Shown here: positions 1 through 32,000 of the stretch, one piece after another
How positions within the stretch are numbered: position 1 is the first letter of the stretch
Layout: each line of letters begins with the position of its first letter
Position numbers and translations under genes: made by a program
The notes under the pieces: generated by a model
The model's input: the letters and a program-made list of their open reading frames with translations, nothing else
Told to the model about the DNA's origin: nothing
Databases searched by the model: none
Source of the DNA: an uncultured archaeon
Lineage (GTDB): Archaea > Asgardarchaeota > Thorarchaeia > Thorarchaeales > Thorarchaeaceae
Direction of reading: 5' to 3'
DNA length: 32,000 nucleotides
NCBI GenBank assembly: GCA_964354495.1
Contig: CAYHAA010000001.1
Span: forward strand, 555,010 to 587,009

Positions 1-1
1 G

Positions 2-2047
2 AAAGCCGCATCAAAGAAGAAATCAGAACCAAAGCCTCAGAGAGAAACGAAACCATCTCCTATGAAGGCAAAACCCACCTCTACGAAAAGCGCCAAAGCT
101 CCGAAGAAACAAACGAAAGAGAAAGACGAGCAGAAGAAAGGAACTCCTGCAACCGAGAAAGACACCTCCGAGATATCTTTGCAGATGCTACCCGGGGTCG
201 GACCGAAGCTCGCGGAGCGTCTCACAGCAGCTGGTTATGGTTCAGTAGAGCATCTCTCAAGAGCTCGTCCAGACTCGATCTCAAAGAAGGTTGTTGGTCT
301 GAGTACTGCTGGAGCCAACAGTCTAACCTCCGCCGCGAAAGACCTTCTGCGTAAGATGGACACGAAGAGTCAGCCAATGGAAGAGACCTCTCTGGATGAA
401 GCTGGAGCCGCTGATATCCCTGAATCGAAGCTGAAGCTCACAGATATACCAGGGGTCGGAACAAAACTAGCGCTATCTCTTGAGAGGGCAGGTTATACTT
501 CGGTAGCCAGACTTTCACGCTCTCGCCCTGATGCTGTTGCAGCCAAAGTGGATGGCCTTAGCATAGCGAGCGCAACAAAACTAGTCGCATCCGCGAAAGA
601 ACTTGAGCACGGTGAAGAGATCGAGAGAATCATTGGCGAACCGGCTCCGATTATTGTCGCAGGAAAGGAAGACACAACGATAGCTAAGAAAGAGGTAGAA
701 ACACCTGTGGAAAAGCCCATGGAGCAAACCAAGAAACCAAAAGAAAAAGCTCCCAAGAAGAAGGAAAAGCCAGTAGAAGTCACTATCAAGAAGAGAGCCA
801 AGAAAGCCCCTACTCCACCCAAGAAGAAACCAAAACCCATCAAGAAGAAATCTAACTTGAAGGTCTCCCCTGCCATCACTAAACTCGCTGCAGAGATGAA
901 ACGAAGTTGGGCTGAAGCGGAGAGGAAGGCAATGGAGCCCAAGCCAGAAGGAGAAGATGCACTAGCTGAGACTGTCGAGGTTATTAATCTGGCAGCTGAA
1001 GACACAACTGACCGGTTGGTGGATGCTGCTATCGATATCCTCAATGAAACAATGATGACGGGTCGACCAGCATTTGAAATACCCAGTAGGAGCGGAGACA
1101 ACATCGTGTGGGATGAGGTTCGTGACTTGCTCCTGCTAGGAATGCGTACGATTTCACGTCCGTATCACTCTCTCGCATCAGTCGTCGACGCCACACGTAC
1201 AGCCAGAGTCATGGAGATTGTCTTTAATCTCCTGAAAGCTAATCTGCATGCAACGAAAAGAGAGGTCTATTACAGTGATGTCAATCTCTTCAGAGATCAA
1301 AAATACAGCGACAAGATCATTGAGGATGTGGCGTCAATGCTGCAGACAACTCGTGACAGCGTACACATAGTTGCATCAGCTCGTGGCTCAGCAATGGGCA
1401 GAGTCACTATACGCGATGGCGGTGACATTATCGATCTGACCAAGATGGGAACTGGCGGTTGGGCTGTGACACCATTCCTTGACCAACTGGAAATAGTCGA
1501 GAGTGACGCAGAGTTCATACTCCTGTCAGAGAAGGATGCAGCTGTCATGCGGTTGGCAGAAGCCAAGTATTGGAATCGTCAACCCTGCATAGTGATTACA
1601 GGAAAAGGATCTGGTGATATTGCCACGAGAGCTTTTCTGAAAATGCTCGTGAAAGAACTAGAGATACCTGCGTTCTCTCTGGTGGACTCTGATCCCTATG
1701 GGCACTATATCTATTCCGTCTTCCTCAGAGGAAGCAAGCGACTCAGCTATGAGTCTCCCTTCATTGCCACGCCAGAACTCAAATTGCTGGGAGTCCTCAG
1801 CAGAGATCTAGACGAGTACAAGATTCCTAAATCAGTCAGAATTCCAATGCAACCTGCCGATGTCAAACGTGTAAAAGACATGTTGAAGGAACCATTTGTC
1901 CAGCGCAACAAACCTTGGGTTGAAGATCTTCAGTTGATGCTCAGGATAAAGGAGAAGGCTGAGATACAAGCGTTCGCCAGCCATTCGTTCGAATACCTGA
2001 CTGATGAGTATCTGCCTAGGAAACTCGACACTGGTGACTGGATCTAA
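2..2047 (+). CDS. top6A: DNA topoisomerase VI subunit A (Spo11 family) with long N-terminal extension (two HhH domains plus Lys/Pro-rich linker); 5'-truncated by the window edge
   Basis: Catalytic-Tyr motif ATKREVYY (Tyr codon 1271-1273); Toprim motifs LSEKDA, ITGKG and LVDSDPYG; C-terminal KAEIQA. The frame of the ATG at 62 is open back to position 2 (KAASKKKSEPKPQRETKPSP), so the true start is probably upstream of the window. Confidence 0.95.
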   Translation, partial: KAASKKKSEPKPQRETKPSPMKAKPTSTKSAKAPKKQTKEKDEQKKGTPATEKDTSEISLQMLPGVGPKLAERLTAAGYGSVEHLSRARPDSISKKVVGLSTAGANSLTSAAKDLLRKMDTKSQPMEETSLDEAGAADIPESKLKLTDIPGVGTKLALSLERAGYTSVARLSRSRPDAVAAKVDGLSIASATKLVASAKELEHGEEIERIIGEPAPIIVAGKEDTTIAKKEVETPVEKPMEQTKKPKEKAPKKKEKPVEVTIKKRAKKAPTPPKKKPKPIKKKSNLKVSPAITKLAAEMKRSWAEAERKAMEPKPEGEDALAETVEVINLAAEDTTDRLVDAAIDILNETMMTGRPAFEIPSRSGDNIVWDEVRDLLLLGMRTISRPYHSLASVVDATRTARVMEIVFNLLKANLHATKREVYYSDVNLFRDQKYSDKIIEDVASMLQTTRDSVHIVASARGSAMGRVTIRDGGDIIDLTKMGTGGWAVTPFLDQLEIVESDAEFILLSEKDAAVMRLAEAKYWNRQPCIVITGKGSGDIATRAFLKMLVKELEIPAFSLVDSDPYGHYIYSVFLRGSKRLSYESPFIATPELKLLGVLSRDLDEYKIPKSVRIPMQPADVKRVKDMLKEPFVQRNKPWVEDLQLMLRIKEKAEIQAFASHSFEYLTDEYLPRKLDTGDWI

Positions 2048-2049
2048 CA

Positions 2050-2077
2050 GTGGCAATAGGCTAGTTCCTATTGCCGC
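2050..2077 (+). terminator. Stem-loop immediately after the top6A stop; putative terminator or processing hairpin
   Basis: GGCAATAGG (2052-2060) and CCTATTGCC (2067-2075) form a perfect 9-bp inverted repeat with a 6-nt loop, extendable by a G-U and a G-C pair. It lies between convergent genes. Confidence 0.45.
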
Positions 2078-2254
2078 GCATTACCGTGGTTTGAATCCGG
2101 CTAGCCTCAAAATACTCCTATGAATGATGGAGTCAACGTAACTCTCACTAGGACATAGCTGAGGGCATATAGACCGTATTTGACATGATCATCTTTCTGT
2201 TCTCTTCCATTTCTGAGATTTAGCATTTCACTTATCAGGAAACACGACCGTCAT

Positions 2255-3472
2255 TCACGCCTTTCGGATTTTTCTATCCAGAATCTTCAATCGCTTTGTA
2301 TCCTCGCCCTCACGGTACTTTGCTGCTGACTCCTGGTACTTCGCAAGCGCATCTCTTGTTTCACCTGCTTTTGCAAGACGGTCTCCCTCATCCTCAAGAG
2401 ACTTTCCCCAAGCTAAATAGGCATCACGAGCTCGTTCAGCGCATCGAGCTCGTTTCTTTGCATCAGTAGTAAACATATAGAGCTCTCGTGCCTTTTTGAA
2501 CTGAACCACTGCCCACTCAAACTCACCTTCCCTAAGGTGATTTTCTGCCTGCTCGTAATGAAACCTTGCCATATCGTCGTAACCAAAATCGATTCTCTTA
2601 GTGGCTTCTGCAAGGTTCTTCTCATTTCCTGATTTCTCAAACAGCAACTTTGCCATTTCGAAGTTTTCAATTGCTGCTTCATGCTCGTTTTCTTGAAGGA
2701 GTCGATCTCCATTCTCTACCCTTGCTTTTCCCAGTGCATCGAAGACGTATTGTGGGTATTCAAAGCCATCAGATGTTGGTATATTTCCGCAGGTAAGGCA
2801 AACCGGAGTTCCAAGTTCACTCAGAGGCTTTTTCAGCGAAACTCGTTCTGGCTTTCCGACAACCACGTCAATGAAACTTGGACTTGTGCTGCCTCTTCCT
2901 TCAGGGAACAAGTGCGCAACTGCATCCCTCGTAGCGTCATCCCTTACTTCGGGAAAGAGATGAACTAAGGCCTCATCAGTTGTGACCGCGATATCATGAG
3001 CTTCTGCGAATACTCTTGGGGGCTCAATCTCCTTGAAGGGCATGCCTTCTTTTATCTCTTCGACACCTTCTTCCCATGAGAGTTCACTTGATGCTTTGCT
3101 GCTCTCGACTTCAAATGTAGGCTCCGGCGTAGCGACAGGGCCCAGTTCCCCTTCAGCTTCCGGGAGTTTCTCGTCAGTAGGCAGCTCTGGTAGTTCCTCA
3201 TCCCAACTGATCTTATCCGCAGAGCTTAATTTGGTGGTCTCAGGCGTAGGTTGTCCAACAATAGGCTCCAATTCTGCAATATCCTCTAATCCTGATTCTT
3301 CGACATCCGGCAGAACATCGTCTACTTTATCCAAGACTTGCGCCTCCGACGTCTGCTCAGGGAGGAGATTTCCTGGAATCTTGTTCCCGCATTTTAGGCA
3401 GAAGGTTGAACCTCTTCTCAGTGTTGCACCACATTTAGGGCATTTTATGTGTTCTGACATTAGTTGAACCAC
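2255..3472 (-). CDS. Zinc-ribbon / acidic linker / TPR-like helical repeat protein
   Basis: N-terminal CPKC..CLKC double CxxC, Glu/Pro-rich linker, a further CLTC, then C-terminal helical repeats of the A..F..A..LF type. Start is GTG 3472 or ATG 3460. Confidence 0.8.
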   Translation of the reverse strand: MVQLMSEHIKCPKCGATLRRGSTFCLKCGNKIPGNLLPEQTSEAQVLDKVDDVLPDVEESGLEDIAELEPIVGQPTPETTKLSSADKISWDEELPELPTDEKLPEAEGELGPVATPEPTFEVESSKASSELSWEEGVEEIKEGMPFKEIEPPRVFAEAHDIAVTTDEALVHLFPEVRDDATRDAVAHLFPEGRGSTSPSFIDVVVGKPERVSLKKPLSELGTPVCLTCGNIPTSDGFEYPQYVFDALGKARVENGDRLLQENEHEAAIENFEMAKLLFEKSGNEKNLAEATKRIDFGYDDMARFHYEQAENHLREGEFEWAVVQFKKARELYMFTTDAKKRARCAERARDAYLAWGKSLEDEGDRLAKAGETRDALAKYQESAAKYREGEDTKRLKILDRKIRKA

Positions 3473-3575
3473 TTCAAGTTCTACTCTGTTTTAGCGCTAA
3501 CACATTGGGAAAGATATTGTAATTCTCTCGGGTTTCCATATGAACGCTTTTCGTACGGCATCGAGGAATCACATA

Positions 3576-4229
3576 TCAGCTGATGTAGACAAATGGATAG
3601 GTCAACATAGTTATGATGGCTCCCAAGAAAACGCCACTGATTGATTGAATCATGGAATGCTGCTGCAAGACAGTTCTAGCCCAGATGACTACTATCCAGA
3701 GAATTATCACCGGCGTGGCTATAGTTCCGAAGACGTATATCAGTGCAGTTCCAGGTCCCCCCACTCCAGCGCAATGCACAGAGACCTTGGTCCTCAGGCT
3801 GACAATCGTCACGCCCAGAGTCACCGTGAAGTAGGCTGCAGCCAAAGAACTCATGACAGTACAGCTGTAGAGATAATATACTGTGAAGGCCAGTGCATAG
3901 CAGAGCAGTGAAAAAAGAAAGAACTTGGTTCTGCTCTCCCTCTGAGATACATCGAGATCGACATTGCCTCTTGCTGCCTCAAGAATGATTGGTGAGATAG
4001 GCAAAACGACCATCAAGATGATACATAGCAGAAGTGATGTCACTGGAGTTAGAGTTGATCCAAGACCTATCGGAGAATACCAAGAAAAGATGACGCCGAC
4101 ATAAAGGTTGATGAGTGGCGCGGGGGTCAATCTTGATACGATGCGAGCTGCGGTAATCCTTCTTCCATGAAGTTCAATCAATTCGTCTCCATATTTCAAG
4201 GATTCATTTCTCCGGATGAAAGTGCACAA
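3576..4229 (-). CDS. Integral membrane protein, PAP2-like superfamily
   Basis: About six hydrophobic segments; KVSVHCAG and WARTVLQQHSMIQSISG resemble the SxH and RxxxxxH motifs of PAP2-like membrane proteins. TTG start is uncertain. Confidence 0.65.
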   Translation of the reverse strand: MCTFIRRNESLKYGDELIELHGRRITAARIVSRLTPAPLINLYVGVIFSWYSPIGLGSTLTPVTSLLLCIILMVVLPISPIILEAARGNVDLDVSQRESRTKFFLFSLLCYALAFTVYYLYSCTVMSSLAAAYFTVTLGVTIVSLRTKVSVHCAGVGGPGTALIYVFGTIATPVIILWIVVIWARTVLQQHSMIQSISGVFLGAIITMLTYPFVYIS

Positions 4230-4386
4230 AAAGCATCAGACTTTTCATCTTTTCCCCTGAAATCTCGCCTGCATTGAGCATTCCATTTTCCCTCAACTGG
4301 TCACTGATGGGCGGAACATATGACAACAAACCTTTTCTTTGTCATCTGCCACGTTTTCTTCCAAGAGAACCATAGAATCCGCTAGG

Positions 4387-4707
4387 ATGTGCGACATAAT
4401 GCCAGCAATGCCAAAGCGAGAGATATTCGAGAGAATCATCCAAAACATCACGAGCAAGTTCCCTGACGTTTACGCAGCACTATTCATCAGCCCTGAGGGT
4501 TTTCCTATCAATACTTGGGGTGTTTCATTAGAACGAGCTGAGGAAATCTCAGCGCTACTTAGCTCCTTGATTGGTAAGACGTTGGAGATCGTCAAGGGAG
4601 TCAAGGAAGGGGGTCTGCTGTCCTTCATCCAGATTCAAACGAATTTGGGCGGCATAAGAATCGCACCTCAAGAGGAGTTCATTCTAGTCACTCTGACCAA
4701 GACATAA
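4387..4707 (+). CDS. Roadblock/LC7 (MglB-like) domain protein
   Basis: ALFISPEGFPI, then helix EEISALLSSLIG, then strands FIQIQTNLGGIRIAPQEEFILVTL, matching the Roadblock fold pattern. The ORF is open from 4339; ATGs at 4387, 4399 and 4408. Confidence 0.85.
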   Translation: MCDIMPAMPKREIFERIIQNITSKFPDVYAALFISPEGFPINTWGVSLERAEEISALLSSLIGKTLEIVKGVKEGGLLSFIQIQTNLGGIRIAPQEEFILVTLTKT

Positions 4708-4838
4708 GCGGGCTTTCAGTCGGAAAGCAGATTCATATCACTCGGAAAGTCCACTAGTGCTATTTTTATACTCTGTGAATCGATTACTGCATGTCCACGA
4801 GCAGATGCAAAGTTGAGCATCTGAGGGAGGCCTTCATA

Positions 4839-5891
4839 GTGTCACCAAAGAAGACAAATGTCGAAGATGCAGAGGATACAGAAGATTACGAAGAATTCGA
4901 AGATGAAGTCAGTGAACCTGGCGAAGCCGCAGAGGCAGGGAGCGAGTCCGTCGTAGGGGTAAATGTCACCGATTTGCCTGGTGTCGGTCCTGCGATAGGC
5001 AAGCGGCTTGCTGAGTCTGGGTACAAGAGTGTTGAAGCAATAGCTGTGGCTTCTCCAAACGAGTTAGCGGCGGCCGGGTCGATTGGCGAAACAACAGCGA
5101 CCAAAATCATCAAGGCTGCACGCGAGATGCTCGATATCGGTTTTGAAACCGCAGATTTGCTACTTGAGAGGCGTAGGATTGCAGGTCGAATCTCGACTGG
5201 TTCAAAGGCTCTGGATGACATGTTCGGCGGAGGTCTTGAGACTCAATCAATCACGGAAATGTACGGTTCTTTCAGGTCCGGGAAGACCCAGATTGCTCAC
5301 CAACTTGCTGTAATGGTTCAGCGACCACCTAGCTCTGGTGGTCTCAGCGCTACCGCTATCTATGTTGATACGGAGGGAACATTCCGACCAGAACGTCTTG
5401 TCGATATGGCTCAAGCGCTGGGAATGGACGTAGCCAAGACACTGAAGGGCGTCGTCTGGGCTCGTGCCTATAACTCGGACCATCAGATTCTGCTATGTGA
5501 TCAAGCAATGGAGATGGCGCCCGATACAAATGCCAAGCTCCTAGTCATTGACTCTGTCACGAGTCACTTTCGTGCGGAATATACGGGGCGAGGTACCTTG
5601 GCTGCAAGGCAGCAGAAATTGAACAAGCATCTCCACCATCTGCAGAGAGGTGCTGAGATCAATAACATGGCTGTCTACATAACCAACCAAGTCATGGCAC
5701 GACCTGATGCATTCTTTGGCGATCCCACAACTCCTGTAGGCGGTCATGTTCTAGCTCATGTTCCGCAGACAAGATGCTACTTGCGAAAATCCAAGGGCGA
5801 ACGTAGGATATGCAGGCTGGTAGACTCTCCGAATCTCCCCGAAGGCGAGGCTGTATTCACGGTCGTTAAAGATGGCATTCGTGACGTGTAG
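4839..5891 (+). CDS. radA: DNA repair and recombination protein RadA
   Basis: HhH N-terminal domain, Walker A GSFRSGKTQ, YVDTEGTFRPER, Walker B LLVIDS, FRAEYTGRGTLAARQQ and GGHVLAH. GTG 4839 follows a GGAGG Shine-Dalgarno (4826-4830); the ORF is open from 4791. Confidence 0.97.
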   Translation: MSPKKTNVEDAEDTEDYEEFEDEVSEPGEAAEAGSESVVGVNVTDLPGVGPAIGKRLAESGYKSVEAIAVASPNELAAAGSIGETTATKIIKAAREMLDIGFETADLLLERRRIAGRISTGSKALDDMFGGGLETQSITEMYGSFRSGKTQIAHQLAVMVQRPPSSGGLSATAIYVDTEGTFRPERLVDMAQALGMDVAKTLKGVVWARAYNSDHQILLCDQAMEMAPDTNAKLLVIDSVTSHFRAEYTGRGTLAARQQKLNKHLHHLQRGAEINNMAVYITNQVMARPDAFFGDPTTPVGGHVLAHVPQTRCYLRKSKGERRICRLVDSPNLPEGEAVFTVVKDGIRDV

Positions 5892-5935
5892 GTCGATTTG
5901 ACGTAGAGATGGATGGTCTCCGACCATCCTACCTC

Positions 5936-7288
5936 TCATTCAAAGTTTGCATCTTCAATAATACTGAGTACATTCTTCTCCCAAGCTTCTAGACCAGTGG
6001 GATTAGATGGATATGCTGCGTATACTTTGCCTAGCTTCTTCATTAGAGAGGCAGCTCTTTGAATCTTGAGAAGAAGGGATATGCGTCCCGCTCCTCTCTT
6101 CGCCCTCTTCATCTTATCAACAATCCCAATGGAGATCCCACCACTCTTATTGGCGGCAATGAGGTCATCTGCCTCAAGAAGTCTTCTCTCAAAGCTAAAA
6201 TTCAAGTCCTCATCCGTGACGTCTTGCAACAGTTTCCTGAAAATCTGGAGGGATGCCAGTTTCTTTCCAAAATCCGGCAAGTATCGCGTATTATATGACC
6301 ATAATCCTTTGGCAGACAAATCCCGTTTCGCAATCGCTTCTCGAGCCACTTCTCCGAGAATGATGCCCGCCCTCATGCCTGCACCGATGCCACCACCATG
6401 AATTGGATTCACCTGCAGAGCTGCGTCGCCTACGAAAGCTACGCCATTGCCGACTAGGCTTTTCAGTGGTCTTCTGACAGGAACTGCGCCGCCTTTCCCA
6501 TCGATGACATTGCTCTTGAAGAGGAGCGGATACTTGCTCTTAAATGACTCAAAAAGAGCCTTTGGCGAACCTCTGCCATTTCCACCTGTTATTCCCACGC
6601 CAGCGTTGACTTCCTGTATTCCCTTGGGAAATATCCATGCGTAGCCACGAGGGGCAATCTGACCACCAAGAAAGACTCGCGCAACCTCCGGTTCAGCCAG
6701 AGGAACCTTTAGGCTCAGTATCTCTCTATAGCAGAGAGCCACATCCGCTTTGTCGATGTTGTTTTCAATTAGGGGACTATCCAGTTGATTCCTGATTACA
6801 GCTGCAAATCCGCTCGCATCGATGACAATTTTGCTCCCTATCGTGGTTTCCTCCCGAGTGGATGCGTTTCGGTAGTGTATCCCTGTAACTTGGTCTCCGG
6901 TAGTAATGGGCGGTCCTACGTGTATATTGGGGATGAATTTAACTCCAGCCTTCACTGCCTCATTGAGCAGTCTCTGTCCGAAAGTCAGTCTGTCAACTGT
7001 CCAACCATCGAAGTCTGACCAACCACGGACTTTCAGCTCATTCTTCATGCTTGGTGGGTATACGTCTGCACCATCAATCACTGAGGAGATCTCTTTGTCG
7101 TAGGGGCTGTTGATACCTGTAGCCTCAAAATGCGATTTGCTTATCTCGTCGCCACACACTTTCTGTCCGACTTCATTTCGAGGCTTCCTGTCCAAGAGAA
7201 GTGTCTGAAGGCCAAGTTCTGCGCACCGTCGAGCTGTAACACAGCCAGCAGTACCTGCCCCAACAACAACAACGTCTAGCCTCTTCAA
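5936..7288 (-). CDS. Digeranylgeranylglycerophospholipid reductase / geranylgeranyl reductase family flavoprotein
   Basis: VVVVGAGTAG FAD motif, KVCGD, PRGYAWIFPKG and VGDAALQVNPIHGGGIG. TTG 7288 chosen as start because the longer ORF to 7339 overlaps the divergent promoter. Confidence 0.9.
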   Translation of the reverse strand: MKRLDVVVVGAGTAGCVTARRCAELGLQTLLLDRKPRNEVGQKVCGDEISKSHFEATGINSPYDKEISSVIDGADVYPPSMKNELKVRGWSDFDGWTVDRLTFGQRLLNEAVKAGVKFIPNIHVGPPITTGDQVTGIHYRNASTREETTIGSKIVIDASGFAAVIRNQLDSPLIENNIDKADVALCYREILSLKVPLAEPEVARVFLGGQIAPRGYAWIFPKGIQEVNAGVGITGGNGRGSPKALFESFKSKYPLLFKSNVIDGKGGAVPVRRPLKSLVGNGVAFVGDAALQVNPIHGGGIGAGMRAGIILGEVAREAIAKRDLSAKGLWSYNTRYLPDFGKKLASLQIFRKLLQDVTDEDLNFSFERRLLEADDLIAANKSGGISIGIVDKMKRAKRGAGRISLLLKIQRAASLMKKLGKVYAAYPSNPTGLEAWEKNVLSIIEDANFE

Positions 7289-7318
7289 TGTCAGTCGTTG
7301 TTTAGAATCACTCTGGGG

Positions 7319-7326
7319 ATTTAAAT
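7319..7326. promoter_or_regulatory. Putative TATA box shared by the divergent GGR and purA genes
   Basis: Palindromic ATTTAAAT about 30 nt from the GGR TTG start. Confidence 0.35.
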
Positions 7327-7428
7327 ACCTGCATGACACACACGTTGTTTTTCCTCATCAAACGAAACAAAAGGCTCTTGACACAACCATTATTTGCATC
7401 AATGACGGGTCAGGCGCATGTGAGGCAA

Positions 7429-8736
7429 ATGCAGAATCTCGTTGTTGTCGGTCTCCAATGGGGAGATGAAGGGAAGGGCAAGATTGTTGATGTCCTCTCA
7501 GAGGATTTCGACATAGTCGTTCGCTTTCAAGGTGGTAGCAATGCCGGCCATACTGTCAAAACTGGCAAGAGTGTTTTCAAATTCAGGTTGATGCCTGCGG
7601 GAGCAGTGCGTGGCAAGAAGACAGTAATCGGAAATGGCGTCGTTGTAGACCCCTTCGTTCTTGCGCAAGAGATCGACCAGTTGAAGAAGGCTGGTCTCAG
7701 AATCGACTTGGTTCTGAGCGATAGAGCTCATCTCACAACACCCTATCAGATTCTAATTGACGGACTCCAAGAGCTATCAAGGGGGAGTTCGAAAGTTGGA
7801 ACGACCAAACGTGGGATCGGTCCTACGTATGCAGACAAGATATCAAGGAATGGAATTCGAGGAGCCGATATCGCCACATTAGAGAATTCTGGTGAGTGGC
7901 GCATGCTCAAGGAGTTATCGGAGTCCAAGATTCACGACCTCTATCATTCGGAAATTGACTCAACAACTAAGGACCAACTGGATGAGTTTTCTCATGTACT
8001 GCAGAAGATCCTCCCATTTGTAGGCGACAGCAGCGACTTCCTCAATGATGCAATTGACTCCGGAAAAAGAGTACTGTTTGAAGGCGCTCAAGGTGCCCTG
8101 CTTGATATTGACCATGGCACCTATCCCTTTGTGACCAGTTCCAATTGTGTATCCGCCGCTGCTTCAACAGGTACTGGAGTGCCGCCAACCAAGTTGGACT
8201 CGATACTTGGAATTGCAAAAGCCTACATGACCCGGGTGGGCTCCGGTCCGTTTCCTACCGAACTGGAAGATGAAACTGGACACAAGATTCGGGAGAAAGG
8301 CGCGGAATTTGGAACAGTCACAGGAAGACCGCGAAGATGTGGCTGGCTTGATTTGGTCGCTCTCAGATACAGTGTGAAGCTTAATGGGGCGCGTTATTTG
8401 GCAATCACTAAGGCTGATGTTCTCACTGGTATCGACCCCTTGAAGGTTTGTGTCGCTTACGAGGTCGATGGTGCTGAAATGAAGACCATACCGGCATCCT
8501 CCTCAGTGTTTGCAAGAGCAGTGCCAATCTATGAAGAGATGGAAGGCTGGTCGGAGTTACCCAAGATCACAAAGAGTCCTGACTTGTTCAAGCAACTGCC
8601 TGATACGATGCATCTCTTTCTACGGAAGATTGAAGCTTGGACCAAATCCAAGGTTGCAATCGTCTCGTTGGGCCCAGATAGAGCAGAGACCATTGTTTCT
8701 CGGAAAATATTCCCAGTTAGCTCTACCCCTGCCTGA
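7429..8736 (+). CDS. purA: Adenylosuccinate synthetase
   Basis: GLQWGDEGKGKIVD, RFQGGSNAGHT, GTTKRGIGPTY, EGAQG, DHGTYPFVTSS and EFGTVTGRPRRCGWLD. ATG 7429 follows GTGAGG. Confidence 0.97.
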   Translation: MQNLVVVGLQWGDEGKGKIVDVLSEDFDIVVRFQGGSNAGHTVKTGKSVFKFRLMPAGAVRGKKTVIGNGVVVDPFVLAQEIDQLKKAGLRIDLVLSDRAHLTTPYQILIDGLQELSRGSSKVGTTKRGIGPTYADKISRNGIRGADIATLENSGEWRMLKELSESKIHDLYHSEIDSTTKDQLDEFSHVLQKILPFVGDSSDFLNDAIDSGKRVLFEGAQGALLDIDHGTYPFVTSSNCVSAAASTGTGVPPTKLDSILGIAKAYMTRVGSGPFPTELEDETGHKIREKGAEFGTVTGRPRRCGWLDLVALRYSVKLNGARYLAITKADVLTGIDPLKVCVAYEVDGAEMKTIPASSSVFARAVPIYEEMEGWSELPKITKSPDLFKQLPDTMHLFLRKIEAWTKSKVAIVSLGPDRAETIVSRKIFPVSSTPA

Positions 8737-9268
8737 ATTTTATCATAACAACGGACACCACGATAATGAGAACGGCGATTGCTAGAAGAGGCGGCACCCA
8801 GTTCAGAAAACGCCCGAATAGCAGTAACAGCGTTGACGGATCCAAGGCGATGACTGCCAAGTGTCCCCATACAACAAGGCCTCCGTAGAGTGCAAAGATG
8901 GGAAAGAGAATTGGTCCACCGCTTATGACCAAGACTAGTATCAAGACCGCGAGCTTACTCTTTGTGGGATCCAAAAGTGGCAATGGAATAGATTCGTTGT
9001 CATTGAACTTGAAGTAGTACCAGATTAAGAGTGTCGGAAAACGAGCCTTGATGATTTCCAAGACCTGAATTCCGAGTTGTATTGATAGCAATAGACCTGT
9101 GTGAACTAGCATATAGCCCAGAACCAGGACATTCAAGACGGGCAGCGGATTTGATGGGTCAAAAAACAACTGCAGGCTCTGTATGATTCCAACAAGAACC
9201 GAGAAATTCACGATAAATAACAAGATGTGACCTATAGCACCCTTGAAGATACTCTGCCAAGTCGCCAT
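8723..9268 (-). CDS. Hypothetical multi-pass membrane protein
   Basis: Four or five long hydrophobic segments; ATG start 20 nt downstream of the Rab-like gene on the same strand. Confidence 0.75.
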   Translation of the reverse strand: MATWQSIFKGAIGHILLFIVNFSVLVGIIQSLQLFFDPSNPLPVLNVLVLGYMLVHTGLLLSIQLGIQVLEIIKARFPTLLIWYYFKFNDNESIPLPLLDPTKSKLAVLILVLVISGGPILFPIFALYGGLVVWGHLAVIALDPSTLLLLFGRFLNWVPPLLAIAVLIIVVSVVMIKFRQG

Positions 9269-9288
9269 CGTGATCCATCCAGACGTAC

Positions 9289-9915
9289 CTATACCCCAAG
9301 CTTAAACGGTTTTTGAGGCTGCATTCCAGTAGATGTTGGGTCCAATGGTCCCAGCTCATGCTGTTTTGCGATGGCTCTCGTGACCAAGTCGGTAAAAAGT
9401 GTATCGACGTTTTCCCCAGTCTTAGCACTTGTCTGGTAGTGCAGAACATCAAGCCAGTCTTCCACCATCCTCCCGGCTTCTGGTGGCACCAAACGATCCG
9501 GCCTGTCAATCTTATTGGCCACAATAGCAACCACTGCATTCGGGCAGACTGTGATTAGTTTTGTATACCATTCGCCAATGTCCAGAAATGTCTGTGGTCG
9601 AGTAACGTCATACACAATGATTGCCATTGATGCTCCTGCCATATACCTGCGACGGAGTTCATTGTAGGTCGGTTGCCCAGCAAGATCCCAGAGAACAACA
9701 CGTGCTGTTACCCTGCTTCCGGTAGGTAAGTCAACTTCAAGGGTCTTGAGGGCGAAGGTCGTGCCAATTGTGGCAATATATCGCTCACTGAAACTTCCTT
9801 CAGTGTATCTACGGATGCAGCTGGTCTTGCCTACTGCTCCATCACCCAGAGCAACCAGCTTGAACATATGCGAGATACTCTCTCTTGACAATTGACGCTC
9901 TATCCTGTTACTCAC
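9289..9915 (-). CDS. Rab-like small GTPase (Ras superfamily), copy 1
   Basis: G1 GDGAVGKT, G2 TIG, G3 WDLAGQ, G4 NKID, G5 TSAK; no C-terminal Cys prenylation motif. Confidence 0.95.
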   Translation of the reverse strand: MSNRIERQLSRESISHMFKLVALGDGAVGKTSCIRRYTEGSFSERYIATIGTTFALKTLEVDLPTGSRVTARVVLWDLAGQPTYNELRRRYMAGASMAIIVYDVTRPQTFLDIGEWYTKLITVCPNAVVAIVANKIDRPDRLVPPEAGRMVEDWLDVLHYQTSAKTGENVDTLFTDLVTRAIAKQHELGPLDPTSTGMQPQKPFKLGV

Positions 9916-10084
9916 TCTGCGGGTGAACTGCCAGTCTTAGGCATTTAACTATTCTCGGAATGTATGCCAGCTATGTAGAGGACACTCCTGTAGCAAAACT
10001 CGTCGCTTTTGGGGGTATTTATCACCATAAGGATTAAGTCAATGCTTTCCACACAGTTGCTGTAATTCAAACTGGTGATACTCT

Positions 10085-10789
10085 ATGGCAGAGCAATTCC
10101 TGAACCGATTGAACAAGTTGGAGGAGAGCATCCGCCAACTTGGAGAGACCCTAAAACGAATGATTACCATTCTCGGCACAGTAACTGAGATTAAATCTGA
10201 AGTGCGTGGAGCGAAGGAGGAGATCATTCGAGCGTTGGCAAGCAAGCCTGCTGCCGCGCCAATAGAACATGATCATACCGATGAGCTTGCGAAAATGGTT
10301 GTTCAGGAAGTTGGAGATGTTAGGGTCTTTGTGCAGCAATCCATGGAATCACTGAAGAACGATATGGTTGAGTTACTTCAAGTGATGATTGCTAATGTAG
10401 AGAGAGTGCAGATCACCGCTCCTTCTGCGCCATCGAAGCCATCTGCTCCGGCAGCTACACGACGCGCACCCGCCCCTGAGTATGTGGAAAGTGAGAATCA
10501 AGTTTCATCTTCACTCCCTGCTGACCGATCCATGAAGATTGGGGATGAACTGACCGGAATACTGAGTTCCTTGAAGATGGGTTGCGTTTCAGGTGATGTA
10601 TTGGACGCGATGACTTTGGCAAAGGATTCCATCATGAGTACAGTTCCAAGTGATCCAATCATGGTCAAGATTGACAAGTGGGTTGGGCTTGTTAGTAACT
10701 ATCCACGGCGAAATCAACTGCAAGCACGAGACGTGGTCAAGATGAAGAAAGAATTGAAAGAGGAGATTCAGAGATACAGTCTTGCTTAG
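10085..10789 (+). CDS. Hypothetical coiled-coil protein with Pro/Ala linker and small C-terminal helical domain
   Basis: Heptad-like N-terminus (LNRLNKLEESIRQLGETLKRMI), PSAPSKPSAPAA linker; ATG with GGTGA Shine-Dalgarno. Confidence 0.8.
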   Translation: MAEQFLNRLNKLEESIRQLGETLKRMITILGTVTEIKSEVRGAKEEIIRALASKPAAAPIEHDHTDELAKMVVQEVGDVRVFVQQSMESLKNDMVELLQVMIANVERVQITAPSAPSKPSAPAATRRAPAPEYVESENQVSSSLPADRSMKIGDELTGILSSLKMGCVSGDVLDAMTLAKDSIMSTVPSDPIMVKIDKWVGLVSNYPRRNQLQARDVVKMKKELKEEIQRYSLA

Positions 10790-11208
10790 TCATCTTCTTC
10801 CATCGGTGGTGCTCCGTCGGCAATCATCTTCATTGTGGCCAATACTCGAATCACGTCTGTTGCTGTGACAACTCCAATGATGTCATTGCCTTCAATCACA
10901 GGTATATGCAATATGTCCGCCTGGTTCATGAGTGCGATGACCTGTCCGAGATCTGCCTCTGGGCCAATTGTGACTACTGGAGTTGTCATGATGTCCTCCA
11001 ATGTTAGAGTATGGAACAACTCTTCTGACAGAAGCTGTGCAGCAATGACCTCCTTTCTCGTCACAAGCCCTGCCATGACCTCAGAGCTCGTCACGATGAG
11101 ACTGCCCACCTCTTCAGCAGCCATAAGCTTCGCAGCATTGACAAGAGGTGTATCCACCTCAGCAGTCAGTATCAGAGAGGTCATGAAATCTCTTACTGTT
11201 AGCTGAGC
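10786..11208 (-). CDS. CBS domain pair protein
   Basis: VRDFMTS, VGSLIV, IMTTPVVTIGPEADL and HIPVIEGNDIIGVVTATD form two CBS repeats. Confidence 0.92.
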   Translation of the reverse strand, partial: AQLTVRDFMTSLILTAEVDTPLVNAAKLMAAEEVGSLIVTSSEVMAGLVTRKEVIAAQLLSEELFHTLTLEDIMTTPVVTIGPEADLGQVIALMNQADILHIPVIEGNDIIGVVTATDVIRVLATMKMIADGAPPMEEDD

Positions 11209-11227
11209 CATTTTTCTACACCCCATA

Positions 11228-11836
11228 CTACGTTAGAGGGTTCTTGCCACCCTTTAGAGCATTATGAAGAAGCTTCTCAGCACATTTTGAAAACACATCT
11301 GTGACTGCTGTACCGGTCTTGGCGGATGTTTCGTAATACTCTGCCTGGAACCAGCTTCGCAGCATCAAACCTGGTTCTTGAGGAACCATCCGTTTGTCGA
11401 TCAAGTCTATCTTGTTTGCACAGATTAGAACTGGCGCTTCCGGACATACTTCACGGAAGGATTCAAACCAATTGTTCATAGCCATGAAGGTTTCCGGTTT
11501 TGTCACGTCATACACGATTATGGCGGCTGATGCCCCCTTCATATACTGACGCCTCAGTTCCCGGTACGTAGATTGGCCACCCATATCCCAAATGCTCAAA
11601 CGGACCTGTCTGACACTTCCTTGAGTGTCTTTAGTTTCAACATCCTTTGTGGCGAATGTTGTCCCAATTGTCTGTTTGTATTCCTCATTGAATGTGTTCT
11701 CGGTGTATCGCCTCAGTAGCGAAGTCTTTCCCACCATGGCTTCGCCTAGAAGAACAATTCGGAACTTGTACCCCTGAAAGCCATTTGCCGCATCGGGGTC
11801 TCTTATAGAGCTCGTTCTTTCTATTCTCTGAGCCAT
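11228..11836 (-). CDS. Rab-like small GTPase (Ras superfamily), copy 2
   Basis: G1 GEAMVGKT, G2 TIG, G3 WDMGGQ, G4 NKID, G5 TSAK; no CAAX or CC motif. ATG 11836; the ORF is open from 11851. Confidence 0.95.
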   Translation of the reverse strand: MAQRIERTSSIRDPDAANGFQGYKFRIVLLGEAMVGKTSLLRRYTENTFNEEYKQTIGTTFATKDVETKDTQGSVRQVRLSIWDMGGQSTYRELRRQYMKGASAAIIVYDVTKPETFMAMNNWFESFREVCPEAPVLICANKIDLIDKRMVPQEPGLMLRSWFQAEYYETSAKTGTAVTDVFSKCAEKLLHNALKGGKNPLT

Positions 11837-11940
11837 TTGGGAGAACTCCAATCAGTAATCAGAACTATGTCTGTGGGTGTCATTCCTGTCCGCCACTTAT
11901 ATGTTTTCTGCGGAGAGTCTCTAGTAACTTCGCCAGAATA

Positions 11941-13611
11941 TCACTGTGTCCCGTTCAAGCTACTTGGGAGGAGCAGCTCGAAAGCTACCACTGGATGGCC
12001 AAGACCGAAGTTGTTGAGTATGTCAGGTGATATCTCTCCAAAGAACCCGCTGAGTCTGCCTCTGACCTTGATACTTGCTGATCTGCCCGGGATGAAATCA
12101 GAATTTGTCACTGCTTCGAACTCGAACTGATGGTCAAGTCCTAGGTTCCTGAGCAGGAATCCGATTTCAGTCATGAGACTTGTGACGTTGACTTTGGCAT
12201 CAGTCATTAAACCGCATACCGATGGTACTTGGTCTGTACAGGTCTCCTTGGATTCATCAGGTATAATGATGTCGCCAACTTCGAAGATTTTCTGAGGGTA
12301 GTCTGAATGCTGATTCTTTGAGGCAAAATCAAGAAGAACAGGCAGGAGCGAGTTTCTGAGTACGGAATAGCTTCTGCTCTTGGGATTGCTCGTGGTCACG
12401 ACTTGCCTACTGCGACCCATATTCTCATTGAGTACCTCGGGTGACGTCATTATGAAGTTCATGACCTCGAGATATTCCATACCAACCATGAGATCCCTGA
12501 CCTTATTCTTGAGCCTGGTGACTGGGCCTACACTACCTGTGGTCATCGTCTGCGGCATCGCAGGTTGTATCTTATCGAACCCGAATCCTATGGCGATGTC
12601 CTCCATGATATCGACGGGATGAAGAATGTCCATGCGGTATTTCGGAATCTGCACACGAACCTTTTCTCCTTTGGTCAGCTCTGCGCCATAGCCCATTCTT
12701 TCGAGAGCTCTGGTTATCCTTTCGCCATCGAGATCGAGGCCTAGAAGCTTATTGATATCCTCAATACTGATTGTCATCTGTTCCGGAATGAAATTGGGAG
12801 TTTCTTCGACTGTGCCGTCTGGGTAAACGCTCGTCACAGATTCAATCTGTGCTCCCCGTTCGGCTAGCGAGGCAGTGATTATGTTCAACGCCTGTTGCAC
12901 TGTCAAAAGATGTGTCCCTGTGACTTCCACAAAGAGATTCTTTGTTTCAGTTGTTATACGTCCAAGATTATTACTATTGATTATCGGTGGAAGACTCAAT
13001 ACTTGTCCTTTGGAGTCGTAGAGGAGCGGCCATTTCTTGTGAGATTCGATGATTGGTCCAAACTCGATTCCCTTCTCATGTTGAGCCAAGATTCTTGGCC
13101 CGTCCATTTCGACTTCATATCCCAACGGTACGAACTTTATCCTCTCAGGTTTTTTCGTTCCGTAGATTATCGGAAATTCCAGTTCATCATAGACATAGAG
13201 GCCTATGCTTGCCTTTTTCCTGTTCCTTCCGTGCGTCGAAGTAAGCGCTTCCTGAAGGTGCATGTACTCCTTGATCAGTTCATCGCTAGCTCTTACGCCC
13301 TTCAGTATTGAACAGCATATGAACGGCCTGATTTTTTCGAGACCTGCTTGAACAATGATTTGCTTTCCCGATTTCTTCACCTTGTACTCCTTGAGTCCCG
13401 GCTCGATCTCTAGAAATGATCTGACAGCATGTGCTATGCCTTCAGTAGAAAGCATGTCTTGACGGTCTGGGTTCACCTCTATCTCAATGACATTCCCCTC
13501 GATTTTTTCGACTTCAGCCTTTAAGAGGAACAAGAATTCCTGGAGTTTCTCCAAGGTAAGTTTCTTGCCAATCAGTGACAAAAGATCATTGATTCTACAT
13601 TCTACAATCAT
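11941..13611 (-). CDS. pheT: Phenylalanine-tRNA ligase beta subunit (archaeal type)
   Basis: EVNPDRQDMLSTEG, LSLPPIINS, PKYRMDILHPVDIMEDIAIGFG, LRNSLLP and YPQKIFEVG; directly downstream of pheS. Confidence 0.96.
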   Translation of the reverse strand: MIVECRINDLLSLIGKKLTLEKLQEFLFLLKAEVEKIEGNVIEIEVNPDRQDMLSTEGIAHAVRSFLEIEPGLKEYKVKKSGKQIIVQAGLEKIRPFICCSILKGVRASDELIKEYMHLQEALTSTHGRNRKKASIGLYVYDELEFPIIYGTKKPERIKFVPLGYEVEMDGPRILAQHEKGIEFGPIIESHKKWPLLYDSKGQVLSLPPIINSNNLGRITTETKNLFVEVTGTHLLTVQQALNIITASLAERGAQIESVTSVYPDGTVEETPNFIPEQMTISIEDINKLLGLDLDGERITRALERMGYGAELTKGEKVRVQIPKYRMDILHPVDIMEDIAIGFGFDKIQPAMPQTMTTGSVGPVTRLKNKVRDLMVGMEYLEVMNFIMTSPEVLNENMGRSRQVVTTSNPKSRSYSVLRNSLLPVLLDFASKNQHSDYPQKIFEVGDIIIPDESKETCTDQVPSVCGLMTDAKVNVTSLMTEIGFLLRNLGLDHQFEFEAVTNSDFIPGRSASIKVRGRLSGFFGEISPDILNNFGLGHPVVAFELLLPSSLNGTQ

Positions 13612-13619
13612 GTTACCAC

Positions 13620-15128
13620 CTACCTGACAAAACAACTCCTTCTAAGCCAATTGAGGTCCTGCGAGAAAAGGTCCCTGATGTCATTGATGCCCATCGATGC
13701 CATGTAGAGTCTTCCTGCTCCTATTCCCCATGCAAGGACGGAGTCCTTAATCCCTAAAGGATGCGTGACTTCTGGTCTGAAAATGCCTGACCCTCCAAGC
13801 TCTATCCATCCCAGTTTGTCATGTTTTACAAACGTTTCGACACTGGGTTCTGTGAAAGGAAACTGGCCTGGTTTGAACTTTATCTTCTCAATCCCTACTG
13901 CCTTGCATATCGCTGTCAGATAACCAAGTAGGTCTCTCAAGTTTAGTCCTCTGTCCATGATAATGCCCTCGCACTGGTCAAACTCCTGAGCATGAGTTGC
14001 ACTGAGTGATTCTGACCTGAAGTTACGATCAATTATGAACATCTTTTGAGGGCTCTCTCTATGATGGTATAGATACCTCATTGAAACAGGTGTGGTGTGG
14101 GGACGCAAACAGAGTCTTGTTGCGACTTCCTTGCTGTATGGCCAATCCCATCCCTTTGATCCTGTACCACCGCCATTCTCATGAACCTTCTTCACGGCTT
14201 CATAGTACTTCTGGTCGATAATGTGGCCATGGTCGTACGGAGCTGCGACTCTGAATTGATCTTGAACTTCGCGAGCTACATGGTCTTGCGGGACGAAAAG
14301 AGCATCATGCCCCCAGAATTCAGTTTCAACATAAGGGCCGAACCATTCTGTGAATCCAAGTCCCACCATAATCTCCCTTAGCCAATCGTTGAACTCTGCA
14401 TACGGGTGTTTCTTCCCGTAGTTGATATATTCCGGCTCGATGCCAACATTGTAAGGTCTGAATTTTCTTCCCCTCCAAGCACCACTAGAAAGCATCTCAG
14501 GCGCGAGGTCTCCGATGTCTTCAGTTGAATCTGCAAGAACATCCTGCGCACGACCCAAGTATTCTTCAGAAATCTCGGACTCAACGATCTTCGTGATGAC
14601 TTCACTGACTAGCTTTCTCTCAAGCAGCTGTTTGAGGACCGGATCATCAATCTGAAGGCTTGCACCATTTCCTTTGGCAATTGAGTCAAGTGCTCCTACA
14701 ACTGGCGACTCAAAATGCCTTCCAACAGCAGATAGAATCGTTACATCCCCCTGCTTTGAGACATCGACCCATCCATTGGTTCTTGCCCAGTTCATTGCGA
14801 TACCTTTTGTTTTGGGCGATATGCCAGATTTTTCGACTGCAACATCAAACGGAGCTGTTCCTCCCGATTCCTCTAACGCCTTCACCAACCGAATTTCCGG
14901 GAGCCCATCTCTTGCATATTCCTTGCCTTCATCTGTGAGGGTATATGATGTCTTCTCGTGAGTTTCCAGTCTTACAATTGCTCGTCCGGCAAGAGAGTTC
15001 AAGATGGAGATTACTCTCTCAGTGTTTTGTTCCGTGATTTTGGCTATCTCGTTTGCCGAGGCTTTTCTTCCTAATTTGATCAAACCCTTGAGAATTGTCC
15101 TCTCTCCTGTCGTCAACTGCTCACTCAT
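13620..15128 (-). CDS. pheS: Phenylalanine-tRNA ligase alpha subunit (archaeal/eukaryotic type with N-terminal winged helices)
   Basis: GKKHPY, QDHVAREVQD, LRPHTT, RNFRSE, HAQEFDQCEG, FPFTEPS and WIELGGSGIFRPE. Confidence 0.97.
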   Translation of the reverse strand: MSEQLTTGERTILKGLIKLGRKASANEIAKITEQNTERVISILNSLAGRAIVRLETHEKTSYTLTDEGKEYARDGLPEIRLVKALEESGGTAPFDVAVEKSGISPKTKGIAMNWARTNGWVDVSKQGDVTILSAVGRHFESPVVGALDSIAKGNGASLQIDDPVLKQLLERKLVSEVITKIVESEISEEYLGRAQDVLADSTEDIGDLAPEMLSSGAWRGRKFRPYNVGIEPEYINYGKKHPYAEFNDWLREIMVGLGFTEWFGPYVETEFWGHDALFVPQDHVAREVQDQFRVAAPYDHGHIIDQKYYEAVKKVHENGGGTGSKGWDWPYSKEVATRLCLRPHTTPVSMRYLYHHRESPQKMFIIDRNFRSESLSATHAQEFDQCEGIIMDRGLNLRDLLGYLTAICKAVGIEKIKFKPGQFPFTEPSVETFVKHDKLGWIELGGSGIFRPEVTHPLGIKDSVLAWGIGAGRLYMASMGINDIRDLFSQDLNWLRRSCFVR

Positions 15129-15358
15129 TGGTACGCAAAACTCCTGAGTTCAGTACTCGGGACTGATAGACCGCACTCACTATAGAATGATGATTGAGGG
15201 CTCCTTTCACTGGAGCATCGTAAATTGGCGGTTATCCATCCGTCCTTCACCTGCTTTACTTGACCTATTGAGTCCTCCTTTTTAATCTGTCGTCTCTCTT
15301 CGTCTGTCGCACGACGCAATGTTAAAATAGGGTCATTTGTGCGCCTCACCAGGCGCAA
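15125..15358 (-). CDS. Small hypothetical protein upstream of pheS
   Basis: 77-aa ORF whose TGA overlaps the pheS ATG (ATGA coupling); no recognisable motif. Confidence 0.4.
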   Translation of the reverse strand: MRLVRRTNDPILTLRRATDEERRQIKKEDSIGQVKQVKDGWITANLRCSSERSPQSSFYSECGLSVPSTELRSFAYQ

Positions 15359-15415
15359 ATTGCCACCTGGGTTCTTTAGGAAATAGTCAGTAATGAGTCA
15401 TTGAAGGAGAAGAAC

Positions 15416-16495
15416 ATGTCTGCGGAACGTCAGAAACTCAGACGCAAGGTGGAGCAGCTCAGGGCCTTTAAGGGAAGACACAGTTCTTTCACCACTCTCT
15501 ATGTTCCTCCCACGAAGAGCCTAACAGATGTAATCACTTTCGTGAAGACTGAATTAGCTGGCGCTGACAACATCAAGAGCAAGACAAATCGCAAGAATGT
15601 TGCAGACAATTTGACTGCGGTTCTGAGTGAGCTCACCAAGATGCGCACCATACCTCCCACAGGATTGGTTTTCTTCTACGGTATTGAAGAAGTGGGTGGG
15701 ATTGGTAGACCAATCCGCGAGATAATGGTTCCACCGACACCGATCTCTCAATTCGTCTATACATGCGGACGTGAATTCATTACTTCCGAGCTCGAGAGTA
15801 TGACTCAGCCAAGAAGTCTTATCGTCATTGTACTCCTTGAAGGTGGCAAAGTCACAATTGGTTATCTTCGCGGCAAGCATATGGAACTTGTACGGGATGA
15901 GGACTTTTACATCATTGGCAAGACTAGAGCTGGTGGACAGAGTGCAAACCGATACCTCAGAATTCGTGAGGAGAAACTGCAGGAGTTCTTTAAGCATGTA
16001 GGTCGGATGCTGGGAGAGCTTCTGATTGACAATATTGCCAATGTGGATGCCATAGTGCTTGGTGGCAACACAATCAGATGTCTAGAATTCCTGGAAAAAG
16101 GGGACCTTGACTACAGAATACGAAACAAGATTGTAGATACAATAATACCTGTAAGTGTGATTGATGAGACCGGCCTCTTTCAAGCGATGAAGGAAGCCTC
16201 CAGGATTCTGAAGGAGACCGAGATATACGCGGAGCGTCAAGCTTGGGATGGCTTCTTGGAGGATCTCATGAAGGGGTTGAATACAATAGCCTATGGGAAG
16301 AAAGAGGTTCTCGAGGCTCTCAAGATGGGGCGCGTGCAGACTCTTCTAATCACAGAGGATCTTGCTAACCAAATGGACACGCTATACGATGATGTTACCC
16401 AATATGGCTCAGAGCTCCTCGTCTTCTCGAACCAGACGGAGTCCGGAGCTCAGTTGAAGGGCTTCGGCGGAATAGCTGCGCGGCTTCGATACTAG
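15416..16495 (+). CDS. prf1: Peptide chain release factor 1 (aRF1/eRF1)
   Basis: NIKS motif (ADNIKS), YxCxxxF motif (YTCGREF), GGQ (AGGQS) and C-terminal LKGFGGIAARLRY. ATG 15416 follows AAGGAG. Confidence 0.95.
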   Translation: MSAERQKLRRKVEQLRAFKGRHSSFTTLYVPPTKSLTDVITFVKTELAGADNIKSKTNRKNVADNLTAVLSELTKMRTIPPTGLVFFYGIEEVGGIGRPIREIMVPPTPISQFVYTCGREFITSELESMTQPRSLIVIVLLEGGKVTIGYLRGKHMELVRDEDFYIIGKTRAGGQSANRYLRIREEKLQEFFKHVGRMLGELLIDNIANVDAIVLGGNTIRCLEFLEKGDLDYRIRNKIVDTIIPVSVIDETGLFQAMKEASRILKETEIYAERQAWDGFLEDLMKGLNTIAYGKKEVLEALKMGRVQTLLITEDLANQMDTLYDDVTQYGSELLVFSNQTESGAQLKGFGGIAARLRY

Positions 16496-16509
16496 TCCGT
16501 GCAGGTTCA

Positions 16510-16926
16510 CTACTCGCGTGGCGGCTTTGGTATTTCAGTCAAGGTGATAATATCCTCAATCCATTTCGCCAGTTCTTGACCAATCGATTCAATGTACTGC
16601 AGCAATGATTCAGCGTACTTAGTCAGATGCTGCTGTTCAAGACTCTTGGCCTTCTCATTGAATTCCTTAATCCGTTTTGGCAATCCTATTGACCATCTAC
16701 TTATCATCAGTTCTGCCTTTCTATCACTGAGGACCTTCTTGGCGATTTTCTTCTTTCGACTAAGGTCAACAAGCTCTTCCAACAACCTTTGAACACCAAT
16801 GGTTGCTGCTACTAGCCCCTTGGCATCTATCTTGGATTCCTTATCTCTGCTGGTATAGTAGACTTGCTTTAGATCTCTCTTCGCAGCAACTACACTGGAG
16901 AGGAGCTTCAATAATTCGTGAGCCAT
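16510..16926 (-). CDS. Hypothetical all-alpha protein
   Basis: 138-aa ORF with ATG start and amphipathic helices; no recognised motif. Confidence 0.7.
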   Translation of the reverse strand: MAHELLKLLSSVVAAKRDLKQVYYTSRDKESKIDAKGLVAATIGVQRLLEELVDLSRKKKIAKKVLSDRKAELMISRWSIGLPKRIKEFNEKAKSLEQQHLTKYAESLLQYIESIGQELAKWIEDIITLTEIPKPPRE

Positions 16927-16980
16927 GATGCCTTCATTCCATCCTCGAACGTTTTAAGGTCTATGTTTTTTCAGCTGCCT

Positions 16981-17634
16981 TCAAACGGCTGAGTAGTTGC
17001 ATTCTCCACTTGTAGAAAACGGACATGCTGTGCACTTAGTTTCACTAGGTGATGCTCTAGGGAGCCGTTTGTCGTACCAGACCTCATCAAGCCTTTTCAG
17101 ATGCATTCGAATCTCATCAGGACAGAATTTTCTCTTGAAGACTCTTGCATCTCCACAGTTCCAGCAGTTTCTTCCTGGTCTATCTTGAAGGCACTGTTTC
17201 GCAGTGTCCTGAAGGCAATACACAATGACGAGTCTAGCTGACCTACAGGAGACTCCACTCTCCGCCAAAGCAAGTGAATACAATCCTGCTTGGAAAAGAT
17301 CCTCCGGCTTCATCTTGCTCGGCAGATATTTGATAGGGAACTTGTGCTCAATCAGAGCGTCCAGAATCGGTGCGTCTTCCCAGTGCAGAACTGCACTATC
17401 GAACCTGCCAATGAACCGATGAGCAAATGATCTCACCTGCTCTTTGTTGAACAGGTAATACTGACCTCTATTGGGTTGACTTGGCTGCAGTGAGAGAAAC
17501 TCGGTAAGGCTCCAGGGAGCTTTCTTTGCCCTCTTGATAGATGGCCACGCTGGACCTAGACTGAAGATGGATCTCCTGAGCGATAATATGGAAACAATCA
17601 CGATGAGGAGCGTGAATGCCAAAATGCTCAGCAA
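16981..17634 (-). CDS. Cas4-like PD-(D/E)xK nuclease, C-terminal half, with N-terminal transmembrane anchor
   Basis: TM helix at residues 1-19; motif II IGRFD, motif III IEHK, QxxxY (QAGLY) and terminal CxxC-x7-C (CTAC..EC). It lacks the N-terminal Fe-S Cys and the GxxxH motif. Confidence 0.85.
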   Translation of the reverse strand: MLSILAFTLLIVIVSILSLRRSIFSLGPAWPSIKRAKKAPWSLTEFLSLQPSQPNRGQYYLFNKEQVRSFAHRFIGRFDSAVLHWEDAPILDALIEHKFPIKYLPSKMKPEDLFQAGLYSLALAESGVSCRSARLVIVYCLQDTAKQCLQDRPGRNCWNCGDARVFKRKFCPDEIRMHLKRLDEVWYDKRLPRASPSETKCTACPFSTSGECNYSAV

Positions 17635-17644
17635 CTATTCCATT

Positions 17645-17980
17645 TCACCACCATACTATCCAAATGATACCAAGGACGACTACTGCAACTATTACAAGGA
17701 TTGTCATCCATTGAGTGCCTTCTGGCTCATGAGTCCTAATTGTGGACACTAGATTATGGAGCATTGTGCCATCCATGCTAGCTTTGGTGACTGCCTTACC
17801 CCACCTTTGTACTAGGTGCAGTCTGTACTCACATTGAAATTGAGTTCTAAGTTCAGAGACTTCTCTAAATCTTGAGAAGGACGTTCGTTCATCTTCTGTA
17901 AGCCGCAACTTGATTCGGTCGATAGTCTCGTACGACCCTTGAAAAGGGGCACACACGCAGAGGCGCAAGTTCCGAACCAA
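17645..17980 (-). CDS. Cas4-like nuclease, N-terminal half, with C-terminal transmembrane anchor
   Basis: VSELRTQFQCEYRLHL (Cas4 S-x-L..C..L pattern) and SMDGTMLH (GxxxH), followed by a 20-residue TM helix ending WW-stop. The start codon is uncertain (TTG 17980, 17968 or 17908). Confidence 0.7.
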   Translation of the reverse strand: MVRNLRLCVCAPFQGSYETIDRIKLRLTEDERTSFSRFREVSELRTQFQCEYRLHLVQRWGKAVTKASMDGTMLHNLVSTIRTHEPEGTQWMTILVIVAVVVLGIIWIVWW

Positions 17981-17990
17981 ACACTAGATG

Positions 17991-17999
17991 CTTTTATAT
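17991..17999. promoter_or_regulatory. Putative TATA box between the divergent Cas4-like and AbrB/ACT genes
   Basis: CTTTTATAT; reads TATAAAAG on the minus strand. Confidence 0.35.
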
Positions 18000-18063
18000 T
18001 CGAGTTTTGGATGAATTCACAAACAGGATTTCACTCTGGAGAAAAAGGGTGAGTGGTGATTAA

Positions 18064-18486
18064 ATGTCAGAGGATTCCTACGAAGGAGCAACAGCTGGAA
18101 GAGTACTCGTGTTTGGTAGTAGCGGTTCCGTAAAATTCCCAATTGCTTTCAAGAATGCTATGGGAACGGATCGCGGCTTGATGGTGCTCGTGCATAAAGA
18201 CCGACTCATCAAGATTTTCCCTCTAGATAGTCACGAGGTGCTCTTCTTGAGTCTCGAGATTGGGAAACTCAGTAATGACTTTCTCACAAAACTGTCCCAA
18301 ATCTTCAAGAGAGCTGGACTTGTCGATCTCCTATTCTCAACTGGGGTCTGCCTTCGAGGAACGCGGTGTTTCTACGAATGCTACTTCAATCCGAGCCAAC
18401 TCAGTTCCGATATGGATGAGCTTGAGAGTTCTCTGAAAGTTCTTGATGGAGTTCAGAGAGTTCTGATTCAGAAGGTAGAAGCATAG
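18064..18486 (+). CDS. Putative AbrB-like (swapped hairpin) plus ACT domain regulator
   Basis: N-terminal RVLVFGSSGSVKFPIAFKNAMG resembles the AbrB/SpoVT pattern; the C-terminal region (DFLTKLSQIFKRAG...LKVLDGVQRV) has an ACT-like pattern. Confidence 0.55.
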   Translation: MSEDSYEGATAGRVLVFGSSGSVKFPIAFKNAMGTDRGLMVLVHKDRLIKIFPLDSHEVLFLSLEIGKLSNDFLTKLSQIFKRAGLVDLLFSTGVCLRGTRCFYECYFNPSQLSSDMDELESSLKVLDGVQRVLIQKVEA

Positions 18487-18515
18487 GATCAGGAAGGCTT
18501 TCGTCTTCCTTCGTT

Positions 18516-19199
18516 TTGGCTCGAGGTGTATTCCTCTTGCAAGACATCATTCTCTTCATAACCGATATGATTAGTCAGGGGTATTTGGGACTTCTCATCA
18601 TATGTTTCATGATCAACATGATTCCCTTCCTGAGTCCCAGTAACATGGTTCTTGCAGGGGCAGCGGTACTATTACTCCCGAGCTTCAATCCCTTCATTGT
18701 TGGCTTTGTGGTGGCAATCTCAGCTACATCTGCAAAATTGATTCATTTCTATGTCGTTCGTGGGTCTCGTCTGGTCCTGTCGCAAGAACGTCTAGCATCT
18801 CTTGACTCAGAAAAACAGAGAGTTCAGAAATGGGGCCCTCTTGCTCTATTCATTGCTGCGGCTTCTCCAGTACCTGACGATCCACTCATTGTATATGTTG
18901 GGCTCACCAAGTATAGCTCTGTTAAGTTCCTATTCAGTTATTTTACTGGAAAGGTGGTCGTGACAATCCTGGGTGCATTGATAGGATATGGTGTTGGTGG
19001 CTATTTTGAGTCCATGCCCATTGTGTTGGCTTCAATTGCCCTGACAGTACTGATTACGGGATTTCTGTGTAAGAGAAAGACTGAGGGCGAGTCATCTGAC
19101 ATGCTTCAGACCATTCTTAAAGCGGAGATACAAGACGATGATGACACGTCAGAAGAAAAGGTGGAAGAGCCGGATAATTCTCAGGAAGATTCGCGATGA
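18516..19199 (+). CDS. VTT/DedA (SNARE-associated Golgi protein) family membrane protein
   Basis: INMIPFLSPS, ALFIAAASPVPDD and GLTKYS..F..GK are DedA-type motifs; acidic C-terminal tail. Confidence 0.8.
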   Translation: MARGVFLLQDIILFITDMISQGYLGLLIICFMINMIPFLSPSNMVLAGAAVLLLPSFNPFIVGFVVAISATSAKLIHFYVVRGSRLVLSQERLASLDSEKQRVQKWGPLALFIAAASPVPDDPLIVYVGLTKYSSVKFLFSYFTGKVVVTILGALIGYGVGGYFESMPIVLASIALTVLITGFLCKRKTEGESSDMLQTILKAEIQDDDDTSEEKVEEPDNSQEDSR

Positions 19200-19264
19200 C
19201 TCCGCTAGCGCACCTACTTCGGTAATCTTAAGTGACTAAGCATACACTCTCACGCCAATTCTAG

Positions 19265-19669
19265 GTGACAGGATTGACCGGAACAAGCATAGCTGAGATA
19301 GAATGCGAGAAGTGCAAGATAGTCTTCGAGACACAAGTGATTGAGCACATCGATCTGTCTGAAGATCGCGAGATTATCAAGGCGCTGAAGGTTGGCAAGG
19401 CTAATCGGGCTCAGTGTCCGAAATGCAAGAAAGTGATGTACTTGGACCGGAGTATTGTGGTGAACTTTGAACCAGAGAATCGAATTGTTGTATATGATCC
19501 GAACGCTACATCTCAAGAAGCCAAAGAGAGTCTTCAGAGCGAATACAACAGTATCATTGCCTTCAATGAGATTCTAAAGGAGATTGGAGCGGAAACAGAG
19601 TTTTCCATATTCTCTTCTCTTGATGAGCTCAAGCCTCTTCTTGATGAGTACGAAAAGACCCACAAATAG
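19265..19669 (+). CDS. CpXC domain (zinc-binding) protein
   Basis: CEKC...IDL...KALKVG.ANRAQCPKC...YLD, the characteristic CpXC layout. Confidence 0.8.
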   Translation: MTGLTGTSIAEIECEKCKIVFETQVIEHIDLSEDREIIKALKVGKANRAQCPKCKKVMYLDRSIVVNFEPENRIVVYDPNATSQEAKESLQSEYNSIIAFNEILKEIGAETEFSIFSSLDELKPLLDEYEKTHK

Positions 19670-19670
19670 A

Positions 19671-20747
19671 CTAGAGTCTTCTCTTGCCTAAGAGGAATTC
19701 CTCAACCCAGCGTTCTGCTCTATACATCGTTGTAGGCGTGGGCGGCATCTTGAAACCGTATGCAGAGATGGACTCAAGTGAACCTCCGATGCCTCTTTTC
19801 AGAGCCAGCTTCGTTCCCCTAATGGCATCTAGCAGGATAGGTCCAGCATTCGGCCCGTCTGTCACTTCCATTCTGATATCTATCTTGATTGGAGCACCAC
19901 CGAATTGACGCCCATTGATGTAGAAGAATGAATCGCGCCCATTATCCATGAAATCAACATAGTCTGATGACCCTGCAACAAGTGGAGCATCATAGGGCAA
20001 GTCTTGGCTTATTGCTTCGCTCTTTACTCCTCTCTTTCTCATTCTGCCTCTGTAGTGAGAGTCAAGCGATTCCGCACCGCCACCAACATCAAGCTGATAG
20101 CTCTTGTCTACCTTCACTCCTCTTGCGACCAGAAGCTGCAGAATACTGCGATGCAAGACCGTGGAGCCCAGTTGATCCTGAATGTCGTCACCAATGAGCG
20201 GGAGTCCCTTCTTCTCGAACTTCTTATTCCACTCCAGATCTGAAGCGATCGATATTGGCGTTCCGTTGATGTATGCACACCCTGCGTCGAGCGCGGCCTT
20301 CGCATAGTACTTGGTGGCCTCCTCTGCTGAACCAGGCAGGAGATTGACCAGGATCTCTGCACCTGCATCCTTGAGTACCTTGACAACATTCGCATCGGGT
20401 GCCTTGGAAAGACTCACGAGCGTCTCAAGCATTTCATCCACTCCATCCAACAATGGACCCTTAGCGACAATGACACCAGTCTTGGGAACCTTAGAGAACC
20501 GCATCACATTGTTGGGTTTCGCAAAGACTGCCTCGGAGAGGTCAAAACCGACCTTTGTGTCGGCAACATCGAAAGCTGCTACAAACTCGACATCCCTCAC
20601 ATGGAATCCTGCGAAGTCTGGATGAGCTAGACCGGGTACATCTCCCTCAGCCTTTACATCCTTGTAATACTCTACTCCTTGGACTAGAGCGCTTGCTACA
20701 TTTCCGACTCCAACAATTGCTACTTTGATTCCATCCAATGTTGCCAC
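19671..20747 (-). CDS. ino1: Myo-inositol-1-phosphate synthase family protein with divergent active site
   Basis: VAIVGVGNVASALVQGVEYY, FVAAFDV..KVGFDL, IGDD, DGPNA and FKMPP match the actinobacterial/archaeal Ino1 type. Several catalytic motifs are altered (see findings). Confidence 0.8.
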   Translation of the reverse strand: MATLDGIKVAIVGVGNVASALVQGVEYYKDVKAEGDVPGLAHPDFAGFHVRDVEFVAAFDVADTKVGFDLSEAVFAKPNNVMRFSKVPKTGVIVAKGPLLDGVDEMLETLVSLSKAPDANVVKVLKDAGAEILVNLLPGSAEEATKYYAKAALDAGCAYINGTPISIASDLEWNKKFEKKGLPLIGDDIQDQLGSTVLHRSILQLLVARGVKVDKSYQLDVGGGAESLDSHYRGRMRKRGVKSEAISQDLPYDAPLVAGSSDYVDFMDNGRDSFFYINGRQFGGAPIKIDIRMEVTDGPNAGPILLDAIRGTKLALKRGIGGSLESISAYGFKMPPTPTTMYRAERWVEEFLLGKRRL

Positions 20748-20780
20748 CTCTGGTTCTTTTCGGACTTCTCTTGTCAGTGT

Positions 20781-20810
20781 CTTATATACTATTCTATTGA
20801 TATAGAATAG
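20781..20810 (-). promoter_or_regulatory. TATA box of the ino1-like gene with an adjacent 9-bp inverted repeat (candidate operator)
   Basis: TATATAAG on the minus strand at 20788-20781, about 34 nt from the GTG; CTATTCTAT-tgat-ATAGAATAG at 20789-20810. Confidence 0.5.
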
Positions 20811-20867
20811 TTAGACAATCATTGTTGGGGAGGAAGAGTTTATGTTGGAATTCTACGTATTATTTCA

Positions 20868-21106
20868 GTGGACGATTGGCCGACACCATGTTGCTCCATG
20901 CGTCGTCGGTAGTCGTGGGAACGACGCAGATACGCTGTAGTGGTCTATGCGAATGTCCCGTCATGGGAGATTCGCCTCTCACCGAAAAGGTTCAGGGAGA
21001 TACCCGAATAGTGTGTTTAGCGAGCACCACTCATGATCAAAGAGAAAAGAGGGTGGACCTCGAGCCCCAAAAATGGGCACCAAAAAGGGGGTTGGCCTTC
21101 GTCCAC
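20868..21106 (+). ncRNA. Candidate structured non-coding RNA of about 240 nt, family unknown
   Basis: Long-range closing stem (20868-20875 with 21099-21106; 20878-20883 with 21092-21097), internal hairpins, A-rich loops, and a BRE/TATA-like GGAAGAG-TTTATG at 20832-20844. Confidence 0.45.
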
Positions 21107-22312
21107 TTATTGTTCTGACTGATTCTCCTCAAGTTGCTCCGACAGGAGCTCCATGATATCTAGGACTCTGATTCTACTATTGATGCTCTCCGCTCCTTCT
21201 TTCAGATTGTGTACGCAGAATGGGCAGGCTGTTGCCAGTATATCCGCCCTGACCTCCTCTGCAGTCTTCACTCTGTCAGCGGCGATTCTTCTGGCAAGAG
21301 ATGCATCAAACGAACGCAAACCTCCTCCTGCCCCACAACACATTGCTGCCTCTCTATTGGGGGTCATCTCCACAAGCTCTACGCCAGAGATTGCCTTCAT
21401 GATTTCTCTAGGCTCTTCGTAAACTCCTAGCGCTCTCCCCAAATGACAAGGGTCATGCCATGTTATTCTTCTTTGCCTGTCACCACCCTTGAGTCTCAAT
21501 TTTCCATCATTGATAGCAGATTGGAGGAATTCAACTGCGTGCATCACTTTGGGCATATCGAGACCAAAGCGTTCTGAATAATCCTCGCGGAGCGTCTTTA
21601 GGCATCCCGCACATGTTACGATGATTGTCTTTGCACCCGACTCATTGATCCTCTGCACCAGTCTTTCTGCATTCTCTCTTGCACTGTGAATGCGTCCTGT
21701 CCTTATCATGACACTTCCGCAACATGGCTCATCTTCCAGAACTGCAAAACTGTACCCAGCAGCTTTCAAGACCCGGGCTGTCGATTTCGCTATTTCTGTC
21801 AGTTTGAAACCTGCTGTACATCCTGCGAAATACAGGACGTCGCCTGTGCTTGGAATGTCAAAGCCTATCTCAGCCGCCCAGTTTCTCCGCGTCTGATTCG
21901 TTTCGGTGTATGGATTATTGTATTTCAGAATCTTATCCGCAATCGCATCACGTGACTTGTTTGGTATCTCATTGAGGACCTCTCGCACGGTCTCAAGGCA
22001 CTTCGCAGGATCGAACTCAGCAGCGCAAATGGCAGTGCAATTGCCACAGAGTGTACATGTGTAGAGGGCTTCTGCGTTCTCTGTCGTCTTCTCAAGTCTT
22101 CCTTCCAACAGGGCAATGACGACTTGTATTCTGCCTCTCATGAAGCTAGTTTCAAAACCAGAGGAGTTCTTCCAGACAGGGCATACTCCATCAAAACCCC
22201 TGTCTTCATAGACTGCATTTCGACATATGCCACACCTGCGGCACTGCGCGAGGTTCTCCATCAATTCATCAATATGAACGTCAGTCGTTGTCAGAGCCCT
22301 CCTAATGTCCAT
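21107..22312 (-). CDS. Fe-S oxidoreductase subunit (GlcF/HdrD-like; 4Fe-4S dicluster plus two CCG domains)
   Basis: CRRCGIC..CP, CTLCGNC..C, FAGC, PCCG, TCAGC, HDPCHLGR, MCCGAGGG and ACPFC. Confidence 0.93.
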   Translation of the reverse strand: MDIRRALTTTDVHIDELMENLAQCRRCGICRNAVYEDRGFDGVCPVWKNSSGFETSFMRGRIQVVIALLEGRLEKTTENAEALYTCTLCGNCTAICAAEFDPAKCLETVREVLNEIPNKSRDAIADKILKYNNPYTETNQTRRNWAAEIGFDIPSTGDVLYFAGCTAGFKLTEIAKSTARVLKAAGYSFAVLEDEPCCGSVMIRTGRIHSARENAERLVQRINESGAKTIIVTCAGCLKTLREDYSERFGLDMPKVMHAVEFLQSAINDGKLRLKGGDRQRRITWHDPCHLGRALGVYEEPREIMKAISGVELVEMTPNREAAMCCGAGGGLRSFDASLARRIAADRVKTAEEVRADILATACPFCVHNLKEGAESINSRIRVLDIMELLSEQLEENQSEQ

Positions 22313-22346
22313 ACCGACAAGATTCCATTGGGATTACGATCCTTCT

Positions 22347-23774
22347 TCATTGCTTTTCACTCACGTGCTCAATCCCCGGAATAACCCCTGGATTCATGAT
22401 GTTGTTGGGGTCGATTGCTTCCTTTAAGCCACGAAGGAACTCCAAGTAGGTCTCCATCTCTGTTATGCCATCAACCCAATAAGGTGCAAGTTTGAACGGA
22501 ACCGCACCTGTCTTAAAGAGGCGTTTTGAGAGCTCCTTATGAGCTGCACGTGCTTTGATTTCTTCATCCTTGTCTTGCGGGTCATAGAAAATCTGAGGAT
22601 AATAGTTGTATGATCCATGCCCAGACTGGAATCCGGCAGTGTGACCAAGCACGCCGAACTCGTCAAAGAGGGGCCACATCTCTTCGATAGTACGATGCCA
22701 CTGCGACGGAGGTTGGTGGTGGTAAAGGATTCGCCAATGCCAACCGTGGACATAGGATGACCTTGCGAGTTCTCGCATGCGGTCATTCCATTCTCCCTGT
22801 GGGAGTTCGCGGATACCAATAACGTGTCCCCCAACTCCTTCGCAGGCCTCTCTGGCAGCTATGACGTCACCTTCCAACTGATCCTCTCTTACCCTTCCTA
22901 TCACCATAGATACGGTAACAGGTGGCCATTCGTGCTTTGGGACTCCGTACTCCTCTCCTACCATCTCAAGAAAGAAGTCCAGAATTCTACCTTCATATAT
23001 CGCAATCCAGACCGTGCTCAGGTCATTCTGTTTCACTTCAAACACGAATCTCTCAGCGTCCTGGGCGCTTTGAAAGCCGTAGGTGTTGTAATCGAAGTAG
23101 TGCATTCTCTTGAAGGTCTTTAGAGATACTTTCGTGATGATTCCAAAGGCTCCTAGTGATCCGATGAACAATCCTGTCAAATCCGGTCCAAAGGCATATC
23201 GGAGGTATGGCCCTGGAGCGTTGGGGTTGGCCTCAGAGCCCGTTTGGATAATATCGCCATTGGGAAGAACCACCTCAAGACCCAAAACAAGCTCAGCAAT
23301 GCATCCAAATCTACTTGAACCAAAACCTGCTCCGTTGACTGCTACATTCCCAGCAATTGTCGCAGTCAGCGAGGAACCGGGATAGATAGGTAGCCATAGG
23401 TCATACTTGTTGAGGAACTTGTCTAGTCTTCCAAAGTTGATGCCAGCGCCAACTTTGACAGAACGCAAGTCTTGATAGATGTGGATGTCGTCCAGCCTCA
23501 ATAGGTCGATAACGAGACCCCCCTTCTTGGGAATGACCTCTCCCTGCAAGCTGGATCCTCCTGAGCGAGGAGTCACAGGTATCCTGTACTCATTTGCGAC
23601 CTTGATGACCTGTGAAACTTGATGCGTATCTGCTGGTCTCACTACTACTGCTGGTAGAACTGGTTCGTAGCTGGTAGAGGCCGACACTGAATAAGTCAGT
23701 AGTACATCCTTCTTCGTGCTGACAAATTCGTCACCTACGATGGCGACAAGCTTCTGCACGACTTCCTTTTTCAA
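22347..23774 (-). CDS. FAD-binding oxidoreductase (GlcD / D-2-hydroxyacid dehydrogenase / VAO-type fold)
   Basis: VTPRSGGSSL, ATIAGNVAVNGAG, GLEVVLPNG, GPDLTGLFIGS.G.FGIIT and IDPNNIMNPG. Confidence 0.92.
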   Translation of the reverse strand: MKKEVVQKLVAIVGDEFVSTKKDVLLTYSVSASTSYEPVLPAVVVRPADTHQVSQVIKVANEYRIPVTPRSGGSSLQGEVIPKKGGLVIDLLRLDDIHIYQDLRSVKVGAGINFGRLDKFLNKYDLWLPIYPGSSLTATIAGNVAVNGAGFGSSRFGCIAELVLGLEVVLPNGDIIQTGSEANPNAPGPYLRYAFGPDLTGLFIGSLGAFGIITKVSLKTFKRMHYFDYNTYGFQSAQDAERFVFEVKQNDLSTVWIAIYEGRILDFFLEMVGEEYGVPKHEWPPVTVSMVIGRVREDQLEGDVIAAREACEGVGGHVIGIRELPQGEWNDRMRELARSSYVHGWHWRILYHHQPPSQWHRTIEEMWPLFDEFGVLGHTAGFQSGHGSYNYYPQIFYDPQDKDEEIKARAAHKELSKRLFKTGAVPFKLAPYWVDGITEMETYLEFLRGLKEAIDPNNIMNPGVIPGIEHVSEKQ

Positions 23775-23800
23775 TTCCCGGCCTCCGAGGAAACCGGTTC

Positions 23801-24136
23801 TTAGAAGATATGTCTAATCTTCATAAGGTCTGATGCTGAACCCTTGACCTTGAGCTTTCGCTTCAGGAGCGCTGATGCTGCACTCGTTTCTTCTAAGAAG
23901 AGCTTTCGGATTGTATCTTCATCGCTCTCAATCTTCATATCCGGACTATCGATACTTCCCGAGTTCACGACGATATTGTTGTCTTTGACCAGGAAGTTAT
24001 ACTCTTTGCCTTCCTTGAGTGTCAAGAGTGCTGTTCGTTCCCATCCATTGATGGCCTCCTTCGTCTTCTCTCGTTGGAGCCCGTCCGCGATTTTCACTCG
24101 TATTAGTTCAAGCAAATCATCTGTCATGTAAATCAC
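23801..24136 (-). CDS. SCP2 sterol/lipid-binding domain protein
   Basis: PDMKIESDEDT...ALLKRKLKVKGSASDLMK, the SCP2 C-terminal signature. Confidence 0.85.
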   Translation of the reverse strand: MIYMTDDLLELIRVKIADGLQREKTKEAINGWERTALLTLKEGKEYNFLVKDNNIVVNSGSIDSPDMKIESDEDTIRKLFLEETSAASALLKRKLKVKGSASDLMKIRHIF

Positions 24137-24196
24137 TTCAGATTCATGCCGCAGTTCAGCGCGAGATTAAACTGTTTTCCTCCTCTAGGAGAGGTC

Positions 24197-24222
24197 TTCG
24201 ACACAACACGAACTCTGTCGAA
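24197..24222 (-). terminator. Hairpin just downstream of the eda stop; putative terminator
   Basis: TTCGACA (24197-24203) and TGTCGAA (24216-24222) form a perfect 7-bp inverted repeat with a 12-nt loop. Confidence 0.35.
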
Positions 24223-24225
24223 TAG

Positions 24226-24876
24226 CTATTTCCGATGAGCTTTTACCACATCAAGGAACTTCCGTACATTGTCGGTTATTATTTCATATCTGCCTTCCTT
24301 AATCGCCTTCCTGTCAGTGATTGCACTGCCCACCCCGAGCGCAAAAGCTCCTGCATCGATCATAGGTCCAGCTGTATCCAGCTCCACACCTCCAGTTGGA
24401 ACGAGAGGAATTTGAGGCAGCGGTCCTCTGATGGCTTTCAGGTACTCGGCACCACCGACATTTCCACACGGAAAGACCTTCACAGCATCTGCTCCCATTG
24501 TATATGCTTCGTAAATCTCAGTTGGCGTCAGTGCGCCTGGGATGACTGGTTTCGAACGCCCGATTACTGTCTCGATGAGATCCCGCGAGTAATTGGGGCT
24601 TACGATAAAGTCACTTCCTGCCTTTATAGCCTCAATAGCCATCTTGCCATTGACCACGGTACCCGTGCCAATCAGGACTTTGTTCCCAAATTGCTCCACG
24701 AGTTGTTTTACGACATCAATTGCTCCAGGAACACTCATGGTGACCTCAACGATGTTTATGCCGCCGGCAAGAAATGCATCAGCGACTTTGAACGCGACCT
24801 CTGCAGATTCCACACGAATGATGGGAATCAATCCTGTGTCATGAATATGCTTCAACGCTTTTTTCTTGTCCCACAA
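24226..24876 (-). CDS. eda: KDPG/KHG aldolase
   Basis: GLIPIIR, VEVT, IGTGTV, FIVSP, PGALTPTEI, Schiff-base Lys in VKVFP, and GPLPQIPLVPTGGV. TTG 24876 follows GAGGTGA. Confidence 0.93.
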   Translation of the reverse strand: MWDKKKALKHIHDTGLIPIIRVESAEVAFKVADAFLAGGINIVEVTMSVPGAIDVVKQLVEQFGNKVLIGTGTVVNGKMAIEAIKAGSDFIVSPNYSRDLIETVIGRSKPVIPGALTPTEIYEAYTMGADAVKVFPCGNVGGAEYLKAIRGPLPQIPLVPTGGVELDTAGPMIDAGAFALGVGSAITDRKAIKEGRYEIITDNVRKFLDVVKAHRK

Positions 24877-24883
24877 TTTTCTT

Positions 24884-25879
24884 TCACCTCTGGATTCGGA
24901 GTCCTCTCTCGCCACCCTTAAGTAACTTCTCCACCTCATCCTTGTAGACAAAGGCAAGGTCTCCTGGGACTGAGTGCTTCAGTGCTGAGAACGCTGATCC
25001 GAAGTCTACTGCCTTCTGAAGGTCCTTCAACATAAGATAGCCATAAATGAATCCTGCACTGCAAGAGTCTCCAGCTCCCAATCTATCTACTATCTCTACA
25101 TCGTAGACAGGACTCTTGAAGATCTTGCCGTCTGAATAGGCAAACACGGACCACTTGTTTAGCCACACTGACGGTGTTTCCCGCAGAGTAATGACTACGA
25201 CCTCGAATCCGAATTTGTCCTGAAGCTCTCTTGCCACGTCTTCGTAGTCCTTGCCTTCAATTCCATAGACTACCTTCGTGTCTTCCTCTGTCGTAATTAG
25301 GATGTCAATATTCTCAGAGGCTGGTTCCGTGAATGCCTGTGCCTCTTTTGGAGTCCAGAGCTTTCCTCGATAGTTCACATCATACGAGACCTTGCAGCCC
25401 TGCTTTTTGGCAATCTTCAATGCCTCAGTTGTTGCTTCAGCGCAGTTGCTGCTTAGTGCAGGTGTTATCCCACTAGTATGAAAGAGCTTCGTTCCCTTCA
25501 GGATGCTTGCCCAGTCTACGTTTCCGGGTCTGATCTTACTGATTGCAGACTCCTTTCTGTCGTAGATGACTCTGTTCGCCCTGGGTGCAGCACCGAATTC
25601 CACGTAATAGACACCACAACGATCTTCGGGACCCCAAAGTATGTGTGAGGTGTCGACTCCGTGTTCTCGAGCCTTATTGCGGATGAAGTGACCAATTGAG
25701 TTGTCTCCCAGTCTTGTCACATACGCAGTCTTCAGACCAAGTCTGGAGCACGCAACTGCAACGTTCATCTCGGCTCCACCTGCATGAGCATCGAAGCTAT
25801 GAGTCTGTTCAAAGCGCATGAAATCTGGAGGTGAAAGTCGGAGCATCACCTCGCCGAAAGTGACCACATCATAAGTCAT
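24884..25879 (-). CDS. kdgK: 2-keto-3-deoxygluconate kinase-like PfkB sugar kinase
   Basis: VVTFGEVMLRLSP, GGAEMNVA, VIYDRKESA, FHTSGITPALS, DVNYR..LW and DRLGAGDS. Confidence 0.9.
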   Translation of the reverse strand: MTYDVVTFGEVMLRLSPPDFMRFEQTHSFDAHAGGAEMNVAVACSRLGLKTAYVTRLGDNSIGHFIRNKAREHGVDTSHILWGPEDRCGVYYVEFGAAPRANRVIYDRKESAISKIRPGNVDWASILKGTKLFHTSGITPALSSNCAEATTEALKIAKKQGCKVSYDVNYRGKLWTPKEAQAFTEPASENIDILITTEEDTKVVYGIEGKDYEDVARELQDKFGFEVVVITLRETPSVWLNKWSVFAYSDGKIFKSPVYDVEIVDRLGAGDSCSAGFIYGYLMLKDLQKAVDFGSAFSALKHSVPGDLAFVYKDEVEKLLKGGERGLRIQR

Positions 25880-25956
25880 CGTTTTCAGCTCCAAGTTGTC
25901 AAATGTGGTTACGATGACGAACCGCGTGTTAAATCTGTTGTTAAGTCACTGGCTTC

Positions 25957-28332
25957 TCAAACACTGTGACTTGAAAACTCGGTTCTGGCAATGACCTCGT
26001 CTTGCACGAATGGATCTAGTTCGATGAAGTAGGCACTATATCCAGCAACTCTCACTATCAGGTCTCGATGCTGCAGTGGATTCACCTTTGCATCCTCAAG
26101 CATTTCCCTCGATACAACATTGAACTGAACGTGGAATCCTCCCATCTGGAAGTACGCGTCGACCATTCCTAGGAATTTCTCTCGTCTTGCTTTTGTGTCA
26201 AAGAAGTCAGGAGTGAACTTCATGTTATAGAGGGTCCCATTGTAACAGAGTGAATGATCAAGACGAGCAACTGATTTCATTGCTGCAGTCGGACCGTGCG
26301 TATCGCGATTCTGAGTAGGCGAAACCCCATCGGACAGCATATGGCCTGCCTTTCGTCCATCAGGAGTCGCTCCAAGAGCCTCTCCCTGAGGTATATACAT
26401 TGATACTGAAAAGAGAGCACCATGATATGGGCCATTTCTTGTAGTCATCCTGCTTTGAATGGATTTGCAGAGTGCTCTACCCGTGTCACGAGCTAGAAAA
26501 TCGACTCTCTCGATATCATTCCCGTATTTATCTGGATCATTTTCCAGTCGCACACGCAGCTCTTCTTGGTTCTCGAAATTACCTTCAATCGCCCTGAGTA
26601 ATTCATCCATTGTGAGTTCCTTGCGTTCGAATATGTATTTTTGAAGTACCTCAAGAGAGTCTGCTACGATTGCAACTCCGACTCCCATGATCCCGCCGCT
26701 GTTATAGATGGTTCCGCCCTCTTGCATTGTAAGGCCTGATTCAATACAACCCTCAAGTAATGCTGAGATGAATGGCGTCGGCTTATGTTCGGCTAAGACC
26801 CCCGCGGCTATTCTATCCGCCCGAGCCAGCAATTCGATAGCATAATCAATCTGCTCTTCGTATGCTCTCCAGAGCTGCTCGAAGTCTCTGAACTTGCGTG
26901 GGTCTCCAGTTTCCTTTCCGACCAATTCTCCGTTCTTTGGATTTCGTCCATTGTTGAGAGTTATCTCGAGAATTTTGGGAAGGTTCACATACCCAATATT
27001 CGGTCGAGGGTCGGTCTTTCCGCCAATAATGGGCTCTACGCAGCCAAGTATTGAGTAGTTATATGCTTCTGGCTTATCTGTTCCCTTATCGGCCATCAGT
27101 GGGATAATCACTTCATCATTGAAGAGCCCTGGCATACCAAGGCCTTTCGAGATCACATCGACTACCTTGAGCCTTAGTTGCTTTGGTGCTTTCTTGTGCC
27201 ATCTGAAGGAAACAGTTGGCTGTGTCACTCTAATATTCGCCGTGGCCTCAAGGACTAACTCTGTCAGCTCGTTGCTTGCATCATTCCCATGAGCATCCTG
27301 CCCTCCGATGGTGAGGTTCTGGAACATAGGATGTCCCGCAAATGCTACACTATAGTATTCATCGCGCAACTTGATGAGTGAGGTAAACTTCACCCATAGC
27401 ATTTCAAGAAGTTCAAGAGCATGAGTCCCGTCTATTCTCCCATTCTTGAGATCTCTTTGAAGATACGGATGCAGATATTGATCGAATCTACCAGTAGACA
27501 TAGAGTGTCCATTAGATTCTGTCTGGACAAGAAGGTGAATGAACCAAAACGATTGCAGCGCCTCATGGAAGGATTCAGCAGCATGTGCTGGAACTCTTGC
27601 GCATATTCTTGAGATTTCAAGAAGTTCCTCTCTTCTCGCTTTGTCATTCTCCTTAGCGGCCATCACCTTGGCTAAACTGGAGAATCTCTCAGCAAATCGA
27701 AGAACCGCCTCTAGTTGTATTCCTGTAGCCTGGTAGAACTCACGCTTCTTCTCATCGTGCGTATTCTTGTCTTCGAGGGCTCTTACTTCTGAAAGAATAT
27801 GGTTCAGCCCTTTATTGATCACTAATGGATAATCAACGATGACATGCCCTATTCCTGTGCCGGGAGCTCCGATAGTGAATAATCCTGCTTTGGATGCCTT
27901 TACCGACTCCTCTGGCAGGAGTCTTCCCGCAATCTCAGAAGTGCTTTTGTCTTTCCAGAATTCGAAGACCTTGCGTAGTCTCTCCTTGTCATTCTCATCA
28001 ATGGAGAATCTTTCGGTTCTCCTCTTGTTGAACCTATCAAGTTCCTGGTTCATCCAGCCCCAGCTATATTCTGGAAATACTTGGCATGATCTTGGAGTCG
28101 GACCCATGTTGCCGACAATGAGTTCCTCTGGTTCAATCCTGACAGTCATCTTATCAAGCACGTGAGCGAACGCTCCGGCAAGACGGATGATTGTGGGTTC
28201 AGACATATGGCCCTTTACGTATTCTGTGAAAAGCACTGCTCTCTCAGAGGATATTGTTGGCTTAGCTTCAAGCATCCTCTGTTTCATTCTTAAGGTTCGA
28301 GCTGTCATCTCAAGTCCTACCGCTCCATACAT
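25957..28332 (-). CDS. Glycyl radical enzyme (PFL2/eliminase class), substrate unknown
   Basis: Cys loop GCVEP (C431, codon 27040-27042), Gly loop RVAGYS (G764, codon 26041-26043), ESNGHS and TPDGRKAG..LSDGVSP. Confidence 0.95.
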   Translation of the reverse strand: MYGAVGLEMTARTLRMKQRMLEAKPTISSERAVLFTEYVKGHMSEPTIIRLAGAFAHVLDKMTVRIEPEELIVGNMGPTPRSCQVFPEYSWGWMNQELDRFNKRRTERFSIDENDKERLRKVFEFWKDKSTSEIAGRLLPEESVKASKAGLFTIGAPGTGIGHVIVDYPLVINKGLNHILSEVRALEDKNTHDEKKREFYQATGIQLEAVLRFAERFSSLAKVMAAKENDKARREELLEISRICARVPAHAAESFHEALQSFWFIHLLVQTESNGHSMSTGRFDQYLHPYLQRDLKNGRIDGTHALELLEMLWVKFTSLIKLRDEYYSVAFAGHPMFQNLTIGGQDAHGNDASNELTELVLEATANIRVTQPTVSFRWHKKAPKQLRLKVVDVISKGLGMPGLFNDEVIIPLMADKGTDKPEAYNYSILGCVEPIIGGKTDPRPNIGYVNLPKILEITLNNGRNPKNGELVGKETGDPRKFRDFEQLWRAYEEQIDYAIELLARADRIAAGVLAEHKPTPFISALLEGCIESGLTMQEGGTIYNSGGIMGVGVAIVADSLEVLQKYIFERKELTMDELLRAIEGNFENQEELRVRLENDPDKYGNDIERVDFLARDTGRALCKSIQSRMTTRNGPYHGALFSVSMYIPQGEALGATPDGRKAGHMLSDGVSPTQNRDTHGPTAAMKSVARLDHSLCYNGTLYNMKFTPDFFDTKARREKFLGMVDAYFQMGGFHVQFNVVSREMLEDAKVNPLQHRDLIVRVAGYSAYFIELDPFVQDEVIARTEFSSHSV

Positions 28333-28344
28333 TGATTACCTTTC

Positions 28345-29514
28345 TCATACGGCATTTCGGAGCAGAGTCGGAAGGAAGGTATCCAGTCTGCTGAGAGCTT
28401 CTTCAATTCTCTCAGTCGAAACAGCGTAGCACAGTCTTAGGAATCCCTCTCCAGACTTGCCAAATGCAGATCCGTGGACAGTCACGACGCTTGTTTCCTT
28501 GAGAAGCTTGAGCACAAGGTCATAGGACTTCATACCGTAAGCTGACACATCTGGAAAGGCGTAGAATGCACCACCAGGCGGATCCATTTCCACTCCTTCA
28601 ATGGCATTCAATCCTTTGGTGATGAGGTCTCGTCGTTTTTTGAATGTCTTAAGCATGTCATTGACACAGCTCTGCGGTCCACTAACTGCTGCCTCTGCGG
28701 CTTTCTGTGAAATGGTTGTGGGCATCGCAATAACATGCTCTTGCAGCTTTGTCATTGCACCAATGATTTCCCGAGGGCCAACGCATGCGGCGATACGCCA
28801 TCCGGTCATCGCATAGGTCTTGCTGAGAGAGAAGATAGAAACAGTACGCTCCTTCATGCCTGGGAGGGAACCAATGAAGAGCGGCTTTTCAGTGCCATAC
28901 CTGAAGCTCTCATATGCTTCATCTGCTATGACGTAGATGTCGTGCTCTATGCAGACATCAGCGATTTTCTTCATCTCCTTGCTCGGGATTATTCCTCCAG
29001 TGGGATTGTTTGGAGAGTTGATAACAAGCATCTTCGTCTTGTCTGTGATTGTTCGTTCGAGTTCCTCGGCGGTAGAACTGAATTTGTTTGCCTTCCTCAA
29101 TTGGATTGGCACAGGGATACCCTGAGCCAACTTGACATGCGCATAATGACTCACGAAACCCGGGTCTGGATAGATTACCTCATCCCCCGGATTAACAATC
29201 GCCATGTTTGCAAGCATAAGACCCCCCATTCCACCAGCCGTGCACATGAATTCAAAAACCGGGTCCGCGTCAATTCCGTTATCACGCTTAATCTTTTGCG
29301 CCCATGCCTCACGGACTTCGATCAATCCTGCATTGTGCGTGTATTTCGTATATCCATCATCAATGGCCTTCTTGGCTGCTTCTTTGATGTGTTGAGGCGT
29401 GTCAAAGTCTGGAAGTCCGACAGTCATGTCAAAGACATCTTTTCTTCCAATGACCATATTGTAGATCTTTCGAATTTCGCTTCCGGGGACATATGCATTT
29501 CTGTCAGCCAACAT
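28345..29514 (-). CDS. PLP-dependent aminotransferase class I/II (AspAT-like)
   Basis: GLPDFDTP, YTHNAG, INSPNNPTG, IADEAY and SLSKTYAMTGWR. ATG 29514 follows AGGTGA; the alternative start is GTG 29523. Confidence 0.95.
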   Translation of the reverse strand: MLADRNAYVPGSEIRKIYNMVIGRKDVFDMTVGLPDFDTPQHIKEAAKKAIDDGYTKYTHNAGLIEVREAWAQKIKRDNGIDADPVFEFMCTAGGMGGLMLANMAIVNPGDEVIYPDPGFVSHYAHVKLAQGIPVPIQLRKANKFSSTAEELERTITDKTKMLVINSPNNPTGGIIPSKEMKKIADVCIEHDIYVIADEAYESFRYGTEKPLFIGSLPGMKERTVSIFSLSKTYAMTGWRIAACVGPREIIGAMTKLQEHVIAMPTTISQKAAEAAVSGPQSCVNDMLKTFKKRRDLITKGLNAIEGVEMDPPGGAFYAFPDVSAYGMKSYDLVLKLLKETSVVTVHGSAFGKSGEGFLRLCYAVSTERIEEALSRLDTFLPTLLRNAV

Positions 29515-29552
29515 AGAAATCACCTGGTCAGCACTGTGAGAATAGTCTGTTG

Positions 29553-29560
29553 TTTATATA
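29553..29560. promoter_or_regulatory. Bidirectional TATA box of the catabolic island
   Basis: TTTATATA (TATATAAA on the minus strand) is the only TATA-like element in the 53-bp gap between the divergent genes. Confidence 0.55.
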
Positions 29561-29576
29561 ACCTCTCGAATGTACC

Positions 29577-30140
29577 ATGTCTATGAAAGAAGACTTGAAC
29601 AAGGCTCAGAGGAGTTTTAAGGCAGACAGCTATAGCGGAATCAAAGTCTATCCAGTGATGCAGAAGATGACGAAACCTAGTGCGGATGAAGTGAGAAAGT
29701 CCTGCATGGCTACTCTTGCACACGCTCATGCTGTATATGTGGAAGCGACACGTCAGAACATGGGCAAAGAGGGTCTCAGGGCCATTGGTGAAGCCAATAG
29801 ATTGCATGGGCTGACTCTAGGCAAATCGGCCATTCAGTCTGGAGGATTGAAGAAAGGGGATTTACACTCGATATTTGACTTCTTTCGTGCTGCTCATCCC
29901 TATTTCGGATTCGAGCTGGAAGTGAACGCTCTCACCGATAAGAAACTCGATCTCAAGGTCACGTCATGTCCCTGGATCGATTCCTTCAGAGCTCTAGGTG
30001 CTGGTAAGGACATCTGCACATGGGTCACCCGGATCGACGAGGGAATTGGTCAGGCAGTTGACCCCGAAGTCAATATGACGATTCCCAAGTGTATGATGCG
30101 GGGCGACGACTACTGCATCTATAGATATGAAAAGCAATAG
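29577..30140 (+). CDS. ATC-hydrolase / V4R-like family small-ligand-binding protein
   Basis: VTSCPW...GKDIC...IDEGI...PKCMMRGDDYCIYRYE. Start is ATG 29577 or 29583. Confidence 0.75.
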   Translation: MSMKEDLNKAQRSFKADSYSGIKVYPVMQKMTKPSADEVRKSCMATLAHAHAVYVEATRQNMGKEGLRAIGEANRLHGLTLGKSAIQSGGLKKGDLHSIFDFFRAAHPYFGFELEVNALTDKKLDLKVTSCPWIDSFRALGAGKDICTWVTRIDEGIGQAVDPEVNMTIPKCMMRGDDYCIYRYEKQ

Positions 30141-30142
30141 AA

Positions 30143-30820
30143 GTGGATGAATTGACGAACAAGAGAAATATCATACTCCAGAGAACCCTTAAACTGTATG
30201 TTGCCGCTTTGTCCGATGCTGCGGATGAAATTGGCTTGAATCAGGTCTGTATGGACCGCGGGATAGTTCCGCTTACAGAAAATAAGAGGATGGCTGGTTT
30301 TGCAAGGACTGGAAAGATGGTGAGATCTCCAGTGAATCGTCCATACGACGAAGCTCAGTTGGACACATTCATGAGTCTGGTCACGCGAGCAGTCGATGGA
30401 GACCTTATTACTATCGATATGTCCGGGGGCACCGATTGTTCAGCCTGGGGACAGGTTCTCACTCGCATCGGCAAACCGTTGGGAGTCCGTGGTGCCATTA
30501 TAGATGGAACCTCCCGGGATATTGATGATATTGATAGAATGAACTTCACTGTCTTTGCGCGAGGTCGCCATCCTGGGACTATGCGTGGGCGAATGGATAT
30601 GGAGTCTGTGCAGGAGCCCATTGTATGCGGAGGTGTCACTGTGCATCCTGGTGACCTAATCTTTGGAGACAGTGATGGCGTTGTAGTGATTCCTGCGGAC
30701 CATATCGAAGACATTCTGGTTCATGCTGAGAATGTTGTGTCAACCGATAAATGGTGGGCAGAAAGACTCGATGAAGGAAGGGACCCACACGAGCTGCATA
30801 AAGAAAGACCAATACCTTAG
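30143..30820 (+). CDS. RraA family protein (HMG/4-hydroxy-2-oxoacid aldolase-like)
   Basis: AALSDA, WGQVL, GAIIDGTSRD and VTVHPGDLIFGDSDGVVVIP; starts 2 nt after the upstream stop. Confidence 0.9.
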   Translation: MDELTNKRNIILQRTLKLYVAALSDAADEIGLNQVCMDRGIVPLTENKRMAGFARTGKMVRSPVNRPYDEAQLDTFMSLVTRAVDGDLITIDMSGGTDCSAWGQVLTRIGKPLGVRGAIIDGTSRDIDDIDRMNFTVFARGRHPGTMRGRMDMESVQEPIVCGGVTVHPGDLIFGDSDGVVVIPADHIEDILVHAENVVSTDKWWAERLDEGRDPHELHKERPIP

Positions 30821-30919
30821 CCTTTTTCCGGTCAGGAGCATGGAGACCAAACCACAAGGCTTTAAGCTCGCAGATATTGAGCTGGGGTGGCCATAAACCA
30901 AGGTGGAATAACAGGTCCA

Positions 30920-31204
30920 TTGGCGAAGAAACGTAAATCATCAGGTCGCGCAAAGGGAGGATCCGGCCATAAGGGTGCAGTCCAGTGCTCGAGATGTGGT
31001 CGTCTAGTCCCATCCGATAAGGCGAAGAAATTCACCAAAGCTGTCAGCGCTGTTGAGCCACAGATTGCACGAGAACTTCGGCAACAGGGTTCATACATTC
31101 CTGTGCACAGAGTAACATCATACTACTGTATCAGCTGTGCTGTACATTCCGGCAAGATGAATATCAGGGAACATAGCGAGAGAAAGACCGTTCCAAGTCG
31201 CTGA
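30920..31204 (+). CDS. rps26e: 30S ribosomal protein S26e (eS26)
   Basis: KKRKSSGRAKGG, VQCSRCGRLVPSDKAKK and YYCISCAVH. TTG 30920; the ORF is open from 30887. Confidence 0.95.
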   Translation: MAKKRKSSGRAKGGSGHKGAVQCSRCGRLVPSDKAKKFTKAVSAVEPQIARELRQQGSYIPVHRVTSYYCISCAVHSGKMNIREHSERKTVPSR

Positions 31205-31317
31205 ATCACATCACGATGAAGACCAACTACTCCCAGATTGAGGAATTCAGGTGAAGTGCCCGTATTAGGGGACCTACTGAATATCTCTGTTGTGGCTAAC
31301 ACCGCATCTTGATGGAC

Positions 31318-32000
31318 TCATTTGTGAGCCTTCTTAGCTCTTGCCTTCTTCTTGTATACACCTTTCTTTGCCGCGTAGTCGTACATCTCGATTATCTTCT
31401 CGGGTGTTGAGTCAGGTTGGATGTTATGGGCAGGGGCAAGAATGTAGCCTCCATCGTGGGCGAGTGCAGCAAGCCTTGTATCTATCTCTTCTCTGAGATC
31501 CTCCATAGTACCGAGTTCTGCCATGGCACGCTGAAGGTCAATTCCACCGTGGAATGAGAGGCGGTTTCCATACTTGGCCTTAAGTGCACTCGATTCCATT
31601 CCGAAGGCAAGCGGCTGGATTGGGTTTAGGATGTCCACGCCTACCTCGATTAGATCATTGATTAGAGGCTCCACAGCGCCACAGCTATGATAGAATACCT
31701 TTACGTGGGGTGAACGTCTGTGTAACTCCCCATAGATCTTCTTATGTCGCGGCTTGATGAGCTCGCGATACATCTTGGGACTGATGATGAGACCGTTTTG
31801 ATGTCCAAGGTCATCTCCAACTTGAACTATGTCAAGATACTCTCCAACTTCATCCATGAGAACCCTGTTCATATCAAGCGCATACTTCATGCACTTGTCC
31901 ATCATGGCCTCAGCAAGTTTCCGATTCGTGGCCAAGTCGATTAGGAACTTGTCGAATCCTCTCATGTAGTGCTCGCAGATCTCGAAGACGCCCCATGGCC
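31318..32000 (-). CDS. Uroporphyrinogen decarboxylase / MtaA-CmuA methyltransferase family protein; 5'-truncated by the window edge
   Basis: The frame is open to the window end (PWGVFEICEHYMRGFDKF); motifs GDDLGHQNGLIISP, FYHSCG, DILNPIQP, FHGGID and GGYILAPAHNIQ. Confidence 0.9.
   Translation of the reverse strand, partial: PWGVFEICEHYMRGFDKFLIDLATNRKLAEAMMDKCMKYALDMNRVLMDEVGEYLDIVQVGDDLGHQNGLIISPKMYRELIKPRHKKIYGELHRRSPHVKVFYHSCGAVEPLINDLIEVGVDILNPIQPLAFGMESSALKAKYGNRLSFHGGIDLQRAMAELGTMEDLREEIDTRLAALAHDGGYILAPAHNIQPDSTPEKIIEMYDYAAKKGVYKKKARAKKAHK

Follow-up and report, generated by a model that had tools for sequence, protein, structure and literature searches.

A likely membrane-tethered Fe-S nuclease of the EXO5/Cas4 branch encoded by two adjacent genes in Thorarchaeota

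Introduction

The Fe-S "staple" nucleases known to us (Cas4, EXO5, Dna2 and AddB) are all single domains whose N- and C-termini are joined by the cluster. Dna2 and AddB, which also carry the staple, are fused to helicases, as is AdnAB; MGME1 has no cluster. The nuclease domains of these four proteins have the PD-(D/E)xK fold of the gene pair described here, and none of them is split or membrane-anchored. In EXO5 (PF09810; human EXO5, PDB 7LW7-7LWA; yeast Exo5), the 4Fe-4S region links N- and C-terminal Cys residues, with ssDNA entering nearby (PMC8710748) and exiting under the crossover helix (PMC8710748). Cas4 (PF01930; SSO0001, PDB 4IC1; Cas4-Cas1-Cas2 complexes, 7MI4 and 8D3L) has one N-terminal and three C-terminal Cys residues and a His/Asp/Glu metal site (PMC12501428); in SSO0001, His62 ligates Mn2+ along with Asp99 and Glu113 (PMC12501428, citing Lemak 2013). 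Solo-Cas4 is encoded away from CRISPR loci (PMC5704561).

Here, we describe two adjacent archaeal genes, encoding a small and a large protein, within a window that comprises the whole 32,000-nucleotide stretch of DNA analysed. The pair has the fold of EXO5 and the same order of motifs (N-terminal Cys, G..H, D, E-x-K, Q-x3-Y, W-x-x-x-R-x-P ... C-x2-C-x(n)-C). In contrast to EXO5, which is one polypeptide, it consists of two, with two TM helices between the His helix and the core, a C-x2-C-x7-C spacing and an extra invariant Cys4 insert; moreover, it is archaeal, restricted to Thorarchaeota and without a PF09810 match. Cas4 provides its best structural matches, and the pair shares with Cas4 the distribution of Cys residues and of proposed metal ligands and with solo-Cas4 the position away from CRISPR loci. 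Unlike Cas4, however, the pair has no PF01930 match and no cas1 in its genome, and it is split and apparently membrane-anchored. The nearest sequence relatives are soluble single-chain archaeal EXO5/Cas4-like nucleases (P0095-P0104), including a Heimdallarchaeota "PD-(D/E)XK nuclease family protein" and a Desulfurococcales protein, with Pfam Exo5, PDDEXK_1 and Cas_Cas4 matches at or near the cut-off. Their motifs are collinear with small followed by large, on one chain of 214-268 aa without a TM segment, in which about 20 residues stand in place of the linker-TM and TM-linker segments of the pair. Our literature searches returned no description of a split or membrane-anchored Cas4 or EXO5, and the words "transmembrane" and "split" are both absent from a Cas4 phylogenomics paper.

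Results

Two genes separated by a short junction

The initial annotation had read two minus-strand ORFs as a Cas4-like Fe-S nuclease divided over two genes, and translation confirmed both ORFs and every motif quoted for them. The features of the locus are as follows.

17645..17908, minus strand: small subunit gene, probable extent from the ORF list and homologue starts (longest ORF to TTG 17980)
16981..17634, minus strand: large subunit gene, from the ORF list; 217 aa from TTG 17634
17632..17647, minus strand: junction, from sequence reading and comparison with relatives
17992..17999, minus strand: TATA-like ATATAAAA, upstream of the pair within an 83-bp divergent gap, read from the sequence

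The small ORF (17645-17980) encodes 111 aa from its first TTG. The ORF and its motifs stand as annotated, but the product is probably 87 aa from TTG 17908, not 111 aa, because homologues of the small subunit are 84-89 aa long and start at the equivalent of that position. The start at TTG 17980 is also disfavoured because TATA-like ATATAAAA, a possible promoter candidate for the small-large unit, lies only 12 nt ahead of it.

At the junction, the stop TGA of the small gene (17645-17647), which sits within the Shine-Dalgarno-like word GGTGA, is followed by one base, ATG (17641-17643), GAA, TAG (17635-17637) and TTG (17632-17634). The ATG is the ancestral start of the large gene, relatives of which begin M-(E/Q/D/N)-Q-L-L. 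Both frames had been described as closed, and the TGA and TAG are indeed present; the TAG, however, is a strain-specific substitution: it occupies the third codon of the large ORF in its ancestral form, and contigs from two other studies have CAG there (G at position 17637 of the + strand). Because codon 3 is TAG here, translation either has to begin at the TTG that follows or may be impaired. The large subunit is 217 aa from this TTG (17634) and 220 aa in relatives.

The earlier view that the break is not a single indel was borne out by comparison. The two-gene layout was found in 44 fetched loci from 14 genera, in which the small-gene stop (TGA in 42 of 44) lies 1-10 nt ahead of the large-gene start or overlaps it as ATGA/GTGA. 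The frame offset of small against large was +1 in 28 loci, +2 in 15 and 0 in one. In addition, a 16-kb contig from an independent study covers the junction with SNPs only and zero indels.

The small subunit

The small subunit consists of a soluble N-terminal part, a linker of ~15 residues and a C-terminal TM helix directly ahead of the stop, with the following features.

17813..17866, minus strand: Cys-helix motif R-E-V-S-E-L-R-T-Q-F-Q-C-E-Y-R-L-H-L, nearly invariant in relatives
17756..17770, minus strand: G-T-x-L-H motif (G71, H75), in which G71, L74 and H75 are invariant
17654..17710, minus strand: C-terminal TM helix (tail anchor), from Kyte-Doolittle hydropathy

The Cys-helix motif aligns with the N-terminal Cys segment of the single-chain relatives, which is itself aligned to that of human EXO5; its C50 (111-aa numbering; Cys26 in 87-aa numbering) is proposed as the first ligand of a 4Fe-4S cluster. 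The G71/H75 motif aligns to the nearly invariant G64/H68 of the single-chain relatives, and H75 is a proposed ligand of the catalytic metal. Invariant residues across relatives are R39, V41, S42, L44, R45, Q47, F48, C50, E51, Y52, L56, G71, L74 and H75. Homologues of the small subunit form 121 clusters, of which the named ones are all "hypothetical protein" of Thorarchaeota or Promethearchaeota. A PDB profile search with the small family gave chance-level matches only.

The large subunit

The large subunit comprises, in order, an N-terminal TM helix, a basic linker, a PD-(D/E)xK core and a C-terminal Cys triad.

17578..17634, minus strand: N-terminal TM helix, from hydropathy and the positive-inside rule
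17278..17400, minus strand: catalytic motifs of the PD-(D/E)xK core, invariant in 21 family members
17398-17400, minus strand: D79, catalytic motif, invariant
17341-17349, minus strand: E96-H-K98, catalytic motif, invariant
17278-17292, minus strand: Q115-A-G-L-Y119, catalytic motif with Q115 and Y119 invariant
17155..17217, minus strand: extra Cys set C140-x7-C148-x8-C157-x2-C160, invariant
16999..17034, minus strand: C201-x2-C204-x7-C212, invariant

D79, E96-x-K98 and Q115-x3-Y119 align to the matching D, E-x-K and Q-x3-Y columns of the single-chain relatives. C201/C204/C212 align to their C-x2-C-x5-C and also to the triad of human EXO5, and are proposed as cluster ligands 2-4. The three Cys residues listed originally are thus present and invariant, but the list was incomplete, as C130, C140, C148, C157 and C160 are also invariant, giving eight. 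The C140/C148/C157/C160 set is inserted between two core strands and is possibly a second metal site; it is missing from most single-chain relatives, and P0095 has a different Cys-rich insert in the same place.

The AF2 model of the large subunit (pLDDT 83) matched the folds of Cas4 7mi4 (Z 10.1, rmsd 4.2, 122 aligned), MGME1 (Z 9.2, rmsd 3.0, 111 aligned), AdnAB (Z 8.0), EXO5 (Z 7.7, rmsd 6.0, 135 aligned) and Dna2 (Z 5.3), as well as lambda exonuclease, and Foldseek matched it to Cas4 8d3l (E 4.8e-4). The structural alignment against Cas4 begins at Cas4 residue 54-63, just past the N-terminal Cys and His62, and the alignment to SSO0001 starts only at residue 63.

Homology to single-chain nucleases

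Scans of both window proteins against Pfam and NCBIfam, PF09810 and PF01930 included, gave zero matches even at E 10, and PF01930 was also without a match in the whole genome. Therefore, the family placement rests on profile-profile and fold comparison. We used as hhalign target an independent alignment of the soluble single-chain relatives. The small family matched it with a probability of 91% (E 9e-7; small 38-80 to relative 31-73) and the large family with a probability of 99.3% (E 1.6e-20; large 60-217 to relative 94-246), and the two matches were collinear; such a resemblance greatly exceeds what chance would give. The annotated N-terminal Cas4-type similarity of the upstream ORF is thereby placed: in single-chain EXO5/Cas4-like nucleases, it corresponds to the Cys/His segment at the N-terminus. 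These alignments support a true split, in which the small gene is the homologue of that segment and the large gene that of the remainder. Two ORFs were present in 44/44 loci, i.e., the pair is not the single polypeptide of EXO5 and Cas4 nucleases.

Consistent results were obtained when 86 genomes were searched in six frames with the single-chain profile. The large gene was matched in 67 genomes at model positions of about 100-255 and the adjacent small gene in some 40 at positions of about 30-70; elsewhere in these genomes, there were only two weak matches. The same search found no single-chain counterpart in any Thorarchaeota-family genome, and the present genome encodes no other member of this nuclease family besides the pair.

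The invariant D79 and E96-x-K98, together with the fold matches, place the pair in the RecB-like branch of the PD-(D/E)xK superfamily. The single-chain profile (A3) matched human EXO5 at 7e-14 and SSO0001 Cas4 at 0.031; because of the former match, the pair counts as EXO5-like and not as Cas4 in the strict sense, and by profile comparison its nearest characterised family is EXO5 (PF09810). The similarity is transitive, from the pair to the single-chain group to human EXO5, as the large-family profile reached EXO5 directly only at E 0.079. Thus, the division of an Fe-S nuclease over two genes was read correctly, but the family label shifts from Cas4 towards EXO5. Among 21 members of the large-subunit family, weak Pfam matches were to PDDEXK_1 (3) and Cas_Cas4 (2). 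As a separate lead only, an Atlas feature neighbour was a Chloroflexota-rich PDDEXK_1 cluster.

Predicted complex and membrane anchors

Complex prediction for small and large gave a score of 0.84, compared with 0.01 for the best control, although this score may owe to likeness with solved Cas4/EXO5 structures, since the pair represents halves of one domain. The mark used for this score was reached by 51/78 solved complexes and 2/108 mismatched pairs. Three prediction runs had >=75% of contacts in common, with a partner pLDDT of about 70. The predicted interface includes Cys26 and His51 (87-aa numbering) on the small side and residues 73-79, 97-101, 110-119 and 200-214 on the large side, with residues 200, 204-206 and 211-212 of the triad region; the Cys-helix motif lies alongside residues 200-214. 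The four Cys residues proposed as cluster ligands (C50 of small; C201, C204 and C212 of large), all invariant, are found on two chains within one predicted interface. Together with strict co-occurrence and co-loss, the complex prediction agrees with the heterodimer suggested in the initial annotation, and the two products are predicted to form one.

A membrane anchor on each half had also been proposed, and hydropathy in every member and the positive-inside rule support it. A hydrophobic helix of ~19-21 residues lies at the extreme C-terminus of small and the extreme N-terminus of large. On a 19-residue Kyte-Doolittle window, both hydrophobic segments scored 2.2-3.2 in all members, save 1.6 in one N-terminally truncated member; the mean of the small TM helix is 2.95 here and 2.6-3.1 across relatives. 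Only 0-2 residues follow the small-subunit helix. In most relatives of the large subunit, the TM helix is preceded by a 3-residue stub without Lys/Arg, and the 15 residues after it contain 1-6 (mostly 2-4) Lys/Arg; the large subunit is therefore predicted to be N-out/C-in. The TM helices fall outside the confident contacts of the predicted complex, which is neutral on TM-TM pairing.

Conservation, loss and genome context

Each gene was found in 69/85 related genomes of the archaeal family, with small directly upstream of large. The conservation of the upstream ORF beside its partner is accordingly established: the two are adjacent, never fused, and co-occur in the same genomes save in contig-end or decayed cases. 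Synteny was the same in all 14 genera with the pair, at one housekeeping locus. Both genes were lost together in g15, g3, G341 and G392, with remnants in G341 and G392, i.e., the pair was lost at least four times, and a six-frame profile search found no single-chain substitute in genomes without it. We infer that the pair is vertically inherited and serves a dispensable accessory function. Both products keep their invariant residues at 30-50% identity between members.

The large-subunit family comprises about 22 clusters among 1.84 billion representatives. A fused relative was found neither there nor in a word-indexed search of 5.8 billion proteins, in which the length windows admit fused proteins for the large-protein query only. 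Fused relatives together with an assembly error had been named as an outcome that would overturn the two-gene reading; the searches returned zero fused relatives, and the independent contig spans the junction intact. A survey of 185,579 species genomes yielded 54 loci, which carry Thorarchaeota, generic Asgard or "uncultured archaeon" labels, with one Hermodarchaeota. None is from Chloroflexota, and the named small-subunit homologues are all archaeal; thus, the suggested occurrence of a similar layout in Chloroflexota was not borne out.

Cas1 and Cas_Cas4 had zero matches in the 97.7%-complete genome. The neighbours of the pair encode PheRS, an aRF1-family protein, a VTT/DedA protein, CpXC and inositol-phosphate synthase; nothing in this neighbourhood suggests DNA uptake or defence, and a helicase or repair partner is absent nearby. 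The missing Cas1 and Cas_Cas4 and the housekeeping neighbours favour the CRISPR-independent role considered likely at the outset. We also considered the downstream 138-aa coiled-coil gene (16510-16926) as an obligatory third partner and rejected it, as this gene occurs in all 16 genera, including pair-less ones, and stays put where the pair is deleted. The divergent 140-aa gene is likewise retained where the pair is gone.

Discussion

The computed homology, split, conservation, co-loss and anchor hydrophobicity, together with the predicted heterodimer, make it likely that the products of the two genes are the subunits of a single Fe-S nuclease, tethered to the membrane and belonging to the EXO5/Cas4 branch of the PD-(D/E)xK superfamily. 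From these we infer its topology, cluster binding, substrate and role as follows. A single-chain ancestor would have been interrupted by two TM helices between the N-terminal helix that bears the His and the first strand of the core, and the gene would then have been cut within the very short outside loop joining the two helices. The small subunit would be tail-anchored with a cytoplasmic N-terminus, giving Cys ligand 1 and the metal-ligand His, and the large subunit, anchored N-out/C-in, would give D79, E96-x-K98, Q-x3-Y and Cys ligands 2-4, so that neither chain by itself could form either the cluster site or the complete active site. The stop in GGTGA 1-10 nt before the start, or the 4-nt overlap, suggests that the two genes are translationally coupled. 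The subunits may assemble at the cytoplasmic membrane face into a metal-dependent nuclease that, judging from its family, would act on ssDNA ends near the membrane independently of CRISPR. Our best guess at the role is the trimming or destruction of DNA entering or leaving the cell; it is a guess because the neighbourhood is uninformative and because there have been at least four losses of the pair.

Two readings would deny that there are two subunits. The frames are one base apart across a gap of only 10 nt, and the present genome has TAG as the third codon of the ancestral large ORF, as might be expected if one Cas4-like gene had been broken by an assembly error or frameshift, either as an artefact or as a recent pseudogene. 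The comparative data have already refuted this reading, and its chance is negligible: the layout recurs in 44 loci and 14 genera with three different offsets, each gene is present in 69/85 related genomes, fused proteins numbered zero in the 1.84 and 5.8 billion-protein searches (the latter for the large query only), the independent 16-kb contig crosses the junction with SNPs and without an indel, and both products retain their invariant residues despite 30-50% identity. The very short spacing and the TGA stop in 42/44 loci could also point to programmed frameshifting or stop-codon bypass, which would yield one continuous nuclease chain that contains a TM hairpin. We find this hardly credible, as a start codon with GGTGA ahead is kept for the large gene, overlaps of the ATGA/GTGA kind are usual between coupled genes with separate products and conservation of a slippery site was not seen. 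Moreover, no single recoding mechanism fits, because the shift needed differs among loci (+1 in 28, +2 in 15 and 0 in one).

Other readings accept the heterodimer and differ on its task. It might serve chromosome maintenance at stalled forks, flaps or breaks on membrane-attached DNA, like EXO5, DNA2 and MGME1. The closest characterised relative, EXO5, is an ssDNA exonuclease of fork restart and repair (PMC8710748), the pair is vertically inherited at a fixed position amid housekeeping genes (PheRS, aRF1-family) rather than in a defence island, and it is the sole member of its nuclease family in the genome. Nevertheless, the pair is dispensable: at least four lineages lack it, two of them with remnants, and no single-chain nuclease replaces it in any of these. 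In addition, no helicase or repair partner lies nearby. We know of no membrane tether among repair nucleases of the EXO5/Cas4 family, which also counts against a maintenance task; we consider such a task somewhat unlikely. Bacteria with membrane-bound outward-facing nucleases exist, and the catalytic parts might likewise face outward in an extracellular membrane-bound nuclease that scavenges environmental DNA. Thorarchaeota are sediment heterotrophs (PMC9723677), which would suit such a lifestyle. However, the positive-inside rule places both soluble parts in the cytoplasm, and the small subunit lacks a signal peptide by which its first 65 residues could be exported. To our knowledge, the Fe-S nucleases of the EXO5/Cas4 family are intracellular, and an outward orientation is very improbable.

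A bolder form of the membrane-tethered nuclease, which we regard as unlikely, is an openable gate: with two separate membrane anchors taking the place of what links the His helix to the core in EXO5, the ssDNA-threading arch would be closed only by the Fe-S cluster at one face and by the lipid bilayer at the opposite one. The pair would then be the nuclease of a novel route for the entry, exit or surveillance of DNA in Asgard archaea. If this were true, the enzyme could assemble around ssDNA without a free end and could dock beneath a membrane DNA channel.

In the proposed membrane-tethered heterodimer, the cluster site and the active site would each be divided over two chains, both pinned to the membrane, and this arrangement has been stable across a whole family of Asgard archaea. 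The pair would thus be a natural test of the cluster as an inter-subunit assembly latch and of the part that a membrane tether plays in a DNA-end nuclease. Eukaryotic EXO5 is its nearest characterised relative and single-chain relatives occur in Heimdallarchaeota, so that the finding may touch on the origin of EXO5. Finally, the named database entries for both genes all read "hypothetical protein", save for two JGI "Cas4" labels on homologues of the large subunit, and the finding therefore corrects the annotation of about 70 genomes.

Homology of the pair to single-chain EXO5-like nucleases

The initial annotation had proposed that two adjacent minus-strand genes are a Cas4-like Fe-S nuclease split over two membrane-anchored genes. 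The small gene encodes the N-terminal Cys and a G-T-x-L-H motif, the large gene encodes the nuclease core, and both are referred to here as the pair. The motifs quoted in that annotation were all found in place upon translation. The features considered here are as follows.

Features at the locus (window numbering)
18064-18486: divergent 140-aa gene, without Pfam match
17992-17999: TATA-like ATATAAAA, only 12 nt ahead of TTG 17980
17645-17980, minus strand: longest small ORF in the ORF listing, 111 aa from the first TTG
17641-17643: ancestral ATG of the large gene, one base past the small-gene TGA
17635-17637: TAG, codon 3 of the ancestral large ORF
16981-17634, minus strand: large ORF in the ORF listing, 217 aa from TTG
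17155-17217: extra Cys set C140-x7-C148-x8-C157-x2-C160, an invariant insert in the nuclease core
16510-16926, same strand: 138-aa coiled-coil gene, immediately downstream of the large gene

Pfam and NCBIfam scans of the small and large proteins returned nothing, even at E 10. An exhaustive HMMER search of 1.84 billion representatives gave only 22 large-protein clusters below 1e-10; the next tier (E about 1e-4) comprised single chains, soluble and 214-268 aa long, with weak to moderate matches to Pfam Exo5, PDDEXK_1 and Cas_Cas4; one from Heimdallarchaeota, labelled 'PD-(D/E)XK nuclease family protein', and one from Desulfurococcales are among them. Eleven such relatives were aligned (A3), with no pair sequence inside. 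A3 matched the small family (probability 91%, E 9e-7; small 38-80 on relative 31-73) and the large family (probability 99.3%, E 1.6e-20; large 60-217 on relative 94-246). As a six-frame probe of 86 genomes, it matched the large gene at model positions ~100-255 in 67 genomes and the adjacent small gene at ~30-70 in some 40, with two weak matches elsewhere. A3 matched human EXO5 at 7e-14, the aligned region covering the segment with the N-terminal Cys, the D/E-x-K and Q-x3-Y motifs and the three C-terminal Cys; against the Cas4 protein SSO0001 it reached only 0.031. These alignments indicate that the pair is EXO5-like within the Cas4/PDDEXK_1 clan and that it is a true domain split. Where the single-chain relatives have about 20 residues, the pair has ~90 (linker-TM / TM-linker), including a conserved segment, A-P-W-S-L-x-E-F-L.

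Distribution and joint loss

Six-frame searches covered 400 genomes of the phylum, 85 of them in one family. The large gene was present in 69 of these 85 genomes, and only three weak partial matches were found in the remaining ~315. The small gene was likewise present in 69 of the 85, always directly upstream of the large gene, and the two sets of genomes coincided except for contig-end or decayed cases (genomes G316 and G392). Database relatives numbered 57 for the large protein (185-243 aa, among 5.8 billion proteins), which where named were Thorarchaeota 'hypothetical protein' apart from two JGI entries labelled Cas4, and 121 for the small protein (70-105 aa), the named ones all Thorarchaeota or Promethearchaeota.

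All 14 genera with the pair shared the whole locus order: PheRS-beta, PheRS-alpha, an aRF1-family gene, the coiled-coil gene, large, small, the divergent 140-aa gene, VTT/DedA, CpXC and inositol-phosphate synthase. In pair-less genomes the flanking synteny was undisturbed and the pair excised; a clean gap of 114-198 nt replaced it in three genomes of two genera (g15 and g3), and two further genomes retained remnants.

Decay remnants of the pair
Locus L050, 5871-6011: small-gene remnant, residues 2-48 (genome G392)
Locus L051, 1263-1325: large-gene remnant, last 22 residues (genome G341)

The conserved order and these excisions indicate that the pair is vertically inherited and dispensable, both genes being absent or lost jointly. 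The coiled-coil gene occurred in 16 of 16 genera of the family, also where the pair is deleted, and was therefore rejected as an obligatory partner; its product is without family assignment (sub-threshold Nsp1_C and MobC_2 matches only). The 140-aa gene, 60-97% identical across the family, is fixed at the locus with or without the pair.

Gene starts and the junction

Because its relatives begin at the equivalent of TTG 17908, the small product here is probably an 87-aa protein, and the closeness of the TATA-like word to TTG 17980 would also favour this shorter form. Below, C50 and H75 follow the 111-aa numbering (Cys26 and His51 in the 87-aa form). In the database annotation of this genome, the small protein starts at GTG 17956 (103 aa) and the large at GTG 17601 (206 aa, which halves its TM helix); both starts are at odds with the family alignments.

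The small and large ORFs lie 10 nt apart in different frames. Among 44 fetched loci, the frame offset was +1 in 28, +2 in 15 and 0 in 1. The small gene stopped at TGA in 42 of the 44, mostly within a GGTGA word that resembles an archaeal Shine-Dalgarno site and is made by the terminal Trp/Gly codon and the stop (17645-17651 in the window). This stop lay 1-10 nt ahead of the large start, or else the genes overlapped as ATGA or GTGA. The word, the short spacing and the overlaps look like translational coupling of the two genes. The variable offsets and the stop/start arrangement rule out that one mechanism of frameshifting or recoding serves all loci. A fused small-large protein was found neither among the 1.84 billion representatives nor among the 5.8 billion word-indexed proteins, where the length limits of the large-protein query would let a fusion through, and a 16-kb contig from another study covering 16900-18100 carried 14 substitutions and no indel. 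The locus thus has two genes rather than one broken gene.

The initial annotation held that both frames are closed at the junction. Both stops are present, but part of this closure comes from the TAG codon of this sequence: position 17637 of the plus strand is G in contigs of two other studies, giving CAG (Gln), as in all relatives, which start M-(E/Q/D/N)-Q-L-L. The TAG is either a strain-specific nonsense change or a base error. With it, the large subunit here must begin at TTG 17634, three residues shorter, and the lost residues belong to a stub predicted to lie outside the membrane.

Membrane anchors

Kyte-Doolittle 19-residue maxima were 2.2-3.2 in both families, with the sole exception of an N-terminally truncated large-family member (P0037, 1.6). 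The small protein has 0-2 residues past its TM helix, i.e., a tail anchor. Most large proteins have a 3-residue stub without Lys/Arg ahead of the TM helix and 1-6 (mostly 2-4) Lys/Arg within 15 residues past it. From the positive-inside rule we infer that both soluble parts are cytoplasmic; were the two TM helices joined as a hairpin, the gene cut would fall in its outer loop of 4-5 residues.

Predicted composite sites and subunit binding

The large protein is invariant at D79, E96, K98, Q115 and Y119 and at eight Cys (C130, C140, C148, C157, C160, C201, C204 and C212). Of these eight, C140, C148, C157 and C160 may together form a second metal site. In P0095, one of the single-chain relatives, that position carries a Cys-rich insert of a different kind. 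Invariant residues of the small protein include C50, G71, L74 and H75.

Modelled with AF2, the large subunit reached a pLDDT of 83, and its top Foldseek matches were Cas4 (8d3l, E 4.8e-4), SSO0001, MGME1, EXO5, Dna2 and AdnAB.

VIA-align of the large subunit
Cas4 7mi4: Z 10.1, rmsd 4.2 Å, 122 residues aligned
MGME1: Z 9.2, rmsd 3.0 Å, 111 residues aligned
EXO5: Z 7.7, rmsd 6.0 Å, 135 residues aligned

Alignment started at Cas4 residue 54-63, just past the N-terminal Cys and His62. In SSO0001, His62 ligates Mn2+ with Asp99 and Glu113, as stated in PMC12501428 (citing Lemak 2013). The segment missing from the large-subunit model corresponds to the small-gene product, whose C50 is the putative counterpart of Cys ligand 1 and whose H75, in the G-T-x-L-H motif, that of the metal-ligand His. 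Since the small gene supplies both, cluster site and active site are both predicted to be composite.

Complex prediction with the 87-aa and 217-aa proteins gave 0.84 versus 0.01 for the best control. This passes a mark at which 51 of the 78 solved complexes, and 2 of the 108 mismatched pairs, also qualify; as the subunits are halves of one known domain, their resemblance to Cas4/EXO5 structures already solved may account for it. The runs shared at least 75% of contacts, with a partner pLDDT of about 70. The predicted interface comprised small residues 11-32 (with the Cys) and 50-55 (with the His) and large residues 73-79, 97-101, 110-119, 178-187 and 200-214; the TM helices were absent from the confident contacts. 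The two proteins are thus modelled as a heterodimer.

Putative function

The Cas_Cas4 model had no match anywhere in the genome (3.3 Mb, 97.7% complete), no Cas1 was found there, and the pair is the sole EXO5-like member. We infer a CRISPR-independent role. No account of a Cas4/EXO5 nuclease that is split or anchored in a membrane turned up in literature searches, and the words 'transmembrane' and 'split' are absent from the text of a Cas4 phylogenomics paper. Homology, split, conservation, co-loss and anchor hydrophobicity are computational observations; beyond them, the pair is probably a two-subunit, membrane-tethered EXO5-type ssDNA nuclease that would need assembly for activity, bind a 4Fe-4S cluster across both chains and act on ssDNA ends close to the membrane. 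At the membrane, its most likely task would be to trim or degrade DNA ends, with service in repair or maintenance as a serious rival. The A3-type archaeal relatives (Heimdallarchaeota, Desulfurococcales and metagenomic, including P0104) may be relevant to whether eukaryotic EXO5 arose in archaea.

Follow-up and report, generated by a model that had tools for sequence, protein, structure and literature searches.

The plus strand of the window (the whole stretch of 32,000 nt of archaeal DNA analysed here) very probably carries, from position 20870 to about 21106, a real, expressed and uncatalogued structured RNA gene whose product acts as RNA. The best explanation of the data below is a stand-alone, stable, abundant and intricately folded noncoding RNA specific to Thorarchaeota (Asgard archaea). 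An earlier sequence-only reading of the same DNA had proposed an unannotated Asgard structured RNA with its own archaeal promoter on this strand, and that proposal held: the RNA is without an Rfam match, its helices covary, it is conserved, and contigs from RNA libraries fall inside it. It would constitute a new family that matches nothing catalogued in Rfam 15, and no description of it was found in the literature searched.

Extent, promoter and transcripts of the RNA gene

The features of the locus are collected in Table 1. The ends of the gene given there were inferred from sequence conservation and signals. Conservation has sharp edges, beginning at GGACGA and stopping at CGTCCACC, and in the genus alignment divergence is immediate beyond the 3′ end. 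The gene also differs from its surroundings in composition: its G+C content is 54%, where the upstream gap has 34% and the genome as a whole 48%.

Table 1. Positions in the window of the RNA gene, its helices, its signals and the neighbouring genes
Feature	Position	Strand	Observations
Structured RNA gene (highly probable)	20870..21106	+	~237 nt; from conservation boundaries, model matches, strand test and RNA-library contigs 20881-21089
RNA promoter	20827..20846	+	Purine-rich BRE-like stretch, then TATA-like box TTTATGTT at 20839-20846
P1, closing helix	20870-75 (GGACGA) with 21099-104 (TCGTCC)	+	94.7% of cells paired; 4/6 pairs changed on both sides
P2, second closing helix, with internal loop	20879-87 with 21088-96	+	8/8 pairs changed on both sides
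P3 (candidate)	UGCUC 20892-20896 with GAGCA 21022-21026	+	UGCUC conserved; helix would enclose P4 and P5
P4, hairpin	20899-20928	+	10/10 pairs changed on both sides; length varies between genera
P5, long-range stem	20931-37 + 20942-44 with 21002-04 + 21009-15	+	10/10 pairs changed on both sides
P5a, hairpin CGAAUGUCC...GGAGAUUCG	20950-74	+	99% of cells paired; 7/8 pairs changed on both sides
P5b, hairpin CUCUCACC...GGUUCAGGGAG	20977-98	+	3-nt UCA bulge conserved
P7	21022-32 with 21051-61	+	From RNAalifold; A-rich loop, built on the invariant hub
P8, small hairpin GCCC...GGGC	21064-78 (pairs 21065-67 with 21075-77)	+	3/3 pairs changed on both sides
T-rich tract TTATTGTTCTG	21107..21117	+	Likely archaeal termination signal; overlaps stop codon of the convergent gene
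TATA-like CTTATATA and palindrome TATTCTAT-N4-ATAGAATA	20781-88 and 20790-20809		Strand not assigned; shared intergenic region
Myo-inositol-1-phosphate synthase family gene (Ino1-like), divergent	19671..20747	-	Pfam PF01658 + PF07994
CCG-domain Fe-S oxidoreductase subunit gene, convergent	21107..22312	-	Pfam
FAD-linked oxidase gene, next after the CCG-domain gene	22347-23774	-	Pfam

The TATA-like box ends ~24 nt before G20870. Archaeal TATA boxes have an established position ~26 nt upstream of the start, and the spacing thus places the start of transcription at or just before 20870. Every genus of the family has a box reading CTTATGT or CTTAATTG, preceded by a purine-rich stretch, equally distant from GGACG, and this fixed distance supports the proposal that GGAAGAG-TTTATG is a BRE/TATA promoter. 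At the other end, T-rich tracts follow CGTCCACC in nearly all loci, and transcription most likely ends within 21107-21117, in the tract after the closing helix.

A search for sequencing runs returned 20 runs from 11 studies, each holding 13–28% of the sampled words of a 401-nt stretch, and four of these runs were examined. Three metatranscriptome runs from three studies (X1, X4 and X7) gave one contig each, of 196, 175 and 200 nt and 95–99% identity, and run X18, for which the library type is unrecorded, gave one contig of 182 nt. All four contigs lie wholly inside 20881-21089, none reaches the flanking genes, and they are without loose ends or joints. As assembled contigs they show no strand, ends or level, and DNA carry-over is possible. 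Assembly of the RNA but not of its neighbours in three independent RNA libraries is what an abundant small transcript would give. Metatranscriptome coverage, one of the checks suggested when the RNA was proposed, thus takes the form of short assembled contigs confined to the RNA in three studies.

The predicted folding energy is also far from that expected by chance. On the plus strand the 239-nt domain 20868-21106 has a folding energy of -98.2 kcal/mol. The 200 dinucleotide-preserving shuffles averaged -75.4 +/- 4.9, and none of them was as good as the native sequence (z -4.65); the reverse complement of the domain gives z -3.88. The shuffle comparison had likewise been put forward as a check, and it sets the native energy far below that of the controls.

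Fold and covariation

Every complementarity listed in the sequence-only reading was found where it had been placed. Their fate in relatives differed, as judged by two alignments. RNAalifold, applied to 24 within-genus sequences aligned with MAFFT, predicted 62 pairs, 21 of them with compensatory changes. When 60 family members were set on the model, 51 of the 62 pairs were changed on both sides. This count overstates independence, since it comes from related genomes and from an alignment made to fit the model; the within-genus MAFFT result agrees with it. Across these 60 members 92.3% of cells hold standard pairs, and this value fell to 40–50% when the 3′ partners were slid by 1–3 columns; none of 500 column shuffles reached any of five pairing measures. 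Read on the minus strand, the canonical fraction is 82.4%, and 397 of the paired cells are G-U or U-G, so that the RNA belongs to the plus strand, as had been argued from a G-U pair and A-rich unpaired segments in the single sequence. An all-against-all comparison of columns for pseudoknots was dominated by clade-correlated columns.

According to the model, P1 and P2 close a multi-way junction holding the variable P4, P5 with its hairpins P5a and P5b, a hairpin with an A-rich loop on GAGGGUGGACCUC, and a dispensable P8, which is deleted in three species of the genus to which this genome belongs. Most of the helices picked out by eye in the single sequence reappear here as conserved, compensatory elements: the core of the closing helix (P1), the 8-bp hairpin (P4), the interrupted hairpin (P5a), the hairpin with the GAAAA loop (P5b) and GCCC/GGGC (P8), while GGCCGA/TTGGCC overlaps the conserved P2. 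The closing helix had been drawn longer than it is in the family. Its core is kept, but the outer extension (G-T/A-C) is peculiar to this genome and is paired in 35% of cells across relatives. Two further pairings did not survive the comparison; in the 60 relatives, only 58% of the AGTGGT/ACCACT cells are paired, the conserved stem being P5 instead, and only 46% of those of CTAT/ATAG. K-turn, T-loop, bulge-helix-bulge and U6-like ACAGAGA/AGC motifs were looked for by eye and rejected, the bases concerned being Watson-Crick paired and co-varying, or their spacing unfit.

P5a and P5b have stems that are more conserved than pairing alone requires, and loops that vary. The P5a stem hardly changes in sequence within the family and keeps a conserved purine-purine mismatch (G-G or A-A); in P5b, CACC and GGUUCAG are nearly invariant. 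Invariant stems of this kind are the usual sign of a protein-binding or tertiary-contact surface, and P5a and P5b may provide one.

The region around the hub GAGGGUGGACCUC (21049-21061) allows more than one arrangement. Its partner may be GAGC-CCACUC (21022-32) or GAUCA (21035-39; GUUCA in most members), and both pairings fit the alignments, neither with clear both-sided changes. Candidate P3 was recovered by an alignment-free duplex search in nearly all members, with co-varying extensions, and 89% of its cells are paired in the alignment, which is not decisive. P3 competes with the base of P7, such that P3 together with the GUUCA/UGGAC pairing and P7 are mutually exclusive; neither arrangement covaries decisively.

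A second competition, between the 5′ strand of the closing helix and a GTGGAC at 21053-58, had been taken to permit two alternative folds. The second GTGGAC is indeed present, and in 91% of cells it would be able to pair with the 3′ end, yet this pairing never compensates. Changes from A-U to G-C in P1 were compensated inside P1 and broke the alternative GGUGGAC/GUCCACC pairing; one genus has C in place of the 3′ A without a matching change in the alternative partner; and several genera are without GGUGGAC altogether. Since the alternative pairing of the 3′ end never compensates, we read the RNA as one fold and not as a two-state switch that uses the 3′ end.

Distribution and genomic setting

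With a 289-nt query, blastn found the element in 23 of the 27 other genomes of the same genus, at 69–96% identity, and in a single genus outside it. A search with the covariance model derived from the genus of this genome (R1) gave one full-length copy, never more, in 68 of the 86 genomes that make up the Thorarchaeota family; among high-quality genomes the RNA is present in 22 of 23, and it occurs in 15 of the 16 genera of the family. In the genome studied here (assembly 97.7% complete) the sequence is likewise single-copy. Conservation and covariation in relatives, whose absence had been named beforehand as refuting the RNA, were both found, in these 68 genomes and in the compensatory pairs described above. 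A core model (R2; 133 positions, 31 members, 14 genera) matched every tested family member except one genus. The same model found nothing credible in 125 other Asgard genomes, where three matches at E 0.03–0.09 are at chance level; the class adds one genome beyond the family, and that genome has no RNA match.

A wider scan used a 23-base degenerate motif over two hairpins and one genome per species from 185,579 prokaryotic species. It gave 33 matches, all but one of them in assemblies that bear the label Thorarchaeota, Hermod- or Promethearchaeota, or 'uncultured archaeon'; the lone match outside, from an actinobacterial assembly, scores 10 bits and is a hairpin that arose by chance. The motif had zero matches in IMG/VR.

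The exceptional genus is informative. None of its four genomes matched, and no RNA was found when its syntenic Ino1 loci and those of the sister family were searched with filters off. This genus retains both flanking genes with only ~100 nt between them, and the RNA gene was therefore deleted there. The RNA would thus be useful yet dispensable, its deletion in one genus suggesting that it is not universally essential and arguing against an essential housekeeping role.

The setting of the gene is stable. Upstream, the Ino1-like gene diverges from the RNA at 44 of 49 loci; downstream, the CCG-domain gene, which abuts the RNA here, converges on it at 41 of 49. This order may simply have been inherited, with no functional tie to the RNA, given that the flanking genes remain neighbours in the genus that has lost it. 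Between the Ino1-like gene and the RNA promoter, the TATA-like box and palindrome at 20781-20809 most likely serve the divergent Ino1-like gene as its promoter and operator; the palindrome half ATAGAATAGT is conserved across most genera of the family. In 12 of the 49 loci, from six genera, a gene for an OB-fold protein with an Arg/Gly-rich (RGG) tail lies on the RNA's strand between the RNA and the CCG gene, starting ~165–250 nt after the RNA (~55 nt in one case) in 11 loci and ~1.2 kb after it in the twelfth. The OB-fold/RGG family is multi-copy: it was matched nine times in this genome and several times in the RNA-less genus, and its presence where the RNA is absent leaves no co-occurrence signal.

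Identity, function and comparison with known RNAs

That the locus holds no RNA gene, and is a convergent operon terminator or 3′ UTR, a mobile element or a 98-codon protein gene, has in our estimate next to no chance of being correct and is already refuted as far as comparison of sequences can do so. What invites these readings is plain enough: the minus-strand gene has its stop codon directly next to the 3′ helix, GTGGACGA and TCGTCCAC resemble terminal inverted repeats, and an open frame (20822-21118) spans the region. This frame means that the 360-bp gap, described earlier as gene-free, is not strictly free of open reading frames; it is nonetheless noncoding. It is without a Pfam match, its column entropies of 0.58, 0.58 and 0.50 for codon positions 1, 2 and 3 show no third-position excess, there is no codon periodicity, many relatives have stops in all three frames, and the lengths of the RNA spread over all residues modulo 3. 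A MITE-like element with terminal inverted repeats was rejected because each of the 68 genomes has a single copy, at the one syntenic site, and the non-autonomous element with imperfect terminal repeats that the sequence-only reading had offered as its alternative falls on the same evidence, the neighbours being the same in 41–44 of 49 loci. That reading had also allowed that the 21053-21106 hairpin could simply terminate the minus-strand operon. The plus-strand G-U cells exclude this, as does conservation of the RNA where the operon is more than 700 nt away.

It is also highly improbable that the RNA is a strongly diverged version of a universal one, whether SRP, RNase P, 5S rRNA, an intron-laden tRNA or Y RNA, although its size and 5′/3′ closing helix recall SRP, RNase P and Y RNAs. 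Rfam 15 gave nothing at the gathering score in the 32-kb window, only a chance match (E 7.5) in 20700-21200 at E up to 10, and nothing at the RNA locus in a permissive E-value scan of 18 divergent members (58 kb), so that no signal was seen even at E 10 in 19 members; matches to sX2 and HCV_J7880 are chance. No family having matched at the locus, the novelty that this cmscan check could have removed is kept. The known RNAs lie elsewhere in the genome: archaeal SRP RNA (RF01857) has no match in the window and a full-length copy at C3:175418-175729 (91.6 bits), archaeal RNase P RNA (RF00373) has none in the window and two above the cut-off on contig C7, and 5S rRNA (RF00001), also without a window match, is encoded at C24:7086-7205. 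For Y RNA, the Ro60/TROVE domain PF05731 is without a match in the genome. The case for a tRNA rests on acceptor-stem-like ends with a discriminator base and on seven tRNA isotypes missed by ARAGORN genome-wide. The resemblance of GGACGA...UCGUCC-A-CC to an acceptor is one of sequence only, and the ARAGORN list gave no tRNA-like reading of the RNA. ARAGORN found no tRNA in the window, there is no T-arm or D-arm, the helix stacked directly on the acceptor-like P1 is the covarying P2, GUUCA occurs only at sites distant from the 3′ end, and the inner hairpins are too conserved for introns.

Two further explanations concern regulation. A cis-acting, riboswitch-like leader, with the OB-fold/RGG gene as its ancestral target and the RNA orphaned here, is very unlikely. 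It would account for the same-strand OB-fold gene in those 12 loci and for an ornate junction architecture that resembles large riboswitches, but the other 37 of 49 loci have no same-strand gene after the RNA, the next gene here being convergent and abutting. The T-rich tract after the closing helix everywhere, RNA-library contigs that end inside the RNA, and retention of the RNA where the OB-fold gene is gone all speak against a leader. A trans-acting base-pairing regulator of the archaeal sRNA type, with UUGCUCC, CACCAAGUC or a CCACCU 3′ tail as seed, is rather unlikely. It fits the single-copy gene with its own promoter and terminator, and conserved single-stranded CUCC- and CACCU-like stretches are present; two of the three candidate seeds resemble the anti-Shine-Dalgarno sequence. 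Against it, a genome-wide search found nothing complementary or similar to the RNA beyond chance, UUGCUCC probably pairs within the molecule, and known base-pairing sRNAs are far less elaborate than an RNA of 237 nt that has eight covarying helices.

We favour the view that the RNA would work in trans by means of its fold. Action by shape is suggested by a promoter and terminator of its own, high apparent abundance, an ornate junction, a single copy, variable peripheral hairpins and sequence-invariant stems that bear a mismatch and a bulge. Among the roles compatible with this, that of core or scaffold RNA of an RNA-protein particle, in which P5a and P5b would make the protein or tertiary contacts, is proposed tentatively, at a little under an even chance. 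A ribozyme role seems improbable and a ligand sensor decidedly more so, on a par with the orphaned leader; a substantial minor share of our expectation is assigned to none of these readings. A more specific proposal, that the RNA is the core subunit of an undescribed ribonucleoprotein machine or ribozyme peculiar to Thorarchaeota, as abundant as SRP or RNase P RNA and with P5a/P5b as its functional centre, is possible but unlikely.

The combination of ~240 nt, heavy structure, one copy, family-wide presence and visibility in low-depth metatranscriptomes marks a functional RNA of a kind that is usually found to be the core of an RNP, a ribozyme or a sensor. The target is well defined, since its model, boundaries and promoter are to hand and one genus has naturally lost the RNA, and its function is directly testable. 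Of the known relatives of eukaryotes the Asgard archaea are the closest, and to our knowledge their RNA repertoire beyond rRNA, tRNA, SRP RNA and RNase P RNA is almost uncharted. If the RNA proved to be only a lineage-specific regulator, it would still be a new RNA family for Rfam; if it were an RNP machine or ribozyme, it would represent a new cellular class of RNA in an archaeal group close to the eukaryotic ancestor.

Among known systems, archaeal SRP (7S) RNA offers a likeness in size class, paired 5′ and 3′ ends, single copy, abundance and possession of its own promoter. Unlike SRP RNA, the Thorarchaeota RNA is branched and not rod-like, with no helix-8 motif seen and no RF01857 signal. 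A possible likeness in manner of working is to bacterial 6S RNA and to Y RNA/Ro60, in that each is an abundant stable RNA with a closing stem and its own promoter that acts by shape; there is no homology to either, the genome has no Ro60/TROVE gene, and we know of no archaeal 6S analogue. raiA, OLE and the ROOL/GOLLD-type RNAs are orphan large structured noncoding RNAs of bacteria, highly expressed and of unknown biochemical role. The Thorarchaeota RNA differs from them in being archaeal and confined to one Asgard family, their Rfam 15 models give no signal on it, and it is smaller than OLE, ROOL and GOLLD. From general knowledge of these families, it resembles them in being a stand-alone RNA of a few hundred nucleotides, folded around a multi-helix junction with many covarying pairs, and in joining invariant unpaired and stem nucleotides to peripheral hairpins that vary.

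Genes and probable signals flanking the RNA gene

Between the divergent Ino1-like gene (myo-inositol-1-phosphate synthase family) and the promoter of the RNA lies a TATA-like sequence, CTTATATA, followed by a perfect palindrome, TATTCTAT-N4-ATAGAATA. Most genera of the family keep the palindrome half ATAGAATAGT, and the box that precedes this half, TTTAAAG or CTTATAAG, is likewise kept in most of them. Box and palindrome probably serve the Ino1-like gene as its promoter and operator. On the other side, an OB-fold, SSB-like protein gene sits between the RNA and the CCG-domain oxidoreductase gene in 12 of the 49 compared loci. These proteins are ~140–185 aa in size, and most copies carry a long Arg/Gly-rich C-terminal tail. 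The family is multi-copy, with 9 matches in the window's own genome (G000) and several in each genome tested.

Features at the RNA locus and elsewhere (G000, the window's own genome; L012, a compared locus; G020, another genome of the same genus; C, contig)
Feature	Location	Strand	Score or remark
TATA-like box and palindrome	window 20781-20809		
98-codon open frame	window 20822-21118	+	
OB-fold, SSB-like protein gene	L012:1961-2458	+	example; 11 further loci
RNA copy	G020:C292:1-182		
RNA copy	G020:C398:51495-51761		
RNase P RNA (RF00373)	G000:C7:28603-28942		157.5 bits
RNase P RNA (RF00373)	G000:C7:31249-31574		110 bits
SRP RNA	G000:C3:175418-175729		91.6 bits
SRP-like match	G000:C3:174398-174504	opposite to SRP RNA	35.7 bits

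Open frame and copy number

The open frame of 98 codons extends over the RNA gene from end to end. Genes of this RNA family generally contain few stop codons, with a median of 67 codons for the longest stop-free stretch, and gene callers may therefore predict spurious 'hypothetical proteins' at these sites. In G020 the RNA was found twice; because one copy sits on a 541-bp contig, this probably stems from strain heterogeneity or a duplication in the assembly and not from a genuine second gene.

Other RNA genes of the genome

Across the whole of G000, which is 97.7% complete, ARAGORN found only 33 tRNA genes and none for Val, Ile, Thr, Asn, Tyr, Phe or Trp. Introns occur in most of the genes found, with predicted lengths that include 469 and 1836 nt. 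Many tRNAs of this genome probably have non-canonical or multiple introns that escape ARAGORN. RNase P RNA gave two above-cut-off matches within 3 kb of each other on a single contig, outside the window. A weak second SRP-like match lies ~1 kb from the SRP RNA, which itself scores slightly below the Rfam gathering score of 96.5 bits.

Follow-up and report, generated by a model that had tools for sequence, protein, structure and literature searches.

The glycyl radical enzymes (GREs) of solved structure that lie nearest to the protein described here are the glycerol and 1,2-propanediol dehydratases, whose hallmarks we take to be His164 as the proposed acid, Asp447, and a Trp-His-Asp segment after the Cys loop. 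In glycerol dehydratase, Asp447, Tyr339, Tyr640 and Ser282 are presumably pocket residues with functional roles, and that of Asp447 was reportedly described by O'Brien et al. in 2004. A review from 2026 set out the roles of His164 and of the CxE motif, the latter defining the GRE 1,2-eliminases and isomerases, and reported that the sulfonate-binding GREs (IslA/IseG/HpsG) anchor the sulfonate by an Arg-Gln-Arg triad. According to the same review, all PFL-like GREs of known function are bacterial, whole clades, archaeal ones especially, are without validation, and there is neither a GRE acting on sugar acids nor an archaeal PFL-like GRE of known function; the statement in the original prediction for this locus, that no characterised GRE has a sugar-acid role, agrees with this. 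Among other GREs, HypD uses Tyr450 to hydrogen-bond the carboxylate of Hyp, while YbiW and PflD turn sugar phosphates into products that are then cleaved by aldolases and are, by analogy, the nearest precedent for a GRE that feeds an aldolase.

The host is a Thorarchaeota-type Asgard archaeon whose genome is 97.7% complete. The features of interest in the window (the whole stretch of 32,000 nucleotides that was analysed) are the following:

28345-29523, (-) strand: class I aminotransferase (AT), operon gene 1; Pfam Aminotran_1_2, 245 bits
25957-28332, (-) strand: glycyl radical enzyme (GRE, P0001), operon gene 2, 791 aa; Pfam PFL-like and Gly_radical
24884-25894, (-) strand: PfkB-family 2-keto-3-deoxygluconate (KDG) kinase-like protein (KdgK), 336 aa; Pfam PfkB
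24226-24876, (-) strand: KDPG/KHG aldolase (Eda), 216 aa from the TTG at 24876; TIGR01182
29577-30140, (+) strand: ATC_hydrolase/V4R-like small protein, divergent arm; Pfam PF14196, 49 bits
30143-30820, (+) strand: RraA-like protein (HMG/CHA aldolase and oxaloacetate decarboxylase family), divergent arm
31318-32000, (-) strand: URO-D-family gene, truncated by the window edge

The reading that we favor, with a probability of roughly 40%, is that AT, GRE, KdgK and Eda form a catabolic operon in which the GRE is a new glycyl radical 1,2-eliminase producing the substrate of the KDG kinase.

The operon and its neighbors

The four genes are co-oriented and tightly spaced, as originally described, all of them on the (-) strand and separated by 12 (AT-GRE), 62 (GRE-KdgK) and 7 nt (KdgK-Eda). 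The Eda open reading frame had been listed as 24226-24957; translation more probably begins at an in-frame TTG (24876), to judge from the resulting 216 aa, which match the length of the orthologues. Eda is single-copy in the genome, scores 158 bits against the Pfam KDPG/KHG aldolase family and passes the TIGR01182 eda model (181 bits, cut-off 156). Its closest natural structure is the T. maritima KDPG aldolase 1wa3, and its alignment to the T. maritima-type aldolase spans 177 residues and takes in VKVFP / LKLFP, the Schiff-base Lys segment of class I aldolases. The KdgK-like protein (PfkB, 156 bits) has as its closest solved structure the T. maritima KDG kinase 2afb (279 bits) and stays under the cut-offs of the NCBIfam KDG/KDGal kinase models (312 against 440 and 185 against 400 bits). 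In T. maritima, then, kinase and aldolase both have their closest counterparts, a KDG kinase and a KDPG aldolase.

The AT resembles the Pyrococcus AspAT/aromatic aminotransferase. Its orthologue is found in two genomes (G257 and G164) in the absence of GRE, KdgK and Eda and in unrelated contexts; the AT mostly accompanies the GRE pathway without being an obligatory partner, and this weakens the version of the original prediction in which an amino-sugar acid is the substrate. The gene for the ATC_hydrolase/V4R-like protein, which may be a putative ligand-binding protein, varies with the island in synteny comparisons, and neither the RraA-like gene nor a URO-D orthologue was found in eight GRE-less relatives. 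Its absence from these genomes suggests that the URO-D gene, too, may be part of the accessory island. All three neighbors covary with the island and are unaccounted for by a plain aldonate route. As for the SCP2-FADox-CCG-INO1 genes, their participation in the pathway was rejected, since they remain in place in GRE-less genomes; SCP2-FADox-CCG is a unit apart from the GRE pathway.

A distinct glycyl radical enzyme clade with an altered pocket

The GRE contains both the full-length barrel and the C-terminal RVxG glycine radical domain of the superfamily, with RVAGYS at residues 761-766 and with scores of 686 bits over residues 9-650 for PFL-like (PF02901) and 114 bits for Gly_radical (PF01228). 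Every motif quoted in the original prediction was found in the protein: GIGH begins at residue 160, ESNGHS at 272, GHPMFQNL at 333, GCVEP at 430, DPRPNIGY at 441, LFSVSMY at 640 and RVAGYS at 761. The catalytic set comprises Cys431-Val-Glu433 (the CxE motif), His163 (equivalent to His164) and Gly764 within RVAGYS, and this combination of Cys loop, His164 equivalent and glycyl loop is, by motif, that of an eliminase. Throughout the clade (n=121) the Cys is invariant and the Glu is found in 120 members, with one gap. The genome holds three GREs and a single activase (G000:C5:61771-62634; TIGR02494, 319 bits against a cut-off of 174), which lies on another contig next to a different GRE. One genuine HypD (1257 bits) is also present, sited among ribosomal protein genes.

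X-succinate synthases (Bss/Ass) are not known to have the CxE motif's Glu. Public annotations would make the GRE a pyruvate formate-lyase or an alkyl/benzylsuccinate synthase, with clade members named at source 'formate C-acetyltransferase' or 'Benzylsuccinate synthase alpha subunit', among other names; PMC8163825, which deals with GREs of Asgard archaea, likewise read the homologues from Hermod- and Thorarchaeota as Ass/Bss. Such an identity is extremely improbable, being already contradicted by motif and score tests: a single Cys is followed by Glu (GCVEP), as in the eliminase CxE motif, the PFL model TIGR01255 gives 152 bits against a cut-off of 994, and the BSS alpha (4pkc) and MasD (9o8u) structures give 292 and 300 bits, compared to 679 for glycerol dehydratase. 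In addition, neither small subunits nor fumarate-addition genes were found in the island.

The protein belongs to no characterised equivalog and falls below all the NCBIfam equivalog cut-offs. The best score is that for HpfG (597 bits, cut-off 1000), followed by PflD-type PRK09983 (594, cut-off 1109), HypD (580, cut-off 1100), CutC (552, cut-off 1050), HpsG (537, cut-off 1000), IAD (436, cut-off 1100) and HPAD (339, cut-off 1150); the sole threshold passed is that of the broad subfamily TIGR01774 (750, cut-off 678). These equivalog scores, which are the basis for the comparison with the sulfonate GREs (IslA/IseG/HpsG), argue against membership in that group.

The nearest solved structures, C. 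butyricum glycerol dehydratase (679 bits) and propanediol dehydratase (643 bits), raise the possibility that the GRE is an ordinary dehydratase of small diols (glycerol or 1,2-propanediol), its proximity to KdgK and Eda being historical and their joint loss reflecting the deletion of one block. In line with this, the glycerol dehydratase residues H164, H281, S282, C433 and E435 are retained, F337 and V643 resemble propanediol dehydratase, the entire 20-kb neighborhood is syntenic, and gene order in this lineage is often non-functional, as exemplified by HypD among ribosomal protein genes. Against it, W445 is Arg and, at the position of Asp447, 120 of the 121 clade members have Asn (one gap), within a P-R-[PQ]-N segment, so that the GRE keeps the His (His163) and loses the Asp expected of a glycerol/propanediol dehydratase; its nearest relatives are only ~40-45% identical, and its clade lies outside the group carrying the WHD motif. 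On this evidence, together with that from genus g6 described below, we consider the small-diol explanation improbable.

A total of 19 pocket positions are essentially invariant across the 121 clade members, as are the motifs DPR[QP]NIGY and LFSVSMY, and the changes relative to glycerol dehydratase are W445R, H446P/Q, D447N, F450Y, Y339F, Y640F, S642V and N645Y. The Arg of W445R is common to the sister clades P0122, P0123 and P0133, and Tyr448 of the GRE (F450 in glycerol dehydratase) aligns with the carboxylate-binding Tyr450 of HypD. Taken together, W445R, D447N and F450Y suggest an anionic, carboxylate-bearing substrate. Of the other changes, Y339F, Y640F and S642V replace residues that are polar in glycerol dehydratase by hydrophobic ones, which would not be first expected around a polyol tail and counts against an aldonate.

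In a library of 1.8 billion proteins the clade makes up a single 50% cluster, with 42-44% identity to the next representative, and its members are confined to one GTDB family (f1). In a FastTree phylogeny it is monophyletic (support 100) with a long stem, it groups with P0122, P0123 and P0133 (support 97), and it is separate from P0125, P0136 and P0158, which were treated as diol-dehydratase-like by the WHD motif alone. Judged from these sequences, the clade would be a distinct, lineage-specific and isofunctional group, the GRE of the window being its founder sequence. Outside the family, the closest relatives are P0122, P0123 and P0127, which come with activases of their own and with unrelated neighbor genes; for P0122 and P0123 these include an SSF transporter, sarcosine-oxidase-like subunits, a GntR/FCD regulator, saccharopine dehydrogenase and an M20 peptidase; no association of GRE, KdgK and Eda was detected in an independent lineage outside f1, the nearest outside relatives lying in other contexts.

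Shared fate of GRE, KdgK and Eda and the candidate pathway

Among 75 genomes of the family, GRE and Eda are both present in 51 and both missing in 20, the discordant classes containing one and three genomes, all four of them ≤74% complete. The comparison of GRE with KdgK gave 41 genomes with both, 13 with neither, one with GRE only and none with KdgK only, and the GRE-less genomes are scattered across at least seven genera of mixed state. Conservation of gene order, which the original prediction had offered as a check, was indeed observed, but a flank of more than 20 kb of unrelated genes is conserved equally, and for this reason synteny alone proves little. The joint loss of neighbors may, likewise, represent a single deletion, and only genus g6, with three to five MAGs, separates linkage from function. 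In this genus the GRE has been relocated between POR and a thermosome gene, while AT, KdgK and Eda are still together. All four genes are intact in G281; in G055 the GRE carries three nonsense codons, KdgK two, and Eda a frameshift, whereas AT and the other neighbors are intact; in G075, GRE, KdgK and Eda are all missing. GRE, KdgK and Eda are, then, kept, decayed or lost together, even when unlinked, a coupling that exceeds mere adjacency and that bears out the predicted link between the three genes. It follows that the GRE probably supplies the 2-keto-3-deoxy substrate of KdgK and Eda.

The lack of IlvD/Edd and enolase-type dehydratases, originally noticed for the window, extends to the whole 97.7%-complete genome, in which the single enolase-superfamily match is the glycolytic enolase. 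In the same genome there is no UxuA, UxaA/GarD or KduI, nor UxaC or mannonate/altronate oxidoreductase (Mannitol_dh_C), and KDG supply by way of uronate isomerase was consequently rejected. The classical upstream steps of the Entner-Doudoroff pathway were also discarded: the island has no sugar dehydrogenase, lactonase or gluconate permease, searches of the genus gave no GntP permease and, for the SMP-30 lactonase, nothing more convincing than weak repeats in giant proteins, and the four MDR dehydrogenases of the genome, as well as the MDR gene of the L027 island, are generic (Tdh/IolM/idonate-dehydrogenase-like) and below all cut-offs. A further idea would have the GRE fill in for an absent dihydroxy-acid dehydratase in branched-chain amino acid synthesis, the AT providing the transamination; it was rejected because IlvD/Edd is missing in 75 of 81 family genomes irrespective of the presence of the GRE, and because both occur together in four (G140, G037, G098 and G233).

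We infer the following scheme for the substrate, the reaction and the sequence of steps. The single activase, encoded on the other contig, would install the radical on Gly764, and the Cys431 thiyl radical would then take a hydrogen from carbinol C2 in a vicinal diol that bears a carboxylate, the simplest candidate being a hexonate (gluconate, mannonate, altronate or galactonate). Deprotonation of the C2 hydroxyl by Glu433 would lead to a ketyl radical, the departure of the C3 hydroxyl would be assisted by His163, and the return of the hydrogen atom would yield a 2-keto-3-deoxy acid. This would be phosphorylated by KdgK and cleaved by Eda to pyruvate and glyceraldehyde-3-phosphate, with the AT in an accessory role, perhaps turning pyruvate into alanine or transaminating 2-oxo acids in general. 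The more specific notion of a 'radical Entner-Doudoroff' branch in Thorarchaeota, in which the GRE has replaced IlvD/Edd or an enolase-type dehydratase and converts a hexonate directly to KDG, is tentative and, at present, somewhat doubtful. The originally predicted conversion of an aldonate or amino-sugar acid to a 2-keto-3-deoxy acid is thus upheld in part: the coupling with KdgK and Eda and the missing dehydratases speak for it, the lack of a sugar dehydrogenase, lactonase and permease speaks against it, and the non-obligatory AT against its amino-sugar-acid version.

It is also possible, if on balance unlikely, that the GRE is a 1,2-eliminase or isomerase of another carboxylate, for instance one derived from a hydroxy or amino acid, or a dihydroxy acid of shorter chain (such as glycerate or tartrate), and that its product goes to the AT, the RraA-like protein or Eda, the latter acting as a 4-hydroxy-2-oxo acid aldolase or oxaloacetate decarboxylase, with KDG not being formed. 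This would fit the Arg shared with P0122 and P0123, which adjoin amino-acid-type genes, the AspAT/aromatic-AT-like enzyme as the first operon gene, the two pyruvate-forming aldolase families in the island (Eda and RraA-like), and the match of Tyr448 to the HypD tyrosine. However, genomes that lack the GRE can still carry the AT orthologue, in unrelated contexts, and the AT is undamaged where the GRE is broken; the kinase, nearest to genuine KDG kinases, follows the GRE most closely of all (41 both, 13 neither, one discordant), and glycerate, tartrate or 4-hydroxy-2-oxoglutarate routes, as written, have no role for a kinase.

The clade has sharp limits, is abundant among the Asgard archaea of sediments, and has a concrete, testable pathway context. 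If the proposed production of KDG from a hexonate is correct, this would be the first GRE for sugar acids and, among archaeal PFL-like GREs, the first to be assigned a function. A sugar-acid dehydratase of this type would represent a new reaction class for GRE eliminases and a non-orthologous replacement in Entner-Doudoroff and uronate routes, and would correct the PFL/benzylsuccinate synthase annotations from which a capacity of Asgard archaea to degrade hydrocarbons has been argued. Even with another substrate, the invariant Arg/Asn/Tyr pocket would mark a new carboxylate-directed eliminase.

Comparison with known systems

The GRE aligns over its full length with glycerol dehydratase (C. butyricum DhaB1, 1R8W/1R9D) and 1,2-propanediol dehydratase (Roseburia, 5I2A), at 679 and 643 bits, sharing with them the CxE Cys loop, His164, His281-Ser282 and the glycyl loop and, presumably, the direct-elimination chemistry. 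It differs from them in its ~40-45% identity, its clade-invariant pocket substitutions and its separate tree group, and, unlike them, it is found in an archaeal host with no adjacent activase, microcompartment or 1,3-propanediol genes. HypD, the trans-4-hydroxy-L-proline dehydratase, is also a GRE eliminase with a carboxylate substrate, and its Tyr450 aligns with Tyr448; the GRE of the window, however, scores 580 bits against that equivalog cut-off of 1100, and the true HypD lies elsewhere in the genome.

YbiW and PflD, the E. coli 1,5-anhydrohexitol-6-phosphate GRE isomerases, possess the CxE motif, act at C2 of a sugar derivative and yield a product that an aldolase splits into central metabolites. 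They are more distant in sequence (485-526 bits; PRK09983, 594 against 1109), they cleave a ring C-O bond in an isomerization, in contrast to the net dehydration proposed here, and their partners are a PTS and FSA-type aldolases instead of KdgK and Eda. Finally, Edd, gluconate dehydratase, UxuA and UxaA catalyze the same net reaction as that proposed for the GRE, from a 2,3-dihydroxy acid to a 2-keto-3-deoxy acid, but the IlvD/Edd and enolase-superfamily dehydratases, none of which was found in this genome, have unrelated folds and use non-radical Fe-S or Mg chemistry.

The AT-GRE-KdgK-Eda cluster and the linkage of its genes

The original prediction described a tight cluster of four co-oriented genes, and this was borne out: an aminotransferase (AT), a glycyl radical enzyme (GRE), a KDG-kinase-like protein (KdgK) and a KDPG aldolase (Eda) are encoded on the minus strand with gaps of 12, 62 and 7 nt, and every motif quoted for the GRE is present in its sequence.

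Genes of the cluster
28345-29523, minus strand: AT, class I aminotransferase
25957-28332, minus strand: GRE, 791 aa, PFL-like domain and glycine radical domain
24884-25894, minus strand: KdgK-like protein, PfkB kinase
24226-24876, minus strand: Eda, KDPG/KHG aldolase; an in-frame TTG start gives 216 aa, as in orthologues

The window also encodes RadA, eRF1/Pelota, an archaeal PheRS, Ras-family GTPases and a Roadblock protein, and all close homologues of the studied genes come from MAGs labelled Thorarchaeota; the host is a Thorarchaeota-type Asgard archaeon.

The order UROD / RraA-ATCh <-> AT-GRE-KdgK-Eda-SCP2-FADox-CCG-INO1 was kept in all MAGs examined, but this conservation is not decisive, as unrelated flanking sequence over more than 20 kb (VTT, eRF1 and PheRS included) is conserved equally. 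Across the 75 genomes of the window's GTDB family (f1) scored for both GRE and Eda, 51 carried both and 20 neither, with one GRE-only genome (66% complete) and three Eda-only genomes (62-74% complete). For GRE and KdgK, in f1 genomes at least 85% complete, the figures were 41 with both, 1 with GRE only, 0 with KdgK only and 13 with neither. Since the gene-less genomes are spread through genera in which both states occur, several independent events are needed. Wherever GRE was gone in the genomes checked, the RraA-like and URO-D orthologues were gone as well, and the AT orthologue was missing in six of eight, being retained in unrelated contexts in the other two.

Co-retention, co-decay and co-loss in the unlinked state are the strongest evidence at hand for a mutual dependence of GRE, KdgK and Eda. 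In genus g6 of this family, the GRE was relocated between pyruvate:ferredoxin oxidoreductase (POR) and a thermosome gene, with AT-KdgK-Eda still adjacent. All of these genes are intact in one g6 genome, G281. In G055, a 97%-complete MAG, the GRE carries three nonsense codons (L045 8130-10466), KdgK two and Eda a frameshift (L046 6046-7696), beside intact AT, POR and thermosome genes, and none of the genes was found in G075 and G170 (both g6). This pattern indicates that AT is dispensable, and that the GRE is functionally tied to KdgK-Eda. In genus g4, both GRE and KdgK are kept around an inserted 1147-aa histidine kinase with multiple PAS domains (L043 10772-14215 in G027 and the corresponding stretch of L044 in G037), which might sense the substrate of the pathway.

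In GRE-less genomes, the PheRS-eRF1-...-VTT-INO1-CCG-FADox-SCP2 stretch is intact, the island ending directly after SCP2, and thus SCP2, the FAD oxidase, the CCG protein and INO1 form a separate unit. The SCP2, GlcD-like FAD oxidase and CCG/4Fe-4S genes (21107-24136, minus strand), still beside the INO1-like gene there and therefore independent of the GRE pathway, may encode a D-lactate/glycolate-type dehydrogenase with a lipid-binding partner; the oxidase is duplicated in several relatives. Two INO1-like genes occur in each f1 genome checked, with identities of about 75-81% and about 42-44% to the window copy (19671-20747), which is the conserved syntenic one.

Class and pocket of the GRE

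The GRE has a complete PFL-like domain, a glycyl loop (RVAGYS) and a single catalytic Cys within a CxE motif (GCVEP), which is common to all GRE 1,2-eliminases and isomerases (Imrich et al., 2026 review). It scored below every NCBIfam equivalog cut-off (HpfG 597/1000, PflD-type 594/1109, HypD 580/1100, CutC 552/1050, PFL 152/994), and neither the public names PFL and benzylsuccinate synthase nor the Ass/Bss reading of Asgard GREs fits its clade.

A plain small-diol dehydratase, with a historical linkage to KdgK-Eda, would agree with the nearest solved structures (C. butyricum glycerol dehydratase, 679 bits; Roseburia propanediol dehydratase, 643; the unnamed GRE 9rco, 636). Residue-level alignment showed that His164, His281, Ser282, Cys433, Glu435 and Phe333 of glycerol dehydratase are all retained, Glu435 being the residue that deprotonates the C1 hydroxyl and His164 that which protonates the leaving C2 hydroxyl (Imrich et al., 2026 review). 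However, Asn156 is replaced by Ala, Tyr336 by His, Tyr339 by Phe, Trp445 by Arg, His446 by Pro, Asp447 by Asn, Phe450 by Tyr, Tyr640 by Phe, Pro641 by Ser, Ser642 by Val and Asn645 by Tyr, and the compared positions are essentially invariant over 121 clade members. Tyr448 of the GRE aligns with HypD Tyr450, which hydrogen-bonds the substrate carboxylate and is required for efficient catalysis, and Arg443 would face the pocket, judging from its i/i+2 relation to Asn445. The gain of an Arg and of a carboxylate-type Tyr, together with the loss of the Asp charge, suggests that the substrate is anionic and probably carboxylate-bearing. With the co-loss described, this makes the small-diol reading improbable.

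Among 1.84 billion library representatives, the whole clade falls into one 50% cluster (P0109, 72% identical), and the next representative is 42-44% identical; among 301 Asgard genomes, orthologues (at least 65% identity) occur only in f1, all others reaching at most 41%. In a FastTree phylogeny it forms a monophyletic group (support 100) with a long stem, and does not group with representatives bearing the WHD motif, diol-dehydratase-like by look, but joins the uncharacterised clades P0122/P0133/P0166 and P0123 (support 97), which share the Arg. The GRE is a functional-looking, lineage-specific eliminase whose new pocket is probably carboxylate-directed.

The same genome encodes two further GREs. 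One is a true HypD (C26:8787-11153; 1257 bits against a cut-off of 1100), lying between an archease/RNA methyltransferase pair and the ribosomal protein genes L3-L4-L2, with no adjoining activase. The other (contig C5; 809 aa) is divergent and scores under every cut-off. After it come the sole GRE activase of the genome and genes for a PNPOx-like protein, a GNAT acetyltransferase and an MFS transporter; the whole locus (L026 4356-11082) looks like a separate uncharacterised GRE system.

The source of KDG and the substrate of the GRE

KdgK and Eda, the latter single-copy, most closely resemble the KDG kinase/KDPG aldolase pair of T. maritima. The absence of an IlvD/Edd or enolase-family dehydratase, originally noted for the window, extends to the 97.7%-complete genome, where no IlvD/Edd, UxuA, UxaA/GarD, KduI, UxaC or mannonate/altronate oxidoreductase was found and the single enolase-superfamily match is the glycolytic enolase. 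KdgK and Eda are therefore left with no conventional dehydratase to supply them, a role for which the GRE is the obvious candidate. A complementary distribution gave no discrimination, as IlvD/Edd is missing from almost the entire lineage.

Another Asgard family presents a different radical-type enzyme set beside KdgK-Eda (60% and 45% identical; L055, G025:C13:34000-53000, 2598-10956): on the same strand, they follow two HGD-D subunits, two BcrAD/BadFG ATPases (a 2-hydroxyacyl-CoA dehydratase/benzoyl-CoA reductase-like system) and an HpcH/HpaI aldolase, with a 48-aa aminotransferase remnant on the opposite strand.

Several pocket positions that turned hydrophobic count against a sugar acid, the island comes with no dehydrogenase, lactonase or gluconate transporter, and the covarying RraA-like, ATC_hydrolase/V4R-like and URO-D genes have no role in a plain aldonate route. 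The sister clades, which carry their own activases in amino-acid-like or other contexts and were never found beside KdgK-Eda, look amino-acid-related, a further weakness of the sugar-acid reading. An eliminase acting on another carboxylated substrate would suit the sister clades and the pocket, and is a possible reading, somewhat less likely than the sugar-acid one. A bacterial locus of P0127 relatives (L031 4362-16102) encodes an uncharacterised, sugar-linked system: two GRE-activase pairs, in which a P-R-x-N segment follows the Cys loop, near a sugar ABC transporter, an FGGY kinase, aldehyde:ferredoxin oxidoreductase, 2-hydroxyacid dehydrogenase and a cupin-type phosphoglucose isomerase.

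The original proposal of a radical Entner-Doudoroff entry, the GRE forming a 2-keto-3-deoxy acid for KdgK and Eda, is upheld as to the tie between these genes and unproven as to the sugar-acid conversion; it is the best single reading, with a probability of roughly 0.4. In this route, H would be abstracted from the carbinol C2 of an aldonate, a ketyl would form there and the C3 hydroxyl would be lost, a plausible course that follows the diol-dehydratase mechanism except that the radical carbon bears a carboxylate. A precedent for a GRE in this position is offered by the GREs YbiW and PflD, which attack sugar phosphates at C2 and have aldolases acting downstream of them.
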